A stretch of DNA of 37,417 bases, from IMG/VR virus record IMGVR_UViG_3300029705_005139; one strand, written 5' to 3'. Positions 1 to 37,417 of the stretch are shown in pieces (position 1 is the first letter of the stretch; every line of letters starts with the position of its first letter). Both the position numbers and the translations under genes were made by a program. A model generated the notes under the pieces. It was not told the DNA's origin and did no database searches. It was given only the letters and a program-made list of their open reading frames with translations. The DNA is from an uncultured virus (IMG/VR IMGVR_UViG_3300029705_005139). Taxonomy: Duplodnaviria > Heunggongvirae > Uroviricota > Caudoviricetes.

Positions 1-2
1 AA

Positions 3-407
3 AAGTGCATTCATGCTCTTTATGAGAAATTTATTTGTGTCAATCCGGGATATTCCAATCCCTATTCCGTGAAAGATTTTTCCGTCCATTCCCGTACTTA
101 TGTCCGGGGTCCCGAGAAATTCATGGTCATCCGCATTGGGATGCCGGAGCCGGAAGCATCCCCGCTTTGCCGCGCAATTTACCTCTGCTACGGTACACGG
201 GGCGGATTTGAACTGTATGTCACATCCGAAATGAATCCGGATGGCGGCTACTGCATCTGTGCCTGGGGTGATGGTGGAGACCACATGAACGTCGGTGAAG
301 CTCCTGAGGATGCCAATGACGAAATGGATATGGCAGCGGATCTGTTCTGGAGGTCAGTTGAATATGGACAGCAAGCAAATAAAAGTGTACGTGGAGGTCA
401 ATACTGA
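3..407 (+). CDS. Hypothetical protein, 5'-partial (frame open from the window edge)
   Basis: Frame has no stop from position 3 to 407. No motif recognised. Overlaps the next gene by 44 nt. Confidence 0.5.
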   Translation, partial: KCIHALYEKFICVNPGYSNPYSVKDFSVHSRTYVRGPEKFMVIRIGMPEPEASPLCRAIYLCYGTRGGFELYVTSEMNPDGGYCICAWGDGGDHMNVGEAPEDANDEMDMAADLFWRSVEYGQQANKSVRGGQY

Positions 408-732
408 CTTCCGGGAAGACGGTATTATGCTCCCCCGGGAAATCACCTGGGAGAACGGCGAAAAATATGAAATTGACCGTATCCTGGACATCCGTCAGGC
501 CGCAGCCATGAAAGCCGGCGGACAGGGCGACAGATACACTGTCCGCATCCGTGGACAGCAAAGCTATCTGTTCTTTGAGCGCAGCACAAATCAGACCGGA
601 AACAAACTTGGACGCTGGTTTGTAGAACGCCGCATAACTGAACCACGACCCATCGGCTGGGTCGATTATAGTGATGGTATCGGTGGTCGCTTGTATTCGG
701 ACGGCTCCATGCGAAAAAACACGCATCAGTAA
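364..732 (+). CDS. Conserved-looking small Firmicute hypothetical protein
   Basis: GGAGG before ATG 364. KVYVEV...PREITWENG.KYEIDRILD...KAGGQGDRYTV...WFVE pattern resembles a small clostridial family (recalled, not verified). Confidence 0.6.
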   Translation: MDSKQIKVYVEVNTDFREDGIMLPREITWENGEKYEIDRILDIRQAAAMKAGGQGDRYTVRIRGQQSYLFFERSTNQTGNKLGRWFVERRITEPRPIGWVDYSDGIGGRLYSDGSMRKNTHQ

Positions 733-772
733 AAATCACAATCAATCGCTATGCAGAAGAGAGGTGATACCC

Positions 773-1447
773 ATGAGCGAAAATGTTCGTGAACGTGCAT
801 ATCCATTCAATCTTCTATCTAGAGTTGATGGAGTTCATGCAAATATGCTGAATGCCGAGAATTTTAGCAAGGACCAATACAGAGGTCTTGCCGCAGCCTT
901 GTCCATGCTACCGGAAAAAGAGGCAGATGTTCTGAGAATGCGTTATCAGCAATGCCTTTCTCTCGAAGAAATTGGTAAGCATTATCATGTTACCAAAGAA
1001 GCTATCCGGGCGCAAATCGCACGGTCTTTCAAAAAGCTAGGTTCCAAACGTAGCCTATCCTTGATTTCTCTGGGATTGGACGGCTATATCGAGGATAATA
1101 TCGCCCGCAGAGTTACCGCCGTAACAACAACTTTCATCCGTCAGGAATATCTTGACGGATACCGGGAAGGTTTTCTGGACGCACATACAACGGATGAGAA
1201 CGGAAATATCCGCTCTGCACCCAAGAAGGCGCTTGCATTGTCTATCGAAGATGTAGGCTTATCTGTCAGAACATACAACGTACTGAGAAAAAACGATGTG
1301 CACTATCTTTCAGATCTTCTCTTGTACATGGATAAACCGGCTATTGCAAGTATCCCTTGCCTGGGTAGAAAATCCGCAGAAGAAGTTGCTCGGATGTTGA
1401 GAAGCTATGGTATTCACAGTACTGCCTGGGATTCCTTCATATCATAG
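773..1447 (+). CDS. Sigma-70 region-4 HTH fused to RNA polymerase alpha-CTD-like domain
   Basis: GAGGTG RBS, ATG 773. LPEKEADVLRMRY...SLEEIGKHYHVTKEAIRAQIARSFKKL is sigma region 4. SIEDVGLSVRTYNVLRKNDVHYLSDLL...CLGRKSAEEV is alpha-CTD. Confidence 0.8.
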   Translation: MSENVRERAYPFNLLSRVDGVHANMLNAENFSKDQYRGLAAALSMLPEKEADVLRMRYQQCLSLEEIGKHYHVTKEAIRAQIARSFKKLGSKRSLSLISLGLDGYIEDNIARRVTAVTTTFIRQEYLDGYREGFLDAHTTDENGNIRSAPKKALALSIEDVGLSVRTYNVLRKNDVHYLSDLLLYMDKPAIASIPCLGRKSAEEVARMLRSYGIHSTAWDSFIS

Positions 1448-1546
1448 TTTGGAATTATTGCAATAGCGCCTGGTTCTTCATTATCCTGCCAGATGCGGTA
1501 ATGCCCGTATGCCGGAAATCACGCACAACATATAACAGAAAAAACC

Positions 1547-1597
1547 AAAGCCGCTTGGGTACTATGTGCAGTCTGCACCGTACTCTGGCGGCTTTTT
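1547..1597 (+). terminator. Long hairpin / Rho-independent terminator
   Basis: aaagccgc..gggtac..gtgcag / ctgcac..gtactc..gcggcttt followed by a T run. Confidence 0.6.
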
Positions 1598-1682
1598 ATC
1601 CTATATGGCACATTTTCATTTGGGGCTAAAGGATAAAAATTATACAAACACAAATATACGTCTATCTTTTTGAAACAGACCG

Positions 1683-1691
1683 TGATATAAT
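1683..1691 (+). promoter_or_regulatory. Extended -10 promoter (TGaTATAAT) for the HTH-BREX operon
   Basis: Perfect TG-n-TATAAT about 75 nt before the first operon gene. No consensus -35 at 17 bp. Confidence 0.55.
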
Positions 1692-1766
1692 CCCTATATG
1701 TTGATAAAATGCGACAAATATATCTTGTGTCATGATGAAGAAAACCATCTGCTGGGGGTTTATTAT

Positions 1767-1985
1767 ATGGATGTTAATTACAACAAACTGTTCAAGCTGT
1801 TGATTGACAAGGGTCTGAAGAAAACCGAGTTTGCCAAACAGGTTGGCATCAGCCCCAATACACTTGCAAAATTCTCCCGAAATGAAACTGTGTCCATGGA
1901 TATCATCGTTCGAATCTGCAGATACCTGGATTGCACTGTTGACGATATGATGGACATTCTTCCGGAAACCAAAGAGAGAGGATAA
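1767..1985 (+). CDS. Cro/C1-type HTH transcriptional regulator (HTH_26-like) heading the BREX operon
   Basis: YNKLFKLLIDKGLKKTEFAKQVGISPNTLAKFSRNETVSMDIIVRICRYLDC. GGGGG RBS before ATG 1767. Confidence 0.85.
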   Translation: MDVNYNKLFKLLIDKGLKKTEFAKQVGISPNTLAKFSRNETVSMDIIVRICRYLDCTVDDMMDILPETKERG

Positions 1986-1993
1986 AAGGCTTT

Positions 1994-2599
1994 ATGAATA
2001 GTAACACACCTTACAATGCTTCTCTTACCCGGGAACCTTTCCTGTTTTATGAGATGCGCGCCACTGCGCGTCTTCTGGTTGAAGGTATGGACGGAGATAC
2101 AGTGGTCGCAAAAATTACTGAAGAGAACCTTTTCCAGTACCCTACTGAGAAGACCATTAAGCGTATTGCTGCTGCATGCGTCAGACGCTTGGAAGGAATG
2201 AACGATGAAACGCTCATTCACGCAATAGCCACGCAGCCTGTGGATGTCGCCAAACAAATTTGTCTGTATGCAATGATGAAAAACAGCAGACTGATTTGGG
2301 AATTTATGCTCACGGTAATCGGTGAAAAGTACGTTTTAAGGGACACATCGTTTGGTAAGATAGACTTGAACACTTTTTTCCTTCGACTGCAGGAACAAGA
2401 TGACGCTGTAGCTGGCTGGAGTGAGCAAACCATCACAAAGCTGAAACAGGTTATTGCCAGGGTGTTGGTTGAAACCGAATACCTTGACAGCATCCATTCA
2501 ACCACTTTAAATCCTGTATATTTGCATCCGATTCTGGAAAATGCTATCCGAAGTAATAATGACGATATCATTCTTCCTGCATTCAATCATTTTTCTTAA
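1994..2599 (+). CDS. brxA: BREX protein BrxA (DUF1819)
   Basis: 201 aa, YNASLTREPFLFYE...NLFQYPTEK...WSEQTITKLKQ. First gene in canonical BREX-1 order. Confidence 0.9.
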   Translation: MNSNTPYNASLTREPFLFYEMRATARLLVEGMDGDTVVAKITEENLFQYPTEKTIKRIAAACVRRLEGMNDETLIHAIATQPVDVAKQICLYAMMKNSRLIWEFMLTVIGEKYVLRDTSFGKIDLNTFFLRLQEQDDAVAGWSEQTITKLKQVIARVLVETEYLDSIHSTTLNPVYLHPILENAIRSNNDDIILPAFNHFS

Positions 2600-2611
2600 G
2601 GGAGGCTTACC

Positions 2612-3169
2612 ATGGCAAATATTCAAGAACGCTTGGATAGCCTGCGTATCCACATTCAGGAACCTGAGTTCCTGGAAGGAAAAGGGTTAAGCAATGAAGT
2701 AAATATCAGAATCTTCTGCTACGATGCCGAAGACGAGATGGTCGTTCGTCATTTTATAGAGCAAATTACCACCGACCAAACCCTTATTTGCAATCTGGTA
2801 GAATGCAACCTATATAAAACGTTCCTCTCTCTTTGCGAGGACATTGACATCATGGATGCGATTCCGGAAATGGAAGAAATGGATGGCAAAGAGTTTTTGC
2901 TTGAGCAGCTCCACTCCGCCATCGGTGAAGGCGAGTTCATCGAGGAAATTCAGTACTGTCCTCACAGAACAGGTGATGTCCTGTTGCTTACCGGCGTTGG
3001 TGATGTATTCCCCTTTATGCGGGTTCATGCCCTACTAGAAGCTCTTCAGCCTCACTTTAGCGACATTCCTATCCTGGTAATGTATCCGGGAACCTTTGAC
3101 GGCAGCTACGTCCGTCTGTTCGACAAGCTAACTCCCAATGCCTACTACCGGGCATTTAACGAAATCTAA
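2612..3169 (+). CDS. brxB: BREX protein BrxB (DUF1788)
   Basis: FLEGKGLSNEV, TGVGDVFPFMRVH, YPGTFDG...LF...YYRAF. Lies between brxA and brxC. Confidence 0.92.
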   Translation: MANIQERLDSLRIHIQEPEFLEGKGLSNEVNIRIFCYDAEDEMVVRHFIEQITTDQTLICNLVECNLYKTFLSLCEDIDIMDAIPEMEEMDGKEFLLEQLHSAIGEGEFIEEIQYCPHRTGDVLLLTGVGDVFPFMRVHALLEALQPHFSDIPILVMYPGTFDGSYVRLFDKLTPNAYYRAFNEI

Positions 3170-3180
3170 GGAGGCCTATC

Positions 3181-6100
3181 ATGAGAATACAAAATATGTT
3201 CCATGATGACATCAACCGCCAGATCAATGGCGTTATTAAGGTTGATCAGGATGCTCATGATGTTATCGAGCAGGAAGTAAAGGAATATGTTATTACCCGA
3301 GAACTGAGAAAGCACTTTTCTGCCTTTTTCAATTTTTATAGTGACTCCTTTGATGTCCCCACCGCTGATGTCGGTGTTTGGATTTCCGGTTTCTTCGGAA
3401 GTGGTAAATCCCATTTCCTGAAAATGCTGTCCTACATTCTGGAGAACAAACCCGTAGCAAACACTACCACTGTTGAGATGTTCCGGCAGAAGTTTGAGGA
3501 TGATCCCGCAACCTTTATGCAGATCGACCGTGCTACCAAAGGTCAGACAGAAACTATTCTGTTCAACATCGATATTGAGGGTTCCATCGTTAAGGACAAA
3601 ACCGCAGTCCTGCGTGTCTTTGCCAAGATGTTCTATAACCACTTGGGCTTCTTTGGCGAGAACCTAAAAGTCGCTATGCTGGAGCGCTACATCGACCAGT
3701 GTGGAAAGACTGAAGAATTCCGCAGAGTTTTTGCAGAAAAGAAGGGCAAATCCTGGCTTGAGATGCGGCGTGCCTTTGCTTTTAACGGAAAAGTGATCGT
3801 TCCCACTCTGATGGAAGTCCTGGATATGAGCGAACAGGATGCCCAGCGTTGGTTCAGTGATAAGAGTGCTGTTGAACTGTCCATTGCCCAGCTCGTCAGC
3901 GATATCAAAGAATATGTAGATCAAAAACCGAAGAATTTCCGGCTTCTGTTCATGATCGACGAAGTTGGTCAGTACACAGGCACGGACACAGATCTGCTGC
4001 TGAATCTCCAGTCTCTGACCGAGAAAATCGGCAGCGAATGCGATGGTAAAGTCTGGGTCGTTTGTACCGGTCAGTCTGCCATTGATGAAATTATCAAAGT
4101 CCGTGCTGATGAATTTTCTCGTATTCAGGCCCGTTTCAAGACCCGACTCTCTCTTTCCTCTTCCTCCGTCGATGAGGTCATCCAGAAGCGTATCCTGAAG
4201 AAGACTCCTGAGGCTAATCAGGTTCTGACAGAAGTATATGAGAAAAATGATTCTGTGCTGCGGAATCTCTTTACCTTCAATGATGCTCAGTTGGACATCA
4301 AGGGTTACACCACACCCTTCGATTTTATCACCAACTTCCCCTTCGTTCCCTATCAATTCATTATTATGCAGAAGGTCTTTGCTGAGATTCGTAAGCATGG
4401 CAATTCCGGCAAACACCTTTCCGGCGGCGAACGTTCCATGCTGTCCGGTTTCCAGGAAGCTGCCCAGAAAGTCCGGGATTTGGATGAGCATGCACTTGTT
4501 CCCTTCTTCCGTTTTTATGATACAGTTCATAGCTTCCTTGACGGTTCCATCCGCCGGGTCATCGACCGCTGTGCCCGTGCAGCGGAAGCAGGCGATGGCA
4601 TTGAAGCCTATGATGTAGATGTTTTGAAACTGCTGTATCTGATCCGCTACATCGACAATGATATTCCCGGCAATCTGGACAACATCGTTATCCTCATGGC
4701 TGATGACATCCGCGCAGACAAAATTTCTCTGCGTGAAAAGGTTCGCGATTCTCTGAACCGCCTCCTGAGCCAGAACTATATTGGCAGAACCGGCGAAACC
4801 TACAACTTCCTCACCGACGAAGAGCAGGATGTTCAACGGGCAATCCGTAATGAAACCTCTGTCGACACCGCCGCCATCGTGGAGCGTATCGCACAGATGA
4901 TCTTTGCAGATATCTACACCACCAAAAAGTACCGTTATGGAAAGTACGACTTTGCCTTCGATCAGATGGTGGATGGTGTCACTGTTGGTGCCATCACAGG
5001 TGGCATGAAACTGAAATTCCTGACTGTTGCCAGTGACATCGCAACAAAGTCAAAGCTGCATCTCATGACCGAGTCCAACGGTCAGGCCATTGCTGTTCTG
5101 GCAGAGACTGACTATTACAATTCCCTGGAACAGGCAATGAAGATCCGGAAGTATGTCAAGCAGAAGAATGTTGCACAGCTTCCCAAGTCCATGCAGGACA
5201 TTATCCGCAATCAGCAGGATGAAGCAACCCGCTTGGAAGCCACTGCCGCTGCCGAGCTGAGAAAAGCCATAATTGCTGCTGAATTCTATGTTGCCGGCGA
5301 GCATCTGGAGATTAAGGCTGGCGATGCCAAGGCCAGAATTGATCAGGCCCTGGAGTATCTTGTTGCCCATGTTTACAGTGAACTGGATCTGATTACCAAG
5401 AACGCTGAGACCGATGCAGATATCATTGCCATTCTGAGCAACAATGAGGACATCCTCGCAGGTTTTGAGCCGAACCGGGATGCCGCAGCAAAGATGGAAG
5501 AATACCTGGAAGTTCAGCACCGCAAAAAGCTGCCTACCTCCATGGCCGATGTTCAGAGCCGGTATCAGGCAATCCCCTACGGTTGGCGTGAAATTGATAT
5601 TGCCGCAGTCGTTGCACGACTAATTATCGAGCAGAAGGTCACCATCAAGTATGCCGGCAATACCATTCAGCCCAATAACCCCAAGCTTCCCGATATGCTC
5701 CGTAAGAAGAGCGAAATCGGAAAAACCAGCATTTCCAAACGTCAGGTTGTGTCCGTCTCTAAGATGAAGGAAGTTAAGGAATTCCTCCGGGAATACTATG
5801 ATGTCATGGATGTCCCTTCCGATGAAGATGGTCTGATTGCTTTCATAATTGATAAGTTCCAGCAGCAGAAAGCCCATTATGAAGCTTTGGATCAGCGCTA
5901 TAACTCCGGTGCCAAATATCCCGACCGAGATCTTGTTAAAAAAGCAATCACGCTTGTGGACGATATTCTCTCTCAGCAGAGGGATAATATTGCGCTGATT
6001 GACCGCATTATTAAGCGGCAGGATGACCTGCTTGATAACAAGGAGGCAATGGTTCGTGTTGAAGGTTTCTTCAAGAATCAGGTTACTGTATTTGATGCCG

Positions 6101-6729
6101 CAGCCAAGTTGGAACTGGATCTGCGCAACGAACTGGACTATCTGTCTCACGAACCTGAAGCAAACACTGCACTGAACCAGATCCGCATGGTGGTCTTTGT
6201 TTCCGGTGGTTTTGACTATAAGAAGATTCCTCTTCTCAATGGTTGGATGGCCACTGTACGGGAAGGCCATGGTCGTCTGTTGGCTGCAAAACGGGATGAA
6301 CTCATGGGTTACTGCCAGCAGTGCATGGGACAAATCCATCAGGCTGCTAACGGCCATCCTGACACCAAGGATATCATCACAAAGGCTGATAATTTCTTTA
6401 AGCTAAAAATGGATAGTATTTCCTCCATGACCAGCCTTGCTCTGTTGGATGGCATGCTGCCTCCGATGCTTCAGTACAAAGATTCTGCTGTACAGCGCAT
6501 CGAAAATGCAGTCCGCCCCCCGGAGATAACACCGCCCAAGCCGGTGAAGCCCGTTGCTCCCGGACCCGTAAAACCCACACCTAAGAAGATTATCAAGAAC
6601 TACAACCGATCCATCGTCTTCCCCGCAAAGCAATTGGAGAACGACTCCGATGTTGATGCCTATGTGGAGCTGATCCGCAAACAGCTGAAGCAGCTCATGC
6701 AGGGCTGTGACGGCATCAAGCTAAACTAA
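3181..6729 (+). CDS. brxC: BREX P-loop ATPase BrxC
   Basis: 1182 aa. DINRQINGVIKV start, Walker A WISGFFGSGKSH, Walker B LFMIDEVGQY, GERSML, Pro-rich C-terminal linker. Confidence 0.95.
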   Translation: MRIQNMFHDDINRQINGVIKVDQDAHDVIEQEVKEYVITRELRKHFSAFFNFYSDSFDVPTADVGVWISGFFGSGKSHFLKMLSYILENKPVANTTTVEMFRQKFEDDPATFMQIDRATKGQTETILFNIDIEGSIVKDKTAVLRVFAKMFYNHLGFFGENLKVAMLERYIDQCGKTEEFRRVFAEKKGKSWLEMRRAFAFNGKVIVPTLMEVLDMSEQDAQRWFSDKSAVELSIAQLVSDIKEYVDQKPKNFRLLFMIDEVGQYTGTDTDLLLNLQSLTEKIGSECDGKVWVVCTGQSAIDEIIKVRADEFSRIQARFKTRLSLSSSSVDEVIQKRILKKTPEANQVLTEVYEKNDSVLRNLFTFNDAQLDIKGYTTPFDFITNFPFVPYQFIIMQKVFAEIRKHGNSGKHLSGGERSMLSGFQEAAQKVRDLDEHALVPFFRFYDTVHSFLDGSIRRVIDRCARAAEAGDGIEAYDVDVLKLLYLIRYIDNDIPGNLDNIVILMADDIRADKISLREKVRDSLNRLLSQNYIGRTGETYNFLTDEEQDVQRAIRNETSVDTAAIVERIAQMIFADIYTTKKYRYGKYDFAFDQMVDGVTVGAITGGMKLKFLTVASDIATKSKLHLMTESNGQAIAVLAETDYYNSLEQAMKIRKYVKQKNVAQLPKSMQDIIRNQQDEATRLEATAAAELRKAIIAAEFYVAGEHLEIKAGDAKARIDQALEYLVAHVYSELDLITKNAETDADIIAILSNNEDILAGFEPNRDAAAKMEEYLEVQHRKKLPTSMADVQSRYQAIPYGWREIDIAAVVARLIIEQKVTIKYAGNTIQPNNPKLPDMLRKKSEIGKTSISKRQVVSVSKMKEVKEFLREYYDVMDVPSDEDGLIAFIIDKFQQQKAHYEALDQRYNSGAKYPDRDLVKKAITLVDDILSQQRDNIALIDRIIKRQDDLLDNKEAMVRVEGFFKNQVTVFDAAAKLELDLRNELDYLSHEPEANTALNQIRMVVFVSGGFDYKKIPLLNGWMATVREGHGRLLAAKRDELMGYCQQCMGQIHQAANGHPDTKDIITKADNFFKLKMDSISSMTSLALLDGMLPPMLQYKDSAVQRIENAVRPPEITPPKPVKPVAPGPVKPTPKKIIKNYNRSIVFPAKQLENDSDVDAYVELIRKQLKQLMQGCDGIKLN

Positions 6730-6749
6730 TCTCGCCAAAGGAATCCGTT

Positions 6750-7244
6750 ATGAAAAGTACAAATTTGTTTTCTGACTTTTTAATCGACAGCAATGCTGAT
6801 TTTTACGACATGGAAATTGATGAAAACAAGAATGCTTTCGTTCAGTTTTTCAAAAAGCCTGTATACTTGACCGTTGAAGACAACCAGCTTCAATTGCTGG
6901 AAGTTTTCACGCCATTGTTCATCTATGAAAAAGGCACTTTGGTTAACCATCCTGCTGGCTTAGTTTCCGGCAGAAGAACTATCGATCCTGCCAGCACACT
7001 TACACCCGGTGATTTGGTCGAGATGGATTGGTACACGGATGAATTCATCTATGATTACCATCCACAGACCTGGTGTCTTACCGATACATTCCGCAGGATT
7101 ACTGACCTGGAGTTACAGCTTATCGGTCAAAACATTACCTATAGCTGCAAGTTATTTGCATTTTATAATGGATTCCAAAAACGAGAATATTCATGGAAGA
7201 CAACCTCTCCCATAAATTGGTTTGGAAAGAATGGTGAATCTTAA
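6750..7244 (+). CDS. Hypothetical protein inserted between brxC and pglX
   Basis: 164-aa ORF with AAGGA RBS. TAA stop directly abuts the pglX ATG. No recognised domain. Confidence 0.7.
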   Translation: MKSTNLFSDFLIDSNADFYDMEIDENKNAFVQFFKKPVYLTVEDNQLQLLEVFTPLFIYEKGTLVNHPAGLVSGRRTIDPASTLTPGDLVEMDWYTDEFIYDYHPQTWCLTDTFRRITDLELQLIGQNITYSCKLFAFYNGFQKREYSWKTTSPINWFGKNGES

Positions 7245-10200
7245 ATGGATAAAAATGCAATTAAGAAATATGCCGTATGGGCGCGCCGGGAGCTGATCTC
7301 CCGCGTGTCCCAAAAGGCACAGCAGTATGGTATCACAGAAGATGTGATCATCCAGGCATCTGCTGATACTATCAATGGTCATGTCTTGTCCGCAACCGAG
7401 AAGGCACAGCGGCAGGCGCTGATCGTTCAGATTCAGGCGAAGGGCTATAAGCAGGTCATGGAGGAAGTTGCCTACACTTGGTTCAATCGTTTCTCTGCTC
7501 TGCGATTCATGGAGGTCAACGGCTATCTTCCTTCCCGTGTCCGTGTGTTCACCGATGAGAACAACCAGTTTGAGCCTCAGATCATTGCCGAGGCCATTGA
7601 CCTTGAAATGGATGGCCTGGACATGGAAAAGGTCTATGCCTATAAGGATGCCAACGATAAAGAGGGCTTGTTCAAGTACCTCATTATCGTGCAGTGCAAT
7701 GCCCTGAGTCCCATTATGCCGGGTATGTTCCAGCGTATTGCTGACTACACCGAGCTGCTGTTCCCGGACAACCTCCTTCGTGAGGGTAGCGCGATCCAGC
7801 AGATGATCGAGCTGATTCCCGAAAAGGACTGGAAGGATCAGGTGCAGATCATCGGCTGGCTATATCAGTTCTATAACATCGAACCCAAGGCAGAGGTGTT
7901 TGCCAAGAAGACAGGTAAGATTTCCAAAGAGGAGATCCCTGCCGCCACCCAGCTGTTTACTCCGGACTGGATCGTACGCTATATGGTAGAAAACTCTTTG
8001 GGCCGACTGTGGATCGAGCGGAATGCGGGTACTGCTAAAGATGAATATGATGAGTATCCTGGTGATGTCAATGAACTGCTGCTTTCCAAATGGAAGTACT
8101 ATCTTTTTGAGGCAGAGCATGAACCTGAGGTACAGGCAGAGCTGAGAAAGATTCGGAAGTCCTACGTATCCATGATGCCGGGAGATATCGAATGTATCGA
8201 TCCCTGCTGTGGCTCCGGTCATATCCTGGCCTATATGTTTGATGTGCTGATGCAGATTTACGAGTCCTTCGGATATACGCCTCGTGAAGCTGTCCGCAGC
8301 ATCGTAGAGAACAATATCTACGGTCTGGACATCGACGAACGTGCAGCACAGTTGGCATACTTCTCCGTGATGATGAAGGCTCGGAAGTATGACAAGCGTT
8401 TCCTGACCCGGAAGGATGAGGACGGCAAGCCGGATGTTCCGCAGCCCCGTGTCTACGAGATCGTCGAGAGCAACAGTCTTGATAGAAGCGCTATTGAACA
8501 TTTCGTTGGTGGAGACCCCGATATCAAAAAGGCAATCAACAGCCTGATCGATGAAATGCGCGATGCCAAGGAGTATGGCTCTATTCTGAACATTACTCCT
8601 GTAGACTTTGCAGCCCTTTACAAGCATTTTGATGAGATACTTTCCGAACCCAGCATTTTCAATCTAGCAATCGAGAATGAACTGCTGCCTTTTATTCGTG
8701 TGGCGGAAGTATTGGCACTAAAATATGATGTGGTTGTTACCAATCCTCCCTATATGGGTGTTTCTGCGGGTAGTGGAAAGCTGAATGAATTTGTTAGAAA
8801 GAATTATCCTGACAGTAAAACTGACTTGTTTGCTGTTTTTATCGAGAGATGTAAATCAATGACCCGAAATAATGGTTATCAAGCCATGATAACCATGCAC
8901 TCGTGGATGTTTTTGACGAGTTATGATAAGCTTCGTGTAAAAATGCAAAACACGGATATTACCAGTATGATTCACCTTGGTGCACGTGCATTCGAAGAAA
9001 TTGGAGGCGAAGTAGTACAGACAACCAGCTTTGTTTTGCGAAAGAGTCATATTAACCGATATAAGGGTGTGTATCACAGACTGATTGATCCTGTGACACA
9101 ACAAGGAAAAGAAGATATGTTCCTTGGCGGAGAAAATCGTTATATTGCTTCTCAGGCAAGTTTTTCAAAATTACCAAGCGCTCCGGTCGCATATTGGGTA
9201 AGTGATAATCTCCTTCAGTTATACAAATATCCGTTGATTGGTTCTCGCTTTACGGCAAAAGAAGGTGTTGGAACGCGAAATGACGAGGTCTTCCTAAAGC
9301 AGTTCTGGGAAGTGTCTACGAAAGACATAGGTATAGGAAAGCGATGGGTGCTCACCGATAAGGCTGGAAGTTTTAGAAAATGGTATCTTGGGTGCACATA
9401 TGTTATGGACTGGGAAAATGATGGCTTTAGAATAAAGAACTTCCGTGATGAAAATGGAAAGCTCAGATCTCGTCCTCAGAATACGCAGTATTTATTTAAG
9501 CCAGGTATTTCTTGGGGCAAAGTAGGTACGGGTGCCAGCTCATTTAGGTTCCGTGATTCCGGATTTGCATTTAATGATGCGGCTCCAACATTGTTTGGAG
9601 ATAATGTATACCCTCTTTTAGCTGCGCTGAATACGAGAATTTATAAAAGACTTAACGAAATTCGTGGCGGAACAATGAATATGACTTGCGGCGTAATCGA
9701 AGAACTTCCTATACTTGGGTATGATTCTGATGAAATGATTTCACGCTTGACAGAACTGGTTTCAGATAATATCCGGTTATCAAAGACAGATTGGGATTCC
9801 TTTGAAACCTCTTGGGATTTTGAATGCCATCCTCTAATCAATATGATTGCCAAGGGCGGCGCATTCTTTGACCGTGGTCGGATTCTGTTGGCGGAATGCT
9901 ACGACCTGTGGAATGCGGAATGCAACGAGCGATTTGCGCAACTCAAAGCCAACGAGGAGGAACTGAACCGCATCTTCATTGACATCTACGGTCTGCAGGA
10001 TGAACTGACTCCTGAAGTAGAGGAAAAAGATGTGACTGTCCGAAAGGCAAATCTCGCCCGCGACATCCGTAGCTTCATTTCCTATGCCGTTGGTTGTATC
10101 TTCGGTCGATACTCCCTTGACGTTCCCGGCCTGGCCTATGCTGGCGGTGAGTGGGACGAATCCAAGTACACCACCTTCTGCGCGGATAAGGACAATATTC

Positions 10201-10763
10201 TGCCTATCTGCGATGACGAATATTTCAAGGATGATGCTGTCGGTCTGTTCGTCAAGTTTGTGGAGCGGGTTTATGGCGAGGACACTCTGGAAGCGAACCT
10301 CCGCTTTATTGCGGATGCTCTGGGTGGCAAGGGCGCACCCCGTGATGTGATCCGCAGCTATTTCCTCAACGACTTCTATGCGGACCATCTGAAGATTTAC
10401 CAGAAGCGCCCCATTTACTGGCTATTTGATTCCGGCAAGAAGAACGGTTTCAAGGCACTGGTGTATATGCACCGCTACAGAGAAGACACCATCGCTCGTA
10501 TGCGTACAGACTATGTGCATGAACAGCAGGCTCGTTACCGCACCGCCATTGCCGATTTGGAGCAGCGCATTGCAGCCGCATCCACCAGTGAGCGTGTGAA
10601 GTTGAGCAAACGGCTCAAGACCTTGCAGGAGCAGGCAGCAGAAATCCAAGGCTACGAAGAAAAAATCCATCACCTGGCCGACCAGTACATTGCAATTGAT
10701 CTGGATGATGGTGTCAAGAAAAACTACGAGATTTTCAAGGATGTCCTTGCAAAAATCAAGTAA
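7245..10763 (+). CDS. pglX: BREX-1 adenine DNA methyltransferase PglX
   Basis: [32 protein letters not shown], motif I DPCCGSGH, motif IV NPPY, C-terminal YQKRPIYW and [11 protein letters not shown]. Confidence 0.96.
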   Translation: [1172 protein letters not shown]

Positions 10764-10775
10764 GGAGACAAATGT

Positions 10776-11720
10776 ATGTACAATGTATTCGAAGCAGCAA
10801 AAGAAACAGTAGCTCCTGATGAGCCCAATGTATTTGCAGATTTTCTGCTGAAATCAGGGCTTTATGACAGGATTGAAGTAAATCAAGAAAATATTCAGCA
10901 ATTAATCAATCTTCTAGCAGGAAGAGTGCGAATTGAATCATATTGTACTACTTGTCAGGAAATGCGCGTATTTTCACTGGAAACAATAAAAGTTTGGCGA
11001 TCTTCACCCAAGGGAATGGTTGAAGACACATTGGCCGACCAATTAGTGCGGTTTCAGACTCGCGTTAAAATTTCCAAAACACCGGCACCTGGACAAGCTC
11101 CACTGAATGAACCGTGGGTTTGGAATGATGCATCGATACAAAGTCATATGCGTGTTTTACCCCTGAGTTTCTGCTGTAGCATGAACGAATGCCACAAACT
11201 GGACATCATCATTGCTACAGATGGAAATGAATTGGTAAAAATCAGTCAGCATCCGTCCGTCGCTGATATTGCCTTTCCCGAACTGAAGCAATATCGCAAA
11301 GTGTTGTCAAAGGGAGATATGGGTGAGATGCGAAGGGCTATTGGCCTTCATGCGCAGGGCATAGGTGTTGGTTCGTATGTGTATCTGCGAAGAATTCTTG
11401 AAAGAGTCATTGATCAGGCAAAGGATATGGCAATTGCAGACTCGGCTATTACCGAGGCTGAGTATGTCCCTAAGAAAATGGCCGAGCGTATAAAAATGCT
11501 CAAAGACTATTTGCCTGATATTTTGGTGAACAATCCAACGGTTTATGGCATTATAAGCAAAGGAATCCATGAACTGTCGGAGGAGGATTGTATTGAATAT
11601 TTCCCGATTGTAAAAGAATGCATTTTTATGGTTCTTGAAAAGTGGGAACAGGCGCGAAAAAAAGCAGAATCTGAGAAACAACTAGGTGCTGCTCTTTCGC
11701 GGATTGCATCAAAAATCTAG
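10776..11720 (+). CDS. Accessory protein between pglX and pglZ; Cys pairs plus DUF4145/HEPN-like C-terminus
   Basis: AAGGAG RBS. YCTTC and CCSMNECH. C-terminal GVGSYVYLRRILE...YGIISKGIHELSE resembles DUF4145-type HEPN (inference). Confidence 0.6.
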   Translation: MYNVFEAAKETVAPDEPNVFADFLLKSGLYDRIEVNQENIQQLINLLAGRVRIESYCTTCQEMRVFSLETIKVWRSSPKGMVEDTLADQLVRFQTRVKISKTPAPGQAPLNEPWVWNDASIQSHMRVLPLSFCCSMNECHKLDIIIATDGNELVKISQHPSVADIAFPELKQYRKVLSKGDMGEMRRAIGLHAQGIGVGSYVYLRRILERVIDQAKDMAIADSAITEAEYVPKKMAERIKMLKDYLPDILVNNPTVYGIISKGIHELSEEDCIEYFPIVKECIFMVLEKWEQARKKAESEKQLGAALSRIASKI

Positions 11721-11736
11721 GAATTGAGGTGCTGTT

Positions 11737-14349
11737 GTGCCTAGTATGGATTTACAAAAGATTATACACGATTTGAATCGACGCTTTGCTGCACCGTTGC
11801 CTGATTTCTTTACCCGTCGAATCATCTTCTGGTATGACGAAGACAGGGAATTTGAGGACAAAGTGGAAAGCCTGGTTCTGGAAAATGCCAAGGTGCTTTT
11901 ACTAACTGGCAATAACACCTTTGCCGCAAAGAAAATCCTGGCAGCGGATGACACCTCCAGTAACTATTTGGTGTATTCGCCCCTTCGCTACGAAAGGCCG
12001 GAGGACAACTGGCTCATCAACATCGAACTGTACAGCGAGGAATTCCGGGCAGATCTCAATTCTATCTGGATGGATGAAATGGGACTGCCTAATAATGCCA
12101 CCGTTCGCCGCATGGTGAAGGGCTATCGTAAGTTCTTCAACAGCATCGAGCGCCGAAAGAACGTGGCTGCCATGGCAAAAGGCATTTCCACCGCTTCTCA
12201 ATTACATCTGGCCGTGATGGCATCCCTTTGCAATCTGCAGGATGTCCAACCGGCAAACATTATCCGTGCGGTTTTAAGCCACTCCCTGGAACTGGATACC
12301 AATTCCTATTACCAGGACTTTGTGAAGTACGGTGCAAATAACGCTTTCTGGGTAATGGTGGCACAGGCTACTGGTTATTCTGAGGGTGATGACTCCGACC
12401 TGGGTCGTCTGGCAACTCATATCATGCTGACTGCCTCCACCCGCACTATGCGGCCCGAGTTCCTGGCAGGATTGGACAGCTTCATTTCTATTCCCCACCA
12501 ATCCTATTGCTACGATCTGGTTTCTGATTGGCTCCAGTCTTCGGACAACCATGGTCTGTATGAGATCGCACGGTTTGTAGAATATGAGGCACGACTGAGT
12601 ACCCGATTCATGAAGATGACAGTCGAAGATCTTGCTGATACCGAGTGTTTCCCCTGCATCAATGAGTGTATTCTGAAACTGATGATGAAAGATATCAGCA
12701 ACTACATCATCAATATCGACACCATTGCTGTCATCGTCCAGAAACGTCGCACACTCGCATGGTATGATGCTGTGTCCTGCTATTATGAAGGTCTGCTTCA
12801 GGTGGGCAACATGCAGCAGTTCTTCCATGACCATGCAACCGGATTCCATTTGGCCCAGCCACAGCTGATTTGGAAGGCCTACACCTCAGACTATTATAAG
12901 ATGGATACCTACTACCGGCAGTTCCATCTGTGCTTTGAGCGAAGCCTAACTATTTCTAATGAAACATTGGACGATCTGTTCAAACAGGTGGTAGACAAGG
13001 TGGAGGGCCTGTATAACAACTGGTTCCTCTCCGAATTGGGCAGCAACTGGTCTGATGTATGTGCAGATGAGTTGGCTCAATATGGTCGTATCCTTGAAAT
13101 TAACCAACAAGAGCGTTTCTACCTCAGTAAGCTGGCAACCCGGGATAACCGTGTCTACGTTATTATTTCCGATGCCCTCCGTTATGAGGTTGCAGTTTCT
13201 CTGACTGAACAACTCAGGAGAGAAACACAGAGCAAGGTCACTCTGGAAAGCATGCAAGCTGTGTTCCCCACTATTACCAAGTTTGGCATGGCAGCACTGC
13301 TCCCTCACTCCAAACTGAATGTCGTTACCAAGGCAAATGGCGGTGTCTCCGTACTGGCCGACGGAGCCTCCACGGAAATGCCCTATCGGGATAAGGTTCT
13401 CAAGACTGCCCACGGTGCCAGCGTAGCCCTTCAGTACAAGAACATCATCAAGCTGAAGCGTGCTGAACGGCAGGCACTCGTCAAGGGCATGGATGTTGTT
13501 TACATATACCACGATAAAATTGACGAGGCCAGCCACACCGCAGACAATTTGGTATTTCCTGCCTGTGACGATGCCATTACAGAGATTAAAAACCTCATCC
13601 GCGTCATCGTCAATGACTTTGGTGGAACACGAATTCTGATTACAGCGGACCATGGTTTCTTATATACCTACAGTCCGTTGACTGAAGATGACAAGGTAGA
13701 CAAGACCAGCTTCCAGGGTATGGATGTAGAATATGGACGTCGTTATGCAATAATGCAGCAAGGTGCAAAGCCTGACTATTTGCTGCCCGTCCGCTTCGTG
13801 GATGAAGAATCTGGACTGGATACTTTTGCCCCCAGAGAGAACGTCCGCATTAAAATGAGCGGCGGTGGTATGAACTTTGTTCATGGCGGCATCAGCCTCC
13901 AGGAGATGGTCGTTCCGGTCATCGACTATCAGTTCCTCCGAAGCACAAGCAAAACCTATCAGCGCAACCGCGAGAAGTATGACACCAAACCTGTAACAGT
14001 GAGTCTCCTGTCTGCAACCCGGAAAATCAGTAACATGATTTTCTCACTGAACTTCTTCCAAAAAGAAGCCGTTGGTGACAATCGGTCTGTATGTAACTAT
14101 CTTTTATATTTTACAGACACAACCGGGAAACAGATTAGCGATACGGCTCGCATCATTGCAGACAAGACCAGCGACAATGCCCAGGATCGGACATTCCGCT
14201 GCAGCTTCAATCTAAAGAGCTTAAAGTACAGTAACCGAGACAGCTACTATCTGATTATTGCGGACGAATCTGGTTTACAGGCACCACAGCGTGAGGAGTT
14301 CCAGATAGATATTGCCTTTGCACTGGACGAGTTCAATTTCTTCGGTTAA
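11737..14349 (+). CDS. pglZ: BREX-1 alkaline-phosphatase-fold protein PglZ
   Basis: RRIIFWYD, IISDALRYE, PTITKFGMAALLPH, ITADHGF, HGGISLQEM. GTG start after GAGGTG (ATG 11746 is an alternative). Confidence 0.95.
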   Translation: MPSMDLQKIIHDLNRRFAAPLPDFFTRRIIFWYDEDREFEDKVESLVLENAKVLLLTGNNTFAAKKILAADDTSSNYLVYSPLRYERPEDNWLINIELYSEEFRADLNSIWMDEMGLPNNATVRRMVKGYRKFFNSIERRKNVAAMAKGISTASQLHLAVMASLCNLQDVQPANIIRAVLSHSLELDTNSYYQDFVKYGANNAFWVMVAQATGYSEGDDSDLGRLATHIMLTASTRTMRPEFLAGLDSFISIPHQSYCYDLVSDWLQSSDNHGLYEIARFVEYEARLSTRFMKMTVEDLADTECFPCINECILKLMMKDISNYIINIDTIAVIVQKRRTLAWYDAVSCYYEGLLQVGNMQQFFHDHATGFHLAQPQLIWKAYTSDYYKMDTYYRQFHLCFERSLTISNETLDDLFKQVVDKVEGLYNNWFLSELGSNWSDVCADELAQYGRILEINQQERFYLSKLATRDNRVYVIISDALRYEVAVSLTEQLRRETQSKVTLESMQAVFPTITKFGMAALLPHSKLNVVTKANGGVSVLADGASTEMPYRDKVLKTAHGASVALQYKNIIKLKRAERQALVKGMDVVYIYHDKIDEASHTADNLVFPACDDAITEIKNLIRVIVNDFGGTRILITADHGFLYTYSPLTEDDKVDKTSFQGMDVEYGRRYAIMQQGAKPDYLLPVRFVDEESGLDTFAPRENVRIKMSGGGMNFVHGGISLQEMVVPVIDYQFLRSTSKTYQRNREKYDTKPVTVSLLSATRKISNMIFSLNFFQKEAVGDNRSVCNYLLYFTDTTGKQISDTARIIADKTSDNAQDRTFRCSFNLKSLKYSNRDSYYLIIADESGLQAPQREEFQIDIAFALDEFNFFG

Positions 14350-14373
14350 TCCGTTCGCACTGGAGGTATATCC

Positions 14374-16437
14374 ATGGAGCAATCCATTATGGGCGATAAT
14401 GCCCGAGAAATAATCAAATACAAACTGCGCCAAACCTTTGATGGAAAAATCGTCCGTAAGGATCTTACCAAAAAGATCAAAGAGGGTGCCAATGTTCCTG
14501 TTTATGTCTTAGAGTTCCTTCTGGGGCAATACTGTTCTTCCGATGATGACGAAATCATTGAAAAAGGCGTACAAAATGTGAAGCGCATTCTGGCGGATAA
14601 CTTTGTCCGCCCGGATGAGTCACAGAAAATTCTGGCCAAACTCCGCAGCAACGGTAGCCATACTGTCATCGATATGATTACAGTCAGCCTGGATATTCGA
14701 AAGAATCGGTTTTTTGCTTCTTTCTCCAATCTCGGTCTAGGCGATGTTCCGATTGCAGATGAGTATCCGGAACAGTATGACCGACTCCTGTGTGGCGGTA
14801 TTTGGTGTATCGTCCAACTGGAGTATGAGTATAACGAAGAAGATAAGAAAAATGGTTACCCCATATTAATCCGGAAGTTGACCCCCATTCAAATGCCCCA
14901 CGTGGACATTGATGAATTGAAGGCCGGCAGGAAAGCTTTTACAAAAGATGAATGGATTGATGTTCTTCTCCGATCCATCGGTATGGAGCCGGATGAACTA
15001 TCCTACCGTGAGAAATGGCTGCTTATCACCAGAATGATTCCCCTGGTAGAAAACAACTTCAACCTTTGCGAGTTGGGTCCCCGTAGCACTGGCAAATCAC
15101 ATCTCTATAAAGAAATTTCTCCCAACAGCATTCTGGTTTCCGGTGGTCAAACCACTGTTGCCAACCTGTTCTATAACATGGGCCGCAAGACCGTTGGCTT
15201 AGTGGGTCTCTGGGACTGCGTTGCATTTGATGAGGTTGCCGGTATCCGTTTTAAGGATAAAGACGGTGTCCAGATTATGAAGGACTACATGGCTTCCGGA
15301 TCTTTTGCCCGTGGTAAAGAAGAAAAAGCTGCCTCTGCTTCCATGGTATTCGTAGGCAATATCAACCAGAGTGTGGATGTACTATTAAAGACTTCCAGCT
15401 TGTTTGATCCATTCCCACCGGAAATGGGTACCGATACCGCATTCCTGGATCGCATGCACTGCTATCTCCCTGGTTGGGAAATTCCCAAGTTCAGACCAGA
15501 GCATTTTACCAATGATTACGGATTCATCACTGATTACCTCTCTGAGTTTATTCGTGAATTGCGGAAGGAGCAGTATGGTGATGCCCTAGATCATTATTTC
15601 CGCCTTGGCAAGAATCTGAACCAACGTGATACCATTGCCGTGCGCAGAATGGTAGACGGATATCTAAAACTGATTTATCCCGATGGCGACTTCACAAAAG
15701 ATGATGTTGAAGAAATTCTGTGTCTTGCTCTTGAGATGCGACGCCGCGTTAAGGAACAGCTGAAAAAACTAGGCGGCATGGAATTTTACGACGTTAACTT
15801 CTCGTATATTGACAACGAGAGTTTTGAGGAACGCTATGTTACTGTCCCTGAACAAGGTGGCGGCAAACTAATTCCCGAAGGCATGTGCAACCCTGGACAG
15901 GTATATACCGTATCCCGGGGTAAATCCGGCATGCTTGGCGTGTTCCGTCTGGAATCTCAAATGTTACCTGGCAACGGTAAATTTGAACGAACTGGCCTGG
16001 GCGCAGATCGAGAAGCACGCGAATCCAGCAACACTGCTTTTAATTTCTTGAAAGCCAATGGCAACAGAATCAGCGGTAACATCAGTACCACAACCAAAGA
16101 TTATATCGTCAACTATCAGGACCTTCAGGGGATCGGCATGACCGGAAAACTTGCTATGCCCACGCTGATTGCTTTAGCATCTATCGCCCTCTCCAAGCCG
16201 GTCCAGAGTTCCATGGTGGTGCTTGGTGAGATGAGCATCGGTGGTACCCTTGTCAAGGTTGATGAGCTTGCAAACGCCTTGCAAGTTTGTCTGGACAGCG
16301 GTGCAAAGAAGGTCTTATTGCCTATTACCTCTGCAGCAGATTTGGCAATGGTTCCGGCAGATTTGATTGGTTGCTTTAATCTGATATTCTATAGCACTGC
16401 CGCTGATGCAATTTTCAAAGCACTAGGTGTAGACTAA
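14374..16437 (+). CDS. brxL: BREX Lon-like AAA+ protein BrxL
   Basis: VRKDL, VPVYVLEFLLGQYC, ELGPRSTGKSH, VAFDEV, C-terminal Lon-like domain. Confidence 0.95.
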   Translation: MEQSIMGDNAREIIKYKLRQTFDGKIVRKDLTKKIKEGANVPVYVLEFLLGQYCSSDDDEIIEKGVQNVKRILADNFVRPDESQKILAKLRSNGSHTVIDMITVSLDIRKNRFFASFSNLGLGDVPIADEYPEQYDRLLCGGIWCIVQLEYEYNEEDKKNGYPILIRKLTPIQMPHVDIDELKAGRKAFTKDEWIDVLLRSIGMEPDELSYREKWLLITRMIPLVENNFNLCELGPRSTGKSHLYKEISPNSILVSGGQTTVANLFYNMGRKTVGLVGLWDCVAFDEVAGIRFKDKDGVQIMKDYMASGSFARGKEEKAASASMVFVGNINQSVDVLLKTSSLFDPFPPEMGTDTAFLDRMHCYLPGWEIPKFRPEHFTNDYGFITDYLSEFIRELRKEQYGDALDHYFRLGKNLNQRDTIAVRRMVDGYLKLIYPDGDFTKDDVEEILCLALEMRRRVKEQLKKLGGMEFYDVNFSYIDNESFEERYVTVPEQGGGKLIPEGMCNPGQVYTVSRGKSGMLGVFRLESQMLPGNGKFERTGLGADREARESSNTAFNFLKANGNRISGNISTTTKDYIVNYQDLQGIGMTGKLAMPTLIALASIALSKPVQSSMVVLGEMSIGGTLVKVDELANALQVCLDSGAKKVLLPITSAADLAMVPADLIGCFNLIFYSTAADAIFKALGVD

Positions 16438-16475
16438 GTCTGTTGGATACATTCCTGAGAAGGGGGGGCGCAGAA

Positions 16476-17192
16476 ATGGCAAAACGCAAAAGAAGAAAAA
16501 GTACAAAGTGTCCAGAACCGCTCAATACACTTATCGATATGGCGGGGGGACTTGCTATGGGAGCTGTGGCCAGCCGGATGGAACAAAAATACCACTACAG
16601 AGATAAAGGAAAAATCAATCCTTATACTGTATCCGCTGTGGGAATTGCATCTGGCCGCATGAAGCGCACTGAAGATCTTCTTCGAACCGGAGCATTTCTG
16701 GGTGCAATGGGATCATTTGATATCGATGCCGATGATGCTCCAACCCGCCCCCACATTCCAGAAGATCCAGTATTTCGCCAAATCCGTGAAGCAAAGGTCA
16801 ATGATAACCGATATGCGTGGAGACTTAATTGTGAGGATGGAAGTGCATATGGTGTGTCTCCACATGACTATGAAACGCGGGTAGCATATAATGAGGCTCT
16901 AAAAGCAGCTAAAGGTGAACACGCGGAAGTAACGGCCACATCTCCGTCAGCATCGGTTGCCGATAAAAATGACAATCGACAGTACATTTTCTGTAGGGTT
17001 TCAAGGCTGGACAATGGAGCCAACGAGTACTATCTGTCAGCCTCCAATAACGTCAAAGTCGGTGATATGGTCCAGATAGCAAGTGAAGCTGGGTCCATAA
17101 GTGGCATCATAATAGCGATTGAATTGCATACCACATTAAGTGCGCCACAGCCACCAGAAAACATGCGGTGGATTACTTTGAATCACAGATGA
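16476..17192 (+). CDS. Hypothetical protein following brxL
   Basis: G-rich RBS then ATG 16476. Same strand, 38 nt after brxL. No recognised domain. Confidence 0.65.
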   Translation: MAKRKRRKSTKCPEPLNTLIDMAGGLAMGAVASRMEQKYHYRDKGKINPYTVSAVGIASGRMKRTEDLLRTGAFLGAMGSFDIDADDAPTRPHIPEDPVFRQIREAKVNDNRYAWRLNCEDGSAYGVSPHDYETRVAYNEALKAAKGEHAEVTATSPSASVADKNDNRQYIFCRVSRLDNGANEYYLSASNNVKVGDMVQIASEAGSISGIIIAIELHTTLSAPQPPENMRWITLNHR

Positions 17193-18121
17193 TTGGATGT
17201 GGTTTTATTATGCCAAAACAGTTACCTGATACACCATGGCATTTGGGTTCTCCCAAAATGAAAGAAAGTGACCATCGTCGTCTCAATAAATGGTGCATTC
17301 ATTATGATTCATCTTTCTGCACAGAGCCTCGGTCGGGATGTTATATGCTCAGATGCGGCGGCTCCAGCCATTGTAAGTTTTATGCCGAAGATGAAAAAAC
17401 TTCTAAAAAAATTCAACGCGATAATCGAACGCAGACGGAAATTGATACTGAAAATCGGCACAAGTATGTCGAAACACTGAAACCCAAGATGGAAGCATTG
17501 GTATCTTCTTCCGATGGCAGAAGGTATATTTCTGTCCAATGCATAAATATCTGTTTTGTCTGTGGTAGCAAGTTGCTGGAATTAGGGAAACAACGTAAGC
17601 AATGTACGCTTTGTCAAATGGAATACATTGATAAAAACGTTACATCATCTAAGATCAAAAGTATTGATAATCACTTTGTCTATGTAATGGGTCTGACAAA
17701 ACCGGAAAACATCCCTGAATCACCCAGCAAGGATCGATGTCAGTTTTGCAACGAGATTGGAAAATGCTGCGATAAAGATTCACCATTGTATCAAAAGCAG
17801 TGCAAACCGAAATACTGTGATAATCTTAAAAAGCAGGCAGTTCGATTGAGGCAGCTTGAGGAAAATGCGTTTACAGGAGTCAAAAATATACCAATCAGCA
17901 AAATTATACTCCGAAATAATACGCTTCCTAGACAAAGCAAAATCGATCGAGCTGTAGAAACGATTCAGCGCAATGGTGGAATTATCAAACCCGTATATGT
18001 TGAATTGGTTAAGGATAAGTACCTTCTTAAAGATGGGTACATTCGGTATTATGCAGCCCTTCAATGCGGTTTGACCGAGATTCCTGCAACCTTCGAATAC
18101 GAGCGTGAAGGGAAGAAATAA
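17189..18121 (+). CDS. Cys-rich protein with C-terminal ParB/Srx-like domain
   Basis: ATGA overlap with upstream stop (ATG 17210 is an alternative). Several CxxC pairs. IPISKI...GIIKPVYV...LLKDGYIRYYAA...EIPA is ParB-like. Confidence 0.65.
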   Translation: MIGCGFIMPKQLPDTPWHLGSPKMKESDHRRLNKWCIHYDSSFCTEPRSGCYMLRCGGSSHCKFYAEDEKTSKKIQRDNRTQTEIDTENRHKYVETLKPKMEALVSSSDGRRYISVQCINICFVCGSKLLELGKQRKQCTLCQMEYIDKNVTSSKIKSIDNHFVYVMGLTKPENIPESPSKDRCQFCNEIGKCCDKDSPLYQKQCKPKYCDNLKKQAVRLRQLEENAFTGVKNIPISKIILRNNTLPRQSKIDRAVETIQRNGGIIKPVYVELVKDKYLLKDGYIRYYAALQCGLTEIPATFEYEREGKK

Positions 18122-18315
18122 TGTTTTGCTGGTTACGTTGCAAATTATAATTATTTCTATTGGTTAAACGCATGACAGTAAGTTAAACGCAAAGACAATA
18201 CTGAATAAAATCTTTCCGAGGAACAAAAAAATCGCTGCGCCGAGAAAAAAACATCTCGATGCAGCGATTTATAATTAAAAATTTGATATGTTTTTGCGTA
18301 TTTTCTCCCGAAAGC

Positions 18316-18355
18316 AAAAAAGTTCCACCGTAATTCTATCAAAATTACGGTGGAA
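18316..18355 (-). terminator. Terminator hairpin downstream of the tRNA 3' fragment
   Basis: 13-bp perfect IR ttccaccgtaatt / aattacggtggaa with a U-run on the minus strand, just after CCA. Confidence 0.75.
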
Positions 18356-18358
18356 ACA

Positions 18359-18403
18359 TGGTTGCGGAGGCAGGACTCGAACCTACGACCTCCGGGTTAT
18401 GAG
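18359..18403 (-). tRNA. 3' half of initiator tRNA-Met(CAT); truncated, probable att-site duplication
   Basis: Minus strand reads CTCATAA CCCGG AGGTC GTAGG TTCGAGT CCTGC CTCCGCA ACCA (anticodon loop, T-arm, acceptor, CCA). No D-arm or 5' half beyond 18403. Confidence 0.9.
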
Positions 18404-18516
18404 GCATCGATGATTTCAGCTATGTTTCTAAAACGCCGTATTTTCACGCTTTTAGGCGCATTTATTTGCTATAAAAGTTATGTTTTCCTAGACCCATGTT
18501 AACAGATTATGTTGGG

Positions 18517-18538
18517 TTGGGGTCAAATTGGGGTCAAA
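18517..18538 (+). repeat. Tandem 11-bp direct repeat TTGGGGTCAAA x2 (candidate integrase arm site)
   Basis: Perfect adjacent copies about 115 bp inside the att-like junction. Confidence 0.65.
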
Positions 18539-18596
18539 CTTTTCGGCGTTTTCCCAACTTTTTAAGACTTTTATATAAATCAACTTTTTCCATATT

Positions 18597-18905
18597 TTAC
18601 TGCTGCTCATTATGATATATCATGATTTCTTCTTTCGCTATTCTTTGCAAGAATTCATATTCCAAACTTCCCGTAGTCAACAAATCTACTTTTTTACCTA
18701 AGGCTTCCTCTAAATCTCCATGTAATGCTGCCAGTGCAATCAAACCACACAGCTTTCCTTTTTCAATACGAAGATCAATATCGCTATTAGCAGTAGCTTC
18801 TCCTCTCGCATAGGAACCAAAGAGATATATTCTGCTTGCACCATATTTTTCTGCAATTGGCATAACACAAGATCTAATTTGTTCTATTGTATATATTTTA
18901 TTCAT
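18597..18905 (-). CDS. Minimal nucleotidyltransferase (MNT/MntA-like)
   Basis: RIYLFGSYARGEATANSDIDL (GS-x10-DxD) and LGKKVDLL; 102 aa. Confidence 0.9.
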   Translation of the reverse strand: MNKIYTIEQIRSCVMPIAEKYGASRIYLFGSYARGEATANSDIDLRIEKGKLCGLIALAALHGDLEEALGKKVDLLTTGSLEYEFLQRIAKEEIMIYHNEQQ

Positions 18906-19906
18906 TCCTGATCGTTTAGTCTTACTTTACAATATGTGCTTTTATTAGGGAATACAAATTGCCCCTGTTCATTAATTCTGTATTGTGCTGCCGGAAAATC
19001 AATAATATCTATAAGCTCACTCATACACTTTATCAAAGCATCATGGGCCAATATAACTTTTTCAAGACTTTGATCCATATCAAGCGTAATCGGTTCAAAC
19101 TCGCTAATCCTAGATTCGTAACCGTCTTCAGATGTACCCACATAAATCTGAAGAGGAGATTCCGGTTTTAACCCAACAAATCCCAAACCGCCTTTATGCT
19201 TGGAGTAATTGGCCCAGTCATTCAAGTCTTGACGAGCTATTCTGCAATTCTCAATAATTTCCCAAACTCGATTTAAACCAGCATTTGTTGGCTGATTCTC
19301 ATGTAATACTTTAAGTGCATTATATGTGCACATTTTCAGTATTTCTTCAAATGACAGTCCTTCATTATAGCGCCTAATCCCCTTGTATAAACCAAAAGCT
19401 AAAAAAGCAACTTGGACAATATAATCAAAGCAATTATTATACCATATAATTGCGGTCTGAAAATTCATTGACCGTATATCATAGATTGCCTGATAACCTG
19501 CTTTCCAATTGATGCAGCAGTCGTAATCTAATATATCTGTACTTTGGTAAAAATAATAACGTGCTGTCTGCAAACAGGTTTCTGCTTTTTCTAAAAATTT
19601 GGCTGCTTGATAATATTCTTTATCTGCAATCGCAAGACCGAGTTCCTGCGGAAGTACTTCATCGTGGTACCGAGTAAAGAATTGCAACCGTGTACTAATC
19701 GCACGTTGCTTAGCAACATATTCACTGTAGCTCATTTTTTCGCCACGATATTTTATAATACATTGTGGAAGCAACTGATCTAGGTCAAATTCCTTTTCTT
19801 TAAATGCATTAGAAAATTCATCCAAGCTGTATTCATTATCTTGATAAATCAATGTAAGGAAATCGTTGCATGCCGCTATAGTTTTTGCCTGCACAGTAAT
19901 TTTCAT
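18902..19906 (-). CDS. Probable HEPN-domain protein (Cthe_2314-like)
   Basis: AIIWYNNCFDYIVQV...LNDWANYSKHKG resembles a Cthe_2314-like HEPN core. ATGA overlap with the MNT gene. Confidence 0.55.
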   Translation of the reverse strand: MKITVQAKTIAACNDFLTLIYQDNEYSLDEFSNAFKEKEFDLDQLLPQCIIKYRGEKMSYSEYVAKQRAISTRLQFFTRYHDEVLPQELGLAIADKEYYQAAKFLEKAETCLQTARYYFYQSTDILDYDCCINWKAGYQAIYDIRSMNFQTAIIWYNNCFDYIVQVAFLAFGLYKGIRRYNEGLSFEEILKMCTYNALKVLHENQPTNAGLNRVWEIIENCRIARQDLNDWANYSKHKGGLGFVGLKPESPLQIYVGTSEDGYESRISEFEPITLDMDQSLEKVILAHDALIKCMSELIDIIDFPAAQYRINEQGQFVFPNKSTYCKVRLNDQE

Positions 19907-19995
19907 GCTACTACCTCTTTTTCTATATGGACTGGCACTTCAATTTAGGATTCATCTCCAATGATCGTAGCTCCAAAAGACAATATCGTCCTTGA

Positions 19996-21852
19996 TTATA
20001 CTGTCACCACTTCAACGTTTTTCCCGCTAAACGCAACACCATATTTAAAGATAACTTGTATACCCTTAATCATCATATCAGTATCGTATTTCTTCTCATT
20101 GATCTGCTGCAGTGCAGTCTGTGCCAAAGCTTTCAGATTCTCACCGGAGCAATCCTTTGCAGCTTTCAGCTCGATAAGGATACCAGGCTTGGTAACGTCC
20201 TTTGGCATCAACTGAATATCATATCTGCCTTCACCGGATTCCCTGTTGGAGGTGATGTAATACCGGTTGTTTGTGATGGCGCAGAGACCCAGTACAAGAC
20301 CATGATAGAAGTTCTCACCGGCAATGTCATAACAGCTGACAGACTCCAGCAGGAGCTTGCGAAGCTGCTTTCTCAGTGCAGCAGCATTGTTGGTATAGAT
20401 GGCCTCCTGAATTGCGATAGCAATGGACTGGGGCACAATGCTGTCCAGTTTCTCCAGAATTTCCTTATTATAAACATACGCAATTTCTCTGTTGGGTAAA
20501 GCCACCTCGCACATGAAATCACCACTGAAGGAAGGTGCAGTATTCAACACCCTCAGATAACCGGCAACCAGAAGGAAACTGTAGATGGAAGAGGGGTTTT
20601 TCTTAATCTGGGGATAAATGACGCTGGTATCGATCAACGTTGTAAAAGACTCGCCCTGCAGCAGCATATTCAGACGCTCATAAACATCTTCGTCTGCCTC
20701 CGCCAGAATCTCACCAATAATTTCGTTGCTGCCAGTGGAGATCCAGTAGGCTCTTGGTTCGCAATCCCGATAGAAATAGTTGATAACAGACCAGGGATTA
20801 AAAATCTCTGTTTTGCCAAAACGATATCCATCATACCAAGTGCAGATTTCCTCGTACTTTTCCGGTGCACCATAATAGGCAGCCATCTCCTTGATTTCTT
20901 CAGAAGTGAAGCCGAAATACTGACTGTATTTGTTGTCCAGAATGGAATTGACGCACAGGTTGTTCAGACCGCTGAAAATGCTTTCCTTTGCAACACGGAG
21001 AATACCGGTCAGGAAGCCATAGGACAGGTGCTTATTGTCCTTCAATCCACCAGAGAACAAATTCCGCATGAACAGGATAATCTTGTCATAGAAATCGCAG
21101 GCATGTCCCTGTTGAATGGGAGTATCGTATTCATCAATGATGATAATGGGAGCAATACCGTAGTGCTCATCCAGCATCTGAGACAGATACATGAGAGACA
21201 GCATGTAGTCGTTTTCTGCGGCCTGCTCGCTAACGATCTTCTGATAGTAGTCCAGATTAGTGATTGCATCACTGGTGGCAAGCTCAGAATGCCGCTTGAA
21301 TTCCTGGCGAATCAGCTTGGTCATGAGATCATAGGTTTCTTCCCAGGTCTCACATTTGACATCCTTGAAAGTCAGAAAGATCACTGGATACTTGCCCTGA
21401 TAGCTTCTGTAAGCCTCACCACAAGCCCAGATCTTCTTATCTGTGAAATACCGGGAAGTATCCTCCTCGGACAGTTCAAAGAAGGTTCGCAGCATATCCA
21501 TGGTCAGAGTTTTACCAAATCGCCGAGGCCGAGTAAACAGAGAAACAATGGGGCGCTCATCAATGAAGTCCTTGATCAGCATGGTTTTATCTATGTAGTA
21601 ATACTGGTCGCAGGCAACACGAAAATCAGAGACGCCAATAGGCAATGGACGTTTTGTAGTTGTACTAACTGGTATCTTCATCTTCCTGCCCTTACGTAAT
21701 TTTTCCGGCTTCTGTGTATCAGCTGGAATCAACCATGCATGGCCATCCTTTTTAGCACCTTCAATCCGGCCATCTCTGCAATATCGAGTTACCTGCTGCT
21801 TTGGAACACCCCAAAATTCAGCAGCATCGCTTACCGTAATCCACTTATCCAT
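19996..21852 (-). CDS. HTH-fused AAA-ATPase-like protein with C-terminal PD-(D/E)XK nuclease
   Basis: N-terminal excisionase/MerR-like HTH (AAEFWGV...YCRDGRIEGA.K.G..WLIP). LPIGVSDF, RPRRFGKTL, IIIDEYD, WYDGY.FG, SNRESGEGRYDI...IELK. AAGGAGGT RBS. Confidence 0.9.
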   Translation of the reverse strand: MDKWITVSDAAEFWGVPKQQVTRYCRDGRIEGAKKDGHAWLIPADTQKPEKLRKGRKMKIPVSTTTKRPLPIGVSDFRVACDQYYYIDKTMLIKDFIDERPIVSLFTRPRRFGKTLTMDMLRTFFELSEEDTSRYFTDKKIWACGEAYRSYQGKYPVIFLTFKDVKCETWEETYDLMTKLIRQEFKRHSELATSDAITNLDYYQKIVSEQAAENDYMLSLMYLSQMLDEHYGIAPIIIIDEYDTPIQQGHACDFYDKIILFMRNLFSGGLKDNKHLSYGFLTGILRVAKESIFSGLNNLCVNSILDNKYSQYFGFTSEEIKEMAAYYGAPEKYEEICTWYDGYRFGKTEIFNPWSVINYFYRDCEPRAYWISTGSNEIIGEILAEADEDVYERLNMLLQGESFTTLIDTSVIYPQIKKNPSSIYSFLLVAGYLRVLNTAPSFSGDFMCEVALPNREIAYVYNKEILEKLDSIVPQSIAIAIQEAIYTNNAAALRKQLRKLLLESVSCYDIAGENFYHGLVLGLCAITNNRYYITSNRESGEGRYDIQLMPKDVTKPGILIELKAAKDCSGENLKALAQTALQQINEKKYDTDMMIKGIQVIFKYGVAFSGKNVEVVTV

Positions 21853-21881
21853 AACCAATACCTCCTTGCCTTTCTAGGTAT

Positions 21882-21910
21882 ATTATATCCACTGTAAGCA
21901 AAGAAAGCAA
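21882..21910 (-). promoter_or_regulatory. SigA-type promoter TTGCTT-N17-TATAAT
   Basis: Consensus spacing, 30 nt before the AAA gene start. Confidence 0.7.
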
Positions 21911-21974
21911 CAATATATTTTAAATTCAGTTATTTTATTTGTTGTTTTGTCTCATTTAATTTGTTGTCTTTGTG

Positions 21975-22003
21975 TTGTTTTTAGAATCTTGTTGTGGTAT
22001 AAT
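21975..22003 (+). promoter_or_regulatory. SigA-type promoter TTGTTT-N17-TATAAT with TG extension
   Basis: Divergent from the previous promoter; precedes the KAP NTPase gene. Confidence 0.7.
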
Positions 22004-22036
22004 TATGCTTACAAATTAACCATGGGGGACATGACC

Positions 22037-23827
22037 ATGACAAATCTGGAACTAAGTAGATATCTGAAGCACTATGTTGAGATGGATAAAACCAAAAGCG
22101 CAATTATGCTCACTGGTGAATGGGGAACTGGTAAAAGCCATTACATTAAAAATGAACTAATTCCGTTTCTTAAAGAACAAGGAAACCATGATTGTATTCT
22201 CATTTCACTGTATGGTTTGTCCTGTGTAAATGATATCAGCAAAAGCATTTATTTAGAAACTCGGATAAATGTACTAAAGCCAAAAACAGAAATAGGTAAC
22301 GCTGGAACACTTATCGCTACAACCATAATCAAGGGCGTTTCCAGTCACCTTGGGATTGAATTGGGTACCTCCGACAGTGCATGGCAGCAACTGTATCAGT
22401 CAATTAATCTTTCCGGCAAATTAATTATTTTGGAAGATATTGAACGTACCCAAATTAACTTGATGGAACTGATGGGTTATGTGAATAATCTGGTAGAACA
22501 GGACGGTGTGAAGGTACTGTTGGTTGCAAATGAAGAGGAAATCCTGAGTTACGAACCCGAAACAACTGAAACCAGCAACGAGGAGTCTTTGGATATTATT
22601 GATGAAAAACCAAAGAAAAAGGATAAAGTATATACTCTGGAAACATTGGAATACCTAAAAACAAAGGAAAAAACAATCAGCGATACCATTGTTTATTGTG
22701 GCGATTATATTGCTGCGATTAAGCAAATCATTGACTCCTTTGGGGATGAAAAGCTCCATTATTTTGCGGATGATAGTCACGCGAAAGAGATCTTTCAGAT
22801 TATGGGAGATCAAAAGAACTATAATCTGAGATCCTTCATTTATGCGTGCCAAAAAACGGTGGATATTTATCAGGCCCTGGAAGGTACCTACAATGAAGAT
22901 TTCCTGACCTGCATCTTCTATGGAATCATTCATTTTTCTATGCGCATCAAAGCCGGCATGAAGATGGTTTGGACTGGAGCAGATGTATTCTCCCTTGAGT
23001 TAAGTTCTGAGAAATATCCACTGTTCCGCTTCTGCTATGATTATCTGCATCATCATGTAGTAAAACGCGATAAGATACCGGTTGCAGAAAAAGCTCTCGA
23101 AACACTGCGACTTTACGATAAGACCAAAACAGCAGATGATCCAGATCTTATCACCATTGGGAATTACTATTGTGTTTCTGAATCTCAACTGCGATCCGCT
23201 GTTGAGTCTATTCAGAAAAGGCTTGCCGATCCTTCGGATATTTCTTTCTTTGACTATGGTCCACTGGCTGTTCATCTGTTGTACATAAAGCATTATTATG
23301 GAATCGATATTTCCGTTGCAAAATCTTTATTGGTAGAAAATCTTCGCGGAAGGGGAGATGAAATAGATACCAGCCTACTGTTCAGAATTTCACTGCACAG
23401 TAATGACACATCTCTCCAAGACGAATACAATGTACTCAGGGATCAAATGGAAAAAGCCTTGGATGGAGATAAATTTCTTCCCAATTTCAATTATACACCA
23501 GATGAGGCAACAACATTTAGGCAGCAGTTTGAAAACAGTAAGGATCATTTTGAAACCGGAAAACTGGCAGCATTACTAGATATCTCTCGGATGGTTGAAA
23601 TGTTCCTGACATGTGCACCGGATCAAATGGACGAAATTCGATATGCATTTGGCAGCACATATCGTTCTGTTAATATAGGTCAGTTTTTATCCGCAGATAG
23701 GGACGCGCTTATACAGTTACGTGATGGTATTAAGGCAGGAATTAATACACACCAACTGGACTGTGTGCAAAAACTCCAGTGCGATTGGTTTGTGGATAAT
23801 CTTCAGGCAATTATTGACAAACTATAA
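22037..23827 (+). CDS. KAP-family P-loop NTPase
   Basis: AIMLTGEWGTGKSHY, ISLYG, IILEDIER, KEKTI, NLRS. ATG 22031 is an alternative start. Confidence 0.85.
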   Translation: MTNLELSRYLKHYVEMDKTKSAIMLTGEWGTGKSHYIKNELIPFLKEQGNHDCILISLYGLSCVNDISKSIYLETRINVLKPKTEIGNAGTLIATTIIKGVSSHLGIELGTSDSAWQQLYQSINLSGKLIILEDIERTQINLMELMGYVNNLVEQDGVKVLLVANEEEILSYEPETTETSNEESLDIIDEKPKKKDKVYTLETLEYLKTKEKTISDTIVYCGDYIAAIKQIIDSFGDEKLHYFADDSHAKEIFQIMGDQKNYNLRSFIYACQKTVDIYQALEGTYNEDFLTCIFYGIIHFSMRIKAGMKMVWTGADVFSLELSSEKYPLFRFCYDYLHHHVVKRDKIPVAEKALETLRLYDKTKTADDPDLITIGNYYCVSESQLRSAVESIQKRLADPSDISFFDYGPLAVHLLYIKHYYGIDISVAKSLLVENLRGRGDEIDTSLLFRISLHSNDTSLQDEYNVLRDQMEKALDGDKFLPNFNYTPDEATTFRQQFENSKDHFETGKLAALLDISRMVEMFLTCAPDQMDEIRYAFGSTYRSVNIGQFLSADRDALIQLRDGIKAGINTHQLDCVQKLQCDWFVDNLQAIIDKL

Positions 23828-23854
23828 TAACGCAGGTAAAGACAGGAGAAAAAC

Positions 23855-24646
23855 ATGAGCAAAAATAAGTTTTCCGTTATTGACAACACCATCTATATAT
23901 CCCGTCCAGAGTGGAATTTTATTGCTCAGGCAACGATACGTGACGATTACGTCGATGAAATAAAAAGCGCAACCTGGGGATTACAAAAGAATCGTTATCC
24001 ACATAATGCTAGATTGGGGACATTGCACTCGTATGTGATGAAAAAGTGGTACGGAGAAGAGATCTGCAATGAAATGAAGGAAAAAGGCTTTGTTATTGAC
24101 CATATGGATAACGAAAGTCACAACTGTTGTATTGATAACCTCTACTTCCTCGCTGAGGCATATAATAAAGCCAAGGGTATGACTTTTGACAAAGAAAATA
24201 AGGACAAACGATTCATCGCATTGACTATATCCAGGGATTTCGACACAAAACTCTTCCAAATAACCATATCGTTTAATTACCCTGCCACATTACAATTGGA
24301 AGGATTCGAACCTCCTGCAGTTGTAGAATTGGCATATCTTTTATATGAAGGTGATTATAGATCCGTTATTGCAGATGCCCAAGATATTTTAATGGACTAC
24401 AAAAGTCACTATATCTTCCGACCCGAAAAACTGAGAGCAATCGATTATCATATCGAAGGTTGTATTGGCAAAGCACCCCCTCCCGAAATTCACGAAGAAT
24501 ACCTAAGTGGAACACATGGACACGGAGTAATATATTTTAATCGTCTAGCACCTCAAAAAGGGTGGAGCAAAGAAAACAAACAAGAATTATTCATTTTGAC
24601 AGATTTATCAAAGTCACTACGGTACGAGATAAAATTAGAACTATAA
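23855..24646 (+). CDS. HNH-motif endonuclease-like protein
   Basis: LHSYVM...FVIDHMDNESHNCCIDNL...YNKAKG matches the HNH_3 pattern. AGGAG RBS. Confidence 0.75.
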   Translation: MSKNKFSVIDNTIYISRPEWNFIAQATIRDDYVDEIKSATWGLQKNRYPHNARLGTLHSYVMKKWYGEEICNEMKEKGFVIDHMDNESHNCCIDNLYFLAEAYNKAKGMTFDKENKDKRFIALTISRDFDTKLFQITISFNYPATLQLEGFEPPAVVELAYLLYEGDYRSVIADAQDILMDYKSHYIFRPEKLRAIDYHIEGCIGKAPPPEIHEEYLSGTHGHGVIYFNRLAPQKGWSKENKQELFILTDLSKSLRYEIKLEL

Positions 24647-24660
24647 CACTCTGAACTCAA

Positions 24661-24703
24661 AAAACTCCGTGCTACTAACCAATTGTTATTAGCACGGAGT
24701 TTT
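24661..24703. terminator. Bidirectional terminator between convergent genes
   Basis: aaaactccgtgcta / tagcacggagtttt 14-bp IR. Confidence 0.8.
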
Positions 24704-24735
24704 TGTAATAGTGATGTCTCCAGAATTTTCTGCCT

Positions 24736-25395
24736 CTATTTTTCCCGTAATTCCTTCCTTTCAGCACTCTCCATATGATTCCGCCTACCAAAAGCGGCAT
24801 CCTTCACTGCAACTATTGGATCATACCAATCCGCTTTTGCTTTTGCCCAGGCAATCCATTCTGCACTGGCATTGCCCCTTTCCTCTGCTGCCGCCACCAT
24901 GGCTCGGATTTTACAGGCAGTATCATAGTCCTCTGCTTGATTCAACAGGGCTTTGGTTCTCGCCACCTCTGCATTGTAGCGTTTTTTCCTCTCTTCCATG
25001 GCGCGTCGTTCCTCTTCCTGCTTTTGAAGAGCAGCATCCGCTTCCTCTGTATTAGTGATCACACCAACACTGGCCACAAACTGTCCCTTCCCTATTGGCA
25101 GCGAGGTTTGATCCTTTGTCCGAAGGCCAAGTTTCATCGTGCCGCCACTTGTCGGTGGTAACGGTGAAACCGTGACCGCTTGACCTGCCTGCTTTTTGGC
25201 CCAATATCCCACCGGTGGTGTTGGTATTTCCATGGACCTGCATACCTTATGGATGGTGCCATCCGAAACCGCATATTTCTTCGCTACTTCTGTAATTGGA
25301 TGATTCCAGACTTCCTGATACAGCACTTCCCGGCGATATACATTCTGTATTTTTCCATTCCAACCTCTTACGATTTCCGCTTTTCCCAGTTCCAT
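24736..25395 (-). CDS. Hypothetical protein with HTH-like N-terminus
   Basis: REVLYQEVW.HP..EVAKKYAVSD..IHKVC..MEIPTPPVGYWAK, coiled coil, WIAWAKAKADWYDP. AAAGGTGA RBS. Confidence 0.75.
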   Translation of the reverse strand: MELGKAEIVRGWNGKIQNVYRREVLYQEVWNHPITEVAKKYAVSDGTIHKVCRSMEIPTPPVGYWAKKQAGQAVTVSPLPPTSGGTMKLGLRTKDQTSLPIGKGQFVASVGVITNTEEADAALQKQEEERRAMEERKKRYNAEVARTKALLNQAEDYDTACKIRAMVAAAEERGNASAEWIAWAKAKADWYDPIVAVKDAAFGRRNHMESAERKELREK

Positions 25396-25430
25396 TATGT
25401 TCACCTTTCCAAATCAATATCTCCCCATAC

Positions 25431-25464
25431 AAAAAATAAAACGGAGTTCACACTCCGTTTTATT
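25431..25464 (-). terminator. Rho-independent terminator
   Basis: 13-bp IR aataaaacggagt / actccgttttatt plus U tail on the minus strand. Confidence 0.75.
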
Positions 25465-25471
25465 CATGTCA

Positions 25472-25765
25472 TCAGCATTTCAACTCCTGCAGCAGCGCCA
25501 ATACCAGTCGCATACCCTCCCGAAATGCCAATCGGCTATGTTCTATGCAGAGATCGCCAACTATGTAAAACACTTCGTCATATTCCTCAGGTGGGAGGCT
25601 CAAGTAGTCTCTCAGCTTTGCAAATTGCGTTTTGATTTTCTCATTGTCAATCTGATTATACTCCGTGTAATGCCAAAACAGCATATCCAACACAGATTCT
25701 GCATCTCCATAAGCAGGAGGATTCTGCGCGAAATACTGCTGTAATACTTCTATTAGCTTTTCCAT
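25472..25765 (-). CDS. Small helical hypothetical protein (97 aa)
   Basis: GGAGAGG RBS then ATG 25765; followed by a terminator. Confidence 0.7.
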   Translation of the reverse strand: MEKLIEVLQQYFAQNPPAYGDAESVLDMLFWHYTEYNQIDNEKIKTQFAKLRDYLSLPPEEYDEVFYIVGDLCIEHSRLAFREGMRLVLALLQELKC

Positions 25766-25778
25766 TCGCAGACCTCTC

Positions 25779-25880
25779 CTATTCCTGATCTTTTTGCTTC
25801 CACAAAAGGTAGACACTCACAGCCAGTGCTGCTCCTTGGGTAAAGGCTTCCAGCAATACGGCTGTGAGTGCTGTAATCAT
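25779..25880 (-). CDS. 33-aa hydrophobic peptide MITALTAVLLEAFTQGAALAVSVYLLWKQKDQE
   Basis: ATGA overlap with the upstream 32-aa ORF; fills the operon gap. Confidence 0.5.
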   Translation of the reverse strand: MITALTAVLLEAFTQGAALAVSVYLLWKQKDQE

Positions 25881-25975
25881 TTTGCAGCAGCGCTGCAGCG
25901 GACAGCGGTATCTGCAATGGTGATGATTGCCAGGGTCGTCACAAAGCCTAGGGTGAACCACATCAGTTCCGTCAT
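25877..25975 (-). CDS. 32-aa hydrophobic peptide MTELMWFTLGFVTTLAIITIADTAVRCSAAAK
   Basis: AAGGAAGTGA RBS right after the resolvase stop. Translated by hand (below the ORF-track cutoff). Confidence 0.5.
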   Translation of the reverse strand: MTELMWFTLGFVTTLAIITIADTAVRCSAAAK

Positions 25976-25991
25976 ACTTTTCACTTCCTTC

Positions 25992-26546
25992 CTATAGTTT
26001 TTTCTGCCGAACGATTCGGTAGAAGGTTGTTTTGGATATCTTCAATCGGCGCATAGCTTCAACAGCGGTAATCTCTCCGTTCTGCCAGGATGCAATTACA
26101 ACGCCCAGTTCCGGACGTTCTACAGGCTTACGGCCTTTGTACTTCCCCTCCTGTTTTGCAATGGCAATCCCTTCTTTCTGGCGCTGGAGTAAGTACTCCC
26201 GCTCTAGCTGTGCCACAGCTCCGAAAATCGTGAGTACAAATCTGCCGCTGGGGGTGGAGGTGTCCAGGGCCTCCTTCTTGCTGATGAACTCCACTTTCTT
26301 CTCCGTCAGCTGTTCAACCAGCTCCAGCAGGTCTCTTGTATTTCTGGCAAACCGAGAAATACTCTCCACGATCACCACATCGCCTTCTCTGACGAAATCC
26401 ATCATCCTTTTCAGTTCCGGCCGGCTGGTATCCTTACCACTCTGCCTATCAATAAAGACTCGCTCTACGCCCAGCTCCTGCATCAGCACTTCCTGTCTGG
26501 CCGTATTCTGGGTCAAACTGCTGACTCTTACGTAGCCTACTTTCGT
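25992..26546 (-). CDS. Serine recombinase (resolvase/invertase family); apparent ACG at the start position
   Basis: KVGYVRVSS..Q..ARQ, SGKDTSRPEL, SRFARN, GKYKGRKP, C-terminal HTH. GGAGGTGG RBS is followed by ACG-AAA-GTA-GGC-TAC. Confidence 0.9.
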   Translation of the reverse strand, partial: TKVGYVRVSSLTQNTARQEVLMQELGVERVFIDRQSGKDTSRPELKRMMDFVREGDVVIVESISRFARNTRDLLELVEQLTEKKVEFISKKEALDTSTPSGRFVLTIFGAVAQLEREYLLQRQKEGIAIAKQEGKYKGRKPVERPELGVVIASWQNGEITAVEAMRRLKISKTTFYRIVRQKKL

Positions 26547-26635
26547 AAAAATCCACCTCCACCGTTCTTTTAGAGTAAACTCATACGGTACGGTCAAAAT
26601 GGCTTTCAAACCGTTCTGTATAAATTGGTTTTCTA

Positions 26636-26690
26636 TTATGGGATATATACCACTTTCACAAGTACCCTAGCGGAACGGTATATCCCATAA
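26636..26690. repeat. 12-bp inverted repeat upstream of the resolvase (candidate res subsite)
   Basis: ttatgggatata / tatatcccataa. Confidence 0.5.
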
Positions 26691-26694
26691 CGCA

Positions 26695-26738
26695 AAAATC
26701 GACCCATGTGATAGACTTTTGGGGCCTCTCACATGGGT
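26695..26738 (-). terminator. Terminator of the amidoligase-GATase operon
   Basis: acccatgtga / tcacatgggt stem with a nearby U-run, 20 nt after the GATase stop. Confidence 0.6.
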
Positions 26739-26757
26739 TTACCCTATTGGTACAGTT

Positions 26758-27681
26758 CTATCCACAATACAGCATCTCTTCAATCTCCATCGGATCCATG
26801 CCATCCTCAAGCAGAGCATCAATATCTTCTGGATACAGGCCATAGAAGACCGCAATTGCTTTCAAATCATCCAGATAGCTGGAATCATCTGCATATGGCC
26901 GTCTCACCGGATCGTAGTTGGCCCAGTAATGCCAATCAGTGGAAAAGCCGGGATAGATGTTGCTGTCATCAAACTGGCTGCGGGTGATTTTGCCTCTGGC
27001 ATCGATCCGAAGCATTTCTCCGCTGACCATATGTACCTTTTCTGCTTTTCCTAAAGGCAGCAATGCTTTCAGCATGGCCTTTTTCAGAATTTCCTCCGTA
27101 CTGGCATATACATAGATGCCCGCGTCAGGGTAGTGATAAATACACATGGGGTTGTTTCCTTTCACAAAATACAGCTCGTCCCTTTCGGTCAGAGCCGTAA
27201 TAGTGAAGGATCCTTCCAGTTGTTCTGCCATAAACTGTAATCCGCGGAAGTCTATGGAATCGAATCGCTCCAGCAACTGTACCGCCACATAGCTGTCTGT
27301 CTCGATTCTACTCTTGGGCAGATTCAGTTTCTTCTGGAGCCGTTCGTCATTGTAAATGATGCCGTTGTGGGCCAGAGCAAAGCGTGTATTGCCAGCCCAG
27401 CCGTGGAAGGGATGGTTGTTCTCATTTTTCAGTGCAGAACCCTGGGTGGTCATTCGGGTGTGACCCATAACCGCAGTTGCGCTTAGAGGCACACGATACC
27501 ACATCAGATGGGCAGGCAGAGGGCGCTTATAGATATACTGCTTTCCCTCAAAATTGTAGGAAATACCAGTGGCATCCGTGCCGCGTTCTTCACAGGAGGC
27601 CGACAAAATTGTCAGCAACCGGTGCCTCTGCTTTCGGGAGAGCTTGTGACCATAATCATGAAAACCAAACAGGCAGCACAT
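26758..27681 (-). CDS. Class II (Ntn) glutamine amidotransferase-like protein
   Basis: N-terminal MCCLFG (Cys2), ERGTDATG, GHTRMTTQG, NNHPF, LAHNGII, TDS. Confidence 0.88.
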   Translation of the reverse strand: MCCLFGFHDYGHKLSRKQRHRLLTILSASCEERGTDATGISYNFEGKQYIYKRPLPAHLMWYRVPLSATAVMGHTRMTTQGSALKNENNHPFHGWAGNTRFALAHNGIIYNDERLQKKLNLPKSRIETDSYVAVQLLERFDSIDFRGLQFMAEQLEGSFTITALTERDELYFVKGNNPMCIYHYPDAGIYVYASTEEILKKAMLKALLPLGKAEKVHMVSGEMLRIDARGKITRSQFDDSNIYPGFSTDWHYWANYDPVRRPYADDSSYLDDLKAIAVFYGLYPEDIDALLEDGMDPMEIEEMLYCG

Positions 27682-27683
27682 AC

Positions 27684-28784
27684 TTACACCTCCGCTTCGG
27701 CAACAACTGGATCATTTACGTACAGTCTGCGCTCCTTCAAATACTGAACAAGCTCGGGCTGCGTACAGCCGGCTACGAAAGTGGACCAGGACATATCCTT
27801 GATTTCCTCGTCAGAAAGATAAAGAGCCACGTCGCAGATCCTGTCAATGAGCTGCAGCGTGGCTAAAAGCGTATTCAGTTTCAATGTACCTCGGAAAATT
27901 CTGAATTCAATGGTATGGTAGTTAGTGAGGTTTATGCAGGTATACCGTTCCCGATCACCCTTAGCACACTTCAGAATGTCCTTAGGGTGCTCCTTTAAAC
28001 CATATCTGGCTGCCCACTGTTTCAGCTGCTTATGGGTACGGCGGCTGAATTTCAGCAGTTCCTCCCAGTTTTTCTCAAAGAAATATAAGATTCTGGCGAT
28101 TACTTCATCCTGTTCAGCTTCAGTTTTTCCGAAAGCACTGCGGTTGATGTGGATGTGCAGGCCACAGGTTCCGGCCTGGTGGCTGAGATAACCCATTTCC
28201 TTTGCCTGATTCAGAACTGCAGACCAGGGCATGTTGTTCATATGGTAGTCGATGGTCATGGGATGAGTAACAATTTCAAATCCGTCACTGAGAGAACCGT
28301 CATGCTTGCAGTAGATGTGTTCGCCTCCTTGGTTAGCTACACTCACAATCTTCGCAGCATTGCTGTTGCGTTCTCCCGCATCATCAATTTCCAGTTCAAC
28401 ACCAAACCAACGGCTGCCCTGACCCAGGAAGTCAGGTTCCGGTTTGTAATAATAGTCATGGATTACTTGGCTGTCATCGTAGCGGCAATGGCAGGAATAG
28501 CATCTGGCTTCGTAACTGTCATCATCCACGTAATAAGCATCATCGGTCAAAATGACACGGCCACAGTCTTCGCAGGAAGTGTAATAGCGGTCATAGCAGC
28601 GCTGACAAAGATGGGTAGCATCATCACCAGCGTTACTGTCTGCCCAGAGACGCTCACCACACCGCTGACAACAAATGGTTTCTGTGTGCAGACAGGAAGA
28701 GCAAAGATAGCTGTCATCAAATTCCGTCAAGTCCTCCACCGGATGCAGGCTGCCGCAGACACTGCAGGATCTCATTTCTTTCAA
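27684..28784 (-). CDS. Putative amidoligase (COOH-NH2 ligase fold) with N-terminal Zn ribbons
   Basis: FGVELEID, KHDGSL..GFEIVTHP, CGLHIHI, TIEFRIFRGTL; six CxxC pairs. TTG start 7 nt after GGAGGT. Confidence 0.85.
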   Translation of the reverse strand: MKEMRSCSVCGSLHPVEDLTEFDDSYLCSSCLHTETICCQRCGERLWADSNAGDDATHLCQRCYDRYYTSCEDCGRVILTDDAYYVDDDSYEARCYSCHCRYDDSQVIHDYYYKPEPDFLGQGSRWFGVELEIDDAGERNSNAAKIVSVANQGGEHIYCKHDGSLSDGFEIVTHPMTIDYHMNNMPWSAVLNQAKEMGYLSHQAGTCGLHIHINRSAFGKTEAEQDEVIARILYFFEKNWEELLKFSRRTHKQLKQWAARYGLKEHPKDILKCAKGDRERYTCINLTNYHTIEFRIFRGTLKLNTLLATLQLIDRICDVALYLSDEEIKDMSWSTFVAGCTQPELVQYLKERRLYVNDPVVAEAEV

Positions 28785-29107
28785 GGGAATTACCTCCATA
28801 AAATAAAAATTCCGCATGGGGCATAACAGCTCCATGCGGTTGTTTCTATGAAGATAATATACAATTGATATCGTGCTATTTTGACATAGGTGTCTCTTCT
28901 CGCTTAATATGTCTGATAAGTACAAGGTAATTGAGTATATGTGCTCATGCTGCAAATTGCGTCTCAGATTATTGCAATAATATTTGCATCAATTTCAGTT
29001 CTTTATTAAAACACATTTCCCACGATTTAGTCGCTTTTTACTCTCCCGTGAACAATGTAATAAAGAGAAGCTGTTTTCACTTCTTAAAAATAAAAGGAGG
29101 ACCTACT

Positions 29108-29785
29108 ATGTCCAAAATGAACGAAAACTCCAAACAGCAAAAGAACCCCAATGTGACCAACGTAACCCCTCAAGAATTCGCTCTGATGCCGTTGAACACC
29201 TTCTTCACTGACTACGTCACACACCACCGACAATGCCATATCACCGGACCGTCCTACGATGCATTCACTGACGATGTAATCCGATATTTGATGCCCATTA
29301 TCGGAAATGTGGAACTGAAGGATCTCAGCGTCGAAAAACTCAAAGGCTGTTACAAATATATTTATGAATGGTTTAAGGTACCTATGAAACTGATTGCCGG
29401 TATGAACAGACTTCTGGAGGTTGCTTTAGACTCCGTCTTACATCGTGGCCTGCTCAAAGACAATCCCGCAGCAGATCTCTCCAGAGAATACGTCGAAAAA
29501 ACTCACCGTGAGCTTCCTTACAAGCAATTTCCGATTATCGCAAGACAGATGCATCCAGAAGAGCTAGACGACTGCTGTAAAAAAATTCCCCATTACGATG
29601 TTTATGCTCCCTTCTTTCACAATATCCATTATCTTGGATCCGACATGATCGACGGAATTAACCTGGTACGGTGTTTTCTAATCGACGAGTTGGAAGTAAA
29701 ACCACGGTTCGATGCCGACCCCTCTCTCAAAGATCATCCTCTAATGCCTGGGGAGAGAGTCTTCATGATGAAGCTGGATACATGA
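29108..29785 (+). CDS. Stand-alone integrase core-binding (SAM-like) domain protein
   Basis: AAAGGAGG RBS. YLMPIIGNVELKDLS...ALDSVLHRGLLKDNPA aligns by eye with the window's integrase HLKPALGDIVLQELT...ALKFAEAEGYINSNPA. No catalytic R-K-HxxR-H-Y set. Confidence 0.7.
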   Translation: MSKMNENSKQQKNPNVTNVTPQEFALMPLNTFFTDYVTHHRQCHITGPSYDAFTDDVIRYLMPIIGNVELKDLSVEKLKGCYKYIYEWFKVPMKLIAGMNRLLEVALDSVLHRGLLKDNPAADLSREYVEKTHRELPYKQFPIIARQMHPEELDDCCKKIPHYDVYAPFFHNIHYLGSDMIDGINLVRCFLIDELEVKPRFDADPSLKDHPLMPGERVFMMKLDT

Positions 29786-30523
29786 ATCGAAATAGTATAT
29801 CACAGCAATCAAAAGTACATTTCACGCTGAATCTGCTTCCTTGAATTAACAAATCTAGCCGTGAGCCACAATATGGTTCACGGCTGCCCCTGTTCTAATG
29901 TATAAAGCTTCTCATACAAGTATCGAATATGCTCCTGAACCAAAGTATAGAAAGCTTCTCGAACAGCCTATGGCTCCTTTGTGTATTATAGCCGGCACGA
30001 ACCACCTTCTGGAGGTTACTTATGATTATGCCATCCGTCAGGAAACAGGCATCTGCAATCCTGCAGGTATTCTTTCAAACGAATATACTCAACAGGCCCA
30101 CCGCAAACTACCTGATTCACAGTATCCTCTGATTGTAACACAGTTCACTCCCACACATCTTGATAATTATCCCTTGATACTATTTGTTTTATCCAGTCTA
30201 ACCTGAAGGCAAATCAAAAAATCGTTTGGGTAGAATTGAATGCTCGATAATGTTCATTTTTACAAAATATATAATTAATATCATAACATATCAATATATA
30301 CTAATATATTTCACCTTCACATTATCATTATGAGGTAGATAGAGCACAATGGGTAAAGCAAAAATCATTTTCAATTGGATATTCCCATCAAAAAGGATAC
30401 AATAAAAATCACTGTAGACCTACCCATTGTAATAACTCACTATATCTAAGATTTTCAAAATTATCCTTTACATCGGTTTTTGAAAATCCCTACGGTATTA
30501 GTAGTTGTAAAAATGCTCTATCC

Positions 30524-30560
30524 AAACAGGCATCTTCCAAATATGGAAGATGCCTTGTTT
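30524..30560. terminator. Hairpin at the helicase 3' end
   Basis: aaacaggcatcttcca / tggaagatgccttgttt IR, 8 nt from the helicase stop. Confidence 0.65.
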
Positions 30561-30568
30561 GCATTCTT

Positions 30569-32551
30569 TTATTTCATATGCTTAAAGCGGATACCTTCAA
30601 TGGTACTGCGCGCATTTTTATATTTTCCATCGTGATAAGAACGGATTTTATTGGCCCCATAGATTTCCTCAGCCATTCGCTGGAAAGATGCAGAAAACAT
30701 CTTCTCTGTAAAATGGTTGGAAATATCGTTAGAAAATATTTCGTAGGCATTTCCAATCGCTACTTGACCGCCAGGATCTCTCTCAAAATAACTCATTAAA
30801 AAATTGTACACCAGAGGTGTAATCTCAGAGCCTCCCAGAAGATCGTCGGGATACAAAAGAGACGAATTCACTGCATAGTCTCCTGCAAAATGATAGTGAT
30901 TATCCCGCAGTCTGAAATAAGCATCCAAAGCTTTAGACGCAATAGCAGGCTTCTCTTCCTTTAAACGATCCAGCAAATCTTCGTCCTTTGCTTCTTGAGG
31001 AACCGTATAGAAAAACGGAATGACCACCGCACGTCTCATAAAGGCATCATCAGGTTCCTCCGTTACCAGAGGATAATTCGTGGTAAGAATAAATTTACCT
31101 TCGAAACGGAACTGCTTGTTTCCTTTATGCTTTACCGCAGCAGAAATCTTATCATTACCGGTTGCCTGCTTAACACAACTGGTAGACTTCGTGTCCAGGG
31201 GCTCAGGAGGCAGGTCGGGAGACAGACACAGTGCTACAGAATCGAGATTTCCCATTGCAAATTCTCCCTTCAATGCATGTACATTAAGTCCTGAAACCTT
31301 ATCCTCCGGATAGAAATCACCCAATAAGTTACACAAAATACTTTTACCGGAGTCCGGAACACCTTGAAACAGGAAATATGCCTTTGCATTTCTATCAGAA
31401 GTCAAGCAATACCCAAAAACCTGCCAAATGCGTTCCTGCAATGTAGTGTCTCCTCCTGTAATATCGTGCAAGAACTTATCAAATACAGGAGAATTTTCGT
31501 TCTGATTATTGTATCGTGCCAAATTACAATTCACTGCATGCGTAACTACATTAGCAGGTGAATGTTCCATTAACGTTCTATTATTCAGATCGATCGTACA
31601 ATTTGCAAAGGAAACCTTATTTGGGTCAGAAAGAGGAACCTCATTTCTAACAATTTGAGGCTCTTTCAGGAGTAATTTATACACCTTTTCAATCACGGAA
31701 CCACTTCCACTTTCCCTAATAATCGGGCGGTACATCTCCATGATCATCTGTTCAACTTCACACTGAGGAGTCTTATTATAGCTTCCGCTTACATCGTCAT
31801 AGATGTACACCTCCTGCTTATGTGTAAATACAGGAACTTTTAAAATGAAATCTGTCATGATGTCATAAGCAGTTACTTTGATTCCTTTCTTTTTACCCGA
31901 TCCCCTACCCGAACCAGAAGAAAAACCAGGGAATACAACAGGAAACATTCCGGGCATATTAGGTGCCTGCAAGGAAGGCACAAATTGATTGGGATTAGGC
32001 ATGGAATTCGGAATTGGCATAATGGTTCCTTGCATATTTGCTTCCATTGCATAATTGGAGGATCCTGCAGCAGACTGCTGAGATGCGTTCAAATAATCTG
32101 CATACGGGTTGAACGATTTTCTACAGGGTGCCACAGAATTATTCATGGTAACACTTCTTTCGTTGTTTCCATTAAATTGCACCATATTTCTCTGCGACAG
32201 AATTGCATTCGCCTGGGCCCCATGATTAGATGTAGCTCCCGGCATTACAATTACATTTTCTTTCTCATTCATCTGTACAGGACAAGAAGAAAATGCATTC
32301 TCTACTGCACTATACTTCCTATTCACAGTATCATTACCTAAATCAACTACACTGTCAACAGGAGGAATGGCCATATTCTGTACACTCATAATACCTGTAC
32401 CAACCTGCCCTGTAGTTGGAACCATTGCATTTACAGGGGCAGAAAACCCCTGCTCTGGCTGATGCTGCATAAAGATATTGTCAGTAGACTCTTCATTCTG
32501 AATAATCAAATCAGTAAAATCAATGTTATCGAAAATCTTACCACTAGTCAT
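30569..32551 (-). CDS. P4/D5-family SF3 helicase (phage/plasmid primase-helicase C-terminal type) with low-complexity N-terminus
   Basis: FANCTIDL...EHSP, FDKFL..I, FGYCLT, Walker A GVPDSGKS, KQATGND.ISAAVKHK, TTNYP, AFMRR..VIPF. AAGGAG RBS favours ATG 32551 over 32587. Confidence 0.85.
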   Translation of the reverse strand: MTSGKIFDNIDFTDLIIQNEESTDNIFMQHQPEQGFSAPVNAMVPTTGQVGTGIMSVQNMAIPPVDSVVDLGNDTVNRKYSAVENAFSSCPVQMNEKENVIVMPGATSNHGAQANAILSQRNMVQFNGNNERSVTMNNSVAPCRKSFNPYADYLNASQQSAAGSSNYAMEANMQGTIMPIPNSMPNPNQFVPSLQAPNMPGMFPVVFPGFSSGSGRGSGKKKGIKVTAYDIMTDFILKVPVFTHKQEVYIYDDVSGSYNKTPQCEVEQMIMEMYRPIIRESGSGSVIEKVYKLLLKEPQIVRNEVPLSDPNKVSFANCTIDLNNRTLMEHSPANVVTHAVNCNLARYNNQNENSPVFDKFLHDITGGDTTLQERIWQVFGYCLTSDRNAKAYFLFQGVPDSGKSILCNLLGDFYPEDKVSGLNVHALKGEFAMGNLDSVALCLSPDLPPEPLDTKSTSCVKQATGNDKISAAVKHKGNKQFRFEGKFILTTNYPLVTEEPDDAFMRRAVVIPFFYTVPQEAKDEDLLDRLKEEKPAIASKALDAYFRLRDNHYHFAGDYAVNSSLLYPDDLLGGSEITPLVYNFLMSYFERDPGGQVAIGNAYEIFSNDISNHFTEKMFSASFQRMAEEIYGANKIRSYHDGKYKNARSTIEGIRFKHMK

Positions 32552-32611
32552 TATAAATTTCTCCTTATTTTTTAAAAAATCTGACATGTAACATATTGCT
32601 GTTAATGTTGA

Positions 32612-32815
32612 TCAAGTATCAACTGAATAATCCTCAACAGAAAATTCAAACACATATTTCCGCAGGTATAATCCACACCGCACTTTTTCACACCATGTAT
32701 CATATAAATTAGCGCTGTCTCCCCAATACAGAATATCTCCATTCGCATCCCGTATTCTGTAACTCCCCGGAGCACTTGGTGGAATCGAATGACAATATAC
32801 TTTTTTGTAGGTCAT
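32612..32815 (-). CDS. 67-aa protein resembling the N-terminal half of a GIY-YIG domain
   Basis: PSAPGSYRIRDANGDILYWGDSANL resembles UvrC-type P..PGVY...D..G..LYVGKA.NL. AAAGGAG RBS. Confidence 0.6.
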   Translation of the reverse strand: MTYKKVYCHSIPPSAPGSYRIRDANGDILYWGDSANLYDTWCEKVRCGLYLRKYVFEFSVEDYSVDT

Positions 32816-32824
32816 GTTTTCTAC

Positions 32825-33353
32825 TCCTTTCTTTGAAGATGGCTTTAGTTTATCAATTCGGGCAAAAGTTGCGTCAGCTGATAGCTGACATTTTCGTTTT
32901 TCATGCAATTATTTTCTATAAGTCTATTGACTGTTATATTGTATCTGGACACGATTTTCTTTTTACTAGACATGTATTCCACTCCCTTCTTTAAACTGGC
33001 TACAATTTATCATTTCAGATCAGCTTCGCGTCAGCTGGCAACTGACATTTCGTTTTTTACCCTCAAAAAATGTAGTTCTATTGACAATCCTATTACAGGT
33101 CTTCATCACCCTATTTTCATTGGACATATCTTTCGCTCGTCTCTTCAAAGATAGCTATAATTTATCACTCCAGACAAATTTTGCGTCAGCCAATAACTGA
33201 CATTTACCTGTTCAATAAAAAGTTCCAAAACTCTGTCAACAATCAGATATCTTTCCTTTGTAATTCTATATTCATCAGAAAACAGCCTTCCTTCCCCTGA
33301 AGATAGCCTTAGTATATCAATTTGGCAGTTTCCCGTGTCCGCCGATAGCTGAC
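32825..33353 (-). repeat. Four degenerate ~155-bp tandem units, each palindrome + extended -10 + RBS
   Basis: Palindromes start at 32873, 33030, 33185 and 33337. Each is exactly 17 nt from TGATAAACT, TGATAAATT, TGATAAATT or TGATATACT on the minus strand. Confidence 0.85.
32845..32973 (-). CDS. 42-aa small ORF within the repeat array
   Basis: AAGGGAG RBS, MSSKKKIVSRYNITVNRLIENNCMKNENVSYQLTQLLPELIN. May be a by-product of cassette duplication. Confidence 0.35.
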   Translation of the reverse strand: MSSKKKIVSRYNITVNRLIENNCMKNENVSYQLTQLLPELIN

Positions 33354-33395
33354 AAAAAAACACACCTGCACCAAATCATAGGTGCAGGTGTGTTT
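33354..33395 (-). terminator. Rho-independent terminator of the macro-domain gene
   Basis: 15-bp IR aaacacacctgcacc / ggtgcaggtgtgttt plus U7 tail. Confidence 0.85.
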
Positions 33396-33406
33396 ACACA
33401 ATCAAT

Positions 33407-34387
33407 TTAAATTTCGCCTAAGCCATTTGCGACACGCATATCATTATATCGGATTACATCATACCCCTCAGTTGAGAAAAACTCTTTTATTAATCTGTCC
33501 TCTTGCTTGTCATCTGACAAAGCATATCCCGCTTTTTCCAAAAACTCCTCCATTTCTGCAAAAGAGAGTTTCAATTGTATGGCAATTAAAATTACCGTCT
33601 CTTTTTTAGGTGTTTTCTTCCCAGAAAAAATATCGGAAAAGCTCTGACGAGACAGATTAATGAATTTATATATTTGAGGGGCATCCAAATTTCTATTATT
33701 CATATAATATCTTAAAAGATCAACGAAGCTCTTAGGTTGCATATTCACATGAAAATAATCAGATTGTAGAATAGATTCATGAATACGTTCCGGTGGCTCA
33801 TACGATTGATGTCGTGTGTATTCATACTCTAAAATTTTACGCGATTCTTCATATGTTAAGTATTCTTCTACTGCAAAAACTTTCCGTACAGCAGAAACAG
33901 TGGCTTCATCAAATACAGTAATATAGATTTCCATGTTGTTATTCAGTGCAAACTGCATGCCCTCAGAAATCGCCATTGTCAAAGAAACCTCGATTGGAAT
34001 CTGGTAAATTCCCGTGCCAAGCAATGGCATTGCTATAGACACAGAAAGCAAATTATGATTTTGCATATAGTCTACTGCAGCAGCCAATGATTTATGATAG
34101 CACTTCTGCACGCAAGCATATTCATCATGAAAACCATCCGTCCATGCAACTGAAACCACATGGATTACTTTTTTTGCATTCAATCCAAATGCATCAGTAA
34201 TTGCAATGTCGCCAGACGTAATCGTGCCAATTTTTTTACGTTCCTCCCACATCGCCAGTCCCGCTTTATTAAAAATAGCCTTATCCAAACCATTTCCAAT
34301 TTTCGGTTCCGGATTGGCAGTATTAACGATAAAATCTACATAGAATGGCAAATCAGCCAGATTGGCACGAATGATATGGATTGACAT
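33407..34387 (-). CDS. Macro-domain (ADP-ribose-binding) protein with C-terminal XRE-type HTH
   Basis: DFIVNTAN...GNGLDKAIF.KAG, AKKVIHVV, SIAMPLLGTGIY; then QIYKFINLSRQSFSDIFSGKKTPKKETV...LEKAGYALS. Confidence 0.88.
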   Translation of the reverse strand: MSIHIIRANLADLPFYVDFIVNTANPEPKIGNGLDKAIFNKAGLAMWEERKKIGTITSGDIAITDAFGLNAKKVIHVVSVAWTDGFHDEYACVQKCYHKSLAAAVDYMQNHNLLSVSIAMPLLGTGIYQIPIEVSLTMAISEGMQFALNNNMEIYITVFDEATVSAVRKVFAVEEYLTYEESRKILEYEYTRHQSYEPPERIHESILQSDYFHVNMQPKSFVDLLRYYMNNRNLDAPQIYKFINLSRQSFSDIFSGKKTPKKETVILIAIQLKLSFAEMEEFLEKAGYALSDDKQEDRLIKEFFSTEGYDVIRYNDMRVANGLGEI

Positions 34388-34432
34388 AGTTAATTTCCTC
34401 CCCACTATTTTTTAGGAGTTATATCTTTTTTG

Positions 34433-34461
34433 ATTATACCTTAAAAAATTAATAGTGACAA
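34433..34461 (-). promoter_or_regulatory. SigA promoter TTGTCA-N17-TATAAT for the macro-XRE gene
   Basis: Near-consensus hexamers with a 17-bp spacer. Confidence 0.75.
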
Positions 34462-34520
34462 TACATCAACCCAAAATAATATACGGGCAATCGACGTTCA
34501 CCAATTGCCCTCATACATTA

Positions 34521-35951
34521 TTAACTCAAAGCCAGCTGCAGCACAAACTGTCCAATCTCACAGGGGATATTCGCCACAGGTGTCGGAATCGGAGGATAGA
34601 TGCAAGTTCCCAGTTCCTCCTGCAAACTCTCCCGCAGTTCAGACAGGCCCTGCATCAGGTTGGACGTATTGCAGTTGATTTCCGGAAAGTCCGGCATTGT
34701 AAGCTCTGCAGTACCGTCAGAAAGATTGGTCACCAGTACAGGATACGTGGTATCCACGCTTACGGGCTCCGGAATGTTGAACAGTTCTTCCATCAGTGCC
34801 ATGCCAGCCTGCTTGTGATCATCCAGCACATGAGCATAGGTATCCAGTGTAAATGCCACGGATGCATGGCCCAGAATGACGCTCAGGGTCTTGACATCCA
34901 TGCCCTGCTCCATAGCTCTGCTCGCAAATGTATGACGCAGGGCATGGAATGTAAAGTGCCGAAGGCCGCACACACGCAGAATCTGATTGTATTGATCCTT
35001 AAAGGTGCGGGGCTCCATATATCCGCCCATGGGATTTGTCACAATGAAACCGCTTTCACAGTAAGCATCCCCCGCTGCCAGTTTATCCTGCTGCTGAACA
35101 CGCTGCCAGCCCTGCAGATCCTGCAAAACCTGCGGCAGCAGCGGAATGGAGCGGACAGAATTCTGAGACTTGGGTGTCTGGATCACGATCTCCGTTGTAG
35201 CCTCTCCCGCATTCTTGGGTTTGTTGGTCTTATTCAGCCGATTCAGTGTACGGCGAATGTAGATTCGCCGGCCCTGTACATCTACGTCCTCCCAACGCAG
35301 GCCCAGCAGCTCCCCAACTCGAATACCGGTAAACAGCACCAGCCGAATAAAAACACCGTAACGATGCTGGTAGCTTCCCTGGATCAGCCGCATCTGCTCA
35401 TCTCTGGTCAGAATCACGATCTGAGGCCGAGCTCCACTGGGCAGGTTCACAGAGGAGGCAGGATTGCTGTTAATGTAACCCTCCGCCTCTGCAAACTTTA
35501 GCGCCCTGTGCAGGAACAGATTGATATTCACAATTGTTTTTGCAGATAAACCCTCCACCTCAGCCTTGTAATTATAGAAAAGCTGCAGTGTTCTGGGAGT
35601 CAGTTCCTGCAAAACAATATCTCCCAAAGCCGGTTTCAGATGAACCCGAATATAACTTTCATAGCTGAGATATGTAGACTGCTTCAGCGTATGCTTCATA
35701 TACACATCCAGACACAGATCCAGCCAATCTCCCAAAGTAACACGCGTAAAGTTATTGGGACTGGTATCGTTCATAAAGCTCATCTGATTCAGCAGGCGTA
35801 CTGCTTCTTCTTTTGTCTTTGCATACTTGGAAACCCTCTTGGGCTTTCCGGTCATTTTGTCATAGTCCACGGTTACACGGACCTCATAGCGGCCATCGGA
35901 CCGCATCTTGATATTGCCTTCGTTGTTGGCTCTTGATTTTGCCATAGTCAT
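34521..35951 (-). CDS. Tyrosine recombinase/integrase with C-terminal HicB-like extension
   Basis: Arm-binding N-terminus, core-binding domain, catalytic TGIRVGE, TPKS, FHALRHTF, LGH, LDTYAH. About 75 extra C-terminal aa. ATG 35945 is an alternative start. Confidence 0.93.
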   Translation of the reverse strand: MTMAKSRANNEGNIKMRSDGRYEVRVTVDYDKMTGKPKRVSKYAKTKEEAVRLLNQMSFMNDTSPNNFTRVTLGDWLDLCLDVYMKHTLKQSTYLSYESYIRVHLKPALGDIVLQELTPRTLQLFYNYKAEVEGLSAKTIVNINLFLHRALKFAEAEGYINSNPASSVNLPSGARPQIVILTRDEQMRLIQGSYQHRYGVFIRLVLFTGIRVGELLGLRWEDVDVQGRRIYIRRTLNRLNKTNKPKNAGEATTEIVIQTPKSQNSVRSIPLLPQVLQDLQGWQRVQQQDKLAAGDAYCESGFIVTNPMGGYMEPRTFKDQYNQILRVCGLRHFTFHALRHTFASRAMEQGMDVKTLSVILGHASVAFTLDTYAHVLDDHKQAGMALMEELFNIPEPVSVDTTYPVLVTNLSDGTAELTMPDFPEINCNTSNLMQGLSELRESLQEELGTCIYPPIPTPVANIPCEIGQFVLQLALS

Positions 35952-35953
35952 TC

Positions 35954-36037
35954 ACCATCCTTGTAGTATAACAGAATCTTCATAGGGATAATATGTGTTC
36001 ATTCCGGTTAAAGATTTCTGTTTACTACAAGGTTGGT
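35954..36037. repeat. ~27-bp imperfect inverted repeat over the integrase RBS/-10
   Basis: accatccttgtagtataacagaatctt (35954-35980) vs aagatttctgtttactacaaggttggt (36011-36037). Confidence 0.75.
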
Positions 36038-36407
36038 TTTGTATTACATCTTTACAATTCAATATGACAAAACCGCATTTTCCTAGTCAAATACGGTATT
36101 TTTTTAATATCTCGATAAAAGATAATATTGTGTAACTTTGTTTTAGCCTGGTATTATGGAATACGATCATTCCTTATCATTCTGTTTTTAGGGTGATACA
36201 AACTCACATCGCTTTGGATACTCCTTCCAAAACTATTCTCCACACACCAAAGGCTAATTCATATTTTAGGAGTTTTTCGAAAATCCCCAGATTTTGCGTT
36301 TAAAACACATAAATCAGTATGGATCATGTGCTCATAACCTTAAAACGCAAAATATAAAAACAGGCTGTCCCAGACAATCCAAAACAGGGCTGTGTGTGAC
36401 AGCATAA

Positions 36408-36935
36408 TCAATTCAGCACTTCATACTGGTATCTGTCAGCATCACAGAAAGGATTCTCTTTGGTGTATCCTCTGGTACGGCATAAATTCACTCTAAACCT
36501 GGGATAAATCTGCTTCAGCAATCCGCAAAGTCTTTTGAACATGGCATTGCCATCACTATATTGATGCCCATCCAAAAAGCTGGTGGTGTTCATGACAATA
36601 TGCAGATGCTCATAACTGCCATCCATATGAATACCATAAACCATCTGGTACTCCCGAAACAATTGTCCTGTCAGAAAACCCAGGTGCAGCAGCTCATCCT
36701 CGTCAATATAAGCTGCCTCTGTATGGTTAAGACTAATCATAAAGTGCTTCAGCTGAAGCGTATCACTCTGATAGAACGCCCGTTTCACAAACTGCATCTG
36801 CATATATGCTGCTTCCGCGTTTGTACTTACACCATAGCCGCCAACTGCTACTGCTTTATCCAGCGCATAGTGGATCACATAATGCAGCGCCCGATCGTCC
36901 GGATATGTATTTCTCGTAATTATAACATTCGGCAT
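36408..36935 (-). CDS. Short relaxase/mobilization nuclease (HUH, MOBP-like)
   Basis: KHFMISL and VYGIHMDGSYEHLHIVMNTTSFLDG (H-x-D-x4-HxH motif). Confidence 0.8.
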   Translation of the reverse strand: MPNVIITRNTYPDDRALHYVIHYALDKAVAVGGYGVSTNAEAAYMQMQFVKRAFYQSDTLQLKHFMISLNHTEAAYIDEDELLHLGFLTGQLFREYQMVYGIHMDGSYEHLHIVMNTTSFLDGHQYSDGNAMFKRLCGLLKQIYPRFRVNLCRTRGYTKENPFCDADRYQYEVLN

Positions 36936-37177
36936 AACTGATTTACCTCCTTTGTAATTTCATCATCTTCTAAGCCCAGCTCCGCAAGACGGATCTGAAT
37001 TCTGCACATAATGGGTGCAATACTCTGTCTGTAATTAACTTCTGCTGGTAGCGCATTGCTGATTAATAATCTTAGATAGTTACTGTTAGACATATTTAAC
37101 TTATTACTATTAGATTCTATTTTGGTATACATCTTATTCGATAATCTTAATGATATTGTTTTATCTTTGTTTTTCAT
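36920..37177 (-). CDS. MobC-like ribbon-helix-helix protein
   Basis: KTISLRLS...NMSNSNYLRLLI RHH pattern. AGGAGG RBS. Overlaps the relaxase start. Confidence 0.7.
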   Translation of the reverse strand: MKNKDKTISLRLSNKMYTKIESNSNKLNMSNSNYLRLLISNALPAEVNYRQSIAPIMCRIQIRLAELGLEDDEITKEVNQLCRML

Positions 37178-37320
37178 GCCAATATACCTCCTGGGTAAAT
37201 GTAGTTGACAGGAAAGTACGTGTAATACAATTCATACGTTTCCTTACAGAAGTGTTATTATGATTATTTAAAACTATAATCTTTGACCTGTCGTTTTACA
37301 TATTGCTTCATCACCTGCAT

Positions 37321-37356
37321 AAAAATGGGCACCACTTTGAGAAAAGTGGTGCCCAT
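37321..37356 (-). terminator. 14-bp perfect hairpin (terminator or oriT-associated IR)
   Basis: atgggcaccacttt / aaagtggtgcccat with a U-run on the minus strand. Confidence 0.55.
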
Positions 37357-37417
37357 GTATTCTTCTATTGTCGATTCATTGTCCCATATCAGTAATATTT
37401 TAAATCGACGTCTATAT

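Follow-up and report, generated by a model that had tools for sequence, protein, structure and literature searches.

A predicted macro-XRE regulator and its candidate operator, repeated four times ahead of a helicase operon in an integrative island

Sequence comparison with related loci supports a cognate pairing between a macro-XRE protein encoded in the window (the whole 37,417-nt stretch of DNA analysed here) and a 17-bp palindrome repeated beside its gene. In our proposal, the macro-XRE protein would act as a one-component transcription factor in dimeric form, the palindrome would be its operator, each repeat would form a complete regulatory cassette (operator, extended -10 without a -35 box, RBS and start codon), and the four cassettes would jointly drive an operon of a mini ORF and a D5-type helicase. 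The YmdB/MacroD-like macro domain would be the likely input, with ADP-ribose or an ADP-ribose conjugate as putative ligand, and an ADP-ribose signal, e.g. from phage ADP-ribosyltransferases or NADase defences, would switch the replication helicase on, with replication of the island as the putative outcome. Taken whole, the proposal of a dimeric activator, four operator cassettes and an ADP-ribose-signalled helicase switch is one that we rate as evenly balanced between right and wrong. A first-pass annotation of this DNA had already suggested such a switch; its regulator-palindrome pairing gained support from comparison with family loci, and the promoter geometry fits the simple-repressor mode that it implied less well than an activator.

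The components lie on the minus strand in the order integrase, macro+XRE-HTH gene, four direct repeats of ~155 bp, 67-aa ORF and D5-type helicase. The first gene of the module encodes a tyrosine recombinase (integrase) of 476 aa (34521..35951, minus strand; Pfam Phage_integrase 1.1e-24 and Phage_int_SAM_3; PHROG 1 integrase 6.9e-82), and the element is an integrative island with BREX among its defence genes. The record yielded no gene for an ADP-ribosyltransferase, NADase or ADP-ribosylglycohydrolase, so the signal would need a source elsewhere in the cell. The macro-HTH gene has its own promoter and its own terminator on the minus strand, both as first placed. The promoter (34433..34461) is of sigma-70 type (TTGTCA-17-TATAAT, 11/12 consensus matches), was the top site of the sigma-70 scan and has no family palindrome. 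The intrinsic terminator (33358..33395) consists of a 15-bp perfect stem with 8 GC pairs, an 8-nt loop and a T run, and it does abut the first palindrome (33337..33353), with 4 nt between them. The array points into the mini ORF and helicase operon, again as originally described.

The array (32822..33357, minus strand; direct-repeat families D1-D4) comprises four tandem units spaced 157, 155 and 152 bp apart. It is real and no assembly artefact, as contigs from four gut-metagenome runs of four studies were colinear through all units with 0-1 gaps. Each unit contains an operator palindrome, 20 nt, an extended -10 (TGnTAnAnT), an RBS and the start of a short ORF, and TGTCAG..GAC and TGATA.A.T are invariant in the unit alignment. 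Every unit carries a copy of the 17-bp palindrome GTCAGCTGATAGCTGAC, a search for which at up to 3 mismatches returned 6 matches at four sites (two sites matching on both strands), where shuffling predicted 0.08 and 0/100 shuffles reached 6; there was no additional good site in the whole 69,872-nt record. By repeat and motif scans, the palindromes are GTCCGCCGATAGCTGAC in unit 4, the first past the terminator (33337..33353), GTCAGCCAATAACTGAC in unit 3 (33185..33201), GTCAGCTGGCAACTGAC in unit 2 (33030..33046) and GTCAGCTGATAGCTGAC itself in unit 1, which adjoins the mini ORF (32873..32889). The matching extended -10 elements, all on the minus strand, are TGATATACT (unit 4, 33311..33319), TGATAAATT (unit 3, 33159..33167, and unit 2, 33004..33012) and TGATAAACT (unit 1, 32847..32855); they were assigned by -10 scan and sequence reading, except in unit 2, where the scored scan tied and chose another hexamer and we relied on sequence reading. 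The generic sigma-70 scan did not flag these inferred promoters inside the repeats because they have no -35 box. A 42-aa ORF of unit 2 (32845..32973, minus strand; ORF list and unit alignment) begins at an ATG homologous in position to the mini-ORF start and reads through the unit 1 operator, and a 35-aa ORF of unit 3 (33020..33127, minus strand) is arranged in the same way; neither had a PHROG match. On the plus strand, the terminator scan gave two of the array palindromes a terminator-like flag.

Downstream of the array lies the mini ORF (67 aa; 32612..32815, minus strand; RBS AAAGGAG; ORF list). It had been called a mini GIY-YIG gene, for which Atlas features offer a lead only (feature score 0.93, 162 features in common with small GIY-YIG/DUF7508 clusters) and Pfam, NCBIfam and PHROG no match; it is possibly a minimal GIY-YIG-like protein. 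The next gene encodes a D5-type SF3 helicase of the P4-family 'primase C-terminal' type (672 aa; 30569..32587, minus strand; Pfam D5_N 2e-08, DUF5906 6.2e-09), which scored 105.4 bits against TIGR01613 (cutoff 108.7) and matched PHROG DNA primase families down to 6.5e-42. Profile searches returned no match to a primase catalytic domain in this protein. Its residues 1-230 are of low complexity, and a start at Met13 (32551) fits an RBS. A hairpin with a 12-bp stem directly past the helicase stop (30528..30555) is the likely end of the operon.

We then looked at relatives of the macro-HTH protein, which are encoded at 565 loci in species-representative genomes, and followed up the proposed check that similar palindromes might flank macro-XRE homologues: a related palindrome was present in 58/81 family loci. 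In 42/76 loci, GTC-N11-GAC occurred between -10 and +150 nt relative to the stop codon of the macro-HTH gene, with a background of 0.03 per 160 nt (122 matches in 655,016 nt). A composite signature, defined as a palindrome with at least 5/8 complementary pairs and TAnnnT exactly 21 nt after it, gave 62 matches in the 58/81 loci (59/62 on the regulator's strand; loci counted regardless of shared ancestry), compared with 5 in a reversed-sequence control and 2-12 at each other spacing from 15 to 27 nt. The best -10 box lay 21 nt past the palindrome in 41/43 family loci, versus 20 nt in the window units. The GTC/GAC ends were conserved as sequence, beyond mere pairing, and half-site positions 4-5 co-varied with the HTH recognition region (loci again counted whatever their ancestry): DRK(L/H)FSKI with GTCGC in 18 loci, ISKQYFSKL with GTCGC/TTGAC in 7, ITKG.FSK with GTCTC in 2, ITKKVFSDI with GTCAC in 1, and LSRQSFS(D/E)I with GTCAG in the window and L082, the two operator-regulator pairs by which the window clade is represented. 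Operator 17-mers were distinct in 54/59 cases. Among five whole genomes scanned, palindrome sites were one or very few per genome where present: two had a single site, beside the regulator gene, and in Catonella morbi 2/3 sites follow macro-HTH paralogues. L009 had no site in its whole genome, nor any motif at its locus. The fixed-distance signature, the half-site co-variation and the near-unique genome sites all argue for the pairing of XRE regulator and palindrome first put forward.

The operator centre lies at ~-41/-42, a position counted from the inferred -10 box, and the best -35 match at a 16-18 nt spacer was at most 3/6 in 59/59 sites (mean 1.69, versus 2.48 in random sequence). TG precedes the -10 box at 23/59 family sites and in all four window units. 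Operator position and missing -35 box suggest activation rather than repression: with the operator fixed at this distance and no -35 box, a bound dimer would activate RNA polymerase in a class II manner, and the simple repressor implied at first fits this arrangement less well. Lambda cI at PRM, a case of class II activation, and the controller (C) proteins of restriction-modification systems are likewise XRE-type HTH dimers acting as class II activators. They share with the window a small XRE-type dimer and a ~17-bp palindrome near -42 that overlaps a poor -35 region, and the fold neighbours of the window HTH domain include C.AhdI and C.Esp1396I; lambda cI and the controller proteins have no ligand-binding enzyme domain, and for the macro-XRE protein it is promoter geometry that points to activation.

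Alternatively, the same pair could be an NrtR-like repressor that occupies the -35 region at every extended -10 promoter until macro-bound ADP-ribose releases it. The helicase operon would then be off by default and derepressed by the signal, a reading which we consider possible but rather unlikely. This reading draws on the same pairing evidence; in addition, the operator, spanning -50 to -34, overlaps the region bound by RNA polymerase, the TG-bearing promoters might work without an activator, and the macro-HTH gene sits between integrase and replication genes, the master-repressor slot of islands. Negative control is also the published model for analogous Nudix-HTH/WYL-HTH regulators in section 3.8 of PMC9503650. 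Yet a repressor does not need nucleotide-exact spacing, as found in 41/43 loci and in the excess of 62 matches at 21 nt over the 2-12 elsewhere, and 36/59 promoters have neither a -35 box nor TG and should therefore be weak unaided.

Returning to the preferred activator, we examined the protein itself (33407..34387, minus strand). The listed ORF (33407-34405) begins at a GTG at 34405; the likely start is the ATG at 34387, for a protein of 326 aa that equals the closest homologues in length. The Pfam Macro model was matched at 8.1e-23, and HTH_3 scores were 18.9 and 20.9 bits against a Pfam cutoff of 23 (window regulator: 0.0016, 18.9 bits); among family C-terminal domains, 5/27 matched HTH_3 and 6/27 HTH_26. 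In the AF2 model (pLDDT 90.6), the C-terminal domain resembles the HTH domains of DdrO, ClgR, P22 c2 and 434 Cro (TMt 0.66-0.80, Foldseek E 0.02-0.3). The protein is predicted to form a symmetric homodimer, with a score of 0.66 for the modelled complex versus 0.02 for the best control, a mark reached by 20/30 proteins solved as one-chain pairs and 1/23 solved as single chains. At least 96% of contacts agreed between runs (pLDDT at least 86), and the predicted interface spans both domains (residues 133-148 and 283-293). Residues 1-175 have their best fold and sequence matches in E. coli YmdB and human MacroD1/2 (1spv, 5cb3, 6y4y), with YmdB 1spv at the top (TMt 0.87, rmsd 1.9 A; sequence match to the YmdB/MacroD group, E 8.5e-14); unlike the window protein, these enzymes stand alone and carry no DNA-binding domain. 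The alignment with YmdB pairs the NTAN-motif asparagines, an Asp and the GxY motif with residues of that enzyme, and the regulator probably senses ADP-ribose. The window clade has IGNG in the glycine-rich phosphate/ribose loop in place of the GGGG of YmdB, hence ADP-ribose binding or catalysis may differ.

These aligned residues would also suit a protein that mainly removes ADP-ribose, its HTH setting constant neighbour expression or tethering it to DNA, with no switch, as would the nearest NCBIfam models (O-acetyl-ADP-ribose deacetylases, though every score is far under cutoff) and the names of distant relatives, labelled O-acetyl-ADP-ribose deacetylases in RefSeq. We find this improbable: macro and HTH remain fused across the 565 loci (near full-length protein matches in most of the 80 compared), the predicted dimer interface includes both domains, the residue at position -3 relative to the conserved Asp can be N, S, K, G, A or R, unlike a strictly conserved active site, and the usual targets themselves remove ADP-ribose, which makes regulatory sense if ADP-ribose is the signal. 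It is hardly credible that the palindromes are origin iterons for the D5-type helicase, or RNA/DNA hairpins (terminators, processing sites), independent of macro-HTH: the array does adjoin the helicase gene, the palindromes can form hairpins (two with the terminator-like flag) and a T run follows 13/59 family sites, but the palindrome type accompanies macro-HTH in 58/81 loci, none of 80 species-genome loci encodes a relative of the window helicase or integrase, the GTC/GAC ends are kept beyond pairing, the distance to the -10 is fixed, a strong separate terminator already stands upstream of the array, and the units hold an RBS and start codons that iterons do not need.

Our literature search found no paper describing macro-HTH regulators; the putative dimeric activator was set beside related systems. 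SaPI Stl, a master repressor of phage-inducible chromosomal islands with structures 7p4a and 7zvi among the fold neighbours of the window HTH domain, likewise couples an HTH to a large sensor part; it is encoded between integrase and replication genes and decides the timing of island replication. The Stl gene and the replication module are divergently transcribed, and proteins of the helper phage release Stl, whereas here all genes run in the same direction, a terminator stands between regulator and target, a Macro domain is the sensor and there are four tandem promoters. NrtR, the Nudix-related transcriptional regulator, has a winged-helix rather than XRE-type DNA-binding domain, and its effector is ADP-ribose. 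As described in PMC2330246 and PMC6800001, NrtR joins an ADP-ribose-related enzyme fold to a DNA-binding domain in one component and acts on palindromic operators beside its own gene, but represses genes of NAD metabolism; its fold is Nudix, of which Pfam found no domain in the window, rather than Macro.

A further parallel is found in the conflict systems built around an ADP-ribosylglycohydrolase (ARG), with vWA or SseB as chaperones (Iyer, Burroughs, Anantharaman, Aravind 2022; PMC9503650, section 3.8), whose regulators are there described as HTH proteins with Nudix or WYL sensor domains predicted to sense ADP-ribose. Distant relatives of the window regulator (30-43% identity) share operons with ADP_ribosyl_GH plus vWA-like or SseB genes; core and chaperones are the same, and control again falls to a one-component HTH regulator whose sensor domain is ADP-ribose-related. 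The sensor here is Macro, whereas Nudix and WYL are the only sensors named in that paper's text, where Macro figures as an accessory enzyme and neither of the strings 'Macro-HTH' and 'HTH-Macro' occurs. The lineages that it names are actinobacteria, planctomycetes and proteobacteria, and the macro-HTH loci are mostly from Clostridia. An ARG gene is absent from the window locus, the common part being the regulatory cassette only.

The first gene past the 59 co-oriented signatures was ADP_ribosyl_GH in 32 and vWA-like in 20 (together 52/59); 5 run up to the end of the contig and 2 lead into other genes. The module is not peculiar to the element, as it occurs also in chromosomal ADP-ribosylglycohydrolase/vWA operons of Clostridia. 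Comparison of target genes suggests that the module is the usual regulator of these operons, where regulator, operator and promoter would drive ADP-ribosylglycohydrolase and vWA-like genes, and was co-opted in the island; the cassette would have been captured from such operons and its promoter then copied to four. The helicase operon is a target in the window's clade only, and the fourfold array is known solely from the window lineage. In L082, the closest relative compared (67% identity), a terminator, a single palindrome (TGATAGAAT) and an RBS are present together with a homologue of the mini ORF, whose start follows the palindrome. In other relatives too, macro and helicase genes are adjacent, as the chimeric proteins P0029 and P0032 show.

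The window represents, in reverse orientation, the initial 37,416 nt of an IMG/VR 'provirus' record of 69,872 nt, and every part of the regulator-array-helicase module lies on its minus strand. A tyrosine integrase gene (34521-35951, minus; Pfam Phage_integrase, 1.1e-24) precedes the macro+HTH gene (minus), which is listed as an ORF from a GTG at 34405; we prefer the ATG at 34387 as its start, since the resulting 326 aa equal the length of the closest homologues. The first-pass annotation had described this gene as separately promoted and terminated, with its terminator adjoining the first palindrome of an array that points into a small ORF and a helicase gene, and each of these features was recovered. 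The gene has its own near-consensus promoter (TTGTCA-17-TATAAT; 34461-34433, minus) and a strong terminator with a 15-bp stem (33395-33358, minus), and the first of four 17-bp palindromes starts only 4 nt beyond the latter. The last repeat of the array leads into a 67-aa mini ORF (32612-32815, minus), which is followed by a D5_N/DUF5906 helicase gene (30569-32587, minus) and a hairpin (30528-30555).

The array (32822-33357) consists of four direct repeats at spacings of 157, 155 and 152 bp, each carrying one palindrome. A search with GTCAGCTGATAGCTGAC at up to 3 mismatches returned 6 matches at four sites (0.08 expected), and no further good copy was present in the whole 69,872-nt record. Contigs of four gut-metagenome runs (four studies) were colinear across the array (0-1 gaps, 8-123 substitutions), indicating that it is real and stable at four units in the window's lineage. 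In the direction of the genes, a unit reads TGTCAG-N7-CTGAC, 20 nt, TGATAnAnT (an extended -10), ~25 nt, a ribosome-binding site (RBS) and ATG. Units 2 and 3 retain the ATG that corresponds to the mini-ORF start, opening ORFs of 42 and 35 aa that read through the next operator; unit 4, nearest the terminator, has lost it. The putative unit promoters were missed by a generic promoter scan because they have no -35 box.

The first-pass annotation had also proposed checking whether similar palindromes flank macro-XRE homologues, and at most of the family loci they do. The fusion is common: we found 209 protein clusters and at least 565 loci in species-representative genomes, mostly Clostridia, at 29-43% identity. 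No common palindrome was found upstream of the family's macro-HTH genes; the candidate operator lies downstream. GTC-N11-GAC occurred within -10 to +150 nt of the macro-HTH stop codon in 42 of 76 loci (background 0.03 per 160 nt), mostly 0-22 nt past the stop and of the type GTCGC-N7-GCGAC. Five of the 81 loci stood outside this count, L002 for its short downstream DNA and L008, L019, L022 and L069 for split or partial matches, and in L008 and L019 the palindrome is visible by eye. In 41 of 43 loci, the distance from the palindrome to the best -10 hexamer was exactly 21 nt. A composite signature (a palindrome with at least 5 of 8 complementary pairs, exactly 21 nt, then TAnnnT) gave 62 matches in 58 of the 81 loci, 59 of them on the regulator's strand, compared to 5 matches in reversed sequence and 2-12 at other spacings. 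Where no motif directly followed the stop codon, a translationally coupled gene intervened and the signature came after that gene.

Among the 59 co-oriented 17-mers, 54 were distinct, and half-site positions 4-5 co-varied with the start of the recognition helix in at least 5 distinct pairings; the window and a close relative locus (L082) have the pairing of LSRQSFS with GTCAG in common. When the palindrome was scanned for in five whole genomes (reversed-pattern controls, 0-12 matches per genome), two held a single site, beside the regulator gene, and Catonella morbi held three, two of them after macro-HTH paralogues; of the others, one had two sites and one had none, its locus being likewise motif-free near the stop codon. 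Together, this cross-locus comparison makes the 17-bp palindrome a well-supported candidate for the operator of the macro-HTH family. The second Catonella morbi paralogue ends at L057:330-450 and has a separate candidate operator behind it, GTCGCATTAGGGTTGAC, at a distance of ~6.7 kb from the first, so some genomes hold two such modules close together.

With positions -12 to -7 assigned to the -10 hexamer, the operator would extend from about -50 to -34. Its center, at -42 (-41 in the window), precedes the putative -10 box by 29-30 nt, counted to the first base of the box. With spacers of 16-18 nt, no more than 3 of 6 bases matched a -35 box in any of the 59 promoters (mean 1.69 vs 2.48 in random sequence), and a TG motif was present in only 23 of 59. 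In class II geometry, an activator contacts RNA polymerase from a site near -41.5 at a promoter with a weak or absent -35 box, as lambda cI does at PRM. The nucleotide-exact spacing has been kept despite divergence to ~30% identity, as expected of an activator that touches the polymerase, and we therefore lean slightly towards activation by the regulator. Repression in the manner of NrtR is only a little less probable, although a repressor does not require its operator to sit at a nucleotide-exact distance from the promoter. The expected output is the same under either mode: an ADP-ribose-related signal would turn the downstream genes on. NrtR proteins fuse a Nudix-like effector domain to a winged-helix DNA-binding domain. 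The window regulator instead combines a Macro domain with an XRE-like HTH and has no Nudix match, and we rejected membership of the NrtR family on these grounds.

Residues 1-175 of the regulator matched Pfam Macro (PF01661; 8.1e-23, 81.1 bits vs a cutoff of 22) and adopt a macro fold, placing this part of the protein among macro domains. Its nearest relative in both sequence (E 8.5e-14) and fold (Foldseek E 3e-12, TMt 0.87) was E. coli YmdB, and it scored far below cutoff in all NCBIfam equivalog models. MacroD/YmdB-like domains carry the catalytic/binding motifs N-x6-GG[VLI]D and G[VIA][YF]G. The window protein has N-PEPKIG-NGLD and GIYQ, and its distant relatives have GGGTD and GVYG or GIYG; the YmdB glycine loop GGGG is IGNG in the window clade. 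Asn22, Asn25, Gly33 and Asp35 were invariant across 27 sequences, and the GxY motif was conserved.

Residues 215-290 were modeled as a five-helix domain whose nearest solved folds are XRE-type HTH domains (pLDDT 83.4 for residues 196-326). The fold neighbors were the DdrO HTH (TMt 0.80, rmsd 1.8), ClgR, P22 c2, 434 Cro, C.AhdI and HipB, with TMt of 0.66-0.80 and probabilities of 0.97-1.00 but E values of 0.02-0.3; the predicted structure thus falls within the five-helix XRE fold. By sequence, the domain reached no curated cutoff among HTH_3, HTH_26 and HTH_31 (HTH_3: 18.9 bits for the whole protein and 20.9 for the C-terminal domain vs a cutoff of 23), and the best E from a profile of the C-terminal domain against PDB sequences was 0.036. 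At E ≤ 0.01, HTH_3 matched 5 and HTH_26 matched 6 of 27 C-terminal domains from the family, and PHROG 8 ('transcriptional regulator') matched at 1.2e-05. A symmetric homodimer was predicted with a score of 0.66 (best control 0.02). Among proteins of solved structure, 20 of 30 same-chain pairs and 1 of 23 single chains reached this mark. The runs shared 96% or more of their contacts, with a pLDDT of 86 or higher. The predicted interface is made of helix 133-148 and residues 283-293, and the model supports a dimeric regulator.

The macro domain would be the sensor of the regulator, given that its fusion to the HTH is constant, that both domains enter the predicted dimer interface and that the family's usual targets act on ADP-ribose. 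For the alternative that this protein is purely an enzyme with no sensing role, we see a small chance. An ADP-ribose trigger for the putative macro-HTH switch is plausible.

The usual targets are evident from the first gene after the 59 co-oriented signatures: an ADP-ribosylglycohydrolase (ARG) in 32 cases, fused to SseB in at least one, a vWA-like gene in 20, a contig end in 5 and another gene in 2. In other counts, the vWA-like gene was often followed by ARG. Section 3.8 of the study by Iyer and colleagues predicts that ARG-centered systems counter viral ADP-ribosylation and that their regulators respond to ADP-ribose through Nudix or WYL sensor domains (PMC9503650). The macro-HTH family's usual targets match the systems as that section describes them, with ARG directly after 32 of 59 operator-promoters, and the window likewise has a one-component HTH regulator, a putative ADP-ribose-related sensor and no coupled ADP-ribosyltransferase. 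The sensor differs, being Macro here and Nudix or WYL in the published section (PMC9503650). Neither ADP_ribosyl_GH, and hence no ARG core at the window locus, nor a transferase domain was matched among the scanned window and record proteins. A Macro-HTH regulator is not mentioned in the text of PMC9503650; our literature search found no description of such regulators, and in a paper on BREX (PMC12839542) the word 'macro' occurs with other meanings only.

Coupling of the cassette to a helicase was confined to the window clade, and none of the 80 species-genome loci encoded relatives of the window's integrase, helicase or mini ORF. The sole close relative locus fetched, and the sole yield of the metagenome scan, was L082 (67% identity), in which the regulator is followed by a terminator, one palindrome, TGATAGAAT, an RBS and a mini-ORF homologue. 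Protein scans of IMG/VR with the regulator and with the helicase returned no close relatives, and a palindrome-pattern scan returned 9 single matches, which we take as chance since none encoded a relative of any window protein. Relatives on plasmids were all below 60% identity, with full-length matches at no more than 31%. The relatives P0002-P0028 have 54-73% identity. Two further proteins, P0029 and P0032, join the macro domain in frame to parts of the D5-type helicase and lack the HTH domain, array and mini ORF; they may be natural deletions between adjacent genes or assembly artefacts, and they place the macro gene next to the helicase gene in other relatives too. A likely history is that a mobile island captured the regulator-operator-promoter cassette, whose promoter would then have been tandemly duplicated fourfold in the window's lineage.

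The helicase scored above the curated cutoffs of D5_N (35 bits vs 22.4) and DUF5906 (36.9 vs 27.6), which places it in the P4 primase/helicase family, and just under that of TIGR01613 (105.4 vs 108.7); no primase catalytic domain was detected in it. Given the P4-type family of the helicase and the integrase next to its operon, a role of this operon in driving island replication is plausible. When searched for iterons, the 360 bp of spacer beyond the 3' end of the helicase gene contained only weak two-copy repeats and AT-rich palindromes and no convincing origin. Residues 1-230 of the helicase (31890-32587) are rich in Q, N, P, M and S and have no domain match, and one metagenome variant carries a 24-nt insertion at 31991 within this region. 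The mini ORF, called a mini GIY-YIG gene in the first-pass annotation, matched nothing in Pfam, NCBIfam or PHROG; its Atlas feature score was 0.93, with 162 features in common with small GIY-YIG/DUF7508 clusters, fewer than the 170 typical of true members. That the palindromes themselves act as iterons or hairpins is very improbable, although a T run follows 13 of 59 family sites, as the palindrome accompanies the regulator rather than a helicase, shows conservation of sequence at its ends and sits at a constant distance from the -10 box, and as the window has a separate terminator before the array. Like islands of the PICI/SaPI type, the window has an integrase and a replication helicase (D5_N/DUF5906). 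In PICI/SaPI islands the regulator and replication genes diverge, defined att borders enclose no phage structural genes, and a helper phage brings about induction and packaging. Here all genes share one orientation, and a terminator separates the regulator from its target; with no divergent regulatory region and no defined borders, assignment to the PICIs was rejected.

We offer a fuller scenario only tentatively, considering it possible but doubtful as a whole. The macro-XRE proteins would be an undescribed family of ADP-ribose-responsive, class-II-type activators that ancestrally switched on reversal of ADP-ribosylation. A BREX-carrying island would have captured the cassette and quadruplicated its promoter, such that ADP-ribose released by phage ADP-ribosyltransferases or NADase defenses fires the replication helicase and the island amplifies or escapes when its host is attacked. 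One-component ADP-ribose-related regulators and ARG-centered systems are of known kinds, whereas the proposed co-option of the cassette for control of island replication is new. If the scenario holds, the Macro domain would join the short list of sensor domains in bacterial one-component regulators, and a mobile island would have made its own replication dependent on a signal of host stress or infection, which bears on how defense-carrying islands sense phage attack. The family data would also add gut Clostridia to the range of the predicted ARG-centered systems and supply a defined cis element for them. The operator-promoter pair (17-bp palindrome, 21 nt, -10 box) could serve as a candidate ADP-ribose biosensor, and its exact spacing yields a falsifiable prediction on activation versus repression.

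The remainder of the record (G000:C1:37001-69872; L096, L097) is of phage type, with small and large terminase subunits, portal, Dit and RusA, as well as a PriCT_2/AAA_25 primase-helicase, Abi_2, two DNA methylases and a ParE-like toxin, and the island lies beside or inside a prophage. The island's cargo includes type 1 BREX, a KAP NTPase, an AAA-ATPase/PD-(D/E)XK protein, a resolvase and a GATase + Amidoligase_2 pair. The type 1 BREX set is complete (BrxA, BrxB, BrxC, a PglX-like methylase, PglZ and BrxL; 1994-16437, plus) and includes three extra ORFs with no Pfam match (6750-7244, 10776-11720 and 16443-17192). A 258-aa protein (671-1447, plus), encoded immediately ahead of an HTH_26 gene and of the BREX operon, joins sigma-70 region 4 to an RNA polymerase alpha C-terminal domain, an unusual combination of two RNA polymerase modules. 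The GATase and Amidoligase_2 genes occupy 26758-28955; amidoligase homologues of 51% and 46% identity lie near macro-HTH genes at L082:6-548 and L061:1407-2249, and amidoligase and macro-HTH genes may be recurrently linked. Two plus-strand ORFs of 284 and 102 aa (28931-30206), possibly duplicated gene fragments, resemble each other over one stretch (NPAADLSREYVEKTHRELPYKQFP and NPAGILSNEYTQQAHRKLPDSQYP) and have no family match. Beyond the integrase, at the record edge, a 175-aa protein with a MobA/VirD2-type relaxase domain and a NikA-like protein are encoded on the minus strand (36408-37177), and these genes could be part of the same mobilizable element or of a neighboring one.

Follow-up and report, generated by a model that had tools for sequence, protein, structure and literature searches.

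Ahead of the primase-helicase gene of a mobile island recovered from gut metagenomes, a promoter-like cassette made up of a palindrome, a -10 box, an RBS and a start codon is found not once but four times in a row. The question that this locus raises is whether the four copies act together as one control region for the replication genes behind them, or are instead remnants of a duplication, a set of binding sites or a series of small genes. The stretch of DNA analysed here (hereafter the window) has 37,417 nucleotides and comes from the uncultured virus record IMGVR_UViG_3300029705_005139. Our main reading, to which we give a probability of about 0.5, is that the regulated promoter of a replication operon (orf67 plus primase-helicase) would have been duplicated in tandem to give four copies, all of them functional.

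Genomic context of the array

The window corresponds, in reverse orientation, to the opening 37.4 kb of a "provirus" record in IMG/VR. Along its minus strand the genes are ordered as a NikA-like gene with a short MobA/VirD2-type relaxase, an integrase, a Macro-HTH protein, a terminator, the array, orf67 and the primase-helicase. The features that surround the array are the following:

34521-35951, minus strand: tyrosine integrase of the island (Pfam Phage_integrase 1e-24; PHROG integrase 7e-82)
33407-34405, minus strand: Macro domain plus C-terminal Xre-type HTH, 332 aa (Pfam Macro 8e-23; HTH_3 0.0016, below gathering)
33358-33395, minus strand: intrinsic terminator of the Macro-HTH gene, with a 15-bp perfect stem, an 8-nt loop and a T-run that abuts the palindrome of unit 1
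32612-32815, minus strand: orf67, first gene of the operon, 67 aa, conserved, with a predicted fold that is weakly GIY-YIG-like
30569-32587, minus strand: primase-helicase of the P4/D5 type (D5_N + DUF5906 by Pfam), 672 aa (PHROG DNA primase 6.5e-42)

The array begins right after this strong terminator and finishes at the ATG of orf67, with the primase next on the same strand. A first-pass annotation, made from the sequence alone, had proposed that the repeats feed the helicase operon, and the orientation of the units toward the operon of orf67 and the primase-helicase, directly 5' of it, agrees with this. The rest of the window is defence cargo, including a complete type-1 BREX set. From this gene context, the array heads the replication module of an integrase-bearing island, probably mobilisable, located beside a prophage. 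The stretch was found in runs recorded as feces or gut metagenomes, and we regard the host as a gut Clostridia-type bacterium. Homologs of the primase-helicase numbered 76, about 38 of them at 51-86% identity, and the latter came almost exclusively from Logan and ENA assemblies.

Several features of the cargo deserve a description of their own. The BREX set (window 1994-16437, plus strand) comprises BrxA, BrxB, BrxC, a PglX-like methylase, PglZ and BrxL, between which two unassigned ORFs (164 and 314 aa) are interleaved, and is preceded by an Xre-type HTH gene (1698-1985). Just 5' of this block, a gene (671-1447, plus strand) encodes a 258-aa protein in which a sigma-70 region 4 (residues 73-123) precedes a domain like the alpha-CTD of RNA polymerase (residues 185-244), an unusual pairing. 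In another pair of cargo genes (26758-28955, minus strand), the first encodes an Amidoligase_2 protein of 423 aa and the second a protein of 307 aa that resembles class-II glutamine amidotransferases. An AT-rich stretch, a candidate origin, is found 3' of the primase terminator. The remaining part of the record (G000:C1:37001-69872; L023, L024) is prophage-like, with RusA, the small and large terminase, portal, Dit and tail genes, together with DNA methylases, a PriCT-2/AAA_25 primase-helicase, an Abi_2 gene and a Y-family polymerase; therefore the island with the array adjoins a possible helper.

Anatomy of the four units

A repeat search showed four tandem units arranged head to tail on the minus strand, which is also the strand of the flanking genes, from 33354 to about 32816. 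Their start-to-start spacing is 157, 155 and 152 bp, and the units measure 152, 155 and 157 nt, with a last one of 75 nt that runs up to the orf67 ATG. The same search returned two repeat families, one of 18 nt (32873-32890, 33030-33047, 33185-33202 and 33337-33354) and another of 37 nt that spans the -10 and leader block. Every unit keeps the same order of elements: a 17-bp palindrome (GTCAG-N7-CTGAC), a spacer of exactly 17 nt, an extended -10 (TGATA(A/T)A(C/T)T), a conserved block at the predicted start and, before the ATG, a purine-rich RBS. In the order of transcription they are:

33203-33354, minus strand: unit 1, with palindrome 33337-33353 (one half-site mismatch, in the right half), extended -10 33311-33319, and ATG 33275 followed by only 10 codons (to 33243)
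33048-33202, minus strand: unit 2, with palindrome 33185-33201, extended -10 33159-33167, weak RBS, and ATG 33127 opening a 35-codon ORF (to 33020)
32891-33047, minus strand: unit 3, with palindrome 33030-33046, extended -10 33004-33012, RBS, and ATG 32973 opening a 42-codon ORF (to 32845)
32816-32890, minus strand: unit 4, the proximal promoter, with palindrome 32873-32889, extended -10 32847-32855, AAGGAG RBS, and ATG 32815 of orf67

The ORF of unit 2 traverses the palindrome of unit 3, and that of unit 3 traverses both the palindrome and the -10 of unit 4. A composite pattern of palindrome, 17 nt and TGnTA matched the minus strand four times (three exact, one with a single mismatch) against 0.02 expected, and none of 100 shuffles reached four. 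Throughout the 69,872-base record, these four composite sites of the array are the only ones. The bare palindrome, with up to one mismatch, has six matches in the window against 0.75 expected, and four of the six are in the array. Tandem Repeats Finder left the array unreported, the unit cores being about 63-72% alike, around or below the roughly 70% that the tool needs.

The description given by the first-pass annotation therefore stands in its essentials, namely the four-fold array with its period of 157/155/152 bp, the palindrome followed by 17 nt and a TG-containing -10 in each unit, and the ATGs at 33127, 32973 and 32815, to which the one at 33275 in unit 1 has to be added. The genome-wide motif scan that it had suggested is the one that placed all composite sites within the array. 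Its statement that this is not a CRISPR is likewise correct: the repeats of a CRISPR array are identical, measure 24-48 bp and alternate with unrelated spacers of about the same length, and here we find a 17-bp dyad and 135-140 bp "spacers" that are homologous to one another.

Promoter geometry and proposed mechanism

In the four units, a TG stands one base 5' of a -10 hexamer that has T, A and T at its first, second and sixth positions (TGA-TA(A/T)A(C/T)T), i.e., an extended -10. The canonical -35/-10 arrangement is absent: a consensus sigma-70 scan called none of the four boxes, since a -35 that matches in four or more of six positions is lacking 16-18 nt upstream, and CTGACG is located 19 nt before the hexamer. 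With a start about 7 nt past the hexamer, which is only predicted, the dyad would cover approximately -49 to -33 and be centred near -41. Class II activator sites have such a geometry, and so do operators that occlude the -35 region. Given this predicted centre and the lack of a usable -35, each unit would be an extended -10 promoter that depends on a regulator, and the array a series of four that feed orf67 and the primase. The activator-type arrangement favoured initially is compatible with a dyad near the predicted -41, and a repressor site fits equally well.

According to the mechanism that we propose, the 17-bp dyad predicted in each unit would be the binding site of a dimeric DNA-binding protein, and one such regulator would occupy the four dyads and switch the four promoters jointly, either activating from a Class-II-like position or repressing through occlusion of the -35 region. 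Since the terminator scan found no terminator between the units on the gene strand, transcripts that start in any of them would continue into orf67 and the primase. The short ORFs of units 1-3 would be by-products of the duplication and not products in themselves. The palindromes themselves resemble protein sites more than RNA structures, since the half-sites are conserved and the stem is not, and only one of the four folds into a stable RNA hairpin (-9.9 kcal/mol, with -5.2 to -5.4 for the others), which fits protein binding. The transcription starts, the protein binding, the sign of the regulation and any benefit that four copies bring are inferred. A single RNA-library run (X20) contained one 242-nt contig (32435-32676) that joins orf67 and the primase and lies off the array; it could be DNA carry-over.

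Conservation of the array in other samples and in relatives

All four units are present in three other samples. In the three DNA runs, which belong to three different studies, the contigs traverse the four units colinearly with no joint within the array (three of three). The differences in the array relative to the window amount to about 1.5% (8/549 in X13). Those that fall inside a palindrome (33193 and 33196) affect its N7 spacer and neither half-site, and a single difference affects a -10 box (33314, TATACT to TAAACT). The 5' part of the primase gene behaves in another way, with some 20 differences in about 170 nt (window 32197-32369) in runs X11 and X14, against the 1.5% of the array. A 17-nt tandem repeat (32017-32057) is located near this hotspot, whose pattern suggests mosaic recombination.

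Relatives of the locus turned out to be scarce. Searching for it with the single primase protein against viral contigs, or with a 20-sequence primase alignment against genome contigs and viral contigs, returned nothing, and the phage and plasmid collections contained only primase relatives below 33% identity over 58% of the protein or less. The same alignment against metagenome contigs retrieved four short contigs, two of which (L010 and L012) reach the promoter, with the palindrome in L010 only. In L010, whose primase is 61% identical, the order is a T-run, the dyad GTCAG-N7-TTGAC, 18 nt and TGATAGAAT, after which come an RBS, the start codon of the orf67 homolog (72 aa) and the primase gene. 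L012 is truncated within the promoter and retains the -10 (AGATACAAT, without TG), the leader block and orf67. A scan of IMG/VR with a single-unit pattern gave four loci with one isolated match each, and no second palindrome in any of them. The tandem pattern of two palindromes gave ten loci, which by their flanking sequence appear to be unrelated repeats that differ in sequence and composition.

A further relative emerged when the 42-aa ORF of unit 3 was used as query in a full HMMER search, which matched four proteins: the ORF itself, a 42-aa protein 59% identical to it (P0200), and two long proteins that we took as unrelated, each being matched by several short stretches (8 and 5). The contig of P0200 has 4,276 nt, the same size as the longest contig of P0001, the primase with 86% identity. 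The conserved block of P0200 is exactly the one that overlies the upstream A-tract and palindrome of the next unit, and its N-terminus and the stretch lying over the 17-nt spacer have diverged, so the relative with the 86% identical primase has at least two units and the constraint acts on DNA elements and not on the peptide. In L010, on the other hand, the T-run at the 5' end resembles the terminator tail before unit 1 and not the A-tracts that precede units 2-4, which hints that this relative has a single unit and that one copy suffices. The copy number in relatives, which the first-pass annotation had wanted to see, is accordingly at least two units in the closer relative and probably one in L010.

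These comparisons bear directly on the main rival explanation, in which unit 4 alone is a working promoter and units 1-3 are decaying relics of a duplication without function. We consider it unlikely, yet it is the competitor that survives best. The probable single unit of L010, with its T-run directly upstream as at unit 1, is what would be expected, and so are the weaknesses seen in unit 1 (the half-site mismatch and the 10-codon ORF) and in unit 2 (the weak RBS). Furthermore, for some pairs the identity of the core and of the distal part differs little, as in units 1 and 2, with 47/75 and 44/73, respectively. Several observations speak against it. Where unit 4 agrees in the alignment with L010, taken as an outside reference, units 1-3 have kept the position in 111 of 138 cells (80%), versus 65 of 123 (53%) for the other columns (Fisher odds ratio 3.7, p=3e-6, with three related units counted as independent), therefore the extra copies keep the positions that L010 keeps, although site-specific mutation rates could contribute to this result. 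The 17-nt spacing is exact in the four units despite indels elsewhere. The palindrome region is unchanged in the relative that carries P0200, with the rest of the unit down to 59%, and the presence of all four units in three other samples points in the same direction. The initial impression that the intervals had diverged while the motif was kept thus needs to be nuanced: the motif positions are constrained, and the divergence is not sharply bimodal, as the figures for units 1 and 2 illustrate. Constraint is seen at single motif positions rather than across the entire core.

The homologs of orf67 in L010 (82-300) and L012 (52-270) have 72 aa, are 47-48% identical and precede the primase in both. 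Orf67 has no Pfam or PHROG match, and a homolog search with the protein recovered only itself. The AlphaFold2 model has a pLDDT of 73.5 and gives Foldseek matches to GIY-YIG proteins at E 0.05-0.9 (UvrC N-terminus, T4 EndoII and Hpy188I); a GSY...YWGD...NLY motif is also present. At 67-72 aa the protein may be too short for a full nuclease. Just 5' of the primase RBS, a single TGTCAG half-site with ATTT after it is conserved in the three loci (window 32576-32590, L010 around 265-280 and L012 around 225-240), non-coding in the window and within the longer orf67 in L010 and L012.

Other explanations for the repeats

A slightly less probable alternative is that the palindromes form a binding array, i.e., autoregulatory or origin-like sites for the primase-helicase (Rep), or a platform for titration or looping of a regulator, and that the -10 boxes of units 1-3 are incidental. 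Rep proteins of iteron plasmids do bind inverted repeats at their own promoters, the array adjoins a rep-type gene in an AT-rich region (GC 0.36-0.38 versus about 0.45 for the window), and the half-sites are its most conserved element. The dyads nevertheless recur with a period of about 155 bp, unlike iterons, in which direct repeats some 20 bp long are closely packed. The copies also keep the -10, leader block, RBS and ATG, and the phasing has not been kept, helical phase not being maintained by spacings of 152, 155 and 157 bp, and the AT-rich possible origin lies 3' of the primase terminator instead. Two particular forms of binding array were considered separately. An iteron-type origin, with closely spaced direct repeats of about 17-22 bp beside an AT-rich unwinding region, does not fit inverted repeats that stand 155 bp apart, each with its -10, RBS and ATG. 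A lambda-type operator cluster consists of adjacent operators with a period of some 20-25 bp, bound cooperatively by the neighbouring repressor; the period here is 152-157 bp, and nothing that was found links the adjacent HTH protein to the palindrome.

Could the array be a series of small genes, each with its own promoter, that produce micro-proteins of 35-42 aa or small RNAs? The first-pass annotation had entertained both versions, and we find the idea very improbable. Units 2 and 3, it is true, each carry an RBS and an ATG that opens a frame, of 35 and 42 codons respectively and in a common register, and the P0200 relative has a homolog of the same length, 42 aa. The frame of unit 1, however, closes after 10 codons, and the identity between units 2 and 3 by codon position is 15, 13 and 12 of 25, with no excess at the third position, so that the codon-position signature of a peptide array is missing. 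Conservation in P0200 follows the DNA elements of the next promoter and not a peptide domain. There is no Pfam match and no significant PHROG match, the sole row being one PHROG at E 0.12. Small RNAs fare no better: no Rfam family was found, the palindrome is the only conserved fold, and the units are not separated by gene-strand terminators. The search of the array against Rfam gave four sub-threshold matches, all on the terminator hairpin and none at the gathering score; the consensus RNA fold has pairs in the palindrome only, with no compensatory changes; and a tRNA search gave nothing. Of the initial proposal, the stacked multi-promoter switch that feeds the helicase operon is plausible, and the peptide and small-RNA arrays are unlikely.

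Hardly credible, finally, is a plus-strand role, with the palindromes as terminators and/or their CTGACA as the -35 of antisense promoters in an array that blocks or makes antisense RNA: two of the four palindromes (32873 and 33030) were flagged as terminator-like with a T-tract after them (32873-32912 and 33030-33071), and two promoter-like sites have CTGACA as -35 (32885 and 33042, 9/12 each), but only one hairpin in four is stable, the T-tract accompanies just two of them, the promoter-like matches do not exceed shuffles (14 versus 8.7 +/- 3.1), no plus-strand gene lies downstream and the ortholog keeps the gene-strand layout.

The candidate regulator

Under the preferred reading of four functional regulated promoters, the adjacent Macro-HTH protein is the obvious candidate regulator. 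Residues 207-316 match transcriptional regulators in PHROG, and the AlphaFold2 model (pLDDT 91) has a Macro part that resembles YmdB/MacroD2. Its adjacency to the primase extends to the close family, where the longest-contig sizes coincide (38,688 and 45,124). There is also a chimera (P0105) that fuses residues 52-241 of the Macro-HTH protein to residues 436-669 of the primase, a join that implies a deletion variant lacking the HTH, the array, orf67 and the N-terminus of the primase. Domain listings give two more proteins of this kind (P0035 and P0047), with a Macro domain ahead of the helicase portion from the primase C-terminus. Against this candidate, no copy of the palindrome lies at the promoter of the Macro-HTH gene itself.

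We surveyed 87 Macro-HTH loci (80 genome and 7 viral, 86 of them with a tblastn match), including distant relatives from Lachnospiraceae, Oscillospiraceae and Ruminococcus genomes. None of the distant loci in this survey has the primase, orf67 or an integrase, and palindromes are not enriched near the distant genes, with one of 38 matches near the gene. Repeated palindromes 3' of Macro-HTH were flagged at two of 81 loci, where they belong to an ADP-ribosylglycohydrolase gene and are coding, and a stretch of N accounts for a third flag. The distant family has a different context: distant Macro-HTH genes (30-37% identity) adjoin an ADP-ribosylglycohydrolase gene at nine of 13 sampled Clostridia loci (L037, L038, L040, L041, L049, L059, L079, L086 and L104), the latter gene being fused in several cases to an SseB-like domain; this is apparently a conserved chromosomal pair for the reversal of ADP-ribosylation.

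The specific version in which the dyads are predicted Macro-HTH operators, forming a four-step cooperative switch that couples an ADP-ribose-type signal to the onset of replication of the BREX island, seems to us quite unlikely. A MacroD/YmdB-like domain that binds or hydrolyses ADP-ribose, fused to the Xre-type HTH, would sense the signal, which might come from, e.g., phage attack or a NAD-consuming defence. As the regulator, the Macro-HTH protein has equally plausible competitors in the primase itself, orf67 and a helper-element factor. In the excerpts that a literature search returned, there was no mention of this element, of Macro-HTH regulators or of tandem operator-promoter arrays before P4-type primases.

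Significance

Overall, we regard the array as an unusual but not fundamentally new form of control of replication genes, a duplicated regulated promoter that requires no new category. If all four copies fire under one regulator, promoter dosage and operator multiplicity would tune the replication switch of a defence-carrying island, and uncultured gut Clostridia would provide a natural example of it. The array would also offer a compact and testable part (17-bp dyad plus extended -10) and point to the existence of a regulator. If only the last copy works, the array would be a snapshot of regulatory DNA in the course of duplicating and decaying.

Comparison with known systems

Iterons are direct repeats of approximately 17-22 bp, spaced by about 22 bp. 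The array shares with them, and with Rep autoregulatory inverted repeats, the location of repeated sites beside a replication-initiator gene, and is unlike iterons in that its dyads stand 155 bp apart, embedded in promoter copies. Among the switches of mobilisable islands, the late promoters of P4 and P2 are activated by a helper. In the helper-activated type, a factor bound to a dyad 5' of promoters without a good -35 turns on the replication genes of the island, and since there is a prophage next door, such logic is plausible here. In contrast to these systems, neither a helper factor nor a motif in common turned up for our locus, whose motif is restricted to the array within the 69.9-kb record. 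The island SGI1, with the AcaCD activator of IncC plasmids, has helper-activated promoters too (PMC7433901).

Repressor-operator switches of phages and islands are well known, e.g., lambda OR/OL, SaPI Stl at the str/xis promoters and ICEBs1 ImmR. As in these, the palindromes overlap a predicted promoter that would launch an excision/replication module, and an HTH gene is located directly upstream, beside the integrase. Those switches, however, pack 2-3 operators into some 80 bp at one or two promoters, whereas the array has four full promoter copies 152-157 bp apart, co-directional and not divergent genes, and an HTH protein with a Macro domain. Natural tandem promoters include rrn P1-P2 and the early T7 series A1-A2-A3. 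They are also serial promoters, 100-150 bp apart, that serve one transcription unit, but they are not copies of one another and have no shared operator; the units of the array are paralogous and come with their RBS and ATG. Activator-dependent promoters of Class II comprise CRP/FNR at -41.5, lambda CI bound at OR2 to activate PRM, and the ComR/Rgg-type boxes of Firmicutes. The array resembles them in its dyad of about 17 bp centred near the predicted -41, in the poor -35 and the reliance on an (extended) -10, and in the A-tract just upstream of the dyad, where the alpha-CTD would sit. Unlike in these promoters, and with a start that is here only predicted, it is the whole promoter that is present four times in tandem.
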